Assembly (NCBI GenBank): GCA_024654575.1
Contig: JANLHG010000005.1
Span: 1,260 to 65,259 of the forward strand
Origin: Patescibacteria group bacterium
GTDB taxonomy: Bacteria > Patescibacteriota > Minisyncoccia > Phycocordibacterales > PALSA-1337
Direction of reading: 5' to 3'
Length of the DNA: 64,000 nucleotides
Shown: positions 1-64,000 of the stretch, piece after piece
Layout of the letters: every line of letters begins with the position of its first letter
Position numbering within the stretch: position 1 is the stretch's first letter
Translations under genes and position numbers: made by a program
Notes under the pieces: model-generated
What the model was told of the DNA's origin: nothing
The model's database searches: none
Seen by the model: the letters and a program-made list of their open reading frames with translations, nothing else

Positions 1-321
1 GGGGAAAAAATAGCTTACACAAATTGGGAAAAATCTATTCTTTTTCCAAGTAAAATTGCTGAAAAAAATACTAATACTGAAATTAAAACTGAAATCAAGA
101 ATAATGTTGATAAAAATATTGTAATACTTAATGACAATGCATTAAGTACTTCGACCGACACTAATGATGCTAATATTATCAGCACAAGTTCTACGTCAGG
201 TAGTATATTACGAAATATATTCTCGTCACCATTTGCTCTCGTGATACTTCTAATTCTTCTAGCGATTGTAGTTTACCTAATGATGACAGGTAAAGACGAT
301 GACCTTAGTAAGCCAATTTAA
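1..321 (+). CDS. Partial CDS (5' end outside window). Encodes a Thr/Ser/Asn-rich protein ending in a hydrophobic membrane anchor and a short charged tail (…PFALVILLILLAIVVYLMMTGKDDDLSKPI*).
   Basis: Frame 1 is open from position 1 to the TAA stop at 319-321. The C-terminal TM-like segment is followed by a KDDD tail. No start codon is visible in the window. Confidence 0.45.
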   Translation, partial: GEKIAYTNWEKSILFPSKIAEKNTNTEIKTEIKNNVDKNIVILNDNALSTSTDTNDANIISTSSTSGSILRNIFSSPFALVILLILLAIVVYLMMTGKDDDLSKPI

Positions 322-1378
322 GATTTCCTATTGCTTTAAAGTTTTTATCTAAAATTCTATTGTCAATATTAAAATAGCCAGCTAAGGCGATCATTAATGC
401 GTTATCTGTAGAAAGTTGTGAGGTAGGGAATAGTGAATTAATTTTCTTTTCTTCACTTAATTTACTTAGAGCTTCCCTGATTTTGTCATTAGCTATAACA
501 CCCCCACCTACAATTAAGGTTTTTGCGTCAAATTCGTCCACCGCTTTATTTGTTTTATAAACAAGAACGTCTACAACTGCATCTTCAAATTCTCTAGCAA
601 TTTCCTCTTTCCATTCTAAATTAACTACTTTATCAATCTTATTAACAGTATAAAGAACTGCTGTTTTTAAACCAGAAAAAGAAAAATCATAATCTTTTGA
701 ATACATCATTGGTCTTGGAAGATTCCACTTCTCAGCTGTTTCTCTTTTAAAACGATCCTCTTTAGCTATTTTTGATATCTGTGGCCCGCCAGGATAGGGT
801 AATCCGATAAGTCTAGCAACCTTATCAAAAGCCTCCCCAACAGCATCATCTCGTGTCTGTCCTATAATTTTATATTTCATCCAATTCTCAATCAAAATAA
901 GTTCTGTGTGGCCTCCACTAATAAGTAAGGCAATAGCGGGAAATTGTATACCATGAAGCATAAAGCTCTCTTGATGAACCATTTCTGAAGGAACTAGAGA
1001 GGCCACTATATGACCTTCCATATGATTTGTTGGGATTACTGGAATATTCCATAATTCACCTAATTTTTTTGCAAAATCAATTCCAACCCACAAGGCTGGT
1101 TCTAACCCAGGACCATACGTTACAGCTATAGCATCTATATCTGGTTTTTTCGAGGTAATAGGAGAGTAAATAAGTTTTTCCAATAGAGGTTTAAGATTTT
1201 TTGCATGTTCTCTTTTTGCTATCATAGGAACAACACCACCGTATTGTTTGTGGATAGAGACTTGAGAATGTATTACGTCACCTAATACTTTAAAATAAGT
1301 CTTACTATCTTTTTTAATTATCTCTAACAAAGCAAGTGCCGTTTCGTCGCAACTTGTTTCAATACCAAGTATTATCAT
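305..1378 (-). CDS. tsaD: tRNA N6-adenosine threonylcarbamoyltransferase TsaD (Kae1/Gcp family)
   Basis: N-terminus is MIILGIETSCDETALAL, the hallmark Kae1/TsaD motif. Length is 357 aa, typical of the family. Confidence 0.9.
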   Translation of the reverse strand: MIILGIETSCDETALALLEIIKKDSKTYFKVLGDVIHSQVSIHKQYGGVVPMIAKREHAKNLKPLLEKLIYSPITSKKPDIDAIAVTYGPGLEPALWVGIDFAKKLGELWNIPVIPTNHMEGHIVASLVPSEMVHQESFMLHGIQFPAIALLISGGHTELILIENWMKYKIIGQTRDDAVGEAFDKVARLIGLPYPGGPQISKIAKEDRFKRETAEKWNLPRPMMYSKDYDFSFSGLKTAVLYTVNKIDKVVNLEWKEEIAREFEDAVVDVLVYKTNKAVDEFDAKTLIVGGGVIANDKIREALSKLSEEKKINSLFPTSQLSTDNALMIALAGYFNIDNRILDKNFKAIGNLKLAY

Positions 1379-1384
1379 ATTTAC

Positions 1385-1657
1385 TTATGCTACATGAACA
1401 ATCTTTCTGACAGATCTTGAACTATCAAAATTAATCTTTCTTTTATTTTTATACTCTACCTTACCTTCTTTTAAAGCAAAAAGAGTATGGTCCTTACCTA
1501 ACCCAACATTTCTACCAGGCATAATAACAGTACCTCTTTGTCGCACCAAAACATCACCTGTTTGGGCTATTTCACCTGTAGTAACCTTAATACCTAGATA
1601 TTGAGGACCTGAATCTCTACCATTTTTAGTTGCGCCAGCCGCTTTTTTAGTTGCCAT
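1385..1657 (-). CDS. rpmA: 50S ribosomal protein L27
   Basis: MATKKAAGATKNGRDSGPQYLGIKV… matches the L27 N-terminal signature (AHKKGGGSTRNGRDS). Length is 90 aa. Confidence 0.9.
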   Translation of the reverse strand: MATKKAAGATKNGRDSGPQYLGIKVTTGEIAQTGDVLVRQRGTVIMPGRNVGLGKDHTLFALKEGKVEYKNKRKINFDSSRSVRKIVHVA

Positions 1658-1941
1658 ATAATGTTATAATGATTATTCTATGAGTATAAAAGAAATCATT
1701 GAAAAATGCAAATCTCCTAAGGTATTTATTTCAATAATTATCGTTTTAACTGCATTTGCATCCTTTGGATTAGGTCGCCTGTCAATTTTACTACACCATA
1801 AAGTACCAATTAACGTTGTAAAATAAGGATATTTTAGGATTTTTATACATCACATCTATTGACATTTAGTTTAAGAAATGCTACCATGTACATACGAGTG
1901 AGGTGAAGTAGGTAACACTATATAAACCTCACTTTTTATTT

Positions 1942-2373
1942 ATGATAGAAATAACAACAAGCGCACTGATGCTTTTCTCAGCGCTTTATGGTTCACCACA
2001 AGCGATTGAGAATTCAGCAACAATTACGTTAATTAAACAGGAGATTACTAATTCTAATCTAGAACGATATACAAGAGAATACTTCAAAGACATACCAATT
2101 CTTGCAGAAATTGCAAAATGTGAATCAAGATTCACACAATTCGATAAGAACGGAAAAGTGATACGAGGTAAAGTTAACAGGTCTGATGTTGGGGTAATGC
2201 AGATTAATGAGTATTACCATTTAGATCAATCTCAAAAACTTGACCTAAATATTCACTCAGTTGACGGAAATCTTGAATATGCAAAGTTAATCTATGATAA
2301 AAGTGGAACATCTCCATGGAATTCATCTCAAAAATGTTGGGGTAAATATTCTAAAGATCTAGCAAAGAAATAA
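1942..2373 (+). CDS. Small secreted lysozyme-like / lytic transglycosylase (SLT-like) domain protein
   Basis: An N-terminal signal-like segment is followed by a …AKCESRF… catalytic-Glu context and a GVMQINEYYH (G-L/V-MQI) motif typical of SLT/goose-type lysozyme folds. Confidence 0.45.
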   Translation: MIEITTSALMLFSALYGSPQAIENSATITLIKQEITNSNLERYTREYFKDIPILAEIAKCESRFTQFDKNGKVIRGKVNRSDVGVMQINEYYHLDQSQKLDLNIHSVDGNLEYAKLIYDKSGTSPWNSSQKCWGKYSKDLAKK

Positions 2374-2392
2374 AATGTAAAGAAAAAAATAA

Positions 2393-2430
2393 AAACAGCT
2401 TTCCGATAGGGAACAGCTGTTTTTATTTTA
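2393..2430 (+). terminator. Rho-independent terminator after the SLT-like gene
   Basis: Hairpin aacagct…agctgtt is followed by tttttatttt. Confidence 0.5.
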
Positions 2431-2464
2431 TATACTAACGTCGCACAATACTTCTTTGACGACC

Positions 2465-2668
2465 CTATAACGATTTTATAGTTATCTTATGAATTAGATC
2501 AACTGATATATCCCAAATATGTACAACTGATGTTTTTAAAAAATCCCAATTCTTCTGAGTCAATGGATTCTTAATTGTTTTTTCAATATCAAAACCATAA
2601 TAACTCAATATAAGAAGTGCAATTACTATAACAACAACCATTTTAATAAGTCCTTTTTTATAGTTCAT
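2465..2668 (-). CDS. Small hypothetical membrane protein (67 aa)
   Basis: Single hydrophobic helix (VVVIVIALLILSYYGF). Lies downstream of, and co-oriented with, the M23 peptidase gene. Confidence 0.3.
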   Translation of the reverse strand: MNYKKGLIKMVVVIVIALLILSYYGFDIEKTIKNPLTQKNWDFLKTSVVHIWDISVDLIHKITIKSL

Positions 2669-2692
2669 ACAATAGTGATTATATATTTATTT

Positions 2693-3985
2693 TTATAAAT
2701 AAGAAAGTGGATTAAGATACGCTTTTTGAGTTGCCACCGGAATACGTATGTTTTTGCAATTTATACTATTAACCAATGGTGACACTTGTATACCTTGAGT
2801 CGCGTAAACACTAAAGTGCAAATGCGCTCCAGAAGGTCCTGGTGGAAGTACGTAGCCACTATAACCACTGTAAGCGATAATATCACCTGTTTTTACTTCT
2901 TGCCCCGCACTGACTAATTGAGATGAAAGATGTGCATACACCGTTGAAAGACCATTGTTATGCTTAACAAGAATCCATCTACCATATGAATAACAGTTTG
3001 GTAATATACCAGTATCACCTATTTCTACAATTGTTCCAGATAAAACAGTTCTAACTGGAGTACCTGTAGTTGCTCGTAAATCAATACCATTATGCCCTTT
3101 TCCATTGTAAGCTTGAGGATTTTGAGTTGCGAAATTAGTGTTACCAAAATATTGAGTAATGTGAACATTATCAAGAGGCCATTGTAAAACTCCAGCTCCG
3201 GCTTTTGGTATACTATTAGGGTCAATTGTAATCCTTAATTCCTGTTCCAAATTAGCTAAATCATCTTCAAAAGCTTTCGCAAGGGCTTTCTTATTATCAA
3301 GTATTTTTTTATAATTAGCTTCTTGATTTTTTGTTTGAGCCAATAAGTCAGCTTTCTCTTTTTTTATATCTTCTACTGATTTTGTCTGTCCTTTAAGTTG
3401 ATTACTAAAGCTCAATAATTGAACTTTATTTTTTTCTGTTTTTATCTTATTTTGTTCAAGTTGAATTTTTGTATCTTCTAAGTCTTTTATGGTTTCCCTG
3501 ATAGTTGATTGGAAACGAGTTAATTTTTCTAATTCGTTCCAAAACTCCCCCAGATCTCCAAATTCAATAAGTGTCTCAATGAGCGATTTAGACTCCTCAA
3601 CATTTATTTTATAAAAAGTTTTACTTATAATTTTAATATCTTCTTCAATACGATTACTCTTATCTCCTATATCAAGTTTTAATTGCTCTATAACGATATT
3701 AGCTGTTTGTATCTTATTTTGCGTAATTTGAATATCTTTTGATAATTTCTTTCTAGTTATTTCTAATCCATCAACTGTACCCTTCAGAGTATTGGCTTGA
3801 TTTGATATTACATCAACTTGGTCTTGATACTGAGCAATTTCTTGTTTAAGTTGATTAAGTAAAACATTCTGCTCATCTATTTTTTGTCTGAGTTCTTCCG
3901 CTTTGTCGGCATAAACATTATTTCCAAAAAATAAAATAAATGCTAATAAAACTATAGTTAATATTTTCCATTTATGATAAAACAT
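2693..3985 (-). CDS. Coiled-coil murein DD-endopeptidase, M23 (LytM) family, EnvC-like
   Basis: Has an N-terminal signal/TM segment and a long coiled-coil (Q/E/K-rich heptads). The C-terminus carries the GHNGIDL and HLHFSVY (HxH) M23 metal-binding motifs. Confidence 0.85.
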   Translation of the reverse strand: MFYHKWKILTIVLLAFILFFGNNVYADKAEELRQKIDEQNVLLNQLKQEIAQYQDQVDVISNQANTLKGTVDGLEITRKKLSKDIQITQNKIQTANIVIEQLKLDIGDKSNRIEEDIKIISKTFYKINVEESKSLIETLIEFGDLGEFWNELEKLTRFQSTIRETIKDLEDTKIQLEQNKIKTEKNKVQLLSFSNQLKGQTKSVEDIKKEKADLLAQTKNQEANYKKILDNKKALAKAFEDDLANLEQELRITIDPNSIPKAGAGVLQWPLDNVHITQYFGNTNFATQNPQAYNGKGHNGIDLRATTGTPVRTVLSGTIVEIGDTGILPNCYSYGRWILVKHNNGLSTVYAHLSSQLVSAGQEVKTGDIIAYSGYSGYVLPPGPSGAHLHFSVYATQGIQVSPLVNSINCKNIRIPVATQKAYLNPLSYL

Positions 3986-5309
3986 GAATTGCTTTTGAAA
4001 TTCTTAAGATTACTTCTTCTTTTCCTAAAATATATATCAAAGAAAAAGGGTCTGGTGATTTATCTTTTCCCGATAGGGCATAGCGAACAGGCCAAAGAAC
4101 ACCCCCCTTCCCTTCTTTTTCGGCATAAGACATTATTTGATTTTTAATATCATCAACACTCCAATTCCCTATTTTATTTATAGAATCAATTACTTTTTCT
4201 AAGTGAATGACAGTTTTTTTAGAATCATTTTCATTCTTCCAAAATAATTTATCTTTTGTATATTCTGGTTCATTAAAAAAGTAATCCAACTCCCCCGCTT
4301 CTATCATTGTGTCTATGTCAGAATAAACATTGATACGGTCGAAAATAATCATTAATAACTTTTCCAAATATTCATCTGATACAACATATTTTTTCTCTAT
4401 TCTTTTTTTAATTTCTTTAAATACTATTTTTTTGTCTAACTTTTTTAGATATTCTTTATTAATCCAATTAAGTTTTTCAATATTAAAAATCGCTCCACTT
4501 TTTTGCACTTTAGCTAGATCAAATTGTGCAATAAGTTCGTCTATACTAAATATTTCTTTTGTCGTTCCGGGGTTCCATCCGAGAAAGGCAAGATAATTAA
4601 TAATTGCTTCGGGGAGATAACCCTTTTCTCTGTAATCATCAACACTCACTGCACCGTGCCTACCTGAAAGTTTAGATTTATCAGGAGCAAGAATAAGTGG
4701 TAAATGAGCATAAATAGGCGTCGGAGCACCTATCGCTTGTTGTATAAGAATTTGTCTGGGAGTGTTAGAAATGCCATCTTCTCCACGAATAATATGAGTA
4801 ATACCCATTTCAAAATCATCAATAACAACTGCTAAATGATAAATTGGTTCCTCCAAAGATTTTGCAATAACAAAATCACCAAGCTCTGTTGTATCAAACT
4901 CTATGTCACCTCGGATTAAATCTGTAAATTTTATTTTTTTATTTGAATTTTTAAAACGAATAACCTCATTTCTTTTCCCTTCCTCTACTTCTTCCTTTGA
5001 AAAATAAGCTTTGTCTTCATCAATGAGTTTCTTCAAATATGTTTTATATATATCATTACGTTGTGATTGCCAAAATGGACCATCATCATAACTAATCCCC
5101 AACCATTCTAAACAATCAAGCATATTTTTTTCATACTCCTTCTTTGATCGTTCTTTATCTGTATCTTCAAATCTAAAAACTATTTTACCTTTATTTTGTT
5201 TTGTAAAAAGGTAGTTAAAAAGAAATGTTCTTGCCCGTCCAATATGCAAAAAACCGGTAGGACTAGGTGGAAATCTGGTAATGACTTTCATACCAGTATA
5301 ATAACACAA
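3972..5309 (-). CDS. gltX: Glutamyl-tRNA synthetase (class I aaRS)
   Basis: RFPPSPTGFLHIGRARTFLFNY contains the HIGH motif in GluRS context. KLSGRHGA is a KMSKS-like motif. Length is about 440 aa. The true start is probably the MKVITRF Met. Confidence 0.9.
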   Translation of the reverse strand: MCYYTGMKVITRFPPSPTGFLHIGRARTFLFNYLFTKQNKGKIVFRFEDTDKERSKKEYEKNMLDCLEWLGISYDDGPFWQSQRNDIYKTYLKKLIDEDKAYFSKEEVEEGKRNEVIRFKNSNKKIKFTDLIRGDIEFDTTELGDFVIAKSLEEPIYHLAVVIDDFEMGITHIIRGEDGISNTPRQILIQQAIGAPTPIYAHLPLILAPDKSKLSGRHGAVSVDDYREKGYLPEAIINYLAFLGWNPGTTKEIFSIDELIAQFDLAKVQKSGAIFNIEKLNWINKEYLKKLDKKIVFKEIKKRIEKKYVVSDEYLEKLLMIIFDRINVYSDIDTMIEAGELDYFFNEPEYTKDKLFWKNENDSKKTVIHLEKVIDSINKIGNWSVDDIKNQIMSYAEKEGKGGVLWPVRYALSGKDKSPDPFSLIYILGKEEVILRISKAIHVLS

Positions 5310-5312
5310 ATA

Positions 5313-5765
5313 CTAATCAATCGCTGTAATTTTGAGTTTGAATTTTACTGTTTTATCTTGCACTTGAACTGTAATTTCATGTTCACCCACTTCTTTTATT
5401 GGTTTATCTAATTTGATGAATTCTGGAGAAATGATAAGTCGAGTTTGTTTGGTAATCTCTGGAGCAATTTCGGCACTATGAATCCCAGCAAAAAGATGGC
5501 CTTTCTCATTGGCTTTTCCAGCCATTTCTATAACAATACCATTCATATCGTTAAGATTCTTCAAAAGCAAGTCTTCTTGAATTTTTTTCTCTATATCTTC
5601 CTTTGCTTTTTCTACTGAAACCCTTTTTACAGCCTTTTCTGTAGCGATTTCAGCAAAACCCTTAGGTATAAGAAGATTTAAAGCATATCCATCAGAGATA
5701 TCTTTAACATCATATTTTTTACCTACTTTAGGTGTGTCTTTTAGTAAAATTATTTTCATACACAA
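5313..5765 (-). CDS. rplI: 50S ribosomal protein L9
   Basis: MKIILLKDTPKVGKKYDVKDISDGYALNLLIPKGFAE matches the L9 N-domain consensus. Confidence 0.85.
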   Translation of the reverse strand: MCMKIILLKDTPKVGKKYDVKDISDGYALNLLIPKGFAEIATEKAVKRVSVEKAKEDIEKKIQEDLLLKNLNDMNGIVIEMAGKANEKGHLFAGIHSAEIAPEITKQTRLIISPEFIKLDKPIKEVGEHEITVQVQDKTVKFKLKITAID

Positions 5766-5779
5766 TAAACCTTATCATT

Positions 5780-7018
5780 TCAATAATTCTTTAGCAACTC
5801 TAAAGCCTTATTCATTTGTGGGTCAATTTTCTTATCTATATCAGTCTGAGATATTTTAACTTCATAATCCGGCTTTAAACCTCCTTCAGAAATGGAATTA
5901 CCTTTTGGAGTAAGCCACCTTGCGACTGTTACTTTAAGAGACGTATCTGAAGTTATAGGAACAAGTTCTTGAACAGAACCTTTACCAAAGGTTTTCGTAC
6001 CAACTAACTTGACAATACCATGTTCTTGTAATGCACCTGCCAAAATCTCTGATGCTGAAGCCGAACCTCCATCAACTAAAATAATAAAATGTAAATTAGA
6101 AAAAACATTATATCCCCTACTTCTGTATATTTTATCATCACCGTTTTTACCAAAATCTTCAGTCACAACAATTTTTCCACTTGGTAAAAACCAACTCGCC
6201 ATGTCCACCGATGCTTCAAGATAACCTCCTGGATTACTACGAAGATCTAAAATCAGTTTTTGGGAACCTGATTCATAAAATTGTCTCAATGCATTTCTAA
6301 ACAGGTCAGGAGAATTAGCAGAAAAACTATATAATTTAATTACAAAAACACCATCTTTTCTTAATTCGGTGTCAATAGTTGGTAAATCAATAGTATCTCT
6401 AGTTATTTTGACATCAAACGGTGCTTTTATACCTTCACGAAAGACATTAAGAGTTACTATAGTCCCCTTTTTACCTCTAATGAAACTAACCGCATTATCC
6501 GTAGACATGTCAATTGTACTGGTAGCATTTATTTTAACAATTTTATCTCCCACCTTAATTCCAGCCTTTTCGGCAGGACTACCTTTCAAAGGAGCGACTA
6601 CTGTTAATATTTGGTCTTTCAGAGCAATCTCCATTCCAACTCCTTCAAAATTCCCAGCGATATCACTTTCAAATATTTTTGATTCTTTAGGAGGAAAAAA
6701 AACTGTATAAGGGTCACCCATTGAGCTAGCTAGTCCTTGCATAGCACCCCAAATTCTCTCTTGATCATTTGGAATTGGTTTTGAAGAAACATATTTTTCA
6801 GTTAAAATTGACCATTCTTTCCAGAATGGAGAAAGGTCTACAGAATTTATATTTGCAACATTTATTCGGTTTTTAGAACCAGCATAAGCACCGGCCATAA
6901 ATACCAAACCTAAAATCACCATCGCCACCACTACTGACGAAACATATTTCAAATATTTATTATTCATAAGTAAAAATATTATATCATATGCTATAATATT
7001 TTCTATTATGGTCATCAA
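5780..7018 (-). CDS. ctpA: Carboxyl-terminal processing protease (peptidase S41, CtpA/Prc-like) with PDZ domain
   Basis: Has an N-terminal TM segment and a PDZ-like region (GIKVGDKIVKIN). The S41 catalytic region is LRSNPGGYLEASVDMASWF. Confidence 0.85.
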   Translation of the reverse strand: MMTIIENIIAYDIIFLLMNNKYLKYVSSVVVAMVILGLVFMAGAYAGSKNRINVANINSVDLSPFWKEWSILTEKYVSSKPIPNDQERIWGAMQGLASSMGDPYTVFFPPKESKIFESDIAGNFEGVGMEIALKDQILTVVAPLKGSPAEKAGIKVGDKIVKINATSTIDMSTDNAVSFIRGKKGTIVTLNVFREGIKAPFDVKITRDTIDLPTIDTELRKDGVFVIKLYSFSANSPDLFRNALRQFYESGSQKLILDLRSNPGGYLEASVDMASWFLPSGKIVVTEDFGKNGDDKIYRSRGYNVFSNLHFIILVDGGSASASEILAGALQEHGIVKLVGTKTFGKGSVQELVPITSDTSLKVTVARWLTPKGNSISEGGLKPDYEVKISQTDIDKKIDPQMNKALELLKNY

Positions 7019-8345
7019 ACTTCACAACACATTGTCTGGAGAAAAAGAAGAATTTAAACCTCTCAATGAAGGAAAGGTTGGTATTTATAATTGTGGACCA
7101 ACAGTTTACGATATTGCACACATAGGAAATCTCAGAACTATGGTTTTTTATGACATTATCAGAAGAATATTTGAATATAATGAGTATAAAGTAGAACAAG
7201 TGATGAATATTACAGATGTTGATGATAAAACAATCCGTAAAAGTATCGAAGAAAAAATAACACTCACTGAACTAACAGAAAAATATGAAAAGCTTTTTTT
7301 TGAAGATATTGAAAAACTCAATATTATTAAACCACAAAAAATACTTTCTGCCAGAGCACATATGTCAGAAATTATAGAACTTATATCAACACTAATTAAA
7401 AATGGTTCAGCATACGAAGCGAGTGACGGAATCTATTTTAAAATTTCAAATTGTAAAAACTACGGATTACTAGCTAGATTAAAATTAGATAAACCGACTC
7501 AAGAAAGAATAGAAAATGATGAGTATGATAAAGAAAACCCTCGTGATTTTGCTTTATGGAAGTTTTATAAAGAAAATGACGGAGATGCAGTGTGGACCGC
7601 GCCCTTCGGGCGCGGTCGCCCTGGTTGGCATATTGAATGCTCAGCTATGGCTATAAAATCACTAGGAGACACGCTTGATATCCACGCTGGTGGAAGTGAT
7701 TTGATTTTTCCTCATCACACAAATGAAATCGCTCAGTCAGAATCAGCAACTAGAAAAACCTTTGTAAACTATTGGCTTCATGGAGGAATGATGAATGTTC
7801 AAAGTGACAAAATGGCGAAATCAAAAGGTAATTTTCTAAAATTAAAAGAGTTAATTGAAGAAAAAATATCACCCCTCGCATATCGTTATTGGCTTCTTAC
7901 TGCACATTATCGAACACAAATTAATTTTACTTTTGAAGCAGTTTCAGCATCTCAAACCGCATTAATAAACTTTTGTAATTATTTTATGGCATTTGGAGAA
8001 AAAAGTGGTGAAATTGATATAGATTACAATAATAAATTTATTGACTTCATAAATAACGATTTGGATATGCCTAAGGCAGTAGCTCTGGCTTGGGAATTGA
8101 TTAAAGATAAAAATATTTCAAACGAAAACAAAAAAGCTACTCTATTAAAATTTGACGAAGTATTCGGATTAAAATTAAAAGACCTAAAAATTCCTGATAA
8201 TAATGAAGAGATACCAGAAGAAATCAAGTTTTTGATTGAAGAAAGAGAAAATGCCCGCAAAGCTAAAGATTTCAAAAAATCCGACGCCCTAAGGAGTGAA
8301 ATAGAAGCTAGAGGGTATAAAGTCAAAGATATACCCTTATCTTAA
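7008..8345 (+). CDS. cysS: Cysteinyl-tRNA synthetase
   Basis: YNCGPTVYDIAHIGNLRT contains the HIGH region. RPGWHIECSAM is the Zn/cysteine-binding motif. KMAKSKGN is the KMSKS motif. Confidence 0.92.
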   Translation: MVIKLHNTLSGEKEEFKPLNEGKVGIYNCGPTVYDIAHIGNLRTMVFYDIIRRIFEYNEYKVEQVMNITDVDDKTIRKSIEEKITLTELTEKYEKLFFEDIEKLNIIKPQKILSARAHMSEIIELISTLIKNGSAYEASDGIYFKISNCKNYGLLARLKLDKPTQERIENDEYDKENPRDFALWKFYKENDGDAVWTAPFGRGRPGWHIECSAMAIKSLGDTLDIHAGGSDLIFPHHTNEIAQSESATRKTFVNYWLHGGMMNVQSDKMAKSKGNFLKLKELIEEKISPLAYRYWLLTAHYRTQINFTFEAVSASQTALINFCNYFMAFGEKSGEIDIDYNNKFIDFINNDLDMPKAVALAWELIKDKNISNENKKATLLKFDEVFGLKLKDLKIPDNNEEIPEEIKFLIEERENARKAKDFKKSDALRSEIEARGYKVKDIPLS

Positions 8346-8364
8346 GCCATATTATTAATTTCGC

Positions 8365-8394
8365 TTGACATAAAACTATCTTATGGTGTATAAT
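8365..8394 (+). promoter_or_regulatory. Near-consensus sigma70 promoter (TTGACA-18-TATAAT) driving the GC-rich orphan gene
   Basis: ttgaca at 8365-8370 and tataat at 8389-8394. Downstream is a roughly 110-nt leader with two hairpins (cttag…ctaag; ttcct-tg-cacc-GAAA-ggtg-aggaa) and two SD-like sites. Confidence 0.6.
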
Positions 8395-8507
8395 AAGGGG
8401 TAGATTCTTAGTCGTATGGCTAAGTCGTTCCTTGCACCGAAAGGTGAGGAATAAGGAGGTAAGTGCGTTCCTCTACTAACGCACAAGTACATTGAAAGGA
8501 GTGTTGT

Positions 8508-9005
8508 ATGACATTCAAAAACGAAGAATTCGTAATCAACAACGGGCCGTCAAAGATCGATCTTATGTTTTCCTTATTCGATACTGACATGGGAAAGCGG
8601 ATGTTAGAATTTCACACGCCTCAGTGGGTTCACACCCACGATGCGAATGATTTCAAAGTTCAGATTACTTCCGCACGAAGACGAAATCCGGCGGCGACGA
8701 TCTGGGAGATCGAAGGAATCACTGACGCTCAAGGTGGGAAGACGCGAGTCTCCATCTATTATCTCTCGGACACCCGCGAAGGTCGCATGAGGTTCGAGGA
8801 AGAGCTTCGGACTCATGGCATCATGGAAACGCCGGACGACGCCAAAAGAGCAAGGGCCCTCATGATCATCATCCAGAAGATGGTGGCCATCGCTCAGTAT
8901 CACGGCGGCTTGCCCGAAGAGTTCTACGTCCTGTTCGAGAAGGCAAAAAAAATCAAATTTGCCGAAGATCGTGATTCACTCACTGAAGCTGTCAAAGGCA
9001 TCTAA
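8508..9005 (+). CDS. Hypothetical protein (165 aa), compositionally foreign (about 50% GC against a roughly 30% background)
   Basis: Strong RBS AAAGGAG 8 nt upstream of the ATG. It has its own promoter and terminator. Codons are GC3-rich, unlike the neighbours. No recognisable motif. Confidence 0.6.
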   Translation: MTFKNEEFVINNGPSKIDLMFSLFDTDMGKRMLEFHTPQWVHTHDANDFKVQITSARRRNPAATIWEIEGITDAQGGKTRVSIYYLSDTREGRMRFEEELRTHGIMETPDDAKRARALMIIIQKMVAIAQYHGGLPEEFYVLFEKAKKIKFAEDRDSLTEAVKGI

Positions 9006-9026
9006 TCTCTAAACTGAAACCTCAAG

Positions 9027-9066
9027 AAGCGCATCTGCAAAGATGCGCTTTAACTTTAATTTTTTA
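9027..9066 (+). terminator. Rho-independent terminator
   Basis: Perfect hairpin aagcgcatc-tgcaaa-gatgcgctt followed by a T-rich tract. Confidence 0.7.
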
Positions 9067-9101
9067 TCCCCAAATTAGACACATCTTATAACCGTTTTCA
9101 A

Positions 9102-9131
9102 TTGATGCGGAATTTTTCATTATGCTACAAT
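9102..9131 (+). promoter_or_regulatory. Putative sigma70 promoter for dnaB (TTGATG-18-TACAAT)
   Basis: The hexamers sit 8-37 nt upstream of the dnaB ATG. Confidence 0.35.
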
Positions 9132-9138
9132 TCCCTCA

Positions 9139-10524
9139 ATGAACACCAAAACCATTCAACCTAGGAGTTTAAGAATTCCTCCACAAAATATTGATGCTGA
9201 AAAAGCAGCTCTTGGTTCTATTATGTTAAGACCTGAAGCAATGCACGATGTAGTTGATATTATTCGTGGAGAATCTTTTTATGCAGAAAAACACCGACTC
9301 ATCTGGCAAACAATGCTTGATTTACAAAGCAAGAGTTCTCCTATTGATTTACTTTCTCTTTCTTCACGACTTAAAGAAAAGGGTTTATTAGACGCAATTG
9401 GCGGAATGTCGTATCTCACAGAAATTGCAGGTTTTGTCCCCTCTTCTACAAACGCAAACCATTATGCCGAAATTGTTCAAAAAAAATATATGATGCGGAG
9501 TCTAATTAATGCTTCGGAATATATTGGAGAGTTAGGTTTTGATGAAGCAGGAGAACTTGAAGAACTTTTGGAAAAAGCGGAAAAAAGAATTTTCGAAGTG
9601 ACAAATTATTCCGGTATTCATAAGTTTATTGAACTTAAAGATACTCTAGTTGAAGCATGGGATAGACTTGACACTCTTCACAAATCTAAAGATGAAATGA
9701 GAGGTGTTTCAACTGGTTTCAAAGAATTAGACCTAAAACTTGCTGGTCTGCAAAAATCCGACCTCATTATTCTAGCTGCTCGACCTTCTATGGGAAAAAC
9801 ATCTCTAGCTCTTGATATTGCTCGAAAATCAGCCACAAATCATAATGTGCCAGTAGGAATATTTTCTCTTGAAATGAGCTCCCAACAATTAGTAGATAGA
9901 ATGCTTGCCGCAGAATCACAGGTTGATTCTTGGAAACTACGAACTGGACAGAATCTTTCAATTGAGACAGATTTCAAACATATTCGTGATGCAATGGATA
10001 AATTATCAAAAGCACCGATTTATATTGATGATCAACCCGGAAATAACATTTTAAAAATGCGTTCTGTCGCACGACGTCTTAAAAGTGAAAAAGGATTAGG
10101 TCTAATTATCGTTGATTATTTACAATTAATGGTCCCAACTCAAGCACGACATTCCGACAATCTTGTTCAGCAAGTGACAGAAATATCTCGCTCTCTTAAA
10201 AATCTAGCCAGAGAATTAGATATCCCCGTTTTAGCCCTTTCTCAACTTTCTCGAGCCGTTGAACAACGTGGAGGTAGACCTCGCCTATCGGACTTGCGAG
10301 ATTCTGGTTCTATTGAACAAGATGCGGATGTGGTAATGTTTATACATCGTGAAGATAAATATAATGAAAATTCTGAAAGACCAAATATTGCCGAAATTCT
10401 TATCGAAAAACACAGAAATGGTCCTACTGGAAAAGTAGAACTATATTTTGATGAAAAGAAAACGACTTTCCTTAGTGTAGAAAAAACAGATTTCAAAGAT
10501 TTTGATAAAGAAGGAGGATTTTAA
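9139..10524 (+). CDS. dnaB: Replicative DNA helicase DnaB
   Basis: The N-terminal domain is PPQNIDAEKAALGSIML. The RecA-like core has Walker A (ARPSMGKTSLAL) and the LIIVDYLQLM motif. Length is 461 aa, so there is no intein. Confidence 0.92.
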   Translation: MNTKTIQPRSLRIPPQNIDAEKAALGSIMLRPEAMHDVVDIIRGESFYAEKHRLIWQTMLDLQSKSSPIDLLSLSSRLKEKGLLDAIGGMSYLTEIAGFVPSSTNANHYAEIVQKKYMMRSLINASEYIGELGFDEAGELEELLEKAEKRIFEVTNYSGIHKFIELKDTLVEAWDRLDTLHKSKDEMRGVSTGFKELDLKLAGLQKSDLIILAARPSMGKTSLALDIARKSATNHNVPVGIFSLEMSSQQLVDRMLAAESQVDSWKLRTGQNLSIETDFKHIRDAMDKLSKAPIYIDDQPGNNILKMRSVARRLKSEKGLGLIIVDYLQLMVPTQARHSDNLVQQVTEISRSLKNLARELDIPVLALSQLSRAVEQRGGRPRLSDLRDSGSIEQDADVVMFIHREDKYNENSERPNIAEILIEKHRNGPTGKVELYFDEKKTTFLSVEKTDFKDFDKEGGF

Positions 10525-10530
10525 AAAAAT

Positions 10531-11145
10531 ATGGATTCTATCAATAAACTTATTGAATATTTCAGTGAATTCCCAGGTATCGGTCCCAGACAAGCCAAAA
10601 GATTTGCTTTCTTTTTACTTACAAAAAATAAAAGTTATTTGGAATCACTGACCAAAAATATAACTGAACTTAAACAATCAATTCGCATTTGTGAAGAATG
10701 TTTTAGATTTTATACCAAAGATAAAAATGATTTACCTATTTGTAATATCTGCAAAAGTGTCAATCGTGATAATTCCATCATGATGATTGTAAGTAGAGAT
10801 GTTGATATGGAAACTATCGAAAAAAGTCATTCTTTCAACGGAAAATATTTTGTGCTTGGCGGAACAGTACCTATTCTTGATAAAAACCCAGAAATGAGAG
10901 TACGTTCACGGGAATTAATAAAAAGAATAGGTATTTTAGATGGTTCATTAAAAGAAATAATTTTAGCTCTAAACGCTAACTCCGAAGGCGAAAATACAAC
11001 TGATTATTTAAAATCTATTCTCTCTTCCATCACCGAAAAACATTCAATCAAAATATCTATTCTCGGCCGAGGGCTTTCCACAGGCACAGAACTAGAGTAT
11101 TCCGATTCCGATACCATCAAAAATGCTTTAAAAAATAGAGCTTAA
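10531..11145 (+). CDS. recR: Recombination protein RecR
   Basis: EFPGIGPRQAKRFAFFLL is the HhH motif. A C4 zinc finger (CEEC…CNIC) and a Toprim region are present. Length is 204 aa. Confidence 0.9.
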   Translation: MDSINKLIEYFSEFPGIGPRQAKRFAFFLLTKNKSYLESLTKNITELKQSIRICEECFRFYTKDKNDLPICNICKSVNRDNSIMMIVSRDVDMETIEKSHSFNGKYFVLGGTVPILDKNPEMRVRSRELIKRIGILDGSLKEIILALNANSEGENTTDYLKSILSSITEKHSIKISILGRGLSTGTELEYSDSDTIKNALKNRA

Positions 11146-11459
11146 CTAAACGACTCAATTTTAACTTTGAAAAAAGGTTGACGGTGGCCGTTTTTTTTGA
11201 AATAACGAGATTTTTGTTTGTATTTGATAACAGTTACTTTCGGTAATCTACCGATTTCAATAAGAGTAGCAGTTACTTTTGCATTTTCAATAAAAGGAGT
11301 ACCAATAGTAGTATCTTTACCATTATCAACAAGAAGTACCTTATCAAAAGTGATTTTATCACCTTCCTTTACATCACCGGGGATTTTCTCAATCTTGAGA
11401 GTATTTCCTACAGCGACCTTGTATTGCTTACCTCCTGTTTCTATTATCGCAAATTCCAT
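11142..11459 (-). CDS. rplU: 50S ribosomal protein L21
   Basis: MEFAIIETGGKQYKVAVGNTLKIEKI matches the L21 N-terminus (AVIKTGGKQYRV). Confidence 0.88.
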   Translation of the reverse strand: MEFAIIETGGKQYKVAVGNTLKIEKIPGDVKEGDKITFDKVLLVDNGKDTTIGTPFIENAKVTATLIEIGRLPKVTVIKYKQKSRYFKKNGHRQPFFKVKIESFS

Positions 11460-11509
11460 ATGCTTTCATTCTATACAAAGTGCTACAAAAAGCAAGTTTT
11501 TTAATAACT

Positions 11510-11550
11510 ATAAAAAAAAGCGGGTCGTTGCACAACGACCCGCTTCGCGA
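11510..11550 (-). terminator. Rho-independent terminator downstream of the lone mreB paralog
   Basis: The minus-strand reading is aagcgggtcgttgtgcaacgacccgc followed by tttttttt. Confidence 0.7.
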
Positions 11551-11675
11551 ACTCTTACTCACAACTCATCAACTATCTATTGAACTAAGGGCTAAACAGA
11601 GTTGCAACACCACCGGGGTGTCTAAAGTAAGAACCAGCTAAACCCACAGGACTACTGTTGATGATATCATATCCA

Positions 11676-12689
11676 CTATCTTTTTGCAAGGATACTTTTT
11701 TTATAAGTATCAAGATGTTCAAGAGCAATACCTGTACCTTTTGCTACACAAAATAAAGCGTCCTCTGCCAAAACCGCCTTAACGCCAGTTCTACGATAAA
11801 CAAGTTCTGGAAAATTACGAAGCATAGATGAACCACCTGTCATCGTAATACCAATATCTATTATGTCCGAAGCAAGTTCTGGCGGAGTTTCTTGCAAAAC
11901 ATCTTTAATAGCTTTCAACATTTCTCGTAATTCTTTACTTATAGCTTTTACTATTTCGTTTGTTTTTATCTCTGCTCCACGAGGCAATCCAGAAATAAAA
12001 TCCCTACCCTTCACTATCATTGAAAGTTCATCTTCAATAGGTACAGCCGAGCCAATTTTAATTTTTATATCTTCCGCCATTTTATCCCCTATAGCTAAAT
12101 TAAAGGTCTTTTTAATATAATCAGCGATAGCGTAATCAATCCTATTTCCAGCACATTTCACTGAGGTTGAAGAAACAATTCCTCCAAGTGATATCACTGC
12201 TACATCTGTCGTACCTCCACCTATATCAACAATCATATGTCCAACCGCCTCTTGAATTGGAATTCCAGCACCAATAGCTGCTAAAATCGGTTCTTTAACT
12301 ACATAGGCATTTTTAGCACCGGCTTTTATGGCTGCTTCAATAACTGCTCGTCTTTCAGTAGAAGTTACTCCAGCAGGTACCGAAACCATCACTTCAGGTT
12401 TCCAAATATTCCATTTACCCATAGCTTTATCAATAAAATACCTTAACATTGCCTCAGTAACTCGATAATCAGCAATCACTCCGTCCTTCATTGGACGATA
12501 AGCAATAATACTTTCAGGTGTCTTACCTATCATATTTTTTGCTTCAATACCAACAGCAATAATTCTATTATCTTGTTCCGAAACAGCCACGACTGACGGT
12601 TCATTCAACACAATTCCCTTCCCAGGCAAAAAAACCAAAGTATTAGCAGTACCCAAATCAATTCCTAATTTTTTAGAAAATAGAGACAT
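11676..12689 (-). CDS. mreB: Rod shape-determining protein MreB paralog (Mbl-like), not part of the mreBCD operon
   Basis: GIDLGTANTLVF…NEPSVVAV… is the actin-fold phosphate-1 motif. The sequence also shares DIGGGTTD with MreB, and the overall pattern matches MreB. Confidence 0.88.
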   Translation of the reverse strand: MSLFSKKLGIDLGTANTLVFLPGKGIVLNEPSVVAVSEQDNRIIAVGIEAKNMIGKTPESIIAYRPMKDGVIADYRVTEAMLRYFIDKAMGKWNIWKPEVMVSVPAGVTSTERRAVIEAAIKAGAKNAYVVKEPILAAIGAGIPIQEAVGHMIVDIGGGTTDVAVISLGGIVSSTSVKCAGNRIDYAIADYIKKTFNLAIGDKMAEDIKIKIGSAVPIEDELSMIVKGRDFISGLPRGAEIKTNEIVKAISKELREMLKAIKDVLQETPPELASDIIDIGITMTGGSSMLRNFPELVYRRTGVKAVLAEDALFCVAKGTGIALEHLDTYKKSILAKR

Positions 12690-12720
12690 ATTCCTTATAT
12701 AATACGGTATATGCTATAGT

Positions 12721-14046
12721 ATGCAAATGAAAATTGATAATGACACAAGTGCATTAAATCTCAAAATTGAAGGTGGTCATAAACTTTCAGGTGAAGTAAC
12801 CACCAAAAGCTCAAAAAATGCTGGCGTTGGGCTTCTTTGTGCTTCTATTCTGAATAAAAATAAAACCGTTTTAAAAAATATGCCTCGTATTGAGGAAGTC
12901 AATAGAATTATGGAAGTACTTAATAGTATTGGAGCACAAGCAAGATGGATTGGTAATGATGTAGAAATAAATCCTAAAAATATAAATCTCAAAAATCTAA
13001 ATATTGAGGCCGCTATAAAAACTAGAAGTATCATCATGCTCATCGGTCCTCTTATCCATCTTTTTAAAAAATTTGAATTACCACAGGCTGGTGGATGTAA
13101 ACTTGGTTCACGAACCGTCAAACCACATTTTTTTGCTTTAGAAAAATTGGGGGTAAATATTGTAACCAAACAAAAAACATACCAAATCACTTCAAAAAAA
13201 TTACAAGCAAATGATGTTGTGATGTATGAATCAGGTGATACGGTTACGGAAAATACAATCATGACAGCTTCGCGAATTCCCGGAAAAACAACTATAAAAT
13301 TCGCTTCAGCAAATTATATGGTGCAAGATTTATGTTTTTTTCTTCGTTCACTTGGAGTAAAAATTGATGGTATAGGCACGACGACATTAACCATTGAAGG
13401 TAAACCAGAAATTGATACTCCAATTTCCTATTCCATAAGTGAAGACCCTATAGAATCAATGTTTTTTATAGCCACAGCAATTGTCACAAAATCATCAATC
13501 ATAATTAGAAGATGTCCGATTGATTTTTTAGAAATTGAATTATTAAAACTTGAAAAAATGGGTTTCAAATATAAAATTCTGAAAAAATACAAAGCAAATA
13601 ATGAAGAAACAAATCTTGTTGATATCAAAACTTTTTCATCAAAACTAACAGCTCTTGAAGAAAAAATAGAATCACGACCTTATCCGGGATTGAATATTGA
13701 TAACCTTCCATTTTTTGCAATAATCGGAACTCAAGCCAAAGGTCAGACATTTATCCACGACTGGGTTTACGAAAAACGAGCTATTTATTATAAAGAATTA
13801 GACAAGCTTGGCGCAGATACCATTCTTGCTGACCCGCATCGTTTTTATGTTACAGGACCAACAAAACTAAAAGCGACCGAAGCTATCTGTCCACCAGCTC
13901 TGCGTCCAGCCGTGCTTCTTTTAATCGGAATGTTAGGGGCTGAAGGCATTTCTATTTTAAGAAATGTTTACAACATCAATCGCGGTTATGAAGACCTTGC
14001 TAACCGCCTAAACGCCATCGGCGCGAAGATTGAGATAATATCATGA
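12721..14046 (+). CDS. murA: UDP-N-acetylglucosamine 1-carboxyvinyltransferase MurA
   Basis: Has the EPT-family architecture and an N-terminus of the L…I.GG..L.G.V..…KN type. Length is 441 aa. It lies next to the peptidoglycan genes. Confidence 0.85.
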   Translation: MQMKIDNDTSALNLKIEGGHKLSGEVTTKSSKNAGVGLLCASILNKNKTVLKNMPRIEEVNRIMEVLNSIGAQARWIGNDVEINPKNINLKNLNIEAAIKTRSIIMLIGPLIHLFKKFELPQAGGCKLGSRTVKPHFFALEKLGVNIVTKQKTYQITSKKLQANDVVMYESGDTVTENTIMTASRIPGKTTIKFASANYMVQDLCFFLRSLGVKIDGIGTTTLTIEGKPEIDTPISYSISEDPIESMFFIATAIVTKSSIIIRRCPIDFLEIELLKLEKMGFKYKILKKYKANNEETNLVDIKTFSSKLTALEEKIESRPYPGLNIDNLPFFAIIGTQAKGQTFIHDWVYEKRAIYYKELDKLGADTILADPHRFYVTGPTKLKATEAICPPALRPAVLLLIGMLGAEGISILRNVYNINRGYEDLANRLNAIGAKIEIIS

Positions 14047-15941
14047 ACATAATTAAAGTCATTCCTATTTCTCGCGGAATCGGAAAAGAAACACTTTCAT
14101 ATTTTACCGGTGCAGAGATAAAAATAGGAGATATTGTTGAAGCACCATTGCGAAATAAAAAAATTAGTGCTCTTGTTGTTGATATAAAAGATGTGGCAAA
14201 TGTAAAATCTGAAATTAAAAATGCTGATTTTGTAACTAGAAAAGCTAATGTAGTAAAAATCAGAAATCTTTTATCTCCAGAGTTTATAGAAGCATCATAT
14301 GATACTGCAAAATATTTTGCATCAAACTCTGGAAGTATTTTGAATTCATTAATTTCCAAAATCATACTTGAAAATGAAGAAAAAGAAAGTCGGTTACCCA
14401 TTCCAACAACAACCTCTAAAAATCTTTCAGAAAAATATGCTATGCAAGGAGATGACGATGAGCGGTTTGCGAGTTACAGAAGTCATATACGTCAACAATT
14501 TGCTAAGAAAAAATCAGTATTTTTTTGTGTTCCCACAATTGAAGATGCTAAAAAATCCCTAAAAAAATTAGAAAAAGGAATTGAAGATTATACTTTTGTT
14601 CTACATAGTAAATTAAAGAAAAAAGAAATAATTTCTCTGTGGAAAAAAATAATTGAAGAAAAACACCCCACACTCATAATCAGCACACCTAGTTTTATAG
14701 CAATACCGAGAAATGATATTGGTACTATCATCGTGGAAAAGGAAAACGCTAAAAACTATAAAACATTGATACGCCCCTATTTTGACATTAGATATTTTAT
14801 GGAAAAATATGCCGAAAAAATAGGAGCGCAAATTATATTTGGGGATATTCTTTTGAGAATTGAAACATTGTGGAGAGAAGAAGAAGGTGAGATTTTAAAA
14901 GCCACACCATTCAAATTTCGTTCTCTTTTTAATTCAGAAGAAACTTTAGTAGACATGCGAAAATACAAAACCAAAAAAGGTATTTTCAAAATAGCTGGTG
15001 AAGAAATAGAAGAACTCATAAAAAATAATAAAGCCAACAGTCATCGCTTATTTATTTTTGCTGTAAGACGAGGAATAGCACCGAGTGCTTTATGCGCTGA
15101 TTGTCAAAATATTGTGATGTGTGACAATTGTGACTCCCCCGTCATTCTTCATAGTTCAAAAACTAATAATGATGCAGAAAACTATTTTTCATGTCATCAT
15201 TGTGGAAAAAAACGGAGTGCAGATGAGGTATGTAAAGTTTGTGGAAGCTGGAAATTAGCGACAATTGGTATTGGGATTGAACTTGTGGAAGAAAAAATCA
15301 AGCAACGATTTCCAGATATAAAAATATTTCGTATTGATTCTGATTCTATAAAAACAGAAAAACAACTAACCAAAACAATTCAATCGTTTTATAATTCCCC
15401 CGGTAGTATTCTTGTTGGCACAGAAATGGCTTTGTCCTATTTAAATGAAAAAATTGAAAACTCCGCTATTATATCTATTGATTCTCTTTTTTCTATTCCC
15501 GATTTCAAAATACATGAAAAAATTCTATACACTTTATTAAAAATAAGAAACATCACTTCTCAAACATTCATCATTCAAACTAGAAATCCTGACGAAAAAG
15601 TTTTGGAATATGCTTTGAAAGGAAATTTAATAGATTTTTATAGAAAAGAAATAATTGATAGAAAATCCTTTGATTACCCACCATTTTCAATTCTTATTAA
15701 AATAACAATTGAGGGCGAAAAAAATAAAATAATAAAAGAAATGGAAAATGTTAAAAATATTCTTTTACCTTTTACTATTGATATATTTCAGGCCTTCACT
15801 AAAACAGTCAAAAATAAATCTGTCCTCCATTCTCTTATTAAAATTCCTAGAAACAAATGGCCTGACTCAGAACTTCTAGAAAAGCTCTATTCCCTACCTC
15901 AATACGTAGCGATTAAGGTAGACCCAGATAATTTGCTATAA
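14043..15941 (+). CDS. priA: Primosomal protein N' (PriA)-like; Cys4 zinc-binding region present but Walker A/DExH helicase motifs not evident
   Basis: The N-terminal 3'-DNA-binding-domain pattern and VLHS…IISTPSFIA…IVEKE… align by eye to PriA motifs Ia-III. CxxC…CxxC clusters are present (CADCQ…CDNCD…CHHCG…CKVCG). No GxGKT is found and the DEEH position reads VEKE. Confidence 0.65.
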   Translation: MNIIKVIPISRGIGKETLSYFTGAEIKIGDIVEAPLRNKKISALVVDIKDVANVKSEIKNADFVTRKANVVKIRNLLSPEFIEASYDTAKYFASNSGSILNSLISKIILENEEKESRLPIPTTTSKNLSEKYAMQGDDDERFASYRSHIRQQFAKKKSVFFCVPTIEDAKKSLKKLEKGIEDYTFVLHSKLKKKEIISLWKKIIEEKHPTLIISTPSFIAIPRNDIGTIIVEKENAKNYKTLIRPYFDIRYFMEKYAEKIGAQIIFGDILLRIETLWREEEGEILKATPFKFRSLFNSEETLVDMRKYKTKKGIFKIAGEEIEELIKNNKANSHRLFIFAVRRGIAPSALCADCQNIVMCDNCDSPVILHSSKTNNDAENYFSCHHCGKKRSADEVCKVCGSWKLATIGIGIELVEEKIKQRFPDIKIFRIDSDSIKTEKQLTKTIQSFYNSPGSILVGTEMALSYLNEKIENSAIISIDSLFSIPDFKIHEKILYTLLKIRNITSQTFIIQTRNPDEKVLEYALKGNLIDFYRKEIIDRKSFDYPPFSILIKITIEGEKNKIIKEMENVKNILLPFTIDIFQAFTKTVKNKSVLHSLIKIPRNKWPDSELLEKLYSLPQYVAIKVDPDNLL

Positions 15942-15950
15942 TATATCCAT

Positions 15951-16463
15951 ATGGTAGAAATTGTTCAACAAAATAACCCTATTTTAAGAAAAATTGCCAA
16001 GGCAGTGCCTATTAATGATATTTCATCTATAAAAATTCAAAATATTATAAAAAATATGAAAGAAGCTTTAGCTTCTCAAAAAGATGGGGTAGCTATAGCA
16101 GCACCTCAAATCGGCGTGTCTTTGAGAATTTTTGTAGTATCTGGTTTGATACTAAAACAGGCTGATGAAAAATATAAAGACATCGAAAAAGATTTAATTT
16201 TTATAAACCCTGAAATTTCAAAACTTTCTCGTAAAAAAGAAACCGTTGAAGAAGGTTGTCTATCTGTACGATGGCTTTATGGAAAAATATCACGATCCAT
16301 AAAAGCGACAATCAAAGCCTACGATGAAAATGGAAATTTGTTTGAAAGAGGTGCTTCTGGAATTTTAGCACAAATATTTCAACACGAAACAGACCATTTA
16401 AACGGGATACTCTTTACAGATAACGCTAAAGATATAGAAGAAATTAATCCAAAAGAAAAATAA
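15951..16463 (+). CDS. def: Peptide deformylase
   Basis: Contains the EGCLSV motif and the QHETDHLNG (HExxH) motif. Confidence 0.9.
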   Translation: MVEIVQQNNPILRKIAKAVPINDISSIKIQNIIKNMKEALASQKDGVAIAAPQIGVSLRIFVVSGLILKQADEKYKDIEKDLIFINPEISKLSRKKETVEEGCLSVRWLYGKISRSIKATIKAYDENGNLFERGASGILAQIFQHETDHLNGILFTDNAKDIEEINPKEK

Positions 16464-17305
16464 TGAAAAAACCAATTAATTTTGCCTTTTTTGGAACACC
16501 AGATAGAGCAGTGTGGGCACTTGATACGCTTCATGCTTTAGGCTTCACGCCTCGTGTTATTATCACTCAACCAGATAAACCTCAAGGAAGAAAACTAATA
16601 ATAACTCCACCACCAGCCAAAGTTTGGGCGTTTGAACATAATATTCCTATATTACAACCAGAAAAATTGGATTCTGAATTTGCTAATAAATTAATTTCCG
16701 CCTCTTGTGACCTGTTTATAGTAGTTGCTTACGGTAAAATTATTCCTCAAAATATTTTAGATATACCAAAATACGGCGCATTAAATATTCACGGTTCATT
16801 ATTACCAAAATATCGAGGAGCTTCACCTGTAGAAATGGCAATTCTTAACGACGACAAGGAAACAGGCGTTAGTATAATTCTCATGGACGAAAAAATGGAC
16901 CATGGACCGATTGTAACAAAAGATAAAGTAACCATTGAAAATTGGCCACCAACTTCAGATGAATTAGCTAAAAAAATTATCCAAAAAGGTGCTGAACTAC
17001 TAATTAATATACTCCCAAAATGGATTTCTGGAGAAATCAAACTAGTAGAACAAGATCATTCAAAAGCCACATTTACTAAAAAAATAAAAAAGGAAGATGG
17101 ATTAATAAACTTTAATGATGAGTCCTATAAAAATTACCTCAAAATTCAAGCATACAAAAATTGGCCTGGAACTTATTTTTTTATCAACGAAAAAAGAATT
17201 ATCATAAAATCTGCCGACTACAAAGAAAACACACTAAAAATCAGACGAATCATTCCTGAAGGAAAAAAAGAAATGGATTATGAAGAATTTATTAAAAATC
17301 AATAA
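16463..17305 (+). CDS. fmt: Methionyl-tRNA formyltransferase
   Basis: FFGTPD begins the N-domain. HGSLLPKYRGASP is the formyltransferase catalytic motif. The gene sits in a def-fmt tandem. Confidence 0.9.
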   Translation: MKKPINFAFFGTPDRAVWALDTLHALGFTPRVIITQPDKPQGRKLIITPPPAKVWAFEHNIPILQPEKLDSEFANKLISASCDLFIVVAYGKIIPQNILDIPKYGALNIHGSLLPKYRGASPVEMAILNDDKETGVSIILMDEKMDHGPIVTKDKVTIENWPPTSDELAKKIIQKGAELLINILPKWISGEIKLVEQDHSKATFTKKIKKEDGLINFNDESYKNYLKIQAYKNWPGTYFFINEKRIIIKSADYKENTLKIRRIIPEGKKEMDYEEFIKNQ

Positions 17306-17457
17306 TCTTCTACGCTCATTCCTTGATAATTTACCCACGCTGTACCAATGACATCTGCTCTGTACGCCACATACCAGATTCCAGTAGAGATAAGAACTAA
17401 ACCTAACAACATAAAAATTGAAATATTCGGACTAAATCTTTTTTGAATAATATCCAT
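17299..17457 (-). CDS. Candidate small membrane protein (about 52 aa), not in the ORF track
   Basis: The minus-strand ORF reads MDIIQKRFSPNISIFMLLGLVLISTGIWYVAYRADVIGTAWVNYQGMSVEDY*. It has one TM helix and overlaps the fmt stop. Confidence 0.2.
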   Translation of the reverse strand: MDIIQKRFSPNISIFMLLGLVLISTGIWYVAYRADVIGTAWVNYQGMSVEDY

Positions 17458-17462
17458 ATTTA

Positions 17463-17840
17463 TTAAATATTTTTAATACTTTTTTTAATTTTAGCACCGA
17501 TTTTTCTAGAAGTTTTAATCGTTTTCTTTTTCACAGATACAATTTCCCTTTCTATCTCTTTTTTAACAATATCAATTGCAGTGTAGAGATCCTCATTTTC
17601 TGACGAAGCATAAAAACTTTTCGGTTTAACGTAGATATTAACTTCCGCTCTAAAAATATCTCCATGTTTATGATGACGAGTAGTTCTACCTACTTCAACA
17701 GCACAAACCATATCATCACTTTCTTTTTTTATAAATTTTTCAAGTGCACCAAAATGCTTACGAACATATTCTTCAATTGCTGTTGTGAGGGTAATATTTT
17801 TTGTTTTGATAGTGATGTTCATATTTACATTATAGCACAT
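17463..17840 (-). CDS. hpf: Ribosome hibernation-promoting factor (HPF/RaiA, S30AE family)
   Basis: MNITIKTKNITLTTAIEEYVRKHFGALEKF matches the HPF N-terminus. The true start is probably the MNITIK Met at about 17822. Confidence 0.8.
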   Translation of the reverse strand: MCYNVNMNITIKTKNITLTTAIEEYVRKHFGALEKFIKKESDDMVCAVEVGRTTRHHKHGDIFRAEVNIYVKPKSFYASSENEDLYTAIDIVKKEIEREIVSVKKKTIKTSRKIGAKIKKSIKNI

Positions 17841-17841
17841 C

Positions 17842-18057
17842 TCAATCCCCTACACTTATAATTTTACTTGGACTATGATGTCCGCTTACTATTCTTATTT
17901 TACCGGTTTTAAAATACTTCTTCATTACCTCAACAACTCGCCTGTTCGCCATATTTCTTTCCGCTTTTTCTCTAATCCATATTTCAAAATGGTCTTCAGA
18001 AATCTTATTAATTTTCTCTTTTTTAGCGTTAGTAACCACTCGAAGTTTTATATACAT
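17842..18057 (-). CDS. DUF167 (YggU/UPF0235) family protein
   Basis: …LRVVTNAKKEKI…GHHSPSKIISV follows the DUF167 pattern (V.V.PnAk……G..s..K.v.i). Length is 71 aa. Confidence 0.65.
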   Translation of the reverse strand: MYIKLRVVTNAKKEKINKISEDHFEIWIREKAERNMANRRVVEVMKKYFKTGKIRIVSGHHSPSKIISVGD

Positions 18058-18110
18058 AAATGAATTATTTCACTTTTTTACCAAAAATGCTATGATACAA
18101 ATATTCCGGC

Positions 18111-18185
18111 GTGGCGCAGCGGTAGAGTGAAGAAGCGAATACTTGGAGCTTCTGCAAGGCCGGAGCGTGACGGCGCGAGGCAGGG
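18111..18185 (+). pseudogene. Degenerate tRNA-like fragment (pseudo-tRNA related to the adjacent tRNA-Asn 5' half)
   Basis: TCCGGCGTGGCGCAGCGGTAGAGTG…AAGCGAATACTTGG aligns to the tRNA-Asn 5' portion TCCGGTGTAGCTCAGCGGTAGAGCA…TAAGCGATTGG. It does not fold into a cloverleaf. Confidence 0.35.
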
Positions 18186-18256
18186 TCGAAATATTTTTTA
18201 TCAAAAAAATACTTTTGACGGCACCTGTTTTTATAATTTTAAAAATCGTATTGTGT

Positions 18257-18332
18257 GCTCCGGTGTAGCTCAGCGGTAGAGCAGTCGCCTGTTAAGCGAT
18301 TGGTCGCAGGTTCGATCCCTGCCGCCGGAGCA
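18257..18332 (+). tRNA. tRNA-Asn (anticodon GTT)
   Basis: Cloverleaf by eye: acceptor TCCGGTG/CGCCGGA, D arm GCTC-AGCGGTA-GAGC, anticodon stem GTCGC/GCGAT with loop CTGTTAA, T arm GCAGG-TTCGATC-CCTGC, discriminator G73. No encoded CCA. Confidence 0.85.
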
Positions 18333-18355
18333 GACAATAGGATTTAAATCATGTG

Positions 18356-18395
18356 TAAGCGATTGGTCGTTGGTTCGAATCCAACCGCCGGAGCA
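18356..18395 (+). repeat. Duplicated tRNA 3' half (anticodon-loop to 3' end) with compensatory T-stem substitutions, att-like
   Basis: TAAGCGATTGGTCG-TTGG-TTCGAAT-CCAA-CCGCCGGAGCA compared with tRNA-Asn TAAGCGATTGGTCG-CAGG-TTCGATC-CCTG-CCGCCGGAGCA. T-stem pairing is preserved despite different bases. It lies 24 nt after the intact tRNA. Confidence 0.7.
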
Positions 18396-18476
18396 GTTGA
18401 CAAGTATATTTAACTATGATTAGATAACATAATAGTAGTTTTTTGACATATTTTTTGGTAGTTAGCTATTTTTCTT

Positions 18477-18866
18477 ATGAACCCGATAACAAATCAACTG
18501 CGTACGATGTATGAGGAAGAGGTTGCTGACATACGACGTAAAAAACATTACAGCAATCCAAAACTTGACCTTGAAGATATTCTGAAAAAGAGTGTTCTCC
18601 TGGGTACAGTTTCAGACCACTTCAATAGATTTATGGCTGTAATGGATTTATTCGATAAAAATAAGCTCAAAACTGGAGAGGACTATTTCTATGCTTCATT
18701 TATCTTAAGTCAAGAAGATGAAGCTCCAAATTTAGCCCTTGGTTGCATGTTGGCACAAGCATCAGGGAAACTAAATTTTTCCGGAAATATAGACGTCCCT
18801 GATGTTGACGAATACATCAAGTGTCTACAAGATGCATTCTTCACCAGACTTACTGGTATAAATTAA
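18477..18866 (+). CDS. Hypothetical protein (129 aa)
   Basis: Has an intact ORF with a downstream terminator. No recognisable motif. Confidence 0.45.
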   Translation: MNPITNQLRTMYEEEVADIRRKKHYSNPKLDLEDILKKSVLLGTVSDHFNRFMAVMDLFDKNKLKTGEDYFYASFILSQEDEAPNLALGCMLAQASGKLNFSGNIDVPDVDEYIKCLQDAFFTRLTGIN

Positions 18867-18876
18867 CCTATCACTG

Positions 18877-18927
18877 CCCCTCAAAGACTGCCACGATGGC
18901 ACTTTGTTGGGGTAGTTTTTTTATACA
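18877..18927 (+). terminator. Rho-independent terminator (imperfect long hairpin plus T7)
   Basis: cccctcaaagactgccacgatggcactttgttgggg followed by tagttttttt. Confidence 0.55.
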
Positions 18928-18980
18928 AAACTAAACATCCTCATTTCCTTTTCAATAACAGATCAACTAATAATTCTAAT

Positions 18981-19000
18981 CTCGTCCAACATGCGGAGTT
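18981..19000 (+). repeat. Degenerate tRNA-3'-end-like direct repeat, copy R2
   Basis: ctcgtccaacatgcggagtt, compared with the R1/tRNA segment TTCGAATCCAACCGCCGGAGCA. Confidence 0.45.
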
Positions 19001-19085
19001 AATCAAGATGATTCCCTTGCATTATTTGTAACTCTTATGTTATGATGTAAATATCACCACGAAAAAGCTCCTGTGAGGCTAGTCC

Positions 19086-19604
19086 TTACAGGGCCTTTTT
19101 CTTTATATGTGTGTATTCTATCTTGCTTTTAACTTCATTAAGAAATATAAGATATTTTTCTGAATTTGTATTGATTTTTTTAAGTAAAGCCGAATATCTT
19201 TTATGATCTGGTATTACTACTGCTTGAAGTTTTTTATTATCTCTAAGATACTCTGCTAAACAGTAAAAATCACCATCTCCAGATACAATAACGGCTTTGT
19301 TGTAATGAGGATATTCAATCATAGAATGGAGAACAAGCTCTGCATCACAATTTCCTTTCGTGGAGTTATCTTTATATATTAAAGTTGGTTTAAAAATAAC
19401 AATGTATCCATCTTCTTGAAGCTTTTTATACATTTGCTGATTACCTTCCACATAACCTATAAAGATATATGCTTTTTCAATTTTATATTTATCTTTCAGA
19501 TATATTCTGAATTTAGTAAAATCAATTTTCCACCCTTGATTTTTTATACCAAGATAAAGATTTTGACTGTCTATAAAAGCATAATTATTTTCTCCAGATG
19601 TCAT
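19086..19604 (-). CDS. NYN-domain (LabA-like) predicted ribonuclease
   Basis: The N-terminal part is YAFIDSQNLYLGI. It continues with …NCDAELVLHSM… and VIVSGDGDF, following the NYN/PIN-like acidic motif pattern. Confidence 0.75.
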   Translation of the reverse strand: MTSGENNYAFIDSQNLYLGIKNQGWKIDFTKFRIYLKDKYKIEKAYIFIGYVEGNQQMYKKLQEDGYIVIFKPTLIYKDNSTKGNCDAELVLHSMIEYPHYNKAVIVSGDGDFYCLAEYLRDNKKLQAVVIPDHKRYSALLKKINTNSEKYLIFLNEVKSKIEYTHIKKKAL

Positions 19605-19654
19605 ATTAAAATTAATATTACCATAGAATATGCAGTAAATTTAATTACAATAGG

Positions 19655-19680
19655 CTCTAACTTCGTTCAACATGCGGAGC
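19655..19680 (+). repeat. Degenerate tRNA-3'-end-like direct repeat, copy R3
   Basis: ctctaacttcgttcaacatgcggagc. Confidence 0.5.
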
Positions 19681-19989
19681 CAAGTAGGTTTACTAGCTAA
19701 ATCTAGTACCAAATTATATGGAGAAGCTATTGTAAAATATAGCTTTTTTCCGTTTACAGAAAGGTTCTGAATTAAATAATTCAAAAATACTTTTTTCTCG
19801 TGTGGTTTAGAACTTTCAAAGATTGACTTAGCACGGCGAGCAACTGAAATCACTGATGCTACAGTGTTTTGATAGTCATAATCTGCTTTTGTGTGTTCTT
19901 CAAGTTCAATGTTTAAGACTTGTATCTTGTCGTGATATAATGTCGGAATGAAAGGCTACGTTGCAGATTAAGAAAGGAGAAAAACCTCG

Positions 19990-20091
19990 ATGGCAGTGGG
20001 GACCACGTTAGGTAGTGATTTCATCAAAAAGTTGGAGCTCAGAAATCATTTAGATATTAACTATGATACAATGGATATATGGAATCATTAA
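19990..20091 (+). CDS. Candidate small ORF (33 aa) with a strong SD
   Basis: aaaggag lies 7 nt upstream of ATG. The product is MAVGTTLGSDFIKKLELRNHLDINYDTMDIWNH*. Not in the ORF track because of its length. Confidence 0.2.
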   Translation: MAVGTTLGSDFIKKLELRNHLDINYDTMDIWNH

Positions 20092-20330
20092 TAAAATTAG
20101 ATATTTTCTTTTTTATATCTTCTGTGGCAACAGTTATATTGACGATTTTAGTTTCCATTATCCTTTTTTATTTTATCAAAGCTGGAAAGAATCTCTATCT
20201 GCTTTCAGAAGAACTTAAGAATGATTTTAAGGGGTCGGAAGCGTTCGTCGTAGAGCTTAAGGAACGTTTGGAAGACAACATAGTTTTTCGACTTTTCTTT
20301 CCCCCATCTCGAAAAAAACGAAATCATTAA
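20079..20330 (+). CDS. Small membrane protein (83 aa)
   Basis: One TM helix (FFISSVATVILTILVSIILFYFI) and a charged tail. Confidence 0.35.
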   Translation: MESLIKLDIFFFISSVATVILTILVSIILFYFIKAGKNLYLLSEELKNDFKGSEAFVVELKERLEDNIVFRLFFPPSRKKRNH

Positions 20331-20352
20331 TAATTAATAACTTTTTAAAACA

Positions 20353-20694
20353 ATGCAAAAGAAAACAACAAAAATAAATTCCACTGCAATGGAATTAGGT
20401 ATCCTCGGTGCAAGTATTGCTGGTATAGCTGCTGCATATTTCTTCCTCGGTCCAAAAGGTAAAAAACACCAGAAACAAATGAAGGTATGGGCAATAAAAA
20501 TGAAAGCTGATGTTGTAGAAAAACTCGAAGAAGCTCGTGATATAAGCGAACCCATATTTCATCAAATCATTGACTCTATAGCGGAAGAATATGAACAAAA
20601 AGCGAAAATTGGTCGTGAAGAAATTCAGTTATTGGCGAAGGACTTAAAGAAACACTGGAAATTAATTAGTAAGGAAGCAGGTATTGATAAGTAA
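20353..20694 (+). CDS. YtxH-like (DUF948) membrane-anchored protein
   Basis: GILGASIAGIAAAYFFLGPKGKKHQKQMK follows the YtxH G-rich helix plus APKSGK-like motif. It ends in a charged coiled-coil tail. Confidence 0.5.
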   Translation: MQKKTTKINSTAMELGILGASIAGIAAAYFFLGPKGKKHQKQMKVWAIKMKADVVEKLEEARDISEPIFHQIIDSIAEEYEQKAKIGREEIQLLAKDLKKHWKLISKEAGIDK

Positions 20695-20770
20695 TATATA
20701 TGTACACATACAACTGGTACTCACAAATTATCAAACCATAATGTAAGTGCTATAACCCCTTACACACCCG

Positions 20771-20796
20771 CTCTAACTTCTTCCACCATGCGGAGC
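20771..20796 (+). repeat. Degenerate tRNA-3'-end-like direct repeat, copy R4 (with TTYGAACCTG tail motif about 45 nt downstream)
   Basis: ctctaacttcttccaccatgcggagc, then …ctaggtagggcgtttgaacctgtgg at about 20830-20850. Confidence 0.5.
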
Positions 20797-20903
20797 TGCA
20801 GAAAATAATACCAAAGTATAGGGGTTATTTTATACCATCTAGGTAGGGCGTTTGAACCTGTGGTATGATTTTGATATTAGAATTAGAATAGCACTACACA
20901 CAT

Positions 20904-21581
20904 ATGAAATTATTTTTAGGGGGTGGAGGAAGAAAAGAAGATTCGACAGAGCTAGACAAAAATTTTGTTGCTAATTTAGATTTATCTAAACCTCTTTTAT
21001 ATATTCCAATAGCTATAAATACTAACAAGTATCCATACTCCGGTTGTATAAATTGGCTTCGTGATATATTAAGCCCCTTAGGGGTAAAGAATATTGTAAT
21101 GTGGATTGAAGATGATTTAAAGAAAAAACAAGAGAAAGATTTTGAACAATTCTCAGGTGTCTATATAGGAGGTGGTAACACTTTCAAATTACTTAAAGAA
21201 TTAAAAGAATTTGGTACATTCGAAATATTGAAAAGATTAGCCAAAAAAGATGTTCCAATTTATGGCGGAAGTGCTGGTGCAATAATAATGGCAAAAACCA
21301 TCATACCAGCATTATCTGCAGATGAAAATAATGTTGGTTTAACTGATTATTCAGCAATGAATTTAGTAAAAGATTATGATATTTGGTGTCATTATTCAGA
21401 GTCGTTAGATACGATGATAAAAGATTATACGAATAAATATGGTTTAAATAAAATAGTAGCGATACCTGAAAAAGCTGGACTTTTTATTACAGAAAAATCT
21501 AAAATAGTGATAGGACCAGCGAATGTTTATATCATCGAACAAAATAGGAAAACTATTTTAAAACCTGGATCAAAATTTTAA
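20904..21581 (+). CDS. Peptidase S51 (dipeptidase E / alpha-aspartyl dipeptidase-like) family protein
   Basis: Contains the IYGGSAGAIIMAKTII (GxSAG) nucleophile-elbow motif in a class-I-GATase-like fold context. Length is 225 aa, similar to PepE. Confidence 0.65.
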   Translation: MKLFLGGGGRKEDSTELDKNFVANLDLSKPLLYIPIAINTNKYPYSGCINWLRDILSPLGVKNIVMWIEDDLKKKQEKDFEQFSGVYIGGGNTFKLLKELKEFGTFEILKRLAKKDVPIYGGSAGAIIMAKTIIPALSADENNVGLTDYSAMNLVKDYDIWCHYSESLDTMIKDYTNKYGLNKIVAIPEKAGLFITEKSKIVIGPANVYIIEQNRKTILKPGSKF

Positions 21582-21682
21582 GCTTGCTCATCTAAAATAT
21601 TTGTGGTACTTTTTGTTATAGATTTACTCATTGAAAATTAGGACAAAAAACATCAATCAAACCCGTAGAAAGGAATTTTACA

Positions 21683-21883
21683 ATGCAAAAACTAGCCAAG
21701 TTGGTTATCGGTGATACAGTCGCTTTAATCACTCCTGCTGGAATGCCACCAGAGAGATTTCGTCATTACATCCCTTTAATGGAAGAATATGTTCAAAAAG
21801 AGGGTTTTCGAACAAAAACATATCTTTCATCTGAACAATCATCAGACCAAGAGTTGGCGGAATTATTTTATTATATAGCTTGA
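21683..21883 (+). pseudogene. N-terminal fragment of an LD-carboxypeptidase (peptidase S66, LdcA/MccF-like); truncated at 66 aa
   Basis: LVIGDTVALITPAGMPPERF matches the S66 N-terminus (L.pGD.I.ivAPSs). The ORF ends long before the catalytic Ser/His region. Confidence 0.4.
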
Positions 21884-22068
21884 CATTTTTAGATGTAAAA
21901 TGATAAACTTTATCTATGAAATTTAGTGTTATAAACACATGGAATCGTAGAGGTAGCCGAATTATTCAGGCTACTTTTGAGTGTTTGTAATTTTCTCCTA
22001 GCGTATTATGAACTTTCTAAAGCGGCCTGAAGGTCGCTATTTTATTATCATATTAACCAAAAACTAGC

Positions 22069-22659
22069 ATGAGCAAAAACCTAAAAATAATTCCTGATTC
22101 AAAATTAGTTAAAATACCGATAAAAGATAACGGTGAACCTTTAGTTTATATAAATGATTTTGTTCCAAAAGTGGTAATCAAAATTCCTAAATACATCAAA
22201 GATGAGGGTGAGAAATTCATTAAACAATCTTCAAAGGTAAGAATCAGTGTTGCAAAAATGTTAAAAATTGCCCAAGAATTGCTTCCAGATCAATATAGAC
22301 TAAGAATAAGAAGTGGCTACAGGTCGTTAATGATTCAGAAAAAAGCTTATCAGAGAACGTTTAATAAAATGAGAAAAAATAATCCCAACTGGAGTTTAGA
22401 CAAACTAAAAGATGAAGTGAGTAAATTTGTTGCTCCTTTAGACATTGTTCCACCACATTCAACCGGCGGAGCTGTTGATATATCAATAATTGGACCAAAT
22501 GATAAACAGTTAGATATGGGGACAAGAATTGGACAAGATACTCGTTTGGAAAAAACCAGAACTGATTCTAATAAGATATCATCAATGGCCATAAAAAATA
22601 GAAAATTACTGGTGAAAATAATGTCTACAGCTGGATTCATAAATTATCCAACCGAATAG
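22069..22659 (+). CDS. D-Ala-D-Ala dipeptidase-like zinc peptidase (M15D, VanX/DdpX family)
   Basis: Contains SGYRS and HSTGGAVDISI (compare VanX SxHxxGxAxD) in a 196-aa protein. Confidence 0.65.
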   Translation: MSKNLKIIPDSKLVKIPIKDNGEPLVYINDFVPKVVIKIPKYIKDEGEKFIKQSSKVRISVAKMLKIAQELLPDQYRLRIRSGYRSLMIQKKAYQRTFNKMRKNNPNWSLDKLKDEVSKFVAPLDIVPPHSTGGAVDISIIGPNDKQLDMGTRIGQDTRLEKTRTDSNKISSMAIKNRKLLVKIMSTAGFINYPTE

Positions 22660-22743
22660 TGGCATTGGTCTTATGGTGACAGATATTGGGCTGCTAAATT
22701 AAAAAAAAGATACTCTATTTATAAAGGTATTTAAATTAAAAAC

Positions 22744-23439
22744 ATGAAAAATAAAACAATCGGGGTGCTTGGAGGAATGGGACCAGGAGCCTCAGCTAAT
22801 CTGTATATGGAGATTATTAAGTATTCTCAACAGAAATATGGTGCAATTCAGGATATTGATTATCCGCCCGTTATTATTTACAGCTTACCCTTGGAAGGTT
22901 TTGATGAAAAAGGAATTGCTAATGAGAAATTGGTTGAGAGCCAACTCATAGATGGGGTTAAAAAGTTAGAATCGGCAGGTTGTGATCTGATAATAATTGG
23001 TTGTAATACCGTTCATATTCTTTTCAATAAAATGCAAAAAGCTGTCAAAATTCCTATCCTAAATATCATCGAGGTGACAAAAAATAAAGTTATGAAGTTT
23101 GGCTATAAGAAGATCGGGTTATTTGCCTCAGAAAGCACAAGTAACTCCGGTCTATATCAAAATAATTTTAAGAAAGACGGAATTCAGGTCATTTCTCCAA
23201 ATAAAGATCAGCAGAAAATATTAAATAGAGTGATAGAACATGTAATGGGTGGTAATCAAAAAGCAGATGATATCATTCTTTTAAAAGATGTCGCTCGAGA
23301 TTATCTAAAACAAGGAGTCGAAGCGATCGTTATGGGCTGTACTGAAATCCCTCTAGCAATAAATCAGACTCATACAGATATTAAACTATTTAATACAATA
23401 GAAATAATTGTACAGTCAGCAGTAGATTTTTCTCTATAA
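22744..23439 (+). CDS. Aspartate racemase (Asp/Glu/hydantoin racemase superfamily)
   Basis: Contains the three racemase motifs GVLGGMGPGAS, IIGCNTVHILF and MGCTEIPLAI. Length is 231 aa. Confidence 0.8.
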   Translation: MKNKTIGVLGGMGPGASANLYMEIIKYSQQKYGAIQDIDYPPVIIYSLPLEGFDEKGIANEKLVESQLIDGVKKLESAGCDLIIIGCNTVHILFNKMQKAVKIPILNIIEVTKNKVMKFGYKKIGLFASESTSNSGLYQNNFKKDGIQVISPNKDQQKILNRVIEHVMGGNQKADDIILLKDVARDYLKQGVEAIVMGCTEIPLAINQTHTDIKLFNTIEIIVQSAVDFSL

Positions 23440-23444
23440 ACACA

Positions 23445-23478
23445 CCCTAACTTCTTCCACCATGTGGAGCAGTTGACA
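23445..23478 (+). repeat. Degenerate tRNA-3'-end-like direct repeat, copy R5, sharing the GGAGCAGTTGACAA extension with R1
   Basis: ccctaacttcttccaccatgtggagcagttgaca. Confidence 0.5.
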
Positions 23479-23501
23479 AAATCAATAAAAAGATATAATA
23501 T
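23473..23501 (+). promoter_or_regulatory. Promoter-like element inside R5 (TTGACA-17-TAATAT), oriented antisense to the NUDIX/AbiE genes
   Basis: The hexamers carry a 17-nt spacer. There is no plus-strand ORF downstream for about 2 kb. Confidence 0.3.
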
Positions 23502-23630
23502 CAACTCTAGAAATAAAGAAAGTGTTGCACTTTTTACTCGTATCAATTACCTCAAGACTATGCTTTATTCCAAAAAATTTCCTCCAGCATCGGAAGTTAT
23601 ACAAACCCTTGCTTGTTATTTACCCAACAT

Positions 23631-24080
23631 TTAAAAGTCAATAAAAATTTCTTTTATTTTTTTCTGAGTATCTTTTAGTTGTCCATCAAAAAGCAAATAA
23701 TCTTTTAATTGCATAAAGGGTACCCACTTATAAGCTCTCACCTCACCATCTTTTGGTTTAATTTCATTGTCATCACCAACAAAACGGAAACCAAAAAAGT
23801 ATCTTTTTGATCCTTCATAGTTCTGACCGTCGCGATTCATTTTAATAACCTTAAATTTGAACTTTATTGGATTACTACTCTGACCCACAAACTGAAGAGA
23901 TTTTTTTTCTATACTCAACTCTTCATGTATCTCTCGATATACTGCATTTTCTAAAGTTTCTTCTTGTTCAACTCCGCCACCAGGAATTGCAAAATACCTA
24001 TCTTCAAAAGATTCTAAATTCACTAAAAGAAACTCTTTGTCTTTATTAATAATAAGTGCTGAAACGCCTTTTCTGTACAT
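23631..24080 (-). CDS. NUDIX hydrolase
   Basis: Contains the NUDIX box GGGVEQEETLENAVYREIHEELSI (Gx5Ex7REUxEExGU). Confidence 0.8.
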   Translation of the reverse strand: MYRKGVSALIINKDKEFLLVNLESFEDRYFAIPGGGVEQEETLENAVYREIHEELSIEKKSLQFVGQSSNPIKFKFKVIKMNRDGQNYEGSKRYFFGFRFVGDDNEIKPKDGEVRAYKWVPFMQLKDYLLFDGQLKDTQKKIKEIFIDF

Positions 24081-24089
24081 AATATATAA

Positions 24090-24794
24090 TCATTTATTTA
24101 AATCTTCATTATCTTGCATGATTTTTAACAAAAAAATTGTATCGAATTTTAATTTTGCTCGTGCTGAATCTTTTTGTGGATCAGTCAATAACTCTCCAAG
24201 ACCATCCAAGATATGCTTGTTGTCCATTTTTTCTAACATCTCAACGCACTTTACTAAAGCATCCTTAAAAGACATACCCGACCTCTCTTCAACAATCTGA
24301 CGATTGATCGGCCAGTTATTTTTGGCAAAATAATGAATATCAAAAATATCTCGGCTTGTTTTTCCAATCCTTTCATACATAGCCATAAGCTTATGCGCAA
24401 ACATATCCTCTTGGACCATTACAAGCATTGAAATACCAAGTAAAGTTTTCACCTCATATTTTGACCCAAATTGTCTGCGACTTACTTCGACTTTTATATT
24501 CTGAGCTTTGGGATCGTAAGAAATAACATTTCTTAAATTAGATTTCTGTATGTATGAATCTGTAATTTTTCCATAATTACTTATAATCTCGTTTATCTTT
24601 TCAAAAACTTCGGTTTCTTTAGTTTCATCTAATAAATCAAAATCCAAATCTACAGAATTTCTTGGTAAATCATAAAACATCATAGCCGCTGTACCACCCT
24701 TGAAACCAAGATATGACGCGAGAGAAATATCTGAATAAATATCTTTCAAAATCTGAAGCATAATATTTTTATGTTTTGAATAATCTAATGTCAT
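24090..24794 (-). CDS. abiEii: AbiEii/AbiGii-family nucleotidyltransferase toxin (DUF1814; type IV TA / abortive infection)
   Basis: FKGGTAAMMFYDLPRNSVDLDFDLL is the Pol-beta-like NTase GG[ST] motif plus acidic dyad, characteristic of AbiEii. It overlaps the upstream partner by 4 bp. Confidence 0.8.
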   Translation of the reverse strand: MTLDYSKHKNIMLQILKDIYSDISLASYLGFKGGTAAMMFYDLPRNSVDLDFDLLDETKETEVFEKINEIISNYGKITDSYIQKSNLRNVISYDPKAQNIKVEVSRRQFGSKYEVKTLLGISMLVMVQEDMFAHKLMAMYERIGKTSRDIFDIHYFAKNNWPINRQIVEERSGMSFKDALVKCVEMLEKMDNKHILDGLGELLTDPQKDSARAKLKFDTIFLLKIMQDNEDLNK

Positions 24795-25375
24795 ATAGTT
24801 TTATAATATTCATTGACTTTTTTAACCATTCTTTTATTGTGATAAATCGGTAATATCTCAAATACTTTATCCCAATTCAAATTAGTTAAGTTGTCAAAAT
24901 GATAATCCTTGCTTACATATATTCTATCCAAAAAAGCACGCTCTCGTGTAGCAATTGCATAACCATCTTTATGTTCAATACCTAAAGTATTACTTAAAAC
25001 ATAATCCTTCATCCGAACAAAAGTAATTTTTTGTTCTCTAACTATAATTTCTCGATTAACATAAGAAGAAACGAAAATATTTCCGTAATATTGAAAATTT
25101 ATACCCTCTCTTGTTAAGACAGTTTCAAAACTAATATAGGCAGGAGTATAGATTCTAGTTGCTAATTCAAATCGATTATAGTTTTTATCCTTTGCATAAA
25201 AGCCACGATGCACTCGAATTAACTTTCCAGCCACGACATACTTGTTTAATCTTCCACTGACAGTTGATTTTTTCTCTTCACTCCATAATAAAGCCACATC
25301 TTTTGTGGAAAAGATTGTTTTTGACGATCTTAATAATACCTCTAAATATTCACCTTTTGTTGGTTTTTTGTCCAC
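24791..25375 (-). CDS. abiEi: AbiEi-family antitoxin / transcriptional regulator (wHTH plus C-terminal domain)
   Basis: The gene is 194 aa, lies immediately upstream of the AbiEii gene and overlaps it. A near-palindromic operator sits upstream. Size and organisation are canonical for AbiEi. Confidence 0.6.
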   Translation of the reverse strand: MDKKPTKGEYLEVLLRSSKTIFSTKDVALLWSEEKKSTVSGRLNKYVVAGKLIRVHRGFYAKDKNYNRFELATRIYTPAYISFETVLTREGINFQYYGNIFVSSYVNREIIVREQKITFVRMKDYVLSNTLGIEHKDGYAIATRERAFLDRIYVSKDYHFDNLTNLNWDKVFEILPIYHNKRMVKKVNEYYKTI

Positions 25376-25382
25376 TTTATTA

Positions 25383-25411
25383 CTGGAAGTTACCTTAAAA
25401 GTAATCTCCAG
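25383..25411 (-). promoter_or_regulatory. Near-perfect inverted repeat upstream of abiEi; candidate autoregulatory operator
   Basis: ctggaagttacc-ttaaaa-gtaatctccag is an 11-nt arm pair with 2 mismatches. It lies 8 nt upstream of the abiEi start. Confidence 0.5.
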
Positions 25412-25456
25412 TTCATATCTTAATACTTTTGGTAAATAAGTGCAAGTGATACGAGC

Positions 25457-25480
25457 GAGCTTCGTCCAACATACGGGAGC
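25457..25480 (+). repeat. Degenerate tRNA-3'-end-like direct repeat, copy R6 (with TTCGAACCTG tail motif)
   Basis: gagcttcgtccaacatacgggagc, then …ctaggacattcgaacctgc. Confidence 0.5.
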
Positions 25481-25547
25481 AGATAAAATATCTAGGACAT
25501 TCGAACCTGCTATAGAATTTTATATTTAAATATGGTATATTTTTGGC

Positions 25548-26003
25548 ATGGAAAATTGTGTTTTTTGTAAAATCGTAAGTGGCGAACTGCCTTGCTACAA
25601 AATATGGGAGGATGAAAAGCATTTAGCTTTTCTTTCCCGCAACCCCAACACGGAAGGTTTTTCAGTTGTCATAACCAAAGAGCACTATCCGAGCTATGCA
25701 TTCGATCTTCCTGATCAGGTTTTAACCGACCTTATTCTTGTAACAAAGAAAGTCGGAAAGTTGATTGATTCTAAACTTGATGATGTCGGAAGAACCGGCA
25801 TGATCTTTGAAGGATTCGGAGTTGACCATATCCATGCCAAACTTTTCCCAATGCATGGTACAAAAGATATGGGAGAGTGGAAGTCGATGAAATCCAATGT
25901 GGACAAGTATTTTGAAATCTACGAAGGATACATCTCTTCCCATGATTATAAACCCTCAACTAACGAAGAGCTTGCGAAAATTGCTTCTAAGTTCAAGCAG
26001 TAA
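25548..26003 (+). CDS. HIT-family (histidine triad-like) hydrolase
   Basis: The N-terminus is CVFCKIVSGELPCYKIWEDEKHLAFL. The HIT-like motif is VDHIHAKLFP. Confidence 0.55.
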   Translation: MENCVFCKIVSGELPCYKIWEDEKHLAFLSRNPNTEGFSVVITKEHYPSYAFDLPDQVLTDLILVTKKVGKLIDSKLDDVGRTGMIFEGFGVDHIHAKLFPMHGTKDMGEWKSMKSNVDKYFEIYEGYISSHDYKPSTNEELAKIASKFKQ

Positions 26004-26086
26004 TTTTTATAAAACCGAAAGTCAATCTAACGAGTAGGTTTTTTTATGGTATAATTTAGTAAATTCAAATAACATAAATAAAATAT

Positions 26087-26503
26087 ATGAAAATAGAAAA
26101 AATTGTTATGTTCTTACTTCGTTTGGTTATGAGTTTTACTTTTCTTTGGGCATTTTTTGATAAGGTCTTTGGTTTAGGTTTTGCTACTACCGCAGATAAG
26201 GCATGGATTAACGGAATATCACCAACTTATGGTTTTTTGAAATTTGCATCAAAAGGTCCATTCGTTGAAATATTTCATAATCTAGCCGGTGTAGTTTTAG
26301 TTGATTGGTTATTTATGCTTGGTCTTCTTTTTGTTGGTCTTGCTCTCATTTTCAACAGATTTATAAAATTAGGATGTCTTGCTGGAATTTTAATGATGGC
26401 ACTTATGTATCTAGCTTTGCTTTTCCCAATAAACAATCCTATTATTGATGAGCATATTGTTTATATTCTAGTTCTAGCCCTTATAGCTATCAAAAAAGAA
26501 TAA
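26087..26503 (+). CDS. DoxX-like small integral membrane protein
   Basis: A 138-aa protein with four predicted TM helices. Confidence 0.4.
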   Translation: MKIEKIVMFLLRLVMSFTFLWAFFDKVFGLGFATTADKAWINGISPTYGFLKFASKGPFVEIFHNLAGVVLVDWLFMLGLLFVGLALIFNRFIKLGCLAGILMMALMYLALLFPINNPIIDEHIVYILVLALIAIKKE

Positions 26504-26506
26504 GTT

Positions 26507-27256
26507 TTACACACTGCAACTACCTGAACTCTGACGAAGTTGCGGTTGTGTGACTTGAGATACAATTTTAGCGTATCCTTGAGCACTAGAATAATTTGCG
26601 CCAAGAATTTCTTGTGGATTTACATTTTTCCATTCAACACCTTTATTTTTCATATAAGTTTTTATTACTGCGTAATTATCTGGAAACCAATTTGAATTCA
26701 TCGTTAAAGCATTTTTCCACATATCTTTTTCACTCATATCTTGTGACGCCATTAATTCAAGAAGTCCCAACATAGCCATACCATGATTACAATCAGGAAA
26801 ATGAGTAGAATTTCCACAACATGGTCGGTATATACCTAATGACATTTTATCTACTAATGCTTGTTGTTCCGGTGTTAAATTAAAAAACTTATGACGACTA
26901 TAATGATCCATCGGATTACCATGGGCTATTGTCCAACCAGCTGTAGAAGCAAAATTTTGTGCTCCTCCATATCTTTTATCCATCATCTCGCCAGATTCTA
27001 AAATTGGATTTTTACTAGCAAGACCAAGTGCCCAAAGCAAGTTGAGAATGGAATGATTATATGTAATATCAAATCTATCTGGATCAATCACTCCAACACT
27101 TATCATTTTTTCAGTAAGATCACCCCACCCTTCTATGATTTCTTCTTTAGTTTGAATATTTTGAATATTATCTGTACCTTTATAAAACATTGCTCCACCA
27201 ATAATAATTCCCGCAACAACTATAGCTAGCGGTACTTTTTTTATTTCTTTTTCCAT
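26507..27256 (-). CDS. Hypothetical membrane-anchored Cys-rich protein
   Basis: Has an N-terminal TM segment and a CCGNSTHFPDCNHG cluster. It lies in the copper/redox neighbourhood. Confidence 0.45.
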   Translation of the reverse strand: MEKEIKKVPLAIVVAGIIIGGAMFYKGTDNIQNIQTKEEIIEGWGDLTEKMISVGVIDPDRFDITYNHSILNLLWALGLASKNPILESGEMMDKRYGGAQNFASTAGWTIAHGNPMDHYSRHKFFNLTPEQQALVDKMSLGIYRPCCGNSTHFPDCNHGMAMLGLLELMASQDMSEKDMWKNALTMNSNWFPDNYAVIKTYMKNKGVEWKNVNPQEILGANYSSAQGYAKIVSQVTQPQLRQSSGSCSV

Positions 27257-27262
27257 ATATTT

Positions 27263-27745
27263 TTATTCTTTACAACAATCAGCTAGCTTGGCGACTAAAT
27301 CCTCAAGCCGATTGGTGTCTTTAGATATTTTATTAATTTGTTTAACATTCACCAATTTAATCTTTAACGCCCAAAAAATAGAATAAATCTTATAAGCATC
27401 ATTAAACATTTCTTTGGCTTCTTTCTTTTTTCCTTCGGAATGCAATTTATTTCCAACCTCAATAAATCGCATTGTGGTAGAAAGGAGATGTTTTGAAGCA
27501 CACCATGTTTCTCCTTCGTGGTTCGGTATAAGTTTAATTAATAGTTCTTTACGCATCTTTCTTATCTCATCAGATGTATCTAGGTATTCATCCTTACCAG
27601 TTTTCATAGAAGTAAAAAAGAAATGTTCTTCAAGCGAAATCAGATTCATCACCGCCAAACTTAAATCCTCAGTAATTGATAGGTCAACACCACCTTCTTT
27701 TTTAGCTAATTCAATTTTCGTCATAAACTCTTCAAATGTTTTCAT
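27263..27745 (-). CDS. Hypothetical protein (160 aa)
   Basis: Intact ORF with no recognisable motif. The C-terminus ends in CC. Confidence 0.4.
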   Translation of the reverse strand: MKTFEEFMTKIELAKKEGGVDLSITEDLSLAVMNLISLEEHFFFTSMKTGKDEYLDTSDEIRKMRKELLIKLIPNHEGETWCASKHLLSTTMRFIEVGNKLHSEGKKKEAKEMFNDAYKIYSIFWALKIKLVNVKQINKISKDTNRLEDLVAKLADCCKE

Positions 27746-27754
27746 ATTAATAAA

Positions 27755-28534
27755 TTAAATGAATAAAACTAAAATACCAATAATAACCATAGCGATACCT
27801 ACCCATAGGTGCACATCTTTCATATTCGCGTGTTTCCATTCTTTAACTTTTTCAATAAAAGCTGGATTAGAAGCAATCCAAAGAGTTGCTATAAGTGGAG
27901 TGATAAGAATGATGTTATAGAGAATAAGATAACCAAAACCACTAAAATATGTAGAATAATCATGAAGTAATCCAATGACCATTAAATACGGACCTCCCAT
28001 ACACGGAAATTGACAAAGGCCGACAAGTAAACCAAGAAAAAAAGCAGACGGAAGTGATACGATATTAATGAGTTTACCAATAGAACGATGTGCCACATCA
28101 GGGATTTTGAGCTTAATAGGAAACTTAGGAAAGAGAGCATTAAGTAAATTAAGTAATCCAAAAATAATCAACATACTTGCACCGAGCTTACCCATAAAAT
28201 GGGGAGTGTTGAAAATATGAAGTACTTTTAAGAGACCGATGCCTATAGTGAAATAAGCAAAGAAAATACCAGCAATATATAGACCGCCAATTTGAAGAAT
28301 TTTCTTACGCGTCAACTGTAAGCCAAACAAAAATGCAATAGTAATGAGTAGAATAGAAAAAGAACAAGGATGAACACTATCAAGAAGTGCAGAAAAAAAG
28401 ACCAGCGGTAAAAGCCATACACCTTGATCACTTACATTCCAAAGAAAGGTAGAAAAATTAGAGCTATATTTTAAGACTACAATTCCCAGAATTACTACAA
28501 GCACTACTACTATGCTGATGATATTTTTTTTCAT
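27755..28534 (-). CDS. CcdA/DsbD-like thiol-disulfide transporter family membrane protein
   Basis: Polytopic membrane protein with conserved Cys inside TM helices (VHPCSFSIL and CQFPCMGG). It is paired with a DUF1573 protein. Confidence 0.45.
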   Translation of the reverse strand: MKKNIISIVVVLVVILGIVVLKYSSNFSTFLWNVSDQGVWLLPLVFFSALLDSVHPCSFSILLITIAFLFGLQLTRKKILQIGGLYIAGIFFAYFTIGIGLLKVLHIFNTPHFMGKLGASMLIIFGLLNLLNALFPKFPIKLKIPDVAHRSIGKLINIVSLPSAFFLGLLVGLCQFPCMGGPYLMVIGLLHDYSTYFSGFGYLILYNIILITPLIATLWIASNPAFIEKVKEWKHANMKDVHLWVGIAMVIIGILVLFI

Positions 28535-28539
28535 AATAT

Positions 28540-29040
28540 TTAAGGAGTAACTATGGCCTTGATTTCAAGTTGAAGTTCTCCACCGTTTTTATCAGTTAAA
28601 ATAACAACTCTATCAATCTGACCTACACCCGCTGGACCATGAGCATTTGGGTCATAAACAACGCGAATAATACGACTTTCACCAGTTTTGATAATTTCAT
28701 TTGCAGGGGGAACATAACCCATACCAGCCATACTAAATGGACCCTTAGTACTTCCATCTGGTCCAATAATAAACGCAGTTGTACACATACAAGAAGTCAA
28801 CACTGTGCTAATGGTGATATCTTCATTAGTCGGATTAGTCACGGTAAACTCTTTAGTAACATTTCCATTTTTCATAGAAATATTACCAAAATCATAAATT
28901 GTTTCTGTAGTAGTAATAAGGCTTTTAGAAACATTTGAAGATGAACTTGGCAATTTATTGCTGTTAGAATAACCCCAGACAAGAAGACCTATAAAAACAA
29001 AACAAGCAAGAATAGTAGCGATAACTGTTTGTGGTTTCAT
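28540..29040 (-). CDS. DUF1573 family protein (signal-anchored, TSCxCT motif)
   Basis: TVTNPTNEDITISTVLTSCMCTTAF carries the conserved DUF1573 Cys motif. Confidence 0.55.
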   Translation of the reverse strand: MKPQTVIATILACFVFIGLLVWGYSNSNKLPSSSSNVSKSLITTTETIYDFGNISMKNGNVTKEFTVTNPTNEDITISTVLTSCMCTTAFIIGPDGSTKGPFSMAGMGYVPPANEIIKTGESRIIRVVYDPNAHGPAGVGQIDRVVILTDKNGGELQLEIKAIVTP

Positions 29041-29099
29041 TTTGAAAATAATTACAAATTAATAATTAGAAATTACTAATAAAGGTAAAACATTTACTA

Positions 29100-29447
29100 C
29101 TATAAGTAAGATGGACTATTTTCAAAGAGGGAGAGCCAGCGAGTTATTTTTCTATTATAAGAACTAACAAATGGAGAACTATATAAAAATGAAGAATATA
29201 TAGAAATTAAAAAAACAAAAAAGACAAAAGTGGGTATAGAAATAGCAAAAATTATTATATTTACATTAATAAGAGTATTGAAAAATGTGTTATATGTGAA
29301 TATTTGCGTACAAAGTGATTTACCCATAGTAGAAAGTGGACAATCTACAGACATGCGTCCATCAGACCAGTGAGTCATCAAAGCAAAGCCAAAAACAGCT
29401 ACTCCGATAAAACTTATCAAAAACAATAATGAGATAAAATATTTCAC
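29100..29447 (-). CDS. Small polytopic membrane protein
   Basis: Three hydrophobic helices. Length is 115 aa. Confidence 0.3.
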   Translation of the reverse strand: MKYFISLLFLISFIGVAVFGFALMTHWSDGRMSVDCPLSTMGKSLCTQIFTYNTFFNTLINVNIIIFAISIPTFVFFVFLISIYSSFLYSSPFVSSYNRKITRWLSLFENSPSYL

Positions 29448-29451
29448 AGTT

Positions 29452-31764
29452 TTATAATTTCTTCAATCGCAATGAATTAGCGACGACACTGATACTACTA
29501 AAAGCCATAGCCGCTCCAGCAAAAATTGGATTAAGTAGGATTCCAAAAAATGGAAAAAGTGCTCCAGCTGCAACAGGTATAAAAGCGACATTATAGAAAA
29601 ATGCCCAAAAAAGATTCTGCTTTATTATTCGCATTGTTCTTTTAGAAATTTTTATTGTTTCAGGAATAAGCATTAAATCCCCTCTCATCAAAGTGATGTT
29701 TGCTGACTCCATTGCAATATCTGTACCTTCACCCATAGCAATGCCAATATTAGCTTGTGTCAAAGCTGGTGCATCATTAATACCATCACCTACCATTGCC
29801 ACAATTTTTCCTTGTCCCTGAAGCTCGCGTATCTTTTCTGTTTTTTTATCAGGCATCACCTCACTCATCACATTTTCTATCCCCACTTGATGAGCGATAG
29901 CGCGAGCGGTTCGATCGTTATCCCCAGTAAGCATCCAGACAATCACACCATTTTCTTTCAAAACTTTTACCGCTTTTATTGACTCGTCTTTAAGCACATC
30001 AGCAACAGCAAGTGCTCCTTTAATCTTTTTATTAACCACAAGAATCATTACTGTCTTACCCTCACTTTCAAGTTTTTGAATTTGGTTATCAAATGACGAT
30101 ATATCAAGTTCTATATCGAGCATAAGGGCTCTATTCCCCAAGTAAGCCTCGGTTTTTTTCCCTTCAATGTATAGAAAACCGCGCAAACCCTTTCCTGAAA
30201 TTGCTTTGAAATCTTCAAGTTTGTATAAATCTATTTTTTCTTTTTTCGCCTCATCTATAATCGCCTTATCAAGTGGATGTGATGATTTCTGGTCCAAACT
30301 AGCGGCATACTGTAAAATCGCTTTCGCTAAAGGATGTTCTGACCGCTGTTCGAGCGATACCGCGAAATTTAAGATTTCCTGTTTATCATCGCCATCAAAA
30401 GCCAAAATATTAGTTAATCGAGGTTTTCCTTCAGTAAGGGTTCCTGTTTTATCAAGCACAATAGTGTCAATCTTGTTTGCAATTTCAAGTGAAGATGCAT
30501 CTTTAATCAAGATCCCTCGACTAGCCGCACTACCAGAAGAAACCATGATGGCCATAGGAGTTGCTAATCCCAATGCACACGGACAAGCGATGATAAGAAC
30601 GGCAACGAAATTAATCAAAGCAAAAGAAAGAGCGGGAGCCGGTCCAAAGAAAAACCAAACCACGAAAGTCAAAATAGCGATTACAAACACCGCTGGCACA
30701 AAATAAGAAGAGATAAGGTCAGCGAGTCGCTGGATGGGTGCCTTGGAACCTTGAGCTTCTTCCACCATTTTAATTATTTGCGAGAGCACTGTGTCTTTTC
30801 CGATTTTTGTAGCTCTAAAAATAAATGTACCAGATAAATTAATAGTACTTCCAACAACCTTACTTCCTATAATCTTATGAACAGGCATTGACTCCCCAGT
30901 CACCATAGATTCATCAATTTCCGACTCCCCTTCTGTTATTTCTCCATCAACTGGAATCTTTTCTCCTGGACGAACGACTATAAAGTCTCCTACTTGCACT
31001 TCTGAAATAGCTATTTCAATTTCTTTTCCGTTCTTTAAGACCTTCGCAGTCTTAGGTTGTAAACCAATAAGCTTTTTAATAGCGTCCGAAGCTCTACCTT
31101 TCATCAAAATTTCAAAATATTTTCCCAGAAGAATCAAAACGATAATTATCGCTGAAGTATCAAAATAAAGCGCTGGCGTTATTCCCCCTTTTGCAAAAAA
31201 AGCCGGAAAAACGGTTACCGCCACACTATAAAAATACGCAGACAGTGTACCCACGGCTACCAAGGTATTCATATCGGCAGTACGATATTTTACCATCATC
31301 TTTAACCCACTATAAAATTGTGAGCCAACCCAAAACTGCACAGGTGTTGCAAGTAAAAGAAGTACCCAGCTACTATTTAGAATTTTTGGAACAAAAGAAA
31401 ACAGGTTAGCAAAACTACCTAAAAATATAAACACAGAAAGGATGCCCCCGATGATGAGTTTGCGTTTCAATACATCCACCTTTTCTTCTTCCATCATTTT
31501 CATATGGTCGTGCGGAGCACTCATATCCATACCAGGCATTTTTATTTCTTCTTTTTTAGCTATGAGTTTATACCCCGCTCCATCAACCGCTTTTTCCAAA
31601 TCGGATTCAGAAATGACATTTTCGTCAAATTCAACCAAGGCCGACTCGGAAGCAAAATTGACTGAAGCCGAATGCACGCCTGCGGTTTTGGATAGCACTT
31701 TCTCAATAGTCGCGACACAACTCGCACAATGCATCCCGCCAATTTTATATGTTTCTTTTTTCAT
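29452..31764 (-). CDS. copA: Copper-translocating P1B-type ATPase
   Basis: The N-terminal HMA domain is GMHCASC. The CPC motif is [18 protein letters not shown] is the phosphorylation site. [10 protein letters not shown] and a His-rich MxxxHDHMKMM linker are present. Confidence 0.93.
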
Positions 31765-31997
31765 TAACTTAAATCCTTTTTCTTTTCTTCAAATTCTTCC
31801 TTACTAATTTCGCTTTTTGCATATCTCTCTTTTAAGATTTCAATTGCGTGGTGATGTGGATGTTTAGAATGTTTACCAGAGATTTCTCTAACGATCCAAA
31901 CAATAAGAGAAATGAAAAGAGCCCAAAAAACAATCATCATCAGTCCTCCGACTATATGATATCCCCAACCATAAGTGTTATATATTCCATACATCAT
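31764..31997 (-). CDS. SHOCT-domain small membrane protein
   Basis: One TM helix plus an [28 protein letters not shown] motif. A His-rich stretch reads HSKHPHHH. Confidence 0.6.
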
Positions 31998-32027
31998 AGT
32001 ATTTTTTAGTTAATTAATAATAGTTAA

Positions 32028-32588
32028 TTATACCTCTTTTTCTGTAAATACTACAAGTCGGTTAGGATAACTTCCATTCTGTGGATTCCATTTACCATCA
32101 CAAGTAATTAGATTGAGGCGATAAGCCGTAGTAGGCCCAAATACTTCATCGCTAATAACCTTTGAATTGTACGAAGTACTTTTTACAACTTTGAACCGTA
32201 TAATACTTTTGTCGTTATTTTCAATAATTACTTCATCTCCTATTTTTAGTTTATTAAGTTTATAAAAAACTGCAGGCAAACCAAACATATTATCATAATG
32301 TCCAGCAATAACAGCATTGCCTATAGTACCGGGTCTAGCACCGAGTTTATACCACGAAACAATATTTGTTCGAGATGGCACCTCCATTGTACCGTCTTCT
32401 GCAACACTCATAGATTCCACCGTAGTTTTGATGCCGATAGAAGGAATACTTAAATACACGGGATAGATATCTTTTTCAATAATATGCACAATTCGAACTG
32501 GGCTAGGCATGTATACAATGGTTAGATTGATAATAATCCCAGTATACAAAATCAAAAATATTAAACGAAGTATAATTTTCCTAAACAT
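32028..32588 (-). CDS. Sortase family transpeptidase
   Basis: NAVIAGHYD carries the catalytic His. RLNLITCDGKW is the TLxTC Cys motif. An N-terminal TM anchor is present. Confidence 0.75.
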   Translation of the reverse strand: MFRKIILRLIFLILYTGIIINLTIVYMPSPVRIVHIIEKDIYPVYLSIPSIGIKTTVESMSVAEDGTMEVPSRTNIVSWYKLGARPGTIGNAVIAGHYDNMFGLPAVFYKLNKLKIGDEVIIENNDKSIIRFKVVKSTSYNSKVISDEVFGPTTAYRLNLITCDGKWNPQNGSYPNRLVVFTEKEV

Positions 32589-33277
32589 ACAATTAAAATT
32601 ACAATAAGAATACCATTTATAATTCCATATATATCTATAGTTCTACCAGTAATAGGAAAGGAAGGGAGAGGGATAATTGTAGGAGGAGTAACACTAGCTA
32701 CTGTTACAGTTATAACTGGTGGAGGGGTATAAAGTGGATGATGTCTACTTCCACTAGAATTAAGTGTTGGTGGAGAAGAAGGTGGAGTTGGCGGTGGAGG
32801 AATTACTACAGGAGAAGTAATGATTGTCACATTAACACCTTGATTACCTCCCCCTTGACTATCAGTATCATTTTGATGAATTGTTCCAATATTATCTGCA
32901 GTGGCCGTCAAAGTACCGTCAGTTTTGACATCTTCAGTTCGTGCTACATAAGTAACAATATTGGAATAGAAGTCTAGTTGACCATTTGAAAGAGATGTTC
33001 GTGTGAGCGAAACAGAATGATTTTGACCATCTGGTGTAGTAATAGAAGCTTGAATATCAGTCGCATCACAAACCACTGGTCCAATGCCTGTACCGTTAAA
33101 AATATCTAAACTATAAGAAATAATATCCCCTATATAGGCTTGGGGGCTATTTGTGGATAAATTTATACCTAAACCGCTACCAGAACAGTCATCTGGGCTT
33201 CTATGCGCTGATACTGGACTAACCCATAATATTAATAGTACTACAGTAATTATGCCTATTTGATGGATTTTCTTCAT
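32561..33277 (-). CDS. Secreted Pro/Thr-rich surface protein with C-terminal hydrophobic anchor; candidate sortase substrate
   Basis: Has a signal peptide and a PPPPTPPSSPP linker. The C-terminus reads …LPSFPITGRT followed by a TM helix and a short KLYFV tail, resembling a noncanonical sorting signal. Confidence 0.55.
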   Translation of the reverse strand: MKKIHQIGIITVVLLILWVSPVSAHRSPDDCSGSGLGINLSTNSPQAYIGDIISYSLDIFNGTGIGPVVCDATDIQASITTPDGQNHSVSLTRTSLSNGQLDFYSNIVTYVARTEDVKTDGTLTATADNIGTIHQNDTDSQGGGNQGVNVTIITSPVVIPPPPTPPSSPPTLNSSGSRHHPLYTPPPVITVTVASVTPPTIIPLPSFPITGRTIDIYGIINGILIVILIVCLGKLYFV

Positions 33278-33382
33278 ATTCAGAGCATATACCCCTTATT
33301 GACAAATAGCTACTATTTAGACAAATAGTTTAGAAATCTCAAAATATGCTATAATTATAAATTATTATTTAATCTATTTTTT

Positions 33383-33760
33383 ATGAGTACAAATAAACAA
33401 GAAAATACGATCATTGCTACTTCGGCACTTCTTACATCTGTCGCGATTATGCATTTTTTGAGAGTTGTTTTTGATTTAGATTTAATTATTAATGGAGTAA
33501 ATATTGCAATGTGGGTAAGTTATTTAGCAGTTATCGGTACAGGATTTCTTGCAATTTTAGATTTTGAAACCTTAAGAAAAAGTAGGATTGTTTGGACAAA
33601 ATTCATTATGTCACTTTTTGTGATAGATGCTGTTATAGTATTTTATTCTTGGATTAGTAATTTAAATTATTGGGGTATTTCTCATGATGGGTTTGGTCTG
33701 ATATTAATTTTTGATATCATTGTGGTTATCTTATTGTTATCGCGAATTAAAAAGAATTAA
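33383..33760 (+). CDS. Hypothetical polytopic membrane protein (125 aa)
   Basis: Four hydrophobic helices. Confidence 0.4.
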   Translation: MSTNKQENTIIATSALLTSVAIMHFLRVVFDLDLIINGVNIAMWVSYLAVIGTGFLAILDFETLRKSRIVWTKFIMSLFVIDAVIVFYSWISNLNYWGISHDGFGLILIFDIIVVILLLSRIKKN

Positions 33761-33792
33761 AAAAACCAAACACTCGGTGTTTGGTTTTGTGA
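33761..33792. terminator. Bidirectional Rho-independent terminator between convergent genes
   Basis: aaaaaccaaacac-tcg-gtgtttggtttt is a perfect 10-bp stem flanked by an A-run and a T-run. Confidence 0.65.
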
Positions 33793-33813
33793 TTTGTGTG
33801 TTCTAGTTTCGTC

Positions 33814-34950
33814 TCAACCAACAAGTTTCCATAGAAGCTCAGTTCCTCCTTTGAAGACTTGGACTTCTCCGACTTTCTGCGGAACGACAAGCGCCCCGCG
33901 TTCGATCGTCATCATCTCCGAGCTCACTTCCATGCCATAAAGCGCGAGGAAGTTTTCGGAAAGGAACGGACCGAGATGTTCGAGTGCGTTGTCCTGGTCG
34001 AAGGTCATCGTGTAGAGCTCAACGGCCGAGGGAGCGGTGAAGATGCCAGCCGCACAGCCATAGCAGCGAGACTTTGCACTTTCATCGTGAGGAGCGGAAT
34101 CCGTTCCTGCTCCGAAGCGACGATTACCCGAAGTCACATACTGCCGGACTTTTGCACGATGCGTTTCGCGCTTCGGCACAGGCTTGCAGTAGTGGCCAGG
34201 ATTCATCCCACCCCAGAACATGGCGTTGCGATTAATCATCAGATGATGAGCAGTCACAGTCGCATGGATATCGTGATCGACTTCTGCGACGAAGTCGGCC
34301 GCTCGTCCATCGGTGAGATGTTCGAAGACCACCGGCAATCCTGGAAAGGACTTGAGGATGGGCTTGAGGTCGCGGTCCACGGAAACGCTCTCGCGATCGA
34401 ATTCGTCGACATCTTCCTCGACTGCTTCGAAGTGTCCAAGCAATGGGATTTTGTGTTTCTCCATCACCTCGAACACCGGATAGCGACCAAGAAGATTCTT
34501 CACGCCGTGCGCCGAGCCAGTGGTGCCACCCTGGCCTTTTTGATTGGCCATGTAGAGCTTCACCGCTCGCCAAACACCTTCTTCGAAACCGCGCACGACT
34601 TCTTCAGGATCGATATGATCCGTCAGATACAGCGTCATGCAAGGCACGAAGTCGTAATCCTTCTTCCAATACCATTCTTGTCCTTTCGGAGCATTAGTAT
34701 TGAAGCGTAAACTCGTCATAACTTGTTCGATCTCTTTACGGTAATCTTTCGCTTTTTCAATCGTCGTTACCGGGTCAGCAAGGTTTGGCATGATAATCGC
34801 CCCCGTTGCATGCTGTTTGAGTGTACACGGAAGAACGGTCTTGAGCATATCACCACTTCGAAGGTGAAGATGACGGTCAAACCATCGAGGTATTGTTACC
34901 GAGTTTTCTTTCATGAGTTTTCCTTTTTGATAAACGATGTGGGTTTCCAC
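33814..34950 (-). CDS. pyrC: Dihydroorotase, type II (E. coli PyrC-like); GC-rich foreign composition
   Basis: FDRHLHLRSGDMLKTVLP, AIIMPNLADPVTT, CMTLYLTDHIDPEEVVRGFEEGV, PLLGHFE, VVFEHLT, GTDSAPH and CYGCAAGIFTAPSA align motif-by-motif to E. coli PyrC. DNA is about 55% GC. Confidence 0.9.
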   Translation of the reverse strand: METHIVYQKGKLMKENSVTIPRWFDRHLHLRSGDMLKTVLPCTLKQHATGAIIMPNLADPVTTIEKAKDYRKEIEQVMTSLRFNTNAPKGQEWYWKKDYDFVPCMTLYLTDHIDPEEVVRGFEEGVWRAVKLYMANQKGQGGTTGSAHGVKNLLGRYPVFEVMEKHKIPLLGHFEAVEEDVDEFDRESVSVDRDLKPILKSFPGLPVVFEHLTDGRAADFVAEVDHDIHATVTAHHLMINRNAMFWGGMNPGHYCKPVPKRETHRAKVRQYVTSGNRRFGAGTDSAPHDESAKSRCYGCAAGIFTAPSAVELYTMTFDQDNALEHLGPFLSENFLALYGMEVSSEMMTIERGALVVPQKVGEVQVFKGGTELLWKLVG

Positions 34951-35780
34951 GGAGTCCGCAGATGAATTGCACCGAAGCCGATCGCTTTCGCGCCGAGCCT
35001 CCTAAGCTTTTCCATGTCTTCGAATTCCATGATACTTGGACCGATCACAGGAAGCGATCCTTGTTTAGCGAGAGCTTCGACTGCCGCCCAGTTGTGTTTC
35101 TGTGCCGGTTTGCCGGAGACGCCTCCGCCTCCACCACCGACTTGTTTTTCGAGCTTCGCTAAAGGGGTCTGCCCGCTGTTAGTAAAGACCGTCTTCCACG
35201 GCACGCTGTTGAGGGAAACCGCTTCCGCGATTCCGACAAGTCCGCGTGCAATAGTGAGATAGTCCTGATCAGCCGAGACTTTGACGATTACGGGGTGACG
35301 CGAAGCGCGTTTGACCGCCTTCACACTATTCACCACCATTTCTGCCTGTTCGATTGCATGGCCAGTATTCGGACACGAGACGTTGACTTCAAGCGCAACG
35401 ATATCGAAGCGATTGAGCATCTCCGCCATTTCCACCAGTTCCTTTTCATCGCCGAAAATTGATCCGGCTGTTGGGAACTTTTTGAAATCGAGTTTGGGAC
35501 CGACTTCTCGGCACCACCACTCGACACCAGGATTAGTGAGCCCAACTTTATTGACCGCTCCGCCTGGAATCAGGCGAACGCAGGTCCAAGGCTTCCACCA
35601 TCGTAGGTTTCCGATACGCGGGTTGCGCGTCAGAGATTTGATGACTACAGTGAAGAGTTCGGGCTTGATGAGACCGAGCCACACCAGTGGCCGTTCCCAA
35701 GGCCAGCCCTTGCCATCAAAGGCAAGAGCGCCGCTTGCAACCATGTATTTGAACGCATGTCCGTTTGATAATGTGATCAT
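34911..35780 (-). CDS. pyrD: Dihydroorotate dehydrogenase, class 1 (Cys active site, PyrD 1A-like); GC-rich foreign composition
   Basis: Contains NKVGLTNPGVEW, ALEVNVSCPNTGH (NxSCPN), GGGGGVSGKP and a C-terminal GFGAIHL. It overlaps pyrC by 40 nt. Confidence 0.85.
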   Translation of the reverse strand: MITLSNGHAFKYMVASGALAFDGKGWPWERPLVWLGLIKPELFTVVIKSLTRNPRIGNLRWWKPWTCVRLIPGGAVNKVGLTNPGVEWWCREVGPKLDFKKFPTAGSIFGDEKELVEMAEMLNRFDIVALEVNVSCPNTGHAIEQAEMVVNSVKAVKRASRHPVIVKVSADQDYLTIARGLVGIAEAVSLNSVPWKTVFTNSGQTPLAKLEKQVGGGGGGVSGKPAQKHNWAAVEALAKQGSLPVIGPSIMEFEDMEKLRRLGAKAIGFGAIHLRTPWKPTSFIKKENS

Positions 35781-35870
35781 AGGATCTCCGTTTGTTGATC
35801 GTTTTAAATGTTCATTTCCATTCTGACATTACCTTATCTCAAAGTTATTTAATAGTAAAGATATGTTATA

Positions 35871-36224
35871 ATGACCTATATGAAAAAAATACTAATTACT
35901 ATTTTTGTTTTAATTGTTATTTGTGCAATATGGTTTTTTATACGAACTCCATCACCTGTCTTAAATATTCAAGATGCTTCAGCTACTGTAAACATAAAAA
36001 GCTTCGCTTTCAGTCCTTCACAGGTAAACATTAAAGTTGGAGATAAAGTTGTGTGGACGAATTTAGACAGTGCCCCTCACGATGTTACATTTGAAAATGG
36101 TGAGCAATCAAAAACATTAGCTCAAGGTGAAAGTTTTGATACGGTGTTCAACGAACCAGGAACTTATCCATATATTTGTAGTATCCATCCTTCAATGAAA
36201 GGAACTGTTATAGTGTCAAACTAA
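35871..36224 (+). CDS. Cupredoxin (plastocyanin/amicyanin-like type-1 copper protein), membrane-anchored
   Basis: KVGDKVVWTNLDSAPHDVTF…YPYICSIHPSMKGTVIV supplies the His…Cys…His…Met copper ligands. Confidence 0.8.
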   Translation: MTYMKKILITIFVLIVICAIWFFIRTPSPVLNIQDASATVNIKSFAFSPSQVNIKVGDKVVWTNLDSAPHDVTFENGEQSKTLAQGESFDTVFNEPGTYPYICSIHPSMKGTVIVSN

Positions 36225-36251
36225 TATAATATATTAAATACATAATAGTTA

Positions 36252-36298
36252 CATTGTCAATGTTGCATATATTTATCAATTTTGTACAATATGTACAT
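36252..36298 (+). promoter_or_regulatory. Operator/promoter region of the YefM-MazF module with two palindromes
   Basis: acattg-t-caatgt is a perfect 6-1-6 inverted repeat. TGTACA-ATA-TGTACA lies immediately upstream of the antitoxin start. Confidence 0.45.
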
Positions 36299-36299
36299 T

Positions 36300-36551
36300 A
36301 TGAAAGTCGTTACAACAACCACAGCTCGCAAAAATATTGGTAATATGATTAATCGAGTAAAATACTCAGGTGAAGTTTTTGGTATTGGTCGTCGTAATTC
36401 TATTGATGCATTACTTATTAAATTTCCAAACACATATAATAAAGAACTTAATGACATCACTAATGTAAACGCCAATTCAGGAAGTTTTGATTTTTTAGCT
36501 GATGAACCAGAAATTTATTCAGTAGCCGATCTTCGTAAAAAGTATGTCTAA
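36300..36551 (+). CDS. Phd/YefM-family antitoxin
   Basis: MKVVTTTTARKNIGNMINRV…GEVFGIGRRNSIDALLI follows the YefM/Phd N-domain pattern. It overlaps the toxin start by 8 nt. The ORF track's upstream extension uses a TTG start. Confidence 0.6.
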   Translation: MKVVTTTTARKNIGNMINRVKYSGEVFGIGRRNSIDALLIKFPNTYNKELNDITNVNANSGSFDFLADEPEIYSVADLRKKYV

Positions 36552-36870
36552 AGGTACAATAATACTTACTCCTTTTCCATTTACAGATTTGTCAGGAAAT
36601 AAAGTTCGCCCAGCACTTGTTTTACATAATCAAAAAGATGGAGAAGATTGTATAGTAGCTTTCATATCGTCAATTAAAAATAAAAAATCTATAATTCATG
36701 ATATTCCAGTAATAGCAACAAAGAATAATGGTTTCAAAATAAATTCTACAATTAAAATTTCAAAAATTGCTACACTTCAAAAGACAATAATTCTTGGTGA
36801 AATTGGAAATCTAGAATCGTCAATTATGACAAAAGTTGATAATGCACTAAAAAATATATTTAAGATTTAA
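36544..36870 (+). CDS. mazF: PemK/MazF-family endoribonuclease toxin
   Basis: GTIILTPFPFTDLSGNKVRPALVL matches the MazF/PemK signature (…G.E…RPalVvs). Length is 108 aa. Confidence 0.7.
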   Translation: MSKGTIILTPFPFTDLSGNKVRPALVLHNQKDGEDCIVAFISSIKNKKSIIHDIPVIATKNNGFKINSTIKISKIATLQKTIILGEIGNLESSIMTKVDNALKNIFKI

Positions 36871-37994
36871 CTCTCATGAGAAAGAGCGATGTTCAAAATC
36901 GCTCGGGCGATTTTAGTAGAAGCATCTGGTTGAGCGAATTTTTTAGCGGAGATTTTCATTTTTTCGCGAATAGCTGGATTTTTCATTAAATGATTTATTT
37001 CTGAAATTAAAACATTAGCACTCAAATTATTTTCTTCCATTACCACACAAGCACCTGAACGAGCATAATTAAAAGCATTTTTAATTTGGTCGTGACTTAT
37101 ACTTTCTGGAATAGGAATAATAATTGAAGGAACCCCCCATTGAGCAATTTCAAAAATAGTAGAACCAGCTCTAGAAATTATAATGTCCGCAACACCAGCA
37201 GACATTCTCATCGCTAGAGGATTTAAATGGTCAAATGGTTTATAGCGTGAAGCATAAATACTATCTTTCATCACAAGCTGAGCAGTATCCCTTACTTCAA
37301 CAAAATTATTTTTACCTGTTTGATGAATTATCTGATATGAAGTAAGTAGTTGAGGTAAAGCATCTATTATCGTATCATTGATGATTTGTGAACCTTGTGA
37401 ACCTCCTAAAATAAGGATAGTCGGTATATTTGGATCAAGTTTTAAAAATTCATGAGCACCGTTACTTAAAGGAATAGATATTTCTCTTCTTATTGGATTA
37501 CCGGTATGAGCTACTTTATCTTTTGGAAAAAAATGGGCTACTTCTGGATATGACACGGCAATTTTTTTAGCAAACTTACCTGCCCACAAATTAACTCTTC
37601 CCGGTTCACTGTCTGATTCATGAATGATAACTGGAATACGTAAAAAACGAGCTGAAAAAACTATAGGAAAACTAGCGTATCCTCCTTTACTAAATACAAC
37701 ATCTGGATAAATATTGAATAAAGAAATCATTGCTTCCACAATCCCCCAAGCAGTTTTAAATAAATCAAAAAAATTTAAAATAGAAAAATATCGTCTTATT
37801 TTTCCTGCAGATACTTTTATAAAAGTAATATTATTATCAAAAAGTGCTCTACTATCGTAGGGAGTTGGTCCCATATAAAAAATCTCAGGTTCAAGAATTC
37901 TATCTTCTTTAGCAATTTGATGAATTCCCTCAACAACAGCAATAATCGGATAAAAATGTCCGCCTGTACCTCCACCTGTAAGTACTATTTTCAT
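36867..37994 (-). CDS. murG: Undecaprenyldiphospho-muramoylpentapeptide beta-N-acetylglucosaminyltransferase MurG
   Basis: MKIVLTGGGTGGHFYPIIAV is the G-rich loop. The C-domain is a GT28 fold. The gene is adjacent to ftsW. Confidence 0.9.
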   Translation of the reverse strand: MKIVLTGGGTGGHFYPIIAVVEGIHQIAKEDRILEPEIFYMGPTPYDSRALFDNNITFIKVSAGKIRRYFSILNFFDLFKTAWGIVEAMISLFNIYPDVVFSKGGYASFPIVFSARFLRIPVIIHESDSEPGRVNLWAGKFAKKIAVSYPEVAHFFPKDKVAHTGNPIRREISIPLSNGAHEFLKLDPNIPTILILGGSQGSQIINDTIIDALPQLLTSYQIIHQTGKNNFVEVRDTAQLVMKDSIYASRYKPFDHLNPLAMRMSAGVADIIISRAGSTIFEIAQWGVPSIIIPIPESISHDQIKNAFNYARSGACVVMEENNLSANVLISEINHLMKNPAIREKMKISAKKFAQPDASTKIARAILNIALSHES

Positions 37995-38001
37995 AATCTT
38001 A

Positions 38002-39150
38002 TTATATGCTATTTTTTTTATGATATCTAGAGATGTTGAGGATAATGCCTACCTCTGCTAAAACTGTTACTAAAGCCGTACCACCATGACTTACAAAAAG
38101 TAAAGGAATACCAGAAAGTGGAATAATACCTATCATTGACGCAATATTCATAAATGATTCAACGACAATCAGAACTACTATTCCTACTATGAAAAAACTG
38201 CCGAAAAGATCTCCCGACCTAGTAGCGATTTTAAAACCACGAATAACAAAAAAAAGAAATAAGAAAATTAATGCAACAGATCCAACAAATCCCCACTCTT
38301 CAGCATAAACGGCAAAGATAGAATCACCGACTGGTTCTGGTAAATAATTAAATTTTTGAACACTCTGTCCGAATCCCCTTCCAAACATCCCACCAGAACC
38401 AATAGCGATCAGAGATTGTTGAATTTGATACCCTGAGTTTAGAGGGTCACTGGCGGGATTGATAAAAGTCTTAATTCTTTCCATCGCATAAGGTCTTACG
38501 AGTGCAACAGCTCCAACAAATAATAATCCCATACAAGCAATGACGCCAATATCCCTCCATTTAGCTCCAGCAGAAAAAAGCATAGCTAAACCAGAAAAAG
38601 CAATAATAACAAATGTTTTTGTATCAGATTGAGCAATAAGTATAGGGCATAAAATAATAGCAATAACTATAAAAGGCAAAAGACCAAATTTAAATTTAGT
38701 TACATTATCTTTAACACTAGCAAGCCACGTTGAAAAATAAAGAATAAATCCAAATTTCAAAAATTCTGATGGTTGAATTGTAAAAGAACCGATTGTAATC
38801 CATCTTGTGGCTCCTCCATGTTCAAATCCTAGTTTTGGAATAAAAAGTAAAAGGTTAAGTAAAATTGTGGATAAAAATATGTAAAAAGCATATCTTCTCC
38901 AAAATTTATGTGGGATTACTTTTGCACAAAGAAAAAGTCCCAGAAGTCCTAATCCGAGAGCTATGAGTTGAGTATTGGATATATTGTCAAACTTAGAATT
39001 ATCTCTAGCCAATATTCCTAATGATGCAGAAGTAAAAATAAAAAATCCAAAAATCACCAAAATCAACACCGAAAAAAGAAACGGTTTATCAACCTTTAAA
39101 AGTTTCATATGAGAAATTATAACATATTTTTTACTTGATTTTTTCCGCAA
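38002..39150 (-). CDS. ftsW: SEDS-family peptidoglycan glycosyltransferase FtsW/RodA
   Basis: About 10 TM helices with a SEDS-like pattern. Gene order is ftsW-murG. Confidence 0.85.
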   Translation of the reverse strand: MRKKSSKKYVIISHMKLLKVDKPFLFSVLILVIFGFFIFTSASLGILARDNSKFDNISNTQLIALGLGLLGLFLCAKVIPHKFWRRYAFYIFLSTILLNLLLFIPKLGFEHGGATRWITIGSFTIQPSEFLKFGFILYFSTWLASVKDNVTKFKFGLLPFIVIAIILCPILIAQSDTKTFVIIAFSGLAMLFSAGAKWRDIGVIACMGLLFVGAVALVRPYAMERIKTFINPASDPLNSGYQIQQSLIAIGSGGMFGRGFGQSVQKFNYLPEPVGDSIFAVYAEEWGFVGSVALIFLFLFFVIRGFKIATRSGDLFGSFFIVGIVVLIVVESFMNIASMIGIIPLSGIPLLFVSHGGTALVTVLAEVGIILNISRYHKKNSI

Positions 39151-39902
39151 TAAAGAGTAAAAAGATACTAGAACAAAAGAAAGGTCTTTACATGTACATA
39201 CATCAAATGGATACTCTATTCACAGAAACGGCTCGTATCGTAGTAGAACAAAAAAAAGAACATACACGCCTTGCTCTTGAAAAAGAAAAACGGAAAGTGC
39301 TAGAAAAAACAAATCGTGATAATGTAAGAAAATTAGAGATTACCAAACTCGTCAAAAATGCACAAACTAATCTTGATTTTATGACGAGAAGCCATAAAAG
39401 CAACAGGAAATTTCCTGACTATCTCACAACATTGTTTGAAGAATTTGCGATAGTTAAAAGGTGGTATGAATATGAAGTGGTGAAGGGAAAGCCAGAACCT
39501 ATGGACGAAATAACAGCTTCAGTAAAGACGAAAACAACTGAAGTGAAAGCTCAACGTCTTAGAGAAGTCTGGAAGGAAGAACTCGTACTCTCAGTTGCTA
39601 GAATACCGCAAAAAGAAGATTATGAACTGAGAAACAAATGTATTACAGAAATTGTAATAATCACAAGGAAAGCTGGTGACCTTAAAAGTAAAGTAGATTT
39701 AGAACAAAATCAAGCAACTGTAACGGTGATTAATAGGGTTATTCCAGGTCATCAAAATAACGAAAATGAATGGAAACCATGTATCCTTTATTGGGGTAAA
39801 GCACTAGATGTAGTGCTTGAAAATCTCACAACACCAGACGGAACTATCCGTCAACTCATAGAAAAATTCGGATTACCGAATGAGTGGAGAGACGAATACT
39901 GA
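39135..39902 (+). CDS. Hypothetical charged protein (start likely at the MYIHQMD Met, about 39192)
   Basis: Intact ORF followed by a strong terminator. No recognisable motif. Confidence 0.45.
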   Translation: MIFSAIKSKKILEQKKGLYMYIHQMDTLFTETARIVVEQKKEHTRLALEKEKRKVLEKTNRDNVRKLEITKLVKNAQTNLDFMTRSHKSNRKFPDYLTTLFEEFAIVKRWYEYEVVKGKPEPMDEITASVKTKTTEVKAQRLREVWKEELVLSVARIPQKEDYELRNKCITEIVIITRKAGDLKSKVDLEQNQATVTVINRVIPGHQNNENEWKPCILYWGKALDVVLENLTTPDGTIRQLIEKFGLPNEWRDEY

Positions 39903-39926
39903 TGCTGACAAATTCGCTCTCGTTTA

Positions 39927-39954
39927 CCCTCGCGCTTGCGCGAGGGCTTTTTTA
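39927..39954 (+). terminator. Rho-independent terminator (GC-rich perfect hairpin)
   Basis: ccctcgcgc-ttgc-gcgcgaggg followed by ctttttt. Confidence 0.7.
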
Positions 39955-39975
39955 TACATAGGAGTTTCCTATGTA
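39955..39975. repeat. Inverted repeat TACATAGGAGTTTCCTATGTA; member of a GC-hairpin plus IR composite repeat family (second copy inside dnaG)
   Basis: The same 17-nt core, TAGGAGTTTCCTATGTA, recurs at 46594-46610. Confidence 0.6.
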
Positions 39976-40437
39976 TTACCTCGTCACTGAAATCACTAGG
40001 ATTTCAATTTCTGTTGATGGGGCAGTGATGGTAATACGGTCATTCACATCTATTGCTATAGAATATTGAGTATCGTAGTCATTCACCGAAGTAAAGTGTG
40101 CACCAGAAGCACTAGGGTCAAACGGCATTGAAGCAATATAAGTAGGTACTAAACAAGGAGCGATATCAAAACCACCAGATGATTTCATTATGGTAGATGT
40201 TGCTGGGATTGTCGTGACCGTTCCACTGCATTTAAATAATCCTCTATTTTCCGACATATTTTGTCCAATAGCATTTAATATAGTTGTTACATGACTAGTT
40301 CTTTGAGAATCCCTAGCGATTTTAAATTGCCGAGATGGATTGATGGCTACAAGTACTACTCCAGCAAGTATGGCAATAATACCTATAACCACCAAAATCT
40401 CAATAAGAGTAAAACCGTCTTGCTTATTATTTTTCAT
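39976..40437 (-). CDS. Type IV pilin (prepilin with N-terminal methylation motif)
   Basis: KQDGFTLIEILVVIGIIAILAG is the class III signal peptide plus the conserved N-terminal helix. Confidence 0.8.
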   Translation of the reverse strand: MKNNKQDGFTLIEILVVIGIIAILAGVVLVAINPSRQFKIARDSQRTSHVTTILNAIGQNMSENRGLFKCSGTVTTIPATSTIMKSSGGFDIAPCLVPTYIASMPFDPSASGAHFTSVNDYDTQYSIAIDVNDRITITAPSTEIEILVISVTR

Positions 40438-40449
40438 AAAAACATTATC

Positions 40450-40836
40450 TCATATTTCTTGAAAATTGGTAATAGTTGGATTATTTATATCTGAAATATC
40501 CAAAGTGGCGGTAAAGGTCGTAAAACTTCTGGATACAACCGACGTTGCCGTGATGATGCGACTATTACCACTTTCTGTAATGCTCGTTATTGAACAAGAA
40601 CCATTAGGAATTGAAATAACTTCTGGAGAACTTATAGAATAATGCGAATCCTGAATAATATGAAGAAAACCGTATTCCAGACAGGTTTCAGCAAAATACC
40701 TGCTTTGAAATTTGTCTCTGGATTGCATTCTTTCGGTTCGTAAAGTGAATAATGAAAGAACCGAGCCTACACTGACCGCCAACAATATGGCGGATACTAT
40801 AATCACAACAATCAATGTCGCAAATCCTTTTTTCAT
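40450..40836 (-). CDS. Pilin-like / minor pilin
   Basis: MKKGFATLIVVIIVSAILLAV is a prepilin-like N-terminus. Confidence 0.55.
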   Translation of the reverse strand: MKKGFATLIVVIIVSAILLAVSVGSVLSLFTLRTERMQSRDKFQSRYFAETCLEYGFLHIIQDSHYSISSPEVISIPNGSCSITSITESGNSRIITATSVVSRSFTTFTATLDISDINNPTITNFQEI

Positions 40837-41243
40837 AGCCTTGTATATCTAATTACACTAAAATTTATTTTATTGATACTAAAAGAAACTTTTACCCATG
40901 CCGGAGCGTTTCCACTCTTTCCGTGTTCAACCACAAAATCTTTCACTTCTATTAAATCACTAGCAAAAATTTTGGCATCAATATCATATGTTATACCATT
41001 ATTTTTTAAACTTAATGTTGTAGAAGTGGCATTCAATACAGGGATATAAACAACATCTGCACCAAGTAAAAGATATCTGATTTTACCTATTATGAAATCG
41101 CCCTCTTGAATAGCAAAAATATCGTTATCGTGACGATTAAAATTTGAAAGCAATGTATAAGATGAATTTACTAAACCAATCAAAAGTACAGATAGTAGTC
41201 CGATATAAATAATGGTTTCTATTAAGGTAAATCCTTTTTTCAT
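40833..41243 (-). CDS. Prepilin-type N-terminal cleavage/methylation domain protein (minor pilin)
   Basis: MKKGFTLIETIIYIGLLSVLL. Confidence 0.65.
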   Translation of the reverse strand: MKKGFTLIETIIYIGLLSVLLIGLVNSSYTLLSNFNRHDNDIFAIQEGDFIIGKIRYLLLGADVVYIPVLNATSTTLSLKNNGITYDIDAKIFASDLIEVKDFVVEHGKSGNAPAWVKVSFSINKINFSVIRYTRL

Positions 41244-42514
41244 TGTGGTGTGATAATTTTTAAGGCATTATTATCTTCAAATGCTATATAAACAACATCT
41301 TCATCGCAATCAATAGCTACAGCTTTTGAAGAAAAATCTAAACTAGAAACTAGAGAAATTGAAGCTGGATTTAAAACAGAAAGAACTTGCAGTTTTTTGT
41401 TTGTGGTAACCAAAAATGCTAGATTTTTATCGCCAACAATATCGTTTATACTTGAACCGATACGATACGAACCAAGTTTTTGTGGAGTGGTGCTGGAAGT
41501 ATCTAAAACAAAAAAATCTCCTCCAGTTGTATGCCCTAGATATGTCGTCGTCCCTACAGAATAGATACTCTTACCAGAATTGTTTGCCTCGCTAAAACCA
41601 CTTACTTGTGTGATATTTGAAAAATCGCTTATATCCAGAACCTTTAATTCTTCATTATTCGGACTAGCTTCATACAAAATATTTCCTTTTACATTCATAG
41701 CATTTATAGTTGTGTTCGCTTCCCAATTCCCTATTTCAGTTGGATTATAGACATCTGAGACATTAATAATATGGAGCTCACTTATTGAACTTTTTGGAGT
41801 ACCTAGATAAACTTTTTTCTTTGAATAAAAAATACTATTAGCATATAGACCGCTATAAGTCCCGGGTAATTTATAAGAAGAAACAATAAATGGATTATAC
41901 GGGTCTTTAATATTTATAATTTGTAATTGAGCATTTGTACTTGAATTGCCAACATAAGCATAATCACCAGCCACAGCCAAAGCTACTAACCCAGGACCAG
42001 TATCTATTTTTGAAATAATATCCGGATTTTGAGGATTCGAAACATCAACAATAAAAAAATCTTCTTTATTTTGAACGGCAGAATCAGCTGTCACATAAGC
42101 ATAGCTTCCTTGATTGATCACATCCGTAGCAACAATATCGGTTGTTGTGCTGGTATCCAAAGTGATTTCACCAACAATTTTTAGATTAGACCAATCGTCA
42201 TTAAATGAACAATTTTTATATCCTCGAGCATTTCGCCAATCAATAACACGAATAGTAAAATCATCTTTATTTACATCTTTAGTAATATCATCAATATCAT
42301 TTGCAATAATAGAATTAAAATCTATCCTTCCTTGTACTATAGTATTTTCCAAAAATTCTTCCGTTTCTGAATCAATTTCAACACTATTTTTCATATCAGC
42401 CATAGTCTTATCGGTAACATAATAGAGATTTATTAATGCACCAAAAGAAATAATTAATACCGAAAAAGCGATTAAAATCTCTAGAGTTATAGAACCTTTA
42501 TTGTATTTTTCCAT
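41240..42514 (-). CDS. Pilin-like N-terminus fused to a beta-propeller with LVIVD-type repeats; candidate pilus-tip adhesin
   Basis: The N-terminus GSITLEILIAFSVLIISFG is prepilin-like. Repeated units of the form …YAYV…IVDVSNPQNP…, …YAYVGNS…IINIKDPYNP… and …IINVSDVYNP… follow. Confidence 0.55.
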   Translation of the reverse strand: MEKYNKGSITLEILIAFSVLIISFGALINLYYVTDKTMADMKNSVEIDSETEEFLENTIVQGRIDFNSIIANDIDDITKDVNKDDFTIRVIDWRNARGYKNCSFNDDWSNLKIVGEITLDTSTTTDIVATDVINQGSYAYVTADSAVQNKEDFFIVDVSNPQNPDIISKIDTGPGLVALAVAGDYAYVGNSSTNAQLQIINIKDPYNPFIVSSYKLPGTYSGLYANSIFYSKKKVYLGTPKSSISELHIINVSDVYNPTEIGNWEANTTINAMNVKGNILYEASPNNEELKVLDISDFSNITQVSGFSEANNSGKSIYSVGTTTYLGHTTGGDFFVLDTSSTTPQKLGSYRIGSSINDIVGDKNLAFLVTTNKKLQVLSVLNPASISLVSSLDFSSKAVAIDCDEDVVYIAFEDNNALKIITPQ

Positions 42515-42827
42515 TTGAGTAGATTGTCATAATTTCTGAACGACCATTTTTTGAAAAAATAACTTCAGTCGTAGAAGAAACATTAGCACTGACCCTATCA
42601 AAAACGCCATGAGAAACATTATCAATATTATTAAGTGATTGACTTCGTGATTCCTGAATAGAATTTATAAACAAAACTTTTTCTTTATTAAATTCATAAC
42701 GATTATATGAACTTATAGTAGCGACTAAACCAATACTTCCGATTACAGATAAAACAGAAAGAGAGATGAGTACTTCAATAAGAGAAAATCCACGCATATT
42801 ATTGATGTAAATTTTGGGTAATAGCAT
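42498..42827 (-). CDS. Prepilin-type minor pilin
   Basis: MRGFSLIEVLISLSVLSVIG. Confidence 0.65.
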   Translation of the reverse strand: MLLPKIYINNMRGFSLIEVLISLSVLSVIGSIGLVATISSYNRYEFNKEKVLFINSIQESRSQSLNNIDNVSHGVFDRVSANVSSTTEVIFSKNGRSEIMTIYSNGKIQ

Positions 42828-43833
42828 AGATCGGCGAAATCACAGCAACTGCAATAAAACCAACACTTAAACCTATGATAATCATAAGTATTGGTTCAAT
42901 GGAACTTGATAAATTTTTAGTAATTTCATCTACTTCTTTTTCATAATATTCAGAAATATACAAAAAAACATCTGATAAATTTCCAGCTCTTTCACCTATG
43001 GCTGTCATATCAGAAACCATTGGAAAAAATATTTTTGGATATAGTGCAAAATGAGTAGAAATTTTTTCACCACGAGAAACAGCTTCTGACACTTCAATTA
43101 GTTTTTCTTTATAAATCGGATTAGACAAAGTTAAACCTGTAACTGCTAACGACTCACTCAAAGTTATCCCGCTTTTTTGTAAAAGTCCTAGAGTTCTACA
43201 TATATTTGCTATCATAGCGTATTTAATTATTTGAGAAATTAATGGGATATAAAGAAAAAAAGAGTAAAATAAAAATCTAACACGATAATATTTTTTACAT
43301 AAAAACCAAATGATAGTTGGTATAAAAAGCACAAAAAATAAAATAATAATCCAATAATGACTCACTAGATCACTAGTAAAAATTAAAATTTTAGTAGAAA
43401 AAGGTAATTCTCCATTAATACTTTTAAAAACAGGTAATATCTTAGGAAAAAGATAAACAGACATCATTAAACCAACAGCTAAAGCTGAAATTAAGATAAA
43501 AAACGGATAGATGAGAGCTGTTTGTATTTTTCGTCTTAAGGCATGTCGTTTCTTAAGTTCTTCTGCTAAATATTGAAGATTAGAATTTAATGTTCCACTC
43601 ATTTCCCCAACTTTAACAATGTGTATAGCAAAAGAATTCCATACACCTAAATTAGTAAAACCTTTAGAGAGTGAAAGTCCTTTAGAAACATCATCTAACA
43701 ATTTTTTCAAAATTATTTTATTTTTCTTCAATGCCTGAGACTGGAGCATACGCAAACTTTCTTGAAGAGTAATCCCCGAATTAAGAAGAAAAGCTAGGCG
43801 TTGGACAAAATTTATTTTATCTTCTTTATTCAT
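42799..43833 (-). CDS. pilC: Type IV pilus assembly platform protein PilC (GspF family)
   Basis: Two GspF-like repeats plus three TM segments. The gene is adjacent to the pilB ATPase. Confidence 0.85.
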   Translation of the reverse strand: MNKEDKINFVQRLAFLLNSGITLQESLRMLQSQALKKNKIILKKLLDDVSKGLSLSKGFTNLGVWNSFAIHIVKVGEMSGTLNSNLQYLAEELKKRHALRRKIQTALIYPFFILISALAVGLMMSVYLFPKILPVFKSINGELPFSTKILIFTSDLVSHYWIIILFFVLFIPTIIWFLCKKYYRVRFLFYSFFLYIPLISQIIKYAMIANICRTLGLLQKSGITLSESLAVTGLTLSNPIYKEKLIEVSEAVSRGEKISTHFALYPKIFFPMVSDMTAIGERAGNLSDVFLYISEYYEKEVDEITKNLSSSIEPILMIIIGLSVGFIAVAVISPIYAITQNLHQ

Positions 43834-45034
43834 GAATTATTCTTAAAACTTCTTCCACTGTAGTTAATCCTTGAAAAGCTTTTGATAAACCATCTTCCAA
43901 CATCGTTTGCATTCCATTTTTTATAGCAAGATTTTTAATTTCGCGAGCTGAAGATTTACGAACAATGGCATCTTTTATTTTATTATCAATTTGCATTACT
44001 TCGTATACGCCGATTCTTCCTCTAAAACCCGTATTTGCACATTTATCACAACCCTTTCCGAAATATAATTTTTTTATTTTTGTAATCTTTGGTTTTGATA
44101 AAATTTCCTTGAGTTTTTGTTTATCAATTTCCGTTATTTTTCTATCGTGAATACAATGCTCACATATTCTACGAACTAATCTTTGTGCAACAACAACACT
44201 AACAGTAGAAGCAATCAAATAGGCGTCAATTTTCATATCAAGAAGACGAGGTAATGTGGAAGCTGAATCGTTTGTGTGAAGTGTTGAAAGGAGCAAGTGA
44301 CCAGTAAGCGAAATATTCACAGCAATACGTGCAGTTTCTTCATCACGAATTTCTCCAACCATAATTATATTTGGATCTTGTCGCAACATCGCTCGTAAAC
44401 CTTTAGCAAAAGATAATCCTGTTTCTGAATTTATCTGTATTTGTTTTATTCCTTTAATTGAATATTCTATCGGATCTTCAATCGTCATCAAACATCTATC
44501 ACTTTTGTTTAACATTTGTATAAGCGTATAAAGTGTAGTTGTTTTTCCAGAACCTGTCGGACCAGTTACTAAAATCATTCCGTTCGGTTTATGAATAGCT
44601 TTAGTTATTGTTGTTACATCAATATCCCTCATTCCTAAATTTTCTAGTGTAAAATTTTCAACCTTTTTAGCTAAAATACGAAATACTGCATTCTCACCAT
44701 AATAAGTCGGCATAACTGAAATTCTTATATCAAGAAAACCACCAGTAATGGTGTCTATTCTAAATCTTCCATCTTGCGGAGTGTGGTGAACGTCGGTTCT
44801 AAGTCCAGCTAAAACTTTTATTCTTGAAATAATTTCTGAATGAATTATTTTTGGAAGAGTAAAAGAAGAAATTAAAACACCGTCAATTCGCAATCGAACC
44901 AAAATTTCTTCTTCTACTGGGTCAATGTGTACATCTGAAGCGTTTATTTCGTAAGCGTGTTCAATGAGATTTTGAACTAAATCAATGATAGAAATATTCC
45001 TACCTTTCGCCAATTCCGCCTCCACTTTTGTCAT
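43826..45034 (-). CDS. pilB: Type IV pilus assembly ATPase PilB/GspE family
   Basis: Walker A is GPTGSGKTTTLY. The C4 Zn motif is CEHC…CDKC. An Asp box and His box are present. Length is 402 aa. Confidence 0.85.
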   Translation of the reverse strand: MTKVEAELAKGRNISIIDLVQNLIEHAYEINASDVHIDPVEEEILVRLRIDGVLISSFTLPKIIHSEIISRIKVLAGLRTDVHHTPQDGRFRIDTITGGFLDIRISVMPTYYGENAVFRILAKKVENFTLENLGMRDIDVTTITKAIHKPNGMILVTGPTGSGKTTTLYTLIQMLNKSDRCLMTIEDPIEYSIKGIKQIQINSETGLSFAKGLRAMLRQDPNIIMVGEIRDEETARIAVNISLTGHLLLSTLHTNDSASTLPRLLDMKIDAYLIASTVSVVVAQRLVRRICEHCIHDRKITEIDKQKLKEILSKPKITKIKKLYFGKGCDKCANTGFRGRIGVYEVMQIDNKIKDAIVRKSSAREIKNLAIKNGMQTMLEDGLSKAFQGLTTVEEVLRIIHE

Positions 45035-45047
45035 AATATTCTTTTAT

Positions 45048-46220
45048 TTAATAATTCCTTAATCGGTTAATATTTTCGTGTTCGCGGATTTTATCATGTG
45101 CTTTGGCTTCAATTTGACGAATTCTTTCTCGAGTAACCCCAAATTCTTTTCCCACCTCTTCAAGAGTATGAGTAATACCATCAACCAATCCATGTCTCAT
45201 TTCAAGAATTTTTCTCTCCTTCAAAGATAAATCTCCTAAAATATCCTTGACCTGATCACCTAAAATTCTACGAGAAGAATCCTGGTCTGGAGAAAGAATT
45301 TTATCATCTGAAAGGAAATCACCGAGTGTTGATTTGTCTTCACCGTCATCACCAACAGGACTTTCCAAAGAAACTGTATCCTGATCTATTTTCTCAATAT
45401 TATAAATTTTTTCAACATCAAGTCCCATTTCCGTAGCGATTTCTTCCGCTAATGGTTCTCGTCCTAAATCTTGACTAAGTCGTCGCACCACTTGTTTGTA
45501 TTTTGCAATTGTCTCAACCATATGCACCGGCACACGAATAGTTCTTGATTGGTCAGCCAAAGCTCTAGTAATAGCTTGTCTAATCCACCAAGTAGCATAA
45601 GTTGAAAATTTGTATCCTTTAGTCCAATCAAATTTATCAACAGCTTTAAAAAGACCGAGATTTCCTTCTTGAATTAAATCAAGTAAAGTTAAATCTGGAC
45701 TTCGTCCAACATATTTTTTAGCAATAGAAACAACGAGACGAAGGTTTGCACGTGCCAGTAAATTTTTTGCTTCTTCTTCTCCTTTTTGAATTCTTTTTGC
45801 TAAATCTTTTTCAACCGAAGCCGGAACAAGCGGATATTGTCCGATTTCCTTTAAATACATTTGAATAGAATCATATGCTGAATCACTTTTACCATAACTA
45901 TACTTTTTAGAAACGGGTTCCTCAGGTTCTATATCTAAAATACCACCACCTTCAAGAATATCTACTCCAGCTTCTGCTAATTTATTATAGAGATCATCAA
46001 GACCATTTATATTTTCTTCAATCGTTGGAAAATCTCTTAAAATCTCATCATAAGTAACAAATCCCCTCTCTTTTCCTTTCTCAAGTAATTTTTCTGATTT
46101 TACACTAAACTCTTTAGCTTTACTTAAAACTGCTTTTTTAGGCCTAATCTTAGCCTTATTTTTCTTTTTTTTGATAACTTTGACCTTTTTTTTTGGAACC
46201 CTTTTTTTAGATTTCTTCAT
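45048..46220 (-). CDS. rpoD: RNA polymerase sigma-70 factor RpoD
   Basis: [24 protein letters not shown] is region 2.4/3.0. Region 4.2 is an HTH. A Lys-rich N-terminal tail is present. The gene sits in a dnaG-rpoD tandem. Confidence 0.9.
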
Positions 46221-46237
46221 ATGTAAGTAATACTATA

Positions 46238-47971
46238 CTATCTTTTCTTCAATAATTCAATACGAGATGATAACTCTTGACATTCCTCAAGAATTTTTAG
46301 TGCTTGTTCAGAATCTTTTTTCTTTTCTGCCGAAGCAAGTTCAAACATTTTTTTACCAAATAATTGTTTTAAATGTTCCAATTCAAAATTACACAAAAGT
46401 TCCTCAATTTCTTTTGTAAGATTTTTTTGATTTGAATAAGTTATTTCGGCTTGAAATATCATTTCGTTTTTTTCTGTCTCCAATATTTTTATATTTTCAA
46501 AAAAATCTTTTCCAAGCAAAGAAATTATTTTATTTTTAATTTCTTTTATGTCCAATGTTGGCTCTTTCATCTTTTCCTGCCAAAAAATTATACCTAGGAG
46601 TTTCCTATGTATAGAATTTTTGGGGCGATTATCTGCCCCGCCCGCTTGAGCGGGCGGGGCTATCATTTTCGGTATTTTTTTCAAATCTTCCCAAATAGCA
46701 TCTTCGCTAATCCCAGTTTTATTATGAATCGTTTTCACAAAATGTGATTGTTCCATATTACTTGATAAAACTGCAACGAGTGGAAGTACTTTTTCTTTTA
46801 TTCCTTTTGTTATTTTTAATTGGTCAGCTGTTTCTTTCACAATCCTATCTATATTAAAATCAATAATATTTTTTGAATTTTTGATAACATCTTTCCATTC
46901 AGTTGGATTAGCTAGTATAAAATCAGCGGGGTCTTTTCCTGATGGAACAGTAGCAATTTTAATATCCATTCCCAAAGAAAGTCCGATGATAGCTGACCGT
47001 TCGGTGGCATTAAGTCCAGCGTTATCAGCATCAAAAGCCAAAATCATATTATGAGAAAGTCGATTGATAATTCCAAGATTATTTACAGCATTTTCTCTCG
47101 TCATTAACGAATCAGTTAATGCCGTACCCGAAACCGCAACGGTATTTTTATAACCAGCTTGATGAGACATAATAAGGTCCATTTGCCCTTCCACTAAGAT
47201 TGAAAAATTTAATTTTCTAATATGACTTTTTGCCTTATCAATTCCATAAAGAACATTGCTCTTATTAAAAAGTTCAGTGTCTGGACTATTTAAATATTTA
47301 GCTGATTTGTCGTCATCAACTAAAATCCTACCAGAAAAAGCAATTACTCTTCCCCCACTATCCATAATAGGAAACATAATTCTGCCCCGAAAACGATCAT
47401 AATGGCCTGCCTGCGCAGGCGGGCCTTTTTCTGTTTTTTTAGTCAGTCCCACTTTTTCAATATCATTATCGCTATATCCCTTACTTCTCAAGTGGGTGTG
47501 TAATTTACGCCATTCATCTGGAATAAAACCAATTCTAAATTCTTTTATGGTTTTATCTACTAATCCGCGATTTTGAAGATATTTTTTTGCATCTGGATAA
47601 ATATTTAATAAACTTTCAAAAAACTTACATGCTTCTTCCATAATATTATAAAGCCGTTCTTTTTCTGTTTTAACCTGTGGATTTTCATGAATAATTTCCA
47701 CACCCGCCCGTCCTGCCAACATTTTCAAAGCCCCCATAAAATCCAACCCTTCAAAATTCTGCACGAATTCAAAAATATCACCTTTTGCTCCACATCCGAA
47801 ACAATAATAACTTCCCCGTTCAGGCGATACAAAAAAACTAGGAGTTTTCTCATTATGAAAAGGACATTTTCCTTTCAAATTCGCCCCCGCCCGCTCAAGT
47901 TTTATATATGATTCAACAACATCGACAATAGAAAGTCGCTGTTTTATTTGCTCTACGGTATTAGAAGCCAT
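46238..47971 (-). CDS. dnaG: DNA primase DnaG (contains two in-frame GC-rich palindromic insertions encoding PPAQAG)
   Basis: The Zn ribbon is CPFHNEKTPSFFVS…CFGCG. The Toprim region is ILVEGQMD…FDADNAG. Confidence 0.9.
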   Translation of the reverse strand: MASNTVEQIKQRLSIVDVVESYIKLERAGANLKGKCPFHNEKTPSFFVSPERGSYYCFGCGAKGDIFEFVQNFEGLDFMGALKMLAGRAGVEIIHENPQVKTEKERLYNIMEEACKFFESLLNIYPDAKKYLQNRGLVDKTIKEFRIGFIPDEWRKLHTHLRSKGYSDNDIEKVGLTKKTEKGPPAQAGHYDRFRGRIMFPIMDSGGRVIAFSGRILVDDDKSAKYLNSPDTELFNKSNVLYGIDKAKSHIRKLNFSILVEGQMDLIMSHQAGYKNTVAVSGTALTDSLMTRENAVNNLGIINRLSHNMILAFDADNAGLNATERSAIIGLSLGMDIKIATVPSGKDPADFILANPTEWKDVIKNSKNIIDFNIDRIVKETADQLKITKGIKEKVLPLVAVLSSNMEQSHFVKTIHNKTGISEDAIWEDLKKIPKMIAPPAQAGGADNRPKNSIHRKLLGIIFWQEKMKEPTLDIKEIKNKIISLLGKDFFENIKILETEKNEMIFQAEITYSNQKNLTKEIEELLCNFELEHLKQLFGKKMFELASAEKKKDSEQALKILEECQELSSRIELLKKR

Positions 47972-47995
47972 AGAGGTATTATACTCTTTTTTACT

Positions 47996-49459
47996 CTACT
48001 TCTCCAAATCTAAAATTTCATCAATACGGATTTGAGCGACAAATTCTGGAACATGGGAGACCAAAATCATTGCACCTTGATAGGTATTGAGTGCTTCAGC
48101 GATAATAGGCAAATGACGAAAATTAATATGATTAGTTGGTTCATCTAAAATAAGAAGTCCTGGTTTTTGGAGAACGAGACGAGCAAAAGCAACAAGACCT
48201 TTTTGCCCCTCAGATAATGCACCAATTTTGGTATTAATCATTTCGGAAGTTATTAAAAAATTTGCTGCAACCGCCCGAAATTCTTGTTCAATAATCCTTC
48301 CTTCAGTACTTTTTAAAACATCAACTAATGATTGATAAACAGTATCTTCAAAATTAAGTGTTGAAAAATCTTGACGATAATATCCGACGCGTATACCATC
48401 CGAGATAATAGCACCATCTGACTTTCCTTTTGCCAGTGCTTCAAGAAGAGTACTTTTACCAATACCATTTGGTCCTTTGATAAGTAAATGCTGATTTTTT
48501 CTTAAAGAAATACTAGTTTTTCTTATTGTTGGCTTATGATTTTTTATGACCTTAAAAGATTTAATATCAACAATAACCCCACCTAAATCTGGTTGAACTG
48601 ATATATTAAATGGTTTAATTGTCTTATCTTCTTTTCTTACATCCACCTTTTCCTCTTCCATTTCTATCGCTTTTTCACGCATACGTTTAGCAACGAGACG
48701 CATCTGCCCTCCTTTATTAGCGAAAAAGTTCGCCTTATCTTTATTCTCTTGAATTTCTTTTGCAAGTAATGCGTTTTTTCTATTTTCTTTATCAATTCGT
48801 GCCGAAATATCTTTGACCACATCAAAATAATTACCGACATATTGTTCAACCTTATGATTATACACATCTAAATATAGCACTCCATGTGTAAAAGAATTCA
48901 AAAAATCTGAATCGTGAGAAATCACAATCACCGTTTTTTTATAATCAATAAGAAATTGCGTAAGATGTTCAATTCCCGCCTTATCAAGATTATTTGTAGG
49001 TTCATCAAGAAGTAATAAATCAGGATCTTGAATTAATGCCGAGGCTAGTAAAAGTCTAGCCTGTTGTCCCCCAGAAAATGACCCTACAATTCTATCCAAA
49101 GGAACTTCAAGATTCACAACTTCAAGAATGGCGTTAATTCGTGGCTCAATATCATATTTTTTTTCAGAAAAACTTAATGCAAAAAATTCGAGCAAGTTTT
49201 TATCAAGTAAATCTCTAGGCATCACTTGCGATGTGAGTGCTACAGAAAATCCTTGAGCTATATTAATATTGCCAGACTCAGGTTTAACTTTTCCTGTAAT
49301 AAGTTTAAAAATAGTGCTTTTTCCGGCACCATTTTGTCCCATAAAAGTTATTTTACTTCCTTTACGTACACTAAAAGTAACCTCATCTAAAATGGGTTTA
49401 TTTGGACCATATTCAAAGGAAACTTTGTCAAATCTTAGGATGACTTCTTCTTTAGACAT
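47996..49459 (-). CDS. ABC-F family ATPase (tandem ABC domains, no TMD)
   Basis: Two Walker A motifs (GQNGAGKST and GPNGIGKST) and two LSGGQ signatures. Length is 487 aa. Confidence 0.85.
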   Translation of the reverse strand: MSKEEVILRFDKVSFEYGPNKPILDEVTFSVRKGSKITFMGQNGAGKSTIFKLITGKVKPESGNINIAQGFSVALTSQVMPRDLLDKNLLEFFALSFSEKKYDIEPRINAILEVVNLEVPLDRIVGSFSGGQQARLLLASALIQDPDLLLLDEPTNNLDKAGIEHLTQFLIDYKKTVIVISHDSDFLNSFTHGVLYLDVYNHKVEQYVGNYFDVVKDISARIDKENRKNALLAKEIQENKDKANFFANKGGQMRLVAKRMREKAIEMEEEKVDVRKEDKTIKPFNISVQPDLGGVIVDIKSFKVIKNHKPTIRKTSISLRKNQHLLIKGPNGIGKSTLLEALAKGKSDGAIISDGIRVGYYRQDFSTLNFEDTVYQSLVDVLKSTEGRIIEQEFRAVAANFLITSEMINTKIGALSEGQKGLVAFARLVLQKPGLLILDEPTNHINFRHLPIIAEALNTYQGAMILVSHVPEFVAQIRIDEILDLEK

Positions 49460-49499
49460 AGAATAAAAATAATACCTTATTTTTTGATATATGACAATA

Positions 49500-50885
49500 T
49501 TATTGCACTAAATACAAAGAAAGATCGTTTCCTTCATACAAAATTTTGGCCTGTAATTTTAATTGACTAGGTAAAATCAAATAGAATGGACGAGAGGTAA
49601 TTTTTTCGTCATAAGCTTGAGGTCTTCTACCACCACTATAGTAAGCAATAGTATCCCAGTAAGCGTGCATATGGATATAAATTGGCGTTGATGTGGAATT
49701 TTTATTCATAATTTCTCCCATACTTTTTTCTTGTTGAGCTAAATTTAAGCTTTGAGCAAAATAATTATTACCGAAACCAAAAGAAATATAAATTGTTACG
49801 ATAAAGGAAAAAATAAAGATTAGAGAATAAGTAAAAATAACAAAATCTTTATGTTTCAGATAAAACTTTTCAACAAAAGAAAGAAATGAATCAAATGATA
49901 ACGCAATAAAAATAGCAACGAAAGGATAAATTGGAATAAAATAATAAAGTAATTTTGTACTTGAAATAAAAAATACAAATGAAAGACAAATTATAATTGA
50001 TAGAAACAAAAGATGAACACGAAACATTTGCTTATATTTTTTCATAGCAATAAATATTCCAATCAGACACACGAAAAAAATAATAAACCACGGCTCATAA
50101 TAATTGATGAGATTCATTACATAAACAGCGTTAGTAGAAACACCTCCTAAAATATTTTCCTGAATTCTAACAAAAATAAATTTCATTATATAAAGGTTTG
50201 AAAATTCAATCGGATATTTTAACCATTCATAAATGTGCCACGGTAATCCAATAATTCCACCGAGTAATAAACCAAAATAAAAATTTCTATCTCGTAAATA
50301 ATTCCATTTTTTAAAAAATAAACTACAGAGAATGATAGCTGGGATGGAAAAAAATCCGATAACGCTTTTTGTCATAATCCCTAAACCTATTCCAACACCA
50401 ATTCCCATAAACCAACGTGGTTGTCTCAGACCTCTCAAAAAAGAATAAAATGAAAACAAAATAAATGCCGTTACTGGAACATCTAATCGTAATTGTCGTC
50501 CTGCTTCTAAAAACAATCCGGTAGTCAACAATATCAACATTGAAAGAATGGCTACACGCTTTTTACCTGTTATTTCATAAGCACATCCATAAACTAAAAT
50601 AAGGCAAAAAATCAACAATAATGAAGAAGGGAAACGCAAAATAAATTCACTAAAACCAAAAATCTTTACAAGTACTGTATCCATCCAAAATATCAAGGGT
50701 GGCTTATCAAACCAATTATTTCCACTCTGAGTTAGAGTAATATAATTTCCATTTTGGACACTTTCCTTAACCACTTGTGCATAAAATGCTTCATCATTAT
50801 CAATCAAAGGGTTATGTCCAAGCATAAAAAATGCCAAAAAACTTCCCAAAATTAAAATTACAAAAAATATTGAATTATATTTCAT
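49500..50885 (-). CDS. GT-C glycosyltransferase (family 39, ArnT/PMT-like)
   Basis: DNDEAFYAQVVKESVQNGNYITL…WFDKPPLIFW forms the DE…KPPL loop. Polytopic membrane topology. Confidence 0.7.
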   Translation of the reverse strand: MKYNSIFFVILILGSFLAFFMLGHNPLIDNDEAFYAQVVKESVQNGNYITLTQSGNNWFDKPPLIFWMDTVLVKIFGFSEFILRFPSSLLLIFCLILVYGCAYEITGKKRVAILSMLILLTTGLFLEAGRQLRLDVPVTAFILFSFYSFLRGLRQPRWFMGIGVGIGLGIMTKSVIGFFSIPAIILCSLFFKKWNYLRDRNFYFGLLLGGIIGLPWHIYEWLKYPIEFSNLYIMKFIFVRIQENILGGVSTNAVYVMNLINYYEPWFIIFFVCLIGIFIAMKKYKQMFRVHLLFLSIIICLSFVFFISSTKLLYYFIPIYPFVAIFIALSFDSFLSFVEKFYLKHKDFVIFTYSLIFIFSFIVTIYISFGFGNNYFAQSLNLAQQEKSMGEIMNKNSTSTPIYIHMHAYWDTIAYYSGGRRPQAYDEKITSRPFYLILPSQLKLQAKILYEGNDLSLYLVQ

Positions 50886-50912
50886 ATAAAACAGTATAAA
50901 TCTTATTCACCA

Positions 50913-50942
50913 AAATAAAAACTCCCTTTCGGGAGTTTTTAT
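50913..50942. terminator. Bidirectional Rho-independent terminator
   Basis: aaaactccc-tttc-gggagtttt is flanked by A and T runs. Confidence 0.6.
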
Positions 50943-50945
50943 TTA

Positions 50946-51020
50946 CTATCGTCGTCGCTTTGAAGTTTTCTTCTTAGCTGTTTTTTTTGTTTTCTTTACT
51001 GCTTTCTTTTTCTTTTTCAT
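50946..51020 (-). CDS. Candidate tiny poly-lysine peptide gene (24 aa: MKKKKKAVKKTKKTAKKKTSKRRR)
   Basis: Its own terminator lies immediately downstream and an AT-rich promoter-like region lies upstream. The ORF track's longer 65-aa version adds an unlikely hydrophobic N-extension. Confidence 0.25.
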   Translation of the reverse strand: MKKKKKAVKKTKKTAKKKTSKRRR

Positions 51021-51204
51021 AATATTGGAGTGACTGACAAAAAATATTATTTTTAATAAAAAGTATATAATAATTTTTCGACAAAAAAATATTACATTGA
51101 CTATTATCATTATGATGTATGTGTAAAATAAAAACAATACCAAAAAATAAAAAACTGTGTATAACTTTTTTATTTTTTAAAAAAGAAAATTAAATATTTT
51201 TGAA

Positions 51205-51238
51205 ATAAAAAATTGCGGAATTTATTCCGCAATTTTGT
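51205..51238 (-). terminator. Rho-independent terminator downstream of pyrE
   Basis: attgcggaa-tttatt-ccgcaat with a T-run on the minus strand. Confidence 0.6.
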
Positions 51239-51258
51239 GAAGATGTTTTTTCACTGCA

Positions 51259-51876
51259 TTATGCAATGATGTATTTCATCACCTCATCTCTCGTTTCTGA
51301 AGTGATTTTTTTCTTACCGACAAAGAACTCCAATGTTTCGCTGAGCTTGGCGACAGCGATAACCATTCGATCTTTATTTAACTCAATAAGCCCACCTTGT
51401 TCCCGATCGTACAAAACGAGGGTGGCGACTACTTCCAATCCATTCGCTTCGACTGATTTGATGGCTTCGCGTTTGGTATCGGCTTTGGTGATGAGGTCGT
51501 CAATCAACACAACTTTTTTACCTTTTTCAAAAGGATCTAAAATTGTGGAAGTGATATGACGACCTTCCTCATTCTCAACCTTTTGGATACGCAAATGAGG
51601 TTTACTTACAGCTTTGGCAAACGCTTTACCAATCGGCTCGCCGGCGTTGGGGATACCAATGACATAATCGAAGTCAGTAATTCTTTCCTGAACAACAAGG
51701 TCATGCAGAATATCTCCAGCTAAAGCGTAGAGCCATTCTGGCAATTCTCTGATGTTGAGATAAATCGGCGACAGTGGTGCCGTCGGATTTTTCTCGTGCA
51801 ATTTCAATCTGAAAGCACCGAACTTGATCTTTGCCAAATTGAGAAGACTCATATGGAGATACTCTTTTGCTTGCAT
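51259..51876 (-). CDS. pyrE: Orotate phosphoribosyltransferase
   Basis: The N-terminus is FGAFRLKLHEKNPTAPLSPIYLNIRE. The PRPP-binding motif is KKVVLIDDLITKADT. Length is 205 aa. GC is intermediate, about 45%. Confidence 0.75.
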   Translation of the reverse strand: MQAKEYLHMSLLNLAKIKFGAFRLKLHEKNPTAPLSPIYLNIRELPEWLYALAGDILHDLVVQERITDFDYVIGIPNAGEPIGKAFAKAVSKPHLRIQKVENEEGRHITSTILDPFEKGKKVVLIDDLITKADTKREAIKSVEANGLEVVATLVLYDREQGGLIELNKDRMVIAVAKLSETLEFFVGKKKITSETRDEVMKYIIA

Positions 51877-52021
51877 AATCCTTTGTCAATTTTGAATACG
51901 AATTTACATCGCATTCTATATATCAGAATAGGTCTGACATACTCTGCTGTAATATTTACATGAAGATTACTATATAGTCAAATCTGTGACCCCATAGGCA
52001 AGACCTATGGGGTAGAATTTG

Positions 52022-52092
52022 TTGCCGGACTTGGATTCGAACCAAGATAACATCCTCCAGAGGGATGTGGCCTACCATTAGCCGATCCGGCA
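52022..52092 (-). tRNA. tRNA-Gln (anticodon CTG)
   Basis: The minus-strand cloverleaf has acceptor TGCCGGA/TCCGGCA, anticodon stem CATCC/GGATG with loop CTCTGGA, and T arm CTTGG-TTCGAAT-CCAAG. A palindromic hairpin (ccccatagg…cctatgggg) lies downstream. Confidence 0.8.
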
Positions 52093-52124
52093 ATGCATCT
52101 CAAAGAATACAAGAAAAATAGTGA

Positions 52125-52931
52125 TTATTCAAGTTTTGTACGGACTATTTTTAGAGCTAGCGATGGAACTTTTATTTTTTCTCCCAAAGAATTCGCAATA
52201 CTGCGAACATATGTCCCACTTGAACAAAAAACTTTAACTTCCGCGACATCAAAATATTCTCTCTTGGTATTTTCAAAAAATTTATTCCATAGTTTAATGA
52301 TCTCTTTTTGTCTAAAATCTCCTTTGACTAAAGAAATTTTTTGCAAAATAAGGTTCTTCAATTTTTCTTTAGTTACTTTAGAAAAAGATATTAATGAGAT
52401 TTTATAGATTTCCACTTCCCTCTCTGGTATTTTTATTTCATTTATTTTTCCTTCACGGGACCACTGAAAAAGCGATTTACCATTTACAGTTTTAGAAGAA
52501 TACGGAGGATATTTTTGTAAAATTATTCCCTTTAGTTCCAATAATAGTTTTTTGATATTTGGTTTAATTTGTTCAAAATCATATTGCACATCTTTGTCAT
52601 CAATAATTTTACCTAAAATATCATAAGTGTCTGTTCTGATTCCAAAAAGTATTTCAAAAACATATTCTTTTTTATAATTCAAATAGATTTTTCTATTTTT
52701 ATTTTCCTCACCAACCAAAACCAAAAGTACCCCTTCTGCCACCGGGTCAAGTCGTCCAGCATAGCTCATTTTGACATTTTCATATTCTGGATTTTCCTTC
52801 TTGAATCTATTGATACACTCAAGCGGTGTTTCCCCAATTTCTTTGTGTAAATTAAGGACATTTAACATATATAATACTATGCTATAATTTATTATCATGA
52901 ATATCAACAAATTAAGCACGGAACCATACAA
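52125..52931 (-). CDS. truB: tRNA pseudouridine(55) synthase TruB-like
   Basis: SYAGRLDPVAEGVLLVLVGE follows the TruB catalytic-Asp motif (GTLDPxAxGVL). The likely start is the MLNVLNL Met at about 52871. Confidence 0.75.
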   Translation of the reverse strand: MYGSVLNLLIFMIINYSIVLYMLNVLNLHKEIGETPLECINRFKKENPEYENVKMSYAGRLDPVAEGVLLVLVGEENKNRKIYLNYKKEYVFEILFGIRTDTYDILGKIIDDKDVQYDFEQIKPNIKKLLLELKGIILQKYPPYSSKTVNGKSLFQWSREGKINEIKIPEREVEIYKISLISFSKVTKEKLKNLILQKISLVKGDFRQKEIIKLWNKFFENTKREYFDVAEVKVFCSSGTYVRSIANSLGEKIKVPSLALKIVRTKLE

Positions 52932-53805
52932 AGGTGTTAGGGATTTCTATCCTGAAGATATGGCGGTGCAAAATTATATTTTTAATACTTGGAGAAAAGT
53001 ATCAGAAAAATTTGAGTATAAAGAGTACACTGCTTCTATTCTTGAATATGCAGACCTCTATAGAAGTAAAGGAAATGATGAGATAGTAAACGACCAAATG
53101 TATGTTTTCAAAGATAAGGGAGACCGAGAGGTTGCACTTCGTCCAGAAATGACACCGACACTTGCACGAATGGTTGCAACACAACGAAAATCTCTAAAGT
53201 TTCCATTACGTTGGTATTCTATTCCAAATGTTTTTCGTTATGAACGTCCTCAACGCGGTCGCAAGCGAGAACACTGGCAACTAAACTGCGACCTTATGGG
53301 TATTGTAGATAATGACCCTATCAATGCCGAAGTGGAAATAATTTCTCTATCGCATGCGATTATGAAAGAATTTGGAGCAAAAGAAATTGATTTTGTTATT
53401 AAAATAAATAATAGGTTTGCGATGGAAACAGCACTATCAGCACAAGGAATGAGTCAAGAAGATATTCTTGCTTCATATCGTCAGTGGGATAAAGAAGGAG
53501 TACCTGAAGATAAAAAAAAGTTGTGGGCATCTGCTACTGACACATTATTAAAATCTCTAAAAGAAAAAGGAATAACAAATGCAGAGTTTGACGCAAACAT
53601 TGTGCGTGGTTTTGATTATTATACTGGAATGGTTTTTGAGGTTTTTGATACCAATCCAGAAAATCGTCGTTCGCTTTTTGGTGGCGGACGTTATGATAAT
53701 CTTTTAGAAATGTTTGGAGTAGAACCGATACCGACAGTTGGTTTTGGTATGGGAGATGTGACTATCAAAGATTTTTTAATTACCCACAATTTACCAACCG
53801 CTTGA
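52897..53805 (+). CDS. hisS: Histidyl-tRNA synthetase-like catalytic domain only (302 aa; no anticodon-binding domain)
   Basis: The N-terminal motif-1 region matches HisRS, and GGGRYDNLLEMFG is motif 3. The ORF terminates where the HGTP_anticodon domain would begin. Confidence 0.65.
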   Translation: MNINKLSTEPYKGVRDFYPEDMAVQNYIFNTWRKVSEKFEYKEYTASILEYADLYRSKGNDEIVNDQMYVFKDKGDREVALRPEMTPTLARMVATQRKSLKFPLRWYSIPNVFRYERPQRGRKREHWQLNCDLMGIVDNDPINAEVEIISLSHAIMKEFGAKEIDFVIKINNRFAMETALSAQGMSQEDILASYRQWDKEGVPEDKKKLWASATDTLLKSLKEKGITNAEFDANIVRGFDYYTGMVFEVFDTNPENRRSLFGGGRYDNLLEMFGVEPIPTVGFGMGDVTIKDFLITHNLPTA

Positions 53806-54386
53806 ATAAAATGAATAAAATCGTATTTGATATAGAAACACAAAACACTTTTCAGGAAGCAGGTTCGAGTGACCCAGCCGACCTTTCTATTTCATTGGTA
53901 GGAATATATGATTACACAACGGATAAATATGACTCCTTTCTAGAGAACGAATTAACACGACTTTGGCCAATTTTAGAAAAAGCTGATATGTTAATCGGTT
54001 ATAACAGTGATCATTTTGACATTCCACTACTTAATAAATATTATCCAGGAGATTTAACTAAAATAAAAAGTTTGGACTTACTAAAAGAAATAAAAAATTC
54101 TTTTGGACGACGAGTTAAACTTGATTCTGTAGCTCTCGGCACTTTTAATAAAGGTAAAATAGGACATGGACTTGAAGCAATAACTTGGTGGAAAAATGGA
54201 GAAATAGATAACATAAGAAAATACTGTCTTGAAGATGTAAAAATCACAAAAGAACTCTACGAATACGCGGTCAAAAATAATTCTGTCAAATGTCGAGAAG
54301 GTCAAAAAGATTTTGAGATAAAATTAGATACAAATAACTGGCATGACAAAACCGCTAGTGCTATGACCTTTACATTGCCTTTTTAG
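53802..54386 (+). CDS. DEDDh 3'-5' exonuclease (DnaQ/RNase T-like)
   Basis: IVFDIETQN is Exo I. YNSDHFDIPLL (H…D) is Exo III. Length is 194 aa. Its start overlaps the hisS-like stop. Confidence 0.65.
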   Translation: MNKMNKIVFDIETQNTFQEAGSSDPADLSISLVGIYDYTTDKYDSFLENELTRLWPILEKADMLIGYNSDHFDIPLLNKYYPGDLTKIKSLDLLKEIKNSFGRRVKLDSVALGTFNKGKIGHGLEAITWWKNGEIDNIRKYCLEDVKITKELYEYAVKNNSVKCREGQKDFEIKLDTNNWHDKTASAMTFTLPF

Positions 54387-54426
54387 CTATTATTGTTTAC
54401 TATTCATTATAGAAAGGAAACAGCTT

Positions 54427-54651
54427 ATGCCATTAAATAAAAATGAGGCACGGGCTATCGGACTAAGGGTTAAGCGAATCGAAGGAGAAGGAGAACAAGA
54501 AATCGATGTTGGTAGAATTGGAACTATCCTATCACCAAACGGATATAATGTCGTTAGTGGAAGTATAACAGTAAAGTATGATTCTACTGATTTACTCCCA
54601 GAAAAAACTGATGACTGTTGTTCATTCTTCGAATTTGAAAAAGTGCCGTAA
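54427..54651 (+). CDS. Hypothetical small protein (74 aa)
   Basis: The ORF has an SD-like ggaaa and is followed by a terminator. Confidence 0.35.
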   Translation: MPLNKNEARAIGLRVKRIEGEGEQEIDVGRIGTILSPNGYNVVSGSITVKYDSTDLLPEKTDDCCSFFEFEKVP

Positions 54652-54682
54652 AAGGCAGTATCTCTTACTGCCTTTTATCTAT
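54652..54682 (+). terminator. Rho-independent terminator
   Basis: aaggcagta-tctct-tactgcctt followed by ttatct. Confidence 0.6.
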
Positions 54683-54717
54683 GATATAATATGTGAATAT
54701 TATTTAAGAATATATAA

Positions 54718-55440
54718 ATGGAAAAAGAAAATAATTTAATTACTATTCCGAGTGCAATTTTAATTGCTGGAATTATTATAGGAGGAGCTGTTATCTACAC
54801 CAAAGGAATGCCTGTAGAAAAAATAATATCGCAAAGTACATCTGCAATAAAAAGTTCTTCAATAAATATAGACCCTGTAACTGAGAACGACCATATTCGG
54901 GGAACACCTGATGCTCCAATTGTAATTGTGGAATTTTCAGATTTAGAATGTCCATTTTGTAAATCATTTCATTTGACGATGCAAAAAATTATGAATGAAT
55001 ATGGAAAAAGCGGAAAAGTCGCTTGGGTCTATAGACACTTCCCTCTTTCTATACATCCAAAAGCTCAAAAAGAAGCTTTGGCATCTGAATGTGCTTACGA
55101 ACAAGGTGGTAATGAAAAATTTTGGCAATATGTTGATAATATTTTTTCTATTACTCCATCAAACAATCAACTTGACCCTCTTCAATTACCGATAATCGCA
55201 AAAAACATAGGACTTGATGTTGAAAAATTTAATATCTGTTTTAATAGTGAAAAGTATGATGAAAAAATCCAAAAAAATTATCAAGATGGTATTCGTGTGG
55301 GTATTGGTTCTATTCCAGAAACAGGCACACCATACAGCGTGGTAATAGATAAAAAAGGTAACAAAGTACCTATCAACGGCGCTCAACCTTATGAATCGGT
55401 CAAGCAATTAATTGACGCGATACTAGCAGGTAGTAATTAA
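54718..55440 (+). CDS. DsbA-like thioredoxin-fold thiol:disulfide oxidoreductase, membrane-anchored
   Basis: An N-terminal TM segment is followed by FSDLECPFCKSFH, which carries the CPFC active site. Confidence 0.75.
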   Translation: MEKENNLITIPSAILIAGIIIGGAVIYTKGMPVEKIISQSTSAIKSSSINIDPVTENDHIRGTPDAPIVIVEFSDLECPFCKSFHLTMQKIMNEYGKSGKVAWVYRHFPLSIHPKAQKEALASECAYEQGGNEKFWQYVDNIFSITPSNNQLDPLQLPIIAKNIGLDVEKFNICFNSEKYDEKIQKNYQDGIRVGIGSIPETGTPYSVVIDKKGNKVPINGAQPYESVKQLIDAILAGSN

Positions 55441-55475
55441 ACAATTAAAATATTTAAAAAAATAAAATTTTGTTC

Positions 55476-55509
55476 CACTAACTTGCAACGACCGCACATA
55501 GTTAGTGGA
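55476..55509. repeat. 34-bp palindromic repeat, copy A: CCACTAACT-TGCAACGACCGCACAT-AGTTAGTGG
   Basis: It contains the stop codon of the enclosed gene. A second copy lies at 56066-56098. Confidence 0.65.
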
Positions 55510-56065
55510 GACCAAAATATTCTTTAAGTTTTTTGTCATTCTCAATTGTGTCAGCTATTATATATAATATATCTTTTCCAATTTTAAAATCAGCTTTTAA
55601 AAGAGTAATAAAATCTTCACAATCATAAGGAAAAACCCAAACACTGCGTTGAAGACATTTAAATCCTATTGAAATAAGAGTAAGCCTCAATTTATCTCTC
55701 AACACTCTTCTATATTCTTTAATATCAAAAATAACAATTCGCCATTTTTTGTCCCACTTCTTTGGAACTACGATAGAATCTTTAGTTTGTAAATGATAAA
55801 GTTTTTCTTTCCCTTTATCTGTGAGTGTAATAAAATCATTTTCATATTTAAGAAAACCCTGTTTTATTAAACGGGATCTTGAACGCAATAATATTTCTTT
55901 ATCTCTTCTGTTTGGTTTATATCCAAACATTTTTAACACCTGTAACGCATTTGGTGCAAGAAGTGCAACACTCAAAAGGCCAGCCATCGCGACACTTTGC
56001 AAGACAACTTTCTGAATATTACTTCTTCTAGTCCGTTTTTTAGATTCTTTTTCCAAATTCCCCAT
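55502..56065 (-). CDS. Hypothetical protein: basic N-terminus, wHTH-like middle, C-terminal domain with Cas2-like sequence pattern
   Basis: The wHTH-like region reads LIKQGFLKYENDFITLTDKGKEKL. The C-terminal WRIVIFDIKEYRRVLRDKLRLTLISIGFKCLQRSVWVFPYD resembles the Cas2 N-terminal pattern (vvv.YDi…RR.kv.k.L..yG.rvQ.SVf). The start codon abuts palindrome copy B and the stop lies inside copy A. Confidence 0.5.
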   Translation of the reverse strand: MGNLEKESKKRTRRSNIQKVVLQSVAMAGLLSVALLAPNALQVLKMFGYKPNRRDKEILLRSRSRLIKQGFLKYENDFITLTDKGKEKLYHLQTKDSIVVPKKWDKKWRIVIFDIKEYRRVLRDKLRLTLISIGFKCLQRSVWVFPYDCEDFITLLKADFKIGKDILYIIADTIENDKKLKEYFGLH

Positions 56066-56098
56066 CCACTAACTATACACGACCGCATGTAGTTAGTG
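56066..56098. repeat. 34-bp palindromic repeat, copy B: CCACTAACT-ATACACGACCGCATGT-AGTTAGTG
   Basis: The arms are identical to copy A and the ACGACCGCA core is conserved. Confidence 0.65.
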
Positions 56099-56149
56099 TA
56101 TGTGGATAAGATTAAAAAAAGTGAAAACAAATATATAAAAAATAAAAAG

Positions 56150-56185
56150 ATAAAAGGTTCGCGTGTGATACGCGAACCTTTTTGA
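56150..56185 (-). terminator. Rho-independent terminator of the upstream minus-strand membrane-protein gene
   Basis: ggttcgcgt-gtgata-cgcgaacc with a T-run on the minus strand. Confidence 0.6.
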
Positions 56186-56199
56186 TTCAAAAAGAACGA

Positions 56200-56838
56200 C
56201 TAGATTACTTCCGATTTTTCTGCGCGGATTATTTTGTCCGCTTCTTCAAACATTGGTCCGAAGGGAGCAATAGGAAGGTCAAAGTTCTCGCGTAAAATTT
56301 TTGAGATAACTCTTAAATTAACACGCAAGGAGTCAGCCAGATCCTCCATATCTTCAATTTCCCGTCGTCTAATTACTAGAACATTTGCTTGAAGAAGATT
56401 ACTAATCTTAACCGTCATACTCTCACGCCCTGGTGGTAATTCAGCAATTCCACGATTAATACCACACTGTTGCAGTAAGTAATCCAGCCGATTCACTACA
56501 TTGGTGAATTGAATCAATAAGCCAATATTAATTAGACTGGCTATTAAACCAAAAAGGAGAGATATTGAAATGATTATGATACCAACAGAAATGATCCACA
56601 TGAAACCGTTTTCGCTGATGAGACCATAAAAAAACAAATATATCGAAAGTGTCACGACAGCAGAAAAACCAACTGAGATAAAAAGAGATATTTCCGCTAT
56701 GTGCATCGCCTTAATGTTCTCATTTAGATCATCCTTTTGTCCTTTCCATCTCCATGAGGAAAAAAAAACTGGAAGGACTGGTAATACATCTGCCACCAGA
56801 AGTTTATCCACTCGAATACCACGTATGTTAATGTTCAT
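56200..56838 (-). CDS. Hypothetical membrane protein (TM helices plus cytoplasmic C-domain)
   Basis: Two or three TM helices. It has a strong RBS (gaggaagg) and a GC-rich structured leader upstream. Confidence 0.5.
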   Translation of the reverse strand: MNINIRGIRVDKLLVADVLPVLPVFFSSWRWKGQKDDLNENIKAMHIAEISLFISVGFSAVVTLSIYLFFYGLISENGFMWIISVGIIIISISLLFGLIASLINIGLLIQFTNVVNRLDYLLQQCGINRGIAELPPGRESMTVKISNLLQANVLVIRRREIEDMEDLADSLRVNLRVISKILRENFDLPIAPFGPMFEEADKIIRAEKSEVI

Positions 56839-56860
56839 TTTTACCTTCCTCTGTTCAGTT

Positions 56861-56935
56861 ACTTTCAGAGAATAATGGGGGTCGGTCCCATCGCAAAGCC
56901 GCTTCCTGGCAACTCCCGCCTTCCTTGACGAGGCG
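56861..56935 (-). promoter_or_regulatory. GC-rich structured 5' leader (candidate cis-regulatory RNA/riboswitch-like element) of the 56200-56838 gene
   Basis: A roughly 75-nt island of about 60% GC sits in an AT-rich spacer. It contains the cgcct…aggcg hairpin and gggggtcggtccc, and lies directly 5' of the SD. Confidence 0.35.
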
Positions 56936-56993
56936 ATACTTCATTATTTTAAAAAACTTTCCTGAACAATCCACTATTTAGTATAAATAACAA

Positions 56994-59888
56994 TTAAATA
57001 TTTGTCAATGATTTCAACTGACACCATTCACATTTTTTGTTGTTGCAGAAAGTGGTGATAATAGAACCAGAATTAACAGCATCAAAAAGAGATTTGATTT
57101 CTGTTTTGAGTTTTTCAATATCTGAATTTTCTACAGAAAGGGTTATGATCGGACATCTACCTTTTGAATCTGGAATTACAAAAACCAATGAAGGTATGAT
57201 TTTCTTATCTAGAAATCTTGAATCATTTTCAAGTAAAAGCCGATAAAATACCAACTGTCGAAAATAATCACCATTACTATTTTTTGTTTCTCCTTTTATT
57301 TCATTTTCAGACATCACCTGTTTCGTCTTATAATCAAAAACAAACACTTCTTTTCCATCGTCTACAACTGCATCAAGTTTACCGTGAAGAACAGCCTCTT
57401 CAAATATAGTTTCGCTCCATATTTCTGAAAAAATTGTTCCTTTTTGAGCAAAATGAGATTGTAATTCCTTTGCAATTATTGGAATATCTTCAAACAATTC
57501 TTTTTTGACCGTTTCTTTTTCAGATAATGAAAGTAAAGATTCTATAAAATAATTACTAACAGTCGTCTTCATAATCTTCTCAAGATCTTCAATATCTCTT
57601 TTTTTAGAATTCCATATCAACGATATTGCTTTATGCATAGAATTCCCTTTTTCAGCTAAAGGAGATGGAGCTTGAGGAATTTTTAAAATACTTTGATAAA
57701 GAAATTTACTCGGACAATCTAAAAAATGATTGAGAGCCGTAACAGAAAGTCCAGATTCTTGAAGAATTGATTTTGCATAATCTATAGTTTTTTTAGCAGA
57801 ATTATTTAATTGTCTATTTTTTATCAAAATATCTTTTTTTTCCATAATGCGAGGTAGATTAATTTTAGAAATATGTTTTGGGTCTAACTCGTCAATAAAC
57901 CTTAACGGAATAAGGGATTCTCCATGATCACTGGCTCCAAAAAGAATAACAACATGCGAACGAGCCCTCGTTAAAGCAACATAAAAAAGTCGCCGAACAT
58001 CTCTCACATCATTCATAACTCTTGTTTCTGGAAGCACAAAATAACTTCCCCAATTTTTACCAATCCATGATTCTTCGGTGACATAAGGAATAAAAACATA
58101 ATCAAATTCTAATCCCTTACTAGCATGAGCTGTCATAACTCTAATCGGTAAATCTGGAGTTCCAACACTAATTTTGACACTTTTATTTTCAGCAGAAACT
58201 TTATAAGCAATAAGATAGTCCATAAGTTTTTTAGGGTCTTGTATGTTTCCTTGATGAATTATATTTTCAGACAAAGTCGTAATCCCTCGCCATACTTCCA
58301 CATAAGATGGTTCTTTAGCGATAATCTTATTCAGACCTGTTAACTCTGCTAAATTTATAATAAACTCTAGCGGATTATCATCAGTAATTTCTTTTTTAAT
58401 AGTTTTAAGAATTGGAATTTTGTTATCAAGTTTAATATCTTCGGTAGATTTTAGTAACTTTATAATTGATACTGAATCATCAAAGGACAAGCCCCACAAA
58501 CCCGAGACTAAAGTTTTAGCTAACAAATCAGTTTTTGTTGGGTCACAAATAAATTCAATTAAATCAAAAAATAAAATCCCAACAGGATGATTAAAAATAT
58601 CTATACTTCTTTCAGACGACACTGAAATATTATTCGCTTCACATAAATGTAAAATCCTTTCAAGGTCACGATTGGTTTTTGTAATAACTGCCGTGTTGAT
58701 ATTTTTTTTAAATGTTAATTTCTTAAGTTCATCAACTAGATATTTTTCAATTGTTTCCGTATCTTCCGCTGAGACAACATCAACAGGTTTTAAAAATTCA
58801 TCACTTTTAGCAGAAAGTTTTACTCTCAAATTTTGATGTTCTCCATCAATATAATTATTTTCAATCATTGAAAAACTAGCATCTAATATACTCTGATGAG
58901 AACGATAATTTTCTTCAAGACGAATAATTTTCATTTCTTTCCACGTATTTTCAAATTTCAAAAAATTATCCACTGAAGCTCCTTGAAAACGATAAATTGC
59001 CTGTTTCTCATCACCTACTATAAATACATTTGGTACATCAAAAAAATCAGCCAGAAGTTTTATTAATTCATTTTGAGAATTATTAGTATCTTGATGTTCG
59101 TCAATTAACATATACAAAAACTTTTCCTGCAACATTCGCAAAAGAAGTTCATCATGTTTTAAGGCAATAACAAGCTCATATATAAGGTCATCAAAATCCA
59201 TAACTTTATCTACTCTTTTTTTATTTTCATAAGCTTTATAAATATCGGCAAAAATAAATGTCCGCTCACATTTCTCTATTTTTTTCTTTGATTCTGCCTT
59301 TAGTTCACCTTTACTTTTACCTCTAGTAGAATAAGAATCTTCACCGGCTTTTATTTTTTCTATTTCATCTTCCGCATGTTTACGAACCATATCCGGTGTA
59401 TAAGATTCTCGTTTTGAATCACTTATAGCACCAATTATTTTTTGAATATAAAAATCTGGATTACCAAATGGCCGTAAATCACTCATTTTATCACTTTTCA
59501 ATAAAGTTCTAATTATATTTTCCGCCTCAATATCTGTTAATTGTTTAAAACGATCTAAATGGGTAAAATGATCACGAAATTCATTAATGACAGAAGATGC
59601 AAACCCATGAAAAGTGTGGATTCTTACTTCGTTAGCTCTGGTTCCAATAATATCCCGAAGTTTCATTCTCATCGCTTTTACTCCCGCTTCAGTAAATGTC
59701 AGTGCTAAAATACCTGACGCTGGTGTATCAGTTTTTTGTAAAATGTTAGCAATACGCAGAGTGAGAATAGTTGTTTTGCCAGTACCAGGTCCAGCAATAA
59801 CCATCACTGGCCCTTCAATTGAATCGACAGCTTCTTTTTGTTTTTTATTAAGTCGCTTATATTGTTCTTCAAAGTTTTCAGAAGTCAT
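56994..59888 (-). CDS. UvrD/PcrA-family helicase fused to a C-terminal RecB-family (PD-D/ExK, Cas4-like) nuclease with a Cys cluster
   Basis: Walker A is VIAGPGTGKTT and helicase motifs follow. The C-terminal motifs are VFVFDYKT (D-x-K), QLVFY (QxxxY) and a …CNNKKCEWCQL cysteine cluster. Length is 964 aa. Confidence 0.8.
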   Translation of the reverse strand: MTSENFEEQYKRLNKKQKEAVDSIEGPVMVIAGPGTGKTTILTLRIANILQKTDTPASGILALTFTEAGVKAMRMKLRDIIGTRANEVRIHTFHGFASSVINEFRDHFTHLDRFKQLTDIEAENIIRTLLKSDKMSDLRPFGNPDFYIQKIIGAISDSKRESYTPDMVRKHAEDEIEKIKAGEDSYSTRGKSKGELKAESKKKIEKCERTFIFADIYKAYENKKRVDKVMDFDDLIYELVIALKHDELLLRMLQEKFLYMLIDEHQDTNNSQNELIKLLADFFDVPNVFIVGDEKQAIYRFQGASVDNFLKFENTWKEMKIIRLEENYRSHQSILDASFSMIENNYIDGEHQNLRVKLSAKSDEFLKPVDVVSAEDTETIEKYLVDELKKLTFKKNINTAVITKTNRDLERILHLCEANNISVSSERSIDIFNHPVGILFFDLIEFICDPTKTDLLAKTLVSGLWGLSFDDSVSIIKLLKSTEDIKLDNKIPILKTIKKEITDDNPLEFIINLAELTGLNKIIAKEPSYVEVWRGITTLSENIIHQGNIQDPKKLMDYLIAYKVSAENKSVKISVGTPDLPIRVMTAHASKGLEFDYVFIPYVTEESWIGKNWGSYFVLPETRVMNDVRDVRRLFYVALTRARSHVVILFGASDHGESLIPLRFIDELDPKHISKINLPRIMEKKDILIKNRQLNNSAKKTIDYAKSILQESGLSVTALNHFLDCPSKFLYQSILKIPQAPSPLAEKGNSMHKAISLIWNSKKRDIEDLEKIMKTTVSNYFIESLLSLSEKETVKKELFEDIPIIAKELQSHFAQKGTIFSEIWSETIFEEAVLHGKLDAVVDDGKEVFVFDYKTKQVMSENEIKGETKNSNGDYFRQLVFYRLLLENDSRFLDKKIIPSLVFVIPDSKGRCPIITLSVENSDIEKLKTEIKSLFDAVNSGSIITTFCNNKKCEWCQLKSLTNI

Positions 59889-59901
59889 AAAGATGATTAT
59901 A

Positions 59902-61575
59902 TCATTTTAAATACTCTGGTGTGTTTTCTACCATCCAATCAAACATTTGACGAGCCACTGATGTAGCACCTACATCATTATAGGCTGGGCCACGTTCCAT
60001 CATAATGACAAAAGCATAATGAGGATTTTCATAAGGGAAAAAACCAACAGCCCAAGAGTTAACATAAGCATTTGAAAGACCAACCTGAGCAGTTCCTGTC
60101 TTTGTAGCAATATCAACAGCTTGTATATTAAGACCTTGTCCCGTTCCAATTGTAACAGCCATTCTCATTCCCTCATGAACAATATCAAAATATTCTTTTG
60201 GAATTTTGACATCACGAATATCTCCAGAAAGTTGATTCTCTCCAAGTAAAAGTTTAGGAGTTAATAGTTTTCCATAATTAGCGATTGCTGAGATAGCTCT
60301 CACAGCTTGAATGGGAGTAAGTTGATAACCATATTGTCCGATAACTGTATTATAAGTATCTCCCACACGCCACGGATCACCCGAAAAATTAAAAGCTTTC
60401 CATTCAGGAGTTGGAATAGGACGATTTATTTCTCCTTGTAAATTTATGTTGGTTTTCTCTCCAAATCCAAAAAGCTCTGAATATTTATCAATGTTTGAAA
60501 TACCAATCCCTTTTTGGTCTTCAAAACCTCCTCCAACAGTGTAAAAATAAACGTCAGATGAAAAAGCAATTGCCTCTCTTAAGTCAACCCACCCAAGTGC
60601 TTTCCAATCTTTAAAAATAGAAAATTTTGTTGAGTCATATGGATTAGGCAAAGAAATAGAACCAGTACTTAAAATCTTTTTATTAGGGTCTATAATTTTT
60701 TCATTTAAAACACCGATAGCCATCACTGGTTTTATAATAGACCCCGGTGTATATGCACCATGAATAATCCTATTTAAAAAAGGTTTGTTTTTATTATTTA
60801 TATATTCTTTTATTTTTTCAGAATCATCTCCTTCTGCTAATACCTGTGAACTATATTCTGGATAGCTCACCATCGCTAATAATTCTCCTGTATTAACATC
60901 CATAATGGTTGATGCTCCACCAACGAATCCATATGTTTCAGAAAAATTCTTCATTATTTCATATATTTTGCTGTTTAATTTTGAATCAACTGCAAGTATA
61001 GTATTTTCGCCATCCTTGGGAGGAGTCATAATATTTTGAGATTGAATTTTACCAAGTGCATTTATTTCTACAATTCTGACACCATTTTCTCCTTTCAGTT
61101 TTTCATCATAAGCTTTTTCAACACCATCTATACCTTCAAAATCTTCTCTATAGTAAAAACCGTAATTATCTTTTGAAGGATACTTTGCATAACCAACAAG
61201 ATGAGCCACGCCAGAATTTTCTATATAACGTCTTGAAGAAAAACTTTTATCTTCCCCTCGTTCGTTCCAAGCAAGTTCTACTTTATTTCGATCATAAATA
61301 ATCCCCCTTTCTGAAAAAACAACTGTATTTCTTAATCTATTATTTTCTCCACGTTGAGCATAAATTTCTCCTTTATTAATCTGAAGTGCCCAAATTTTTG
61401 ATGTATAAATAATGCTGACAATCAAAAAGAAAACTCCTAAAAAAATAATACTTCTTCTAGATATTGCCTTTTCTAATCTACCTTCAAACTGATTCGTATC
61501 AAAATCTGGTAAATTATGTGAATCAATGAAAATTTCATCTGGTTCTATTGGTTTGTTTTTAATATGTCTTATCAT
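59902..61575 (-). CDS. mrdA: Penicillin-binding protein 2 (class B transpeptidase)
   Basis: An N-terminal TM segment. PGSIIKP is SxxK, SSD is SxN-like and KTGTA is KTG. The gene lies downstream of mreBCD. Confidence 0.88.
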   Translation of the reverse strand: MIRHIKNKPIEPDEIFIDSHNLPDFDTNQFEGRLEKAISRRSIIFLGVFFLIVSIIYTSKIWALQINKGEIYAQRGENNRLRNTVVFSERGIIYDRNKVELAWNERGEDKSFSSRRYIENSGVAHLVGYAKYPSKDNYGFYYREDFEGIDGVEKAYDEKLKGENGVRIVEINALGKIQSQNIMTPPKDGENTILAVDSKLNSKIYEIMKNFSETYGFVGGASTIMDVNTGELLAMVSYPEYSSQVLAEGDDSEKIKEYINNKNKPFLNRIIHGAYTPGSIIKPVMAIGVLNEKIIDPNKKILSTGSISLPNPYDSTKFSIFKDWKALGWVDLREAIAFSSDVYFYTVGGGFEDQKGIGISNIDKYSELFGFGEKTNINLQGEINRPIPTPEWKAFNFSGDPWRVGDTYNTVIGQYGYQLTPIQAVRAISAIANYGKLLTPKLLLGENQLSGDIRDVKIPKEYFDIVHEGMRMAVTIGTGQGLNIQAVDIATKTGTAQVGLSNAYVNSWAVGFFPYENPHYAFVIMMERGPAYNDVGATSVARQMFDWMVENTPEYLK

Positions 61576-61842
61576 TTATTTTTTAAAAAATACCAAACTC
61601 TTCTTAAGATAAATTGAAACCACAAAAAGTAACAATGCTATAAAAGTATTACGAAGTTCTACGGTGTACAAAGAATCAATAGCTAAACCTATTAAAATAA
61701 TTTCATAAAAATTATCAAAATAAAATAAGGCAATCAATGATAATGACACATAAAACCACCAAGGAAACAAAAATACTGACAACAAAATAAAAACAACTAC
61801 AATCCAGCGAATATTTTTTATGGTTTTATAATTTCCACCCAT
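61576..61842 (-). CDS. mreD: Rod shape-determining protein MreD-like
   Basis: An 88-aa polytopic membrane protein positioned between mreC and mrdA. Confidence 0.5.
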   Translation of the reverse strand: MGGNYKTIKNIRWIVVVFILLSVFLFPWWFYVSLSLIALFYFDNFYEIILIGLAIDSLYTVELRNTFIALLLFVVSIYLKKSLVFFKK

Positions 61843-62624
61843 TTTATTGAAGATATGTTATATGGACTTCTAAAAAGAACTCTGTTAAAAGCTTTAGTCG
61901 GGTCTGTTATGGTATCTTCTACGATACCAAAAATCTGTTGATTTATACTTGGTAAAAAAACAAATTCTCCCGGTAAAATCTTAATAGACCTTGGAATGAT
62001 AACTTCAAAATTACCACCACCTCGACCAATGGCAACCGCTTGGATGGTACTAGTCCCTATCAAAACATCTGTTTTTTGTTCACTTGTAGAATATAATTTA
62101 ACCTTAGATGTTTTACCTAACACTTCTTCAACCTCGCCAATAATATCACTTCCGCCAACAACCACCTTATCTCCGTTTTCTACATCTTCATTGACCCCAG
62201 CATCTACAATAATATTATCATAAAATGTTACGGGAGGTCTTTGAAGCACTGAAGCGATAATCATTTTTTTATTTTCATTAATTCTACCTAATATTTTTTT
62301 AAATTCTTCATTTTCGTATTCCAAAACACTTAATTTTAAATTTTCATTTTTAAGAAATTCATTCTCCATTTTCAAACTATTATTTTCTTGAAGAAGTAAA
62401 CGTTTAGACATAAAATACCCAGTTGTTCCATAACCTTCATGAACTAAAACATTTTCAGTTTTCCACAATAGCCTACCTACTGTGTTAAATAGAATAGAAA
62501 ATAATTTTGGAAAAATTATGTGAATTAAAAAAATAATTACGAAAATAATTATCGCAATGACAATAATGCGAAATGTTTTTTTATTTTCTCTATTATTACT
62601 TTTTAGGAGGTAATTCGTCTTCAT
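61818..62624 (-). CDS. mreC: Rod shape-determining protein MreC
   Basis: An N-terminal TM segment, a coiled-coil and a beta-rich C-domain. It sits immediately downstream of mreB. Confidence 0.75.
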   Translation of the reverse strand: MKTNYLLKSNNRENKKTFRIIVIAIIIFVIIFLIHIIFPKLFSILFNTVGRLLWKTENVLVHEGYGTTGYFMSKRLLLQENNSLKMENEFLKNENLKLSVLEYENEEFKKILGRINENKKMIIASVLQRPPVTFYDNIIVDAGVNEDVENGDKVVVGGSDIIGEVEEVLGKTSKVKLYSTSEQKTDVLIGTSTIQAVAIGRGGGNFEVIIPRSIKILPGEFVFLPSINQQIFGIVEDTITDPTKAFNRVLFRSPYNISSIKWVEIIKP

Positions 62625-63660
62625 TAGCTATAAGCATATCACCATATTTGTTCATATCCTCAAGTATAATTCCTGTTCCTCTAGCTATTGCTGTAAGAGG
62701 GTCTTCAACGATATACACTGGAATTTTTAAAAAATCTTTTATCAGTTCATCAATACCTTTTATGAGAGCCCCTCCACCAACAAGATAAATACCTCTCCGC
62801 ATCACATCTCCCAAAATTTCTGGTGGAGTTGTTTCCAAAACTTCCTTCACTGATTCAACAAGCATATCAATCGACTGAGACATTGCTTCTCGGACATCAG
62901 AATCAGTAATAACGACTTCGCGAGGTAATCCAGTAATGAGATCCCTTCCCCTAACTTCAATTTCACTAGATTCTTCTCCGGGAAGCACAGAGCCGATTTT
63001 GATTTTTATATTTTCAGCAGTTTTTTCTCCTATTAAAATCTTAAATTCATTTCTTATGTAAGAAATAACGTCTTGATTCAATTTATCGCCAGCAATTCTT
63101 AAATTTTTAGAACTAACAATTCCTCCCAAAGAAATTACAGCAATATCGGTCGTGCCTCCACCGATATCTATAATCATATTGCCAACTGGTTCGTCCACAG
63201 GTAATCTTATCCCAATTGCACCTGCCATCGGTTCTTCCACAATATAAACTTCTCTGGCTCCGGCGTTTTTCGTAGCATCACGCACAGCACGAATTTCCAC
63301 ATTAGTCACTCCAGAAGGCACACCTACCACAACCTTTGGTCCAAGTATTTTTTTTGAATATGTTTCAGCTTTTTTAACCAAATAAGAAATCAATTCCTCC
63401 GTCACTTCAAAATCAGAAATTACTCCATCAACTAGAGGACGCACAGCGACAATATGTGGAGGAGTACGTCCCAACATTTCCTTAGCTTGAGTTCCGACGG
63501 CCACAACACGACCAGTTTTTTGATTCACAGCTACAACAGATGGTTCATTTATAACCACACCATGTCCACGCAAATACACCAAAGTATTGGCTGTCCCTAA
63601 ATCTATACCTATTTCATTGGACACCAACGAAAAGAATTTTTTTTTCAGATTTTTAAACAT
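62596..63660 (-). CDS. mreB: Rod shape-determining protein MreB (operon copy)
   Basis: Contains IGIDLGTANTLVY, NEPSVVAV and DIGGGTTD. Length is 354 aa. Confidence 0.9.
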   Translation of the reverse strand: MFKNLKKKFFSLVSNEIGIDLGTANTLVYLRGHGVVINEPSVVAVNQKTGRVVAVGTQAKEMLGRTPPHIVAVRPLVDGVISDFEVTEELISYLVKKAETYSKKILGPKVVVGVPSGVTNVEIRAVRDATKNAGAREVYIVEEPMAGAIGIRLPVDEPVGNMIIDIGGGTTDIAVISLGGIVSSKNLRIAGDKLNQDVISYIRNEFKILIGEKTAENIKIKIGSVLPGEESSEIEVRGRDLITGLPREVVITDSDVREAMSQSIDMLVESVKEVLETTPPEILGDVMRRGIYLVGGGALIKGIDELIKDFLKIPVYIVEDPLTAIARGTGIILEDMNKYGDMLIANEDELPPKK

Positions 63661-64000
63661 TTTAGCATTTCCTTTTCATCCATTTTTTTTACCTCTCCTG
63701 TTTTACGATTTTTCATTTCAATCATTTTTTCCGACATTAATTTTTCACTTACTACTATTCTCCAAGGTATTCCAATAAGATCTGAATCAGCAAATTTTTC
63801 GCCAGGCCTAACATCTCTATCATCATATAAAACTTCAATATTATGCTCTAAAAGTTTAGAGTAAAGTTGATCAACATATTTTTTGACAATTTCTTTATCA
63901 TTACCTATAGACACTAGATGTACTCTGTAAGGCGCCACTTCTTCAGGCCAAACTATTCCCGCCTCATCAGCAAAAACTTCCACAATAGTCCCCATAACTC
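63645..64000 (-). CDS. proS: Prolyl-tRNA synthetase, C-terminal anticodon-binding domain (partial; 5' end beyond window)
   Basis: GIVWPEEVAPYRVHLV…IEVLYDDRDVRPGEKFADSDLIGIP aligns to the E. coli ProRS C-terminus (GIIWPDAIAPFQVAIL…[25 protein letters not shown]). Confidence 0.75.
   Translation of the reverse strand, partial: VMGTIVEVFADEAGIVWPEEVAPYRVHLVSIGNDKEIVKKYVDQLYSKLLEHNIEVLYDDRDVRPGEKFADSDLIGIPWRIVVSEKLMSEKMIEMKNRKTGEVKKMDEKEMLKCLKI

Follow-up and report, generated by a model that had tools for sequence, protein, structure and literature searches.

How does a GC-rich palindrome come to be translated as part of the DNA primase of a bacterium with AT-rich DNA, and does it serve the primase, its transcript or neither? 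This question is raised by a segment of dnaG, here called site 2, in a window of 64 kb (WIN; the whole stretch of DNA that was analyzed). The GC content of the window is 33.5%, and that of the inserts considered here is 80–100%. The preliminary description had taken site 2 for an exact 22-nt palindrome and for one copy of a specific element family, inserted in a fixed frame into a gene that holds a second palindrome coding for the same peptide, PPAQAG. The features of the locus are collected in Table 1. Loci of relatives bear L numbers, L001 being the sister lineage; among the genome contigs compared, the best match to the window was 65% identical.

The dnaG product matched at 100% a protein that bears the name 'DNA primase [Patescibacteria group bacterium]'. 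A Pfam scan, which covered 4 window proteins, placed a zinc ribbon at aa 3–95, DNAG_N at aa 123–248 and Toprim at aa 258–352. The genes around dnaG, from 39976 to 51876, lie on the minus strand throughout.

Table 1. Features of the dnaG locus (positions in the 64-kb window)
Feature	Position	Strand	Basis or content
dnaG, host gene (DNA primase, 577 aa)	46238–47971	minus	ORF listing, Pfam domains, protein match
rpoD, next after dnaG	45048–46220		
Site 1, perfect 11–12 bp GC palindrome with sense loop TCAA	46635–46660	minus	encodes APPAQAGGA
Site 2, GC-rich 22-nt quasi-palindrome	47404–47425	minus	sequence; encodes G-PPAQAG-(H)
18-nt in-frame insertion proper (CCG CCT GCG CAG GCA GGC)	47405–47422	minus	homologues without insert
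Site 3, native zinc-ribbon codons CTT GAG CGG GCG GGG (L-E-R-A-G)	47885–47899	minus	not an insertion

Palindromic segments of the primase gene

The plus strand of site 2 reads ggcctgcctgcgcaggcgggcc and the sense strand GGCCCGCCTGCGCAGGCAGGCC, with arms of the form (CCYG)2/(CAGG)2. The palindrome is not exact, as only 10 of the 11 pairs are Watson-Crick pairs. The exception, T47408 opposite G47421, gives a G:T wobble on the plus strand, whereas the sense strand has a C:A mismatch at this pair; the calculated folding energies were -18.2 and -14.5 kcal/mol, respectively. Translation in the minus-strand dnaG frame gave ...KKTEKGPPAQAGHYDRFRGRIMFPI..., confirming that PPAQAG is encoded. On the plus strand ctttttctgttttttt comes next, and the T-run that had been pointed out is indeed present. 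It is made up of the Lys codons of the native KKTEK, however, and other family members have no T-run, so that it is not a feature of the element.

The claim that the segment had been inserted was borne out by comparison with the dnaG genes of relatives. Because the closest insert-free homologues and nearest outgroups read KKTE-KG-YYDRF, without any insert at this loop, sequence comparison identifies site 2 as a lineage-specific 18-nt in-frame insertion in a DnaG surface loop of low model confidence. The additional residues lie between the native ...KKTEKG on one side and (Y/H)YDRFR on the other; the edges of the insertion are ambiguous through a flanking GGC repeat, and 47408–47425 is an equally possible placement. 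In the AF2 model, residues 181–190 form a loop between strands E177–179 and E190–192, with a mean pLDDT of 65. PPAQAG was present in none of the 119 other DnaG homologues listed, and a conserved native DnaG motif, a reading that the preliminary description had itself raised, was therefore rejected. The sister lineage carries a different insert at this place, PARPDGGGG, which has no significant fold (z = -0.8).

Site 1 (sequence GCCCCGCCCGCTTGAGCGGGCGGGGC) is located in the disordered linker that joins the Toprim/RNA-polymerase core to the C-terminal domain (residues 437–451, pLDDT < 50 in the AF2 model). It was confirmed as a second palindrome coding for PPAQAG; its stem is perfect, its folding energy is -28.4 kcal/mol (z = -4.9), and four of the six PPAQAG codons differ from those of site 2 at the third position. 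Among 70 dnaG genes compared, only the window and the sister lineage have this linker hairpin; L028 has an unrelated 53-nt palindrome near the same position. The sister lineage reads GGCCCCGTTCGC-CGTG-GCGAACGGGGCC, and the difference from the window comprises CC/GG to TT/AA plus a change of the loop, which leaves the stem perfect. Although 55% of the four-fold sites differ between the window and L001, all third positions of the site 1 stem are conserved, while the encoded peptide differs (APPAQAGGA versus APFAVANGA). That the stem was kept and the peptide was not points to a constraint on the nucleotides rather than on the peptide.

A third half-site had been placed at 47892–47909. The respective sequence, cgcccccgcccgctcaag, is in fact found at 47882–47899, 10 nt away, and it is no insertion, but part of the native zinc ribbon, where it codes for LERAGAN, a stretch of conserved length. 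The 15 nt at 47885–47899 are the exact reverse complement of 46645–46659, that is, of one arm and the loop of site 1, 1.2 kb away. The codons of site 3 vary freely among 70 relatives, the sister lineage reads CTT GAT CGA GCT GGA, and five to six clustered changes yield the 15-nt match. Site 3 is thus probably a templated multi-nucleotide conversion.

The window contains three GC-rich palindromes whose 11-nt arms form 10 or more pairs, 9 or more of them GC, namely one in cysS and the two in dnaG; palindromes of this class occurred in none of 30 first-order Markov simulations. The consensus CCGCCNGCNCARGCNGGC, with up to three mismatches, matched only the two dnaG sites, giving 4 strand-hits versus 0.17 expected, and none of 100 shuffles reached 4. 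The view that these are not random GC hairpins is therefore upheld. The copies in the 64 kb amount to two plus one converted half-site, all of them inside dnaG; CCGCCNGC has no further occurrence, and the pattern of family B had no matches above chance in the window. Rfam returned no family, either at gathering thresholds or, over dnaG, at E values up to 1. A scan of metagenome contigs for the exact arms of the site 1 palindrome, GCCCCGCCCGCNNNNGCGGGCGGGGC, gave 99 matches, none with a TCAA/TTGA loop. Almost all were in contigs of at least 58% GC, and they are thus chance matches or terminators, so that a widespread exact repeat was rejected; the single AT-rich match (L145, 33% GC) is intergenic.

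Inserts in related genomes

Among 80 related loci, GC-rich hairpin inserts were found at the site 2 loop of dnaG in scattered lineages. In a quick neighbour-joining tree, L072, L047, L077, L055, L035, L048, L062 and L001 each had a sister without insert at this loop, and a second loop (IL.DDGKSA) showed the same pattern. For the Nomurabacteria-type inserts, repeated precise loss of an ancestral insert, and not gain, is possible. Lineage-unique inserts were also present in rpoB, rpoC, trmD and gltX. The inserts are 18–27 nt long in the window and 18–78 nt in relatives, and every one is in frame and devoid of stop codons. In 13 orthologue sets there were 52 rare insertions with a length of 5 aa or more, and 42% of these belonged to the top 5% in folding energy of their own gene, and the hairpin inserts were clustered in particular genomes. 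A role of dnaG as a special hairpin hot spot was considered and dismissed, as the effect was weak (0.13 strong local folds per kb versus 0.09 per kb in other genes, 83 loci). GC islands were about 1.8-fold denser in dnaG; many islands elsewhere are native G/P/A/R motifs.

The inserts resemble each other across sites and genomes. The core CTGCGCAGGCAGG of site 2 was found again in a unique 15-aa insert at the C-terminus of L054 dnaG and in a unique 12-aa insert of L066 rpoC, in both cases read in the same frame as at site 2 (xAQAG). A 1-nt variant is present in L082 rpoC, and L062 dnaG has the core minus its first two bases. In L072, the same arms as in the window occupy the corresponding position, but the reading frame of the right arm is shifted by one, so that GRQG is encoded and not QAG. 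The fixed frame that had been proposed thus applies to L054 and L066, but not to L072. Sharing of k-mers among 38 inserts was more than 10-fold above composition-matched shuffles: 22 pairs shared words of k = 10 (1.9 in shuffles) and 6 pairs words of k = 12 (0.16 in shuffles). Two loose groups can be distinguished, CTGCGCAGGCAGG with 'xAQAG' and CCTGCCCGCC...GGCGGG with 'PAR..GG', both flanked only by 2–4-nt repeats. In the sister lineage, the dnaG insert PARPDGGGG and a gltX insert of its own, PARQSGG, which is missing from the window, share AAGCCTGCCCGAC...GGCGGGGG. Of the proposed specific element family, a recognizable family very close to the consensus remains, as the L054 and L066 inserts show; the copy number of two in 64 kb, both in one gene, does not fit, and neither a target-site duplication nor, with 4 window proteins scanned against Pfam, a mobilizing enzyme was found.

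Gain of an insert could be seen in one pair of close relatives. At the DNA level, L183 and L184 share 96% identity in dnaG, yet only L183 has a 24-nt hairpin insert at the site 2 loop, and the outgroup proteins lack it. This presence/absence polymorphism represents a recent gain, of a relative's insert and not of that in the window. The arms of the L183 insert consist of tandem units that resemble the adjacent native GGTGGA. In addition, the cysS hairpin was followed in relatives: it is missing in L187, and in L186 it shows a compensatory change from A:T to G:C (ACC/GGT to GCC/GGC).

Origin of the inserts

Site 2 belongs to a loose family of GC-rich palindromic protein-coding insertions of about 18–50 nt, which occur sporadically in essential genes (dnaG, rpoB, rpoC, trmD, gltX) of AT-rich Patescibacteria of the Paceibacteria type. 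The insert looks like selfish or mutational DNA within proteins rather than like a feature of the primase. We favor the explanation that these protein-coding micro-palindromes are made and maintained by hairpin-mediated template switching, and we rate the chance that this is correct as even. During replication, the nascent strand would fold back or switch template at a short GC-rich patch, typically of Gly, Pro or Ala codons within a Lys/Asp-rich loop. It would then copy its own complement or a nearby existing palindrome, so that a hairpin is created or transferred, with arms made of tandem 4–6-nt units such as those of site 2. Later, hairpin-templated copying would homogenize the arms and overwrite similar native sequences, as may have happened at site 3 and in the cysS motif; the stems would therefore remain perfect via apparently compensatory multi-nucleotide changes. 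Survivors would be the in-frame, stop-free insertions in disordered loops, translated as harmless loops rich in P, A, Q, G and R. Neither a primase-specific nor a regulatory function would be needed, and we infer both this mechanism and the lack of function.

Published work shows that template switching in coding DNA can give rise to hairpins, keep them intact and homogenize the arms of inverted repeats (PMC8794818, PMC8604942). The process (PMC8794818, PMC8604942, PMC5453318) resembles the present case in several respects: it produces perfect stems in a single step and operates in coding DNA; it yields apparently compensatory multi-nucleotide changes, as in site 1 and cysS; and it can invert spacers and overwrite similar nearby sequences, as site 3 suggests. 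Classical template switches copy local sequence, however, and purely local events do not predict the strong GC-richness or the cores common to unrelated sites and genomes. A donor sequence proving a specific template switch was not identified for site 2.

A transferable element accounts for these nearly identical common cores more readily than local events that happened independently of each other. It is unlikely, though to be taken seriously, that the inserts are a non-autonomous mobile element, i.e. a family of ultra-short GC-rich palindromes moved in trans by a hairpin-recognizing enzyme such as an IS200/IS605- or RAYT-type single-strand transposase, with a preference for Gly codons in A-rich loops and occasional exchange among co-occurring Patescibacteria. 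The same 13-nt core stands at unrelated sites and in unrelated genes of genomes with DnaG proteins that are only about 52–55% identical, and an identical 21-nt insert (TPPGRGK) occupies the same trmD site in the non-sister loci L018 and L051. Inserts of 21 nt are found repeatedly, and at exactly one dnaG codon, in lineages whose sisters have no insert, copies within one genome resemble each other, and the insert load is overdispersed among genomes. Short direct repeats surround some inserts (GG/AGG at site 2, GATG in L183), but at 2–4 nt they are ambiguous. The inserts of 18–24 nt are shorter than any characterized transposable substrate, and many perfect palindromes are unique and without relatives (47 nt in L077 rpoB, 53 nt in L028 dnaG) and look as if they had arisen de novo. 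Transposition also does not explain that native motifs turned palindromic without insertion (cysS, site 3), nor is there another copy in the 64 kb. Similarly doubtful is the notion that active GC-rich palindromic elements of about 20 nt target, in Patescibacteria, those Gly codons of essential genes that lie in disordered loops, and move within and between genomes by a hairpin-specific mechanism, their stems being kept perfect by selection or self-templated repair. If true, no smaller 'protein-coding' mobile DNA would be known, and minimal genomes would have in these elements a lasting supply of new loop sequence. The tandem-unit arms, the multi-nucleotide compensatory changes and the converted native motifs fit hairpin-templated copying or a de novo origin better than a classical mobile element.

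The stems of site 1 and cysS have stayed perfect through compensatory changes despite saturated synonymous divergence, and selection for a functional hairpin could explain this equally well. Such a hairpin in dnaG or the dnaG-rpoD operon might process or stabilize the mRNA, cause a translation pause between domains or act as an antisense intrinsic terminator on the plus strand, for which site 2 has the textbook shape, a 9-pair stem followed by TTTTTCTGTTTTTTT; the G:T wobble, too, favors the plus-strand hairpin. Terminator-like sites in the region of 44–50 kb number 12 (2.8 expected), most of them redundant calls on the two palindromes. Nevertheless, we hold selection for a hairpin to be improbable. 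Most relatives, including the nearest outgroups, have no site 2, the insert of the sister lineage differs in sequence and has no significant fold, and similar inserts occur sporadically in other genes (rpoB, rpoC, trmD, gltX) and hence are not dnaG-specific. The T-run belongs to the native protein, Rfam knows no such family, and all genes nearby are on the minus strand, so that no plus-strand transcript that would need termination is evident. Selection could also act on the peptide: the recurring xAQAG frame, seen in five or six independent inserts, could reflect filtering or selection at the peptide level, one protein encodes the hexapeptide twice with differing codons, and related loops (LPAGRQG and similar) stand at the same site in some lineages. 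It is nonetheless very improbable that the primase of this lineage benefits from PPAQAG as a flexible loop or linker motif and that the palindromy arises secondarily, from the complementarity of Pro/Gly and Ala codons. The motif is missing from all other homologues listed, at site 1 of the sister lineage the stem has outlasted the peptide, and the window and L072 have arms but not reading frame in common. Rare GC-rich codons are retained at synonymous sites in an AT-rich genome, the structure prediction gives disorder or low confidence at both sites, and the same sequences turn up in unrelated proteins. Finally, GC-rich low-complexity sequences easily look alike, and the genome is metagenome-assembled. 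Chance hairpins or an assembly artefact are effectively refuted, however, by the simulations and shuffles, by the reading frames of the inserts, and by the identity of the sister-lineage versions in two independent assemblies (ENA ERZ1758448 and GCA_038077855.1).

Full-text literature on Patescibacteria, Parcubacteria and the Candidate Phyla Radiation yielded no description of in-frame palindrome insertions. If our reading in terms of template switching holds, the inserts constitute a previously undescribed class of miniature palindromes in essential proteins (primase, RNA polymerase, tRNA enzymes) of reduced, AT-rich candidate-phyla genomes, and the phenomenon of RPE and mitochondrial GC clusters would extend to a third, very large lineage. 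At about 18–50 nt, the border between 'mobile element' and 'templated mutation' would become directly examinable. The inserts would be natural test cases for the creation and perfect upkeep of hairpins and for compensatory multi-nucleotide changes at saturated synonymous divergence, and they would illustrate the origin of new residues in protein loops as well as the tolerance of palindromes in organisms with minimal repair. In practice, such inserts inflate the apparent divergence of proteins and, within genes, give rise to spurious 'terminator' and 'motif' calls; a use as strain-level markers in metagenomes is conceivable as well.

Comparison with known palindromic elements

Like intrinsic terminators, the plus strand of site 2 has a GC-rich stem followed by a T-run, and the arms of site 1 (GCCCCGCC...GGCGGGGC) are similar to terminator hairpins that lie between genes of relatives and to the intergenic hairpin of L145. 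In contrast to terminators, the palindromes are intragenic and antisense, the sense strand has no U-tract, and site 1 lacks an immediate T-run; they do not qualify as members of this class. REP/BIME sequences with RAYT transposases (PMC3733652) are imperfect GC-rich palindromes of 20–40 nt and thus of the same size class, and they form hairpins in single-stranded DNA or RNA. REPs are, however, extragenic by definition, present in tens to hundreds of copies and associated with a RAYT gene, whereas the window has copies only within dnaG. They also have a conserved GTAG or CGTC head, and neither is found at the sense flanks here (ATGATA before GCCCCG at site 1, GAAAAA before GGCCCG at site 2).

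Yeast mitochondria contain mobile GC clusters, GC-rich hairpins of about 30–50 nt in a very AT-rich genome (PMC4478555). The present inserts share with them the short GC-rich hairpin in an AT-rich genome, presence/absence between close strains (here L183/L184) and in-frame residence in coding sequence, which in the yeast clusters is occasional (var1). In contrast, the yeast clusters are mostly intergenic and numerous and form defined classes with characteristic flanks, whereas the inserts lie in a bacterial chromosome and form loose groups. The 'byp' elements of Magnusiomyces mitochondria are related to GC clusters; they interrupt the frame, and the ribosome bypasses them. The inserts described here are multiples of three, free of stops and presumably translated.

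Palindromic elements of Rickettsia (RPE) were reportedly described by Ogata et al. in 2000/2002 as 'protein-coding palindromes'. They are about 100–150 bp long, number dozens per genome and fall into well-defined families. Passages of PMC10969869 and PMC1779305 mention them. With 18–50 nt and loose families, the present inserts fall outside the size range and the family consensus of RPE. The 64 kb contain two copies plus a converted half-site; in the sister lineage, related inserts are present in dnaG and gltX, one in each. The host is a member of the Patescibacteria instead of Rickettsia, and native motifs have here also turned palindromic without insertion. Nevertheless, both are palindromic, richer in GC than their AT-rich host and able to form stable hairpins (here sites 1 and 2). 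Both lie in frame in unrelated, often essential genes, with orthologues that have no insert and with a sporadic distribution among relatives. Both are translated, here presumably, and located in surface or loop regions, here the loop of low pLDDT in the AF2 model and the linker, without destroying the function of the protein.

Palindromes in dnaG of the window

The dnaG product is a 100% match to a protein named "DNA primase [Patescibacteria group bacterium]" that is encoded on a 129.5-kb contig, and the annotations of its relatives name Taylorbacteria, Nomurabacteria, Paceibacterota and similar groups of Patescibacteria. In the preliminary description, two exact palindromes in this gene, both encoding PPAQAG, had been read as copies of one element family inserted in a fixed frame. 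At site 2, T47408 lies opposite G47421 and 10 of the 11 pairs are Watson-Crick, and thus this palindrome is not exact; the T-run that follows it was not upheld as a meaningful feature. The site-2 hairpin has a predicted energy of -18.2 kcal/mol on the plus strand (z = -3.3) and is weaker on the sense strand (-14.5, z = -1.75). GC-rich palindromes with 11-nt arms occurred three times in the window and never in 30 Markov simulations. With up to three mismatches, the proposed consensus matched only sites 1 and 2 in the window (0.17 expected; none of 100 shuffles scored as high). The arms of the window's own palindromes are built from tandem tetranucleotides, (CCYG)2/(CAGG)2 and (CCCG)2/(CGGG)2.

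PPAQAG was missing from all 119 other DnaG homologues listed, and thus it is not a native primase motif. The closest outgroups (57–65% identity) read KKTE-KG-YYDRF at site 2, and therefore, the window carries an 18-nt insertion there. The sister lineage (L001/L002, 84% amino acid identity) has another GC-rich insert at this site, PARPDGGGG. The linker that contains site 1 is hypervariable. In an AlphaFold2 model (mean pLDDT 83), site 1 falls within a segment with pLDDT < 50 (residues 437–451), and site 2 is part of a loop between two strands (block of residues 181–190, mean pLDDT 65).

A third half-site, previously placed at 47892-47909, is located at 47882-47899, and its 15 nt at 47885-47899 match the arm and loop of site 1 exactly in reverse complement. 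The LERAGAN encoded there is native and length-conserved, and the site is therefore no insertion. Its codons, GAG CGG GCG GGG versus GAT CGA GCT GGA in the sister, show 5–6 clustered differences, and they vary freely in 70 relatives. A distant relative (54% amino acid identity) encodes LERAGAN in its dnaG zinc ribbon (L063:10058-10081) with the same rare codons as site 3 of the window, GAG CGG GCG GGG GCG; no palindrome matching them was seen in this 11.6-kb locus.

Elsewhere in the window (33.5% GC), an island of about 50% GC at 33800-35800 is probably horizontally acquired DNA; in addition to the ORF in the table, it contains ORF 33814..34950 (-), which had no Pfam match. A GC-rich stretch at 18105-18190 (+), just upstream of tRNA-Asn (18259-18331), begins like a tRNA 5′ half (CCGGCGTGGCGCAGCGGTAGAG...). 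It was called by neither ARAGORN nor Rfam and could represent a tRNA that is degenerate or interrupted, or a small RNA of another kind.

Features in the window and in related loci (energies in kcal/mol)
Feature	Location	Strand	Peptide or sequence	Remarks
dnaG, DnaG primase	46238..47971	-		577 aa; ORF listing, Pfam domains; rpoD next
dnaG site 1	46635-46660	-	APPAQAGGA	perfect 11-12-bp stem, -28.4
dnaG site 2	47404-47425	-	ggcctgcctgcgcaggcgggcc	sequence given for + strand, then T-run; minus-strand frame KKTEKGPPAQAGHYDRFRGRIMFPI
cysS hairpin	7595-7617 (cysS 7008..8345)	+	GACCGCGCCCTTCGGGCGCGGTC	perfect 10 bp, -25.9; over native conserved CysRS motif
Dihydroorotate-dehydrogenase-like ORF	34911..35780	-		PF01180; in ~50% GC island
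Sister gltX insert	L186, about 4131-4157 (gltX 3880..5226)	-	PARQSGG, AAGCCTGCCCGACAGTCAGGCGGGGGC	7 aa, GC-rich hairpin
L072 dnaG site-2 loop			GLPAGRQG, GGCCTGCCTGCCGGCAGGCAGGGA	insert
L047 dnaG site-2 loop			SLPDGRQG	insert
L077 dnaG site-2 loop			ATPANGQG	insert
L055 dnaG site-2 loop			AAPAGGQG	insert
L035 dnaG site-2 loop				insert present
L062 dnaG site-2 loop				insert present
L048 dnaG site-2 loop	L048:10521-10598			insert, 78 nt, -49
L183 dnaG site-2 loop	L183:3552-3575		DPLRQLADG, TCCGCTCCGCCAGTTGGCGGATGG	24-nt insert; in L183, not L184
L077 rpoB	L077:1411-1457			long in-frame palindrome, 47 nt, -43.6
L028 dnaG linker	L028:1605-1657			long in-frame palindrome, 53 nt

Hairpin inserts in related genomes

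Across 80 related dnaG loci, most lineages have an 8-residue site-2 loop, KKTEKG[YFM]. Scattered lineages carry GC-rich hairpin inserts precisely there, each with an insert-free sister in a quick neighbour-joining tree. The window and L072 have the arms GGCCYGCCTGC/GCAGGCAGG in common, but the right arm is read in different frames (QAG versus GRQG), and thus a strictly fixed reading frame does not apply; what the two inserts share is DNA, not peptide. A second dnaG loop (IL.DDGKSA, before KYLNSP) behaves alike in L041, L073, L062, L081, L051, L072 and L048.

Related cores were found at other sites and in other genes. The core CTGCGCAGGCAGG (read xAQAG) is present in a 15-aa insert unique to L054 (DnaG C-terminal domain), in a 12-aa insert unique to L066 (rpoC) and, with one difference, in rpoC of L082. 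A second group, CCTGCCCGCC...GGCGGG ("PAR..GG"), comprises inserts in dnaG of L041 and L001, trmD of L042 and L039, and gltX of L186. The same TPPGRGK insert occupies the same trmD site in the non-sister loci L018 and L051. The long palindromes of L077, L028 and L048 are perfect or near-perfect. None of the other inserts is related to them in sequence, and they resemble inverted duplications that arose de novo. Residues ~1007–1017 of rpoC are another insertion hot spot (L062, L018, L054, L060, L082) with GC-rich inserts (PLRQSA/PLRRGASE/GGPLRHGGSEA), and PLRQ recurs in the L183 dnaG insert.

In metagenome contigs, the site-1 palindrome in its exact form does not recur widely. An intergenic stretch of a 33% GC contig (L145:218-285) has the site-1 arms, GCCCCGCCCGC-AATT-GCGGGCGGGGC, and another GC hairpin, CCGCCGCCC-TGCG-GGGCGGCGG, stands in tandem with them, which suggests that such hairpins also occur outside genes in AT-rich organisms.

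Rare insertions of 5 aa or more in 13 orthologue sets numbered 52; when each was ranked by folding energy against segments of equal length from the gene that carries it, 42% were in the top 5%, and 40% had z < -2. Common 10-mers were found in 22 insert pairs versus 1.9 in composition-matched shuffles (maximum 7), and common 12-mers in 6 pairs versus 0.16. The main idea of the preliminary description holds: these are palindromic, GC-rich inserts of one specific family that keep the reading frame, and neither random hairpins nor a native primase motif.

The hairpin inserts are overdispersed across genomes (P about 0.01–0.02). Both dnaG inserts of the window are of the PPAQAG type. The insert at site 2 of the sister belongs to the PAR..GG type and has AAGCCTGCCCGAC...GGCGGGGG (13–14 nt) in common with its own gltX insert, which is absent from the window gltX. 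Site 2 therefore holds different family members in the two sister lineages, each matching a copy in its own genome. The DnaG proteins P0039 (L183) and P0024 (L184) are 98% identical (DNA about 96%), and the L183 insert represents a gain, because four further close homologues lack it. It has a predicted energy of -19.5 kcal/mol and is flanked by GATG...GATG, and its arms are composed of units in tandem, (TCCGC)(TCCGCC)/(GGCGGA)(TGGCGGA), similar to the adjacent native GGTGGA. By this comparison, the gain is very recent, and the L183/L184 pair could reveal the insertion mechanism.

Stem conservation and origin of the inserts

Between the window and L001, 55% of the four-fold degenerate sites differ, but the site-1 stems are perfect in both (GCCCCGCCCGC-TCAA-GCGGGCGGGGC and GGCCCCGTTCGC-CGTG-GCGAACGGGGCC). 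CC to TT is paired with GG to AA, every third codon position of the stem is unchanged, and the peptide is APPAQAGGA in the window and APFAVANGA in L001; the constraint acts at the nucleotide level, not at the peptide level. The sister allele is identical in two independent assemblies. The cysS hairpin is the only genic GC palindrome of the window besides those in dnaG, and it covers W-TAPFGRG-RPGWH without an insertion. The sister cysS (L186) retains the stem by compensatory A:T to G:C changes, ACC to GCC (Thr to Ala) and GGT to GGC (synonymous). The hairpin is absent from L187 cysS (63% identical), which has the AT-richer codons GAT GCG CCG TTT GGA AAA GGC (DAPFGKG).

In coding DNA, template switching has been shown to generate hairpins, to keep them intact and to homogenise the two arms of inverted repeats (PMC8794818, PMC8604942). 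We favour the view that hairpin-mediated template switching makes, copies and homogenises the palindromes, because compensatory changes span several nucleotides, native motifs are rewritten as palindromes (cysS, site 3), relatives have unique long perfect palindromes (L077 rpoB, L028 dnaG) and the arms consist of tandem units. Survival of the inserts in disordered loops alone would explain the pattern at the protein level. A true element mobilised in trans is a serious rival, as distant genomes have near-identical cores at sites that are unrelated. The case for a selected hairpin function is weaker: the inserts are sporadic and not tied to a particular gene, and in the sister lineage the insert at site 2 has no significant fold (z = -0.8).

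Comparison with known systems

Full-text literature searches gave no account of the phenomenon in Patescibacteria. Membership in REP/RAYT was rejected on location and head motif, and membership in the intrinsic terminators on position and strand. Yeast mitochondrial GC clusters resemble the inserts in size, GC contrast and strain polymorphism, but they are mostly intergenic (PMC4478555). The closest analogues are the Rickettsia palindromic elements, which are likewise coding in frame and on the protein surface, but are 5–8 times longer and high-copy.

Follow-up and report, generated by a model that had tools for sequence, protein, structure and literature searches.

A probable autoregulatory module of Patescibacteria: a truncated PaaX-type protein gene bracketed by two copies of a palindrome

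The tiny genomes of Patescibacteria encode few proteins recognisable as regulators, and experimental genetics is almost lacking for these bacteria. In a 64,000-nt stretch of DNA from one of these organisms (the whole stretch is called the window, 64 kb, below), a short gene is bracketed by two copies of a long palindrome, and the question is what these copies are for: they could be recombination sites that delimit a cassette, or operator sites that overlap the start and the stop of a regulator gene. The original prediction, made from the letters of the window, had put forward both geometries and had proposed a solo Cas2-like nuclease or regulator on a miniature mobile cassette.

The two copies follow the pattern CCACTAACT-N16-AGTTAGTGG and are found at 55475-55508 and 56066-56099. 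Copy A is TCCACTAACTTGCAACGACCGCACATAGTTAGTGGA (55474-55509) and copy B is TCCACTAACTATACACGACCGCATGTAGTTAGTG (56065-56098); their start-to-start distance is 591 bp, and they have a common core, ACGACCGC, in identical orientation. Thus, the near-identical palindromes with a shared core, predicted to lie 590 bp apart, are indeed present, and so is the 187-aa minus-strand ORF between them (55502..56065), whose ATG (56065-56063) adjoins copy B and whose TAA stop (55504-55502) falls inside copy A. With up to three mismatches allowed, the pattern occurs exactly twice in the 64 kb, where 100 shuffles give an expectation of 0.00. When the full window was scanned at the class level, copies A and B came up plus one match at chance level, and no further site above chance. 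The features of the locus are:

55474 to 55509, no strand: downstream site D (copy A), TCCACTAACT-N16-AGTTAGTGGA; proposed auxiliary operator or roadblock
55502 to 56065, minus strand: gene of the mini-PaaX-type protein, 187 aa (domain searches, homologue alignment, AF2 model, Foldseek)
55505 to 55762, minus strand: region encoding the Cas2-like PaaX_M domain, residues ~102-187 (Pfam, AF2, Foldseek, covariation)
55781 to 55981, minus strand: region encoding the predicted winged helix-turn-helix (wHTH), residues ~29-95 (AF2 model, covariation)
56063 to 56102, minus strand: upstream site U (copy B), gene-strand sequence CATACACTAACTACATGCGGTCGTGTATAGTTAGTGGATG; proposed autoregulatory operator over the whole promoter
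56072 to 56077, minus strand: -10-like box TATAGT, at -12..-7, 6 nt before the ATG
56079 to 56086, no strand: core of site U, ACGACCGC on the plus strand and GCGGTCGT on the gene strand; CGnnCG class
56152 to 56182, minus strand: intrinsic terminator of the upstream 212-aa membrane-protein gene (terminator scan)

Judging from the homologue alignment, the ATG at 56065-56063 is the true start, because M1, G2 and E5 are invariant in 28 homologues. Relative to this ATG, site U spans -37 to +3 with its dyad between 56082 and 56083. Site D has its dyad between 55491 and 55492 and its core ACGACCGC at 55488-55495; it overlaps the TAA stop, sits between the mini-PaaX gene and a convergent gene for a DsbA-like thioredoxin, and possesses the arms and the core of U without the -10 box. 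The other neighbours in the window encode the membrane protein and a UvrD-like helicase. The terminator at 56152..56182 shows where the module ends upstream, and that the regulator gene needs a promoter of its own.

Both patterns that had been noticed in the protein, one wHTH-like and one Cas2-like, were borne out by the domain searches and the structural model. Residues 102-177 match the Pfam family PF20803 (PaaX_M) with 69.9 bits against a cut-off of 24 (E 2e-19), and the same domain is present in all 120 homologues among the matches listed. Pfam describes PF20803 as the "PaaX protein central Cas2-like domain", so that Cas2/VapD and PaaX, posed at first as alternatives for the C-terminal half, coincide in it. 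The protein consists of a basic N-terminal helix, a wHTH (~29-95) with its recognition helix at 53-68, and a PaaX_M/Cas2-like ferredoxin-fold domain (~102-187). The AF2 model gives a wHTH plus a beta-alpha-beta-beta-alpha-beta domain; it was computed for the protein alone, as neither dimer nor DNA complex, and is of moderate quality (mean pLDDT 68, with the N-terminal part of the wHTH below 50). Foldseek ranked E. coli PaaX (8a39) first (186 columns, E 1.3e-3, probability 1.0, a match that is moderate as the model is), followed by structures of Rv0674, Cas2 and VapD, and the two-domain fold of E. coli-type PaaX, wHTH plus Cas2-like, is therefore found in the 187-aa protein. A sequence search of the PDB gave a weak match to Rv0674 only.

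Neither of the two names that these matches suggest applies as such. The protein is not a genuine Cas2 or a solo CRISPR adaptation protein: the Cas2 models PF09827 (15.2 vs 23.8) and TIGR01573 (22.1 vs 24.5) both remain below their cut-offs, the PADLOC Cas2 match (E 1.7e-5) covers residues 108-144 only, no tandem array of the CRISPR type is present in the 64-kb window, as had been foreseen, and there is no conserved cas neighbour in the 78 related loci. Nor is it a genuine PaaX, since the PaaX equivalog model TIGR02277 scores 37.3 bits against the required 264.55, with only profile positions 38-139 of 279 matched; the PaaX_C ligand domain gives no Pfam match at E up to 1, the protein ending at residue 187, right after the Cas2-like domain; and no paa catabolic genes adjoin the gene. 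On the strength of its sequence matches, the protein is best described as a truncated PaaX-like regulator that joins a winged helix to PaaX_M and is devoid of the ligand domain. The Cas2-like domain retains the invariant acidic residues D105, D114, E117, E150 and E175, so many being unusual for a pure DNA-binding surface.

The family to which the protein belongs is large: clustering at 50% identity gives no fewer than 395 clusters (E 1e-30 or better). It occurs in Patescibacteria and is often represented by several diverged paralogues per genome. A symmetric upstream site (at least 13 of 20 positions) precedes 71 of 75 family genes and 27 of 241 other genes. The downstream site matches the upstream site of its own locus (at least 26 of 40 positions) in 65 of 75 loci, compared to 41 of 368 cross-locus pairs. 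Bracketing by two sites is thus, at the level of sequence, a family-wide rule, with a palindrome specific to each locus and arms private to each paralogue. The upstream dyad lies at exactly -17 in about 38 related loci; in 480 kb of such loci, 95 of 110 strict sites fall within 200 bp of the ends of the family gene, and about one or two plausible extra sites were found. The palindrome is therefore not confined to this place as an ordinary operator pair, an outcome that the original prediction had considered: the bracketing holds across the family and solo sites exist elsewhere.

The symmetry of the sites is not uniform, amounting to 0.9-1.0 at 2-4 bp from the dyad and 0.86-1.0 at 11-18 bp, and only 0.56-0.79 at 5-10 bp. 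A comparison of the window with two homologous loci, L001 and L004, gives the same picture, with arms and core kept and an inner spacer that drifts. Many sites are nevertheless perfect palindromes even through this inner spacer, whose sequence varies, and the symmetry there exceeds what simple contact-based selection requires.

Where transcription probably begins is suggested by the family as well. A TATAAT match (at least 5 of 6) stands exactly 6 nt before the ATG in 39 of 79 family genes and in 27 of 296 other ORFs, and this spacing implies a leaderless mRNA, which would start at the A of the ATG. Leaderless transcription would also explain the missing Shine-Dalgarno sequence; the original prediction had seen no spacer for one, and an SD-like motif is indeed present in only seven of the 79 family genes. 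These results are further evidence that this group of organisms commonly transcribes genes without a leader, from a -10 box 6 nt ahead of the ATG, and they affect how start codons are called. As the upstream copy overlaps the TATAAT-like box, autorepression by promoter occlusion is proposed.

Taken as a whole, the locus is probably a self-contained site-gene-site autoregulatory module, and of the two geometries considered at the outset the one with operator sites over start and stop is favoured. In this model, the truncated PaaX-type protein would bind its 36-40-bp palindrome, probably as a dimer by analogy with PaaX. The outer arm, 11-18 bp from the dyad and different between paralogues, would be read by the recognition helix of the wHTH. 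Within the Cas2-like domain, the beta-hairpin and first helix would read the core, 2-4 bp from the dyad (CGnnCG here, CTATAG elsewhere). Because site U (-37 to +3) covers the leaderless promoter, protein bound there is proposed to exclude RNA polymerase, so that the gene would repress itself. The downstream copy may be bound by the same protein, most likely as an auxiliary operator, acting by looping or by a raised local concentration, and/or as a roadblock.

The division of labour between the two domains finds support in protein-DNA covariation. Arm similarity follows wHTH similarity (partial Mantel r 0.30, reached by 0 of 500 permutations), and offsets 17, 14 and 16 pair with residues 57, 61 and 54, respectively (p 1e-11 to 4e-7). 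On the predicted recognition helix, R54, E57 and R61 share a single face; they covary with bases of the outer arm that stand 14, 16 and 17 nt from the dyad. In turn, residues 120, 124, 137 and 140 covary with bases of the core at distances of 2, 4 and 5 nt, with offset 2 pairing with residue 140 (p 4.5e-11) and offset 4 with residue 120 (p 1e-10). The core class (CTATAG or CGnnCG) covaries with residues 120 and 140 across about 16-17 independent switches, and 57 of 63 loci are concordant. The strongest single rule is Asp140 with CTATAG and Asn, Lys, His or Arg140 with CGnnCG; the protein of the window has R140, within the motif LQRSVW, and the CGnnCG core. In a prospective test on 11 new loci, a residue other than Asp went with CGnnCG in six of six cases and Asp with CTATAG in three of five. 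The exceptions to the residue-140 rule are L009, L061, L073, L078, L085 and L107. The Cas2-like domain thus appears to read the centre of the site, which would be the first indication of a Cas2-fold domain reading DNA bases.

The role of the downstream copy leaves room for a variant of this model. The downstream dyad lies 10-110 nt past the stop codon, and the gene beyond it is convergent in 38 loci and co-directional in 37, so that an operator function for the next gene fails as a general rule. The position so close to the stop, whatever the orientation of the next gene, would suit a protein-dependent roadblock or insulator, by which the module walls off neighbouring transcription and its own transcript ends at the bound site; site D might thereby shield the gene from convergent transcription. 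T-runs after the downstream sites are absent across the family, neither palindrome was called an intrinsic terminator by the terminator scan, and the gene of the window is followed by no other hairpin called as terminator-like, all of which is compatible with termination at a bound protein. Close to half of the downstream sites, as well as several of the solo ones, stand between convergent genes without a promoter to regulate, a point against the main model.

Solo sites, of which about 11 distinct ones were found in related metagenome contigs, bear on this variant in both directions. Convergent 3' ends flank L088, L095 and L097, and L086 adjoins a stop codon, as a roadblock would; L087, L092, L098 and L101, however, resemble ordinary operators in that they precede gene starts by 60-170 nt. 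Roadblock and looping are also compatible with each other and not mutually exclusive, and the roadblock refines the autoregulatory model instead of replacing it. That a roadblock or insulator, and not a looping operator, is the main function of the downstream copy and of those solo copies that lie between convergent genes is, on balance, rather unlikely. Related genomes carry the same type of site, standing by itself, in further intergenic regions, so that the protein probably controls a small regulon. As to a wider regulon in the source genome, the window holds no site beyond U and D.

If the palindromes acted as RNA, they would be hairpins of the 5' and 3' UTRs, either as targets of a VapD/Cas2-like RNA-binding protein or RNase, or as stabilising or terminating stem-loops. 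Both copies do fold stably as RNA (-14 to -17 kcal/mol, z -3 to -5), and RNases occur among Cas2 and VapD relatives. However, the upstream site would not be transcribed, as it either reaches no further than the ATG or precedes the -10 box; pairing is weakest beside the would-be loop (offsets 5-10), whereas the core sequence is conserved; mismatches in the downstream sites have no G-U bias (GT 45, AC 40); the orientation relative to the gene is not fixed; and there is no T-tract. A known RNA family was also rejected, as Rfam gave no match at E up to 1. This explanation is highly improbable.

The cassette, the other geometry considered at the outset, has more in its favour, and is still improbable. 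It holds that the unit is, or was, mobile or excisable, that the palindromes are sites of recombination or cleavage, that the protein is a nuclease or recombination factor acting at the dyad, and that the solo sites are scars of excision or empty targets. When the window is compared with L001 and L004, nucleotide homology covers U, the gene and D and breaks just outside, where the adjoining genes differ (these variable neighbours have no informative Pfam matches). The flanking sites are mostly direct repeats (15 direct, three inverted), solo sites exist, and the inner sequence of the solo site L086 is of the D type or hybrid. L004 carries a third, inverted copy of the site plus a half-site remnant, and in L072 the downstream site is duplicated. 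The Cas2-like domain keeps the Asp of beta1 and the other invariant acidic residues. A catalytic reading of the same data would make this domain not just a block for dimerisation but a base-reading head on the dyad, possibly with metal-dependent catalysis, at which site-gene-site units are nicked, cleaved or recombined; excision would then occur between direct copies and inversion between inverted ones, with the solo sites as targets or scars. We regard such catalysis, too, as a long shot. If true, it would amount to a previously unknown site-specific DNA-processing element on a Cas2 fold and to an evolutionary link between Cas2 nucleases and PaaX repressors.

Against the cassette stands the stability of the locus: when it was compared in relatives, as had been suggested, the gene was still between the UvrD-like helicase and DsbA genes at 84% identity. 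No pair of an occupied and an empty version of one locus was found, and the paralogues within a genome are old, 47-82% identical and never near-identical, on which ground recent transposition was rejected. Conserved neighbours are lacking, be it an integrase, a transposase or any other gene (the most widely shared neighbour family is found in five of 78 loci), so a conserved partner or cargo gene was dismissed for the 78 loci, and the protein bears no signature of an HUH, tyrosine or serine recombinase. Viral contigs are almost devoid of the family, with one distant relative only among 2.9 million; PHROG profiles gave no match better than E 0.09, and a phage or mobile-element origin was likewise rejected. 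Finally, a promoter within U and the fixed dyad at -17 are more simply explained by regulation. The miniature mobile cassette of the original prediction is thus unsupported, and the autoregulatory module remains the preferred reading.

Members of this family are now annotated as "hypothetical" or, probably wrongly, as "CRISPR-associated endonuclease Cas2" in some database entries, although the family may be among the main transcription-factor families of Patescibacteria. With Cas2 and VapD the protein has in common the ferredoxin-like fold and a sequence likeness over beta1-alpha1 that takes in the Asp of beta1 and also the Q.SVW/F strand. It differs from Cas2 in scoring under all curated cut-offs and in being fused to a wHTH, without a CRISPR array in the window or a cas gene as a conserved neighbour in the 78 loci. 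Our literature searches found no work treating PaaX together with Cas2, returned only an unrelated HEPN paper for "Cas2-like" plus "winged helix", and, for Patescibacteria/CPR, no mention of PaaX among the best-ranked matches.

Among systems with bracketed genes, the closest are the REPtrons, in which genes for REP-associated tyrosine transposases (RAYTs) are flanked by their own REP palindromes; they also occur as several paralogues, each with its own palindrome family, and REP palindromes have further intergenic copies, tens to hundreds, often at 3' ends. Gene-specific palindromes that bracket the gene, several paralogues and extra intergenic sites are all found here as well. Unlike a RAYT, the present protein is a wHTH plus PaaX_M and not an HUH/Y1 transposase, with no invariant His-x-His in its conserved columns; compared with REPs, the sites seem few in the DNA scanned (two in 64 kb, and those one or two plausible extra in the related loci, 480 kb in all), and the promoter forms part of the upstream copy. 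Integron gene cassettes (attC) differ by the same scarcity, two sites in 64 kb, by the arms private to each paralogue, and by the lack of a recombinase as a conserved neighbour. A repressor with a site at the promoter and a second one a few hundred bp away, joined by DNA looping, is known from lac O1/O2/O3, gal OE/OI and deo, and the genes of the replication terminator proteins Tus and RTP adjoin their own sites. In contrast to these repressors and terminator proteins, the second site here lies just past the stop codon of the regulator itself across the whole family, a consistent design rule.

The nearest relative remains PaaX, the phenylacetyl-CoA-responsive repressor of E. coli and Pseudomonas. 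As here, the winged helix of PaaX (PDB 8a39, 3l09) is N-terminal, and the Cas2-like PaaX_M domain, with the WDxKW motif, comes after it. The present protein is 187 aa long, compared to ~310 for PaaX, has no PaaX_C ligand domain, keeps the FDIxE segment of the Cas2 type and has no paa genes nearby; its gene is bracketed by two sites, and its family, which is restricted to Patescibacteria, is multi-copy, each paralogue having its own arm specificity. A role of the Cas2-like domain in reading DNA is not established for PaaX itself; a 2022 review states that no DNA complex was available for it (PMC9493321). The site bound by E. coli PaaX, TGATTC-N27-GAATCA (39 bp), has widely spaced arms, and the protein sterically blocks its own promoter (PMC9493321). 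The recognition model proposed here, with the outer arm read by the winged helix and the core by the Cas2-like domain, also predicts how PaaX-type repressors may span such long operators.

The gene for the 187-aa protein on the minus strand is bracketed by two palindromes of 34-36 bp each, which lie 591 bp apart, at the following positions:

55474-55509: palindrome TCCACTAACTTGCAACGACCGCACATAGTTAGTGGA (copy A, the downstream site), overlapping the TAA stop
55502-56065, minus strand: 187-aa ORF, with its ATG adjoining copy B and its TAA stop within copy A
56065-56098: palindrome TCCACTAACTATACACGACCGCATGTAGTTAGTG (copy B, the upstream site), abutting the ATG
56077-56072, minus strand: -10-like box TATAGT, in copy B
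56152-56182: strong terminator of the upstream neighbour gene, from a terminator scan of the window

The two copies have in common an off-centre core, ACGACCGC, in the same orientation, and a search of the 64 kb for the pattern CCACTAACT-N16-AGTTAGTGG, allowing three mismatches at most, gave exactly two matches, versus 0.00 expected from shuffles, which confirms the bracketing proposed in the original prediction. A scan of the 64-kb window for any site of this class returned only copies A and B and one chance-level match. The ATG is a genuine start, as 28 homologues all share M1, G2, and E5.

The Pfam model PF20803 PaaX_M ("PaaX protein central Cas2-like domain") matches the 187-aa protein with 69.9 bits (cut-off 24) and CRISPR_Cas2 with 15.2 (cut-off 23.8). 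In NCBIfam, the match to PaaX is partial (37 bits versus 264.55 needed) and that to cas2 falls just under the cut-off, while the PADLOC Cas2 models cover residues 108-144 only. An AlphaFold2 model of the monomer, built from a 28-sequence alignment and of moderate confidence (mean pLDDT 68, about 80 in the C-terminal domain), starts with a long basic helix at the N-terminus, continues with a winged helix (helices 36-46 and 53-68, wing strands 72-81), and ends in a second domain with a beta-alpha-beta-beta-alpha-beta order. Foldseek against the PDB placed E. coli PaaX (8a39) at the top, followed by M. tuberculosis Rv0674 and then by many Cas2 chains and VapD. Both likenesses anticipated for the protein therefore stand and only the choice between them falls away, because the PaaX_M domain is itself Cas2-like: the protein is a truncated PaaX-type protein with a Cas2-like second domain, without the C-terminal ligand domain.

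The family of such mini-PaaX-type proteins has many members and a restricted range: 2447 relatives came from a word-indexed search, all organism names among the matches listed being Patescibacteria/Paceibacterota or plain "bacterium", and a profile search yielded, at E 1e-30 or better, 395 clusters (50% identity). The label "CRISPR-associated endonuclease Cas2" that some members carry is probably wrong. No description of the family or of its site architecture was found in the searchable literature.

In two close relatives (loci L001 and L004, 84% identity), the same palindrome stands directly before the ATG and again 20-45 nt past the stop. The comparison was extended to 80 loci from GTDB genomes (45-63% identity), drawn from metagenome-assembled genomes, and all the evidence is comparative. 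Nearly all of these loci have a long palindrome on both sides of the gene. Upstream symmetry of at least 13/20 pairs was found for 71 of 75 family genes versus 27 of 241 other genes of the same loci, whose ORF calls are crude, and a downstream copy matched its own upstream site at 26/40 positions or more in 65/75 loci, versus 41/368 cross-locus pairings. Under a strict site definition, 480 kb contained 110 sites, of which 95 are no more than 200 bp from an end of the family gene. The outer arms vary by locus (CACTAACT, TACATTAAC, GGAATATAAT, and others), and the central blocks fall into the core classes GCTATAGC (40), GCGACCGC (19), ACGACCGT (12), CCTATAGG (7), and ACGATCGT (5). At least 13 genomes among the 80 loci have two to five paralogues, 47-82% identical within one genome, each with its own arms. 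Relative to the upstream copy, the downstream one is direct in 15 cases, inverted in 3, and undecidable in 26; the neighbour on the downstream side is transcribed convergently in 38 loci and co-directionally in 37.

Some loci carry additional elements. L004 has a third full palindrome, inverted, at 2786-2820, about 180 bp upstream of the promoter-proximal site, and near it, at about 2860-2880, a half-site remnant, CAACTATACGACCGT, within a 380-bp intergenic region. L072 has two identical downstream copies, GTACCAAACTGATGCGGTCGCACAGGTTTGGTAC, 39 and 131 nt past the stop and 92 bp apart, and L035 has two upstream copies. In L028, a second downstream palindrome about 190-220 nt past the stop combines different arms (CGCAGATAAC...GTTATCTGCG) with a family-type core (ACGTTCGT), and may be a site for another paralogue. 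After the downstream site of L018 (about 3590-3620), ATGGGGGAGTTGGAGGAGGG... encodes a 9-codon ORF, MGELEEGYN*, which resembles the invariant family N-terminus MGxLExE and could be left over from a duplication of the gene start or follow from the ATGGG in the palindrome. In L027, tandem repeats of roughly 45-50 bp (GTCGTATGCGATACGCTACAGGATATGTTATACGATACTT...) follow the downstream palindrome at about 3670-3830.

Alignment of positions -60 to +9 across the family loci revealed two layouts. The window and other loci, about 38 in all, have the dyad exactly at -17 and a palindrome that starts at -37 and reaches the ATG(GG), with a TATAAT-like box (-12 to -7) as its right inner part. The other loci have a more perfect palindrome at -30 to -80 and a separate TATAAT 6 nt before the ATG. 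TATAAT is matched at 5/6 positions or better, exactly 6 nt ahead of the ATG, in 39/79 family genes versus 27/296 other ORFs, and SD-like motifs precede 7/79 family genes. This placement of the -10 box is the geometry expected if the mRNA is leaderless and begins with the A of the ATG, in which case the upstream palindrome would span the whole promoter and stay untranscribed. Among the 296 control ORFs (L001-L084), with starts called crudely at the first Met, only 27 have an SD-like motif; the leaderless layout may be widespread in these Paceibacteria genomes, beyond the family genes.

If present as RNA, the palindromes are predicted to form stable hairpins. Over 63 loci, symmetry reaches 0.9-1.0 at offsets of 2-4 bp from the dyad and 0.86-1.0 at offsets of 11-18 bp, and drops to 0.56-0.79 in between, at 5-10 bp. 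The two conserved blocks, separated by about one helical turn, resemble a protein footprint and not a stem, which would be tightest beside its loop. Mismatches in the downstream sites have no G-U bias (GT 45, AC 40), no T-tracts were found after these sites, the terminator scan of the window called neither palindrome, and Rfam gave no match to them. The evidence favours palindromes that act at the DNA level rather than as RNA hairpins.

The best-supported reading of these comparisons is an autoregulated leaderless mini-PaaX gene, whose product would bind the bipartite palindrome at its own promoter and the second copy just past its own stop codon. For the second copy, the candidate roles are those of an auxiliary operator or looping partner and of a roadblock or insulator. 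A recombination or nuclease role of the site-gene-site module is improbable in our judgement; it would account for the bias toward direct repeats, the third copy and half-site remnant of L004, the duplicated downstream site of L072, and the Cas2-like domain's many invariant acidic residues. It would also suit a discrete block of homology, given that nucleotide similarity among the window, L001, and L004 spans the upstream site, gene, and downstream site and breaks just outside. In all three, the module is kept in the same interval between the UvrD-like helicase and DsbA genes; the genes between it and these flanking genes differ and are uninformative:

Window: variable genes flanking the module, 56200-56994 and 54718-55440
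L001: variable genes flanking the module, 2420-2945 and 3640-5336
L004: variable genes flanking the module, 1660-2945 and 3640-4339

This UvrD/PD-(D/E)XK helicase-DsbA interval is a hot spot of gene content, with different small uncharacterised genes in the three relatives. Within-genome paralogue identities gave no indication that the gene transposed recently, the most widely shared neighbouring gene family occurs in no more than 5 of 78 loci, and 2.9 million viral contigs contained one distant relative only. The sole transposase seen beside a module is a Transposase_mut gene (L106, 1-115), about 390 bp upstream of a family member.

Solo sites bear on both readings. The pattern CACTAACT-N5-CG-NN-CG-N5-AGTTAGTG was found in 18 metagenome contigs, three of which have an adjacent family gene (L085, L094, L096), and about 11 distinct loci have a well-formed site without a nearby family gene. 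Some of the latter lie 60-170 nt upstream of genes (for a DUF456 membrane protein, a cation-efflux transporter, and an NYN-domain protein), others lie between convergent genes (L088, L095, L097), and one is directly past the stop of a Mur ligase gene (L086, 2802-2833). Such sites are consistent with a small regulon, and they are also the expected leftover of excision or deletion between two direct copies. The inner sequence of the L086 site, GCGGTCGTGGGG, matches the downstream-site type of L004; the stretch common to L086 and L001/L004 is the site alone, and similarity to the window extends about 20 nt into the AT-rich flank of copy A.

Protein and site were also compared across loci. Arm similarity correlates with winged-helix similarity with r 0.33 and with that of the Cas2-like domain with r 0.15; the partial Mantel r for arms and winged helix, 0.30, was reached by 0/500 permutations. 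The winged helix is the least conserved part (mean identity 38%) and the Cas2-like domain the most conserved (63%). Associations between residue columns and bases in 71 loci split cleanly by domain. Arm offsets of 17, 14, and 16 bp from the dyad pair with residues 57, 61, and 54 (p 1e-11 to 4e-7), which form one face of the predicted recognition helix, whereas core offsets 2, 4, and 5 pair with residues 140 (p 4.5e-11), 120 (p 1e-10), and 124, located in the beta2-beta3 turn and first helix of the Cas2-like domain. LQ-D-SVW goes with CTATAG in 32/35 cases, LQ-N/K/H/R-SVW with CGnnCG in 25/28, and LQ-E with CTG(T/G)(A/G)G. The LQ-E-SVW proteins of L054, L067, and L081, with cores ACTGGAGT, ACTGTAGT, or ACTGTGGT, neither CTATAG nor CGnnCG, constitute a third recognition class. 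The window protein combines R140 with the core CGGTCG, as the residue-140 rule predicts, and in a prospective test on 11 loci outside its derivation, the prediction of CGnnCG from a non-Asp residue held in 6/6 and that of CTATAG from Asp in 3/5.

This association is not a by-product of phylogeny. A similarity tree requires at least 17 changes of core class and at least 16 of residue class, and 57/63 loci are nevertheless concordant. Among pairs of at least 55% identity, core and residue differences coincide (Fisher p 7e-50). The inferred arrangement is a dimer whose two variable winged helices would contact the variable arms, with the conserved Cas2-like domains over the conserved core at the dyad. 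According to a 2022 review, there is no solved PaaX-DNA complex (PMC9493321). The proposed placement fits the known behaviour of PaaX: its binding site is TGATTC-N27-GAATCA, and by steric hindrance it represses its own promoter (PMC9493321).
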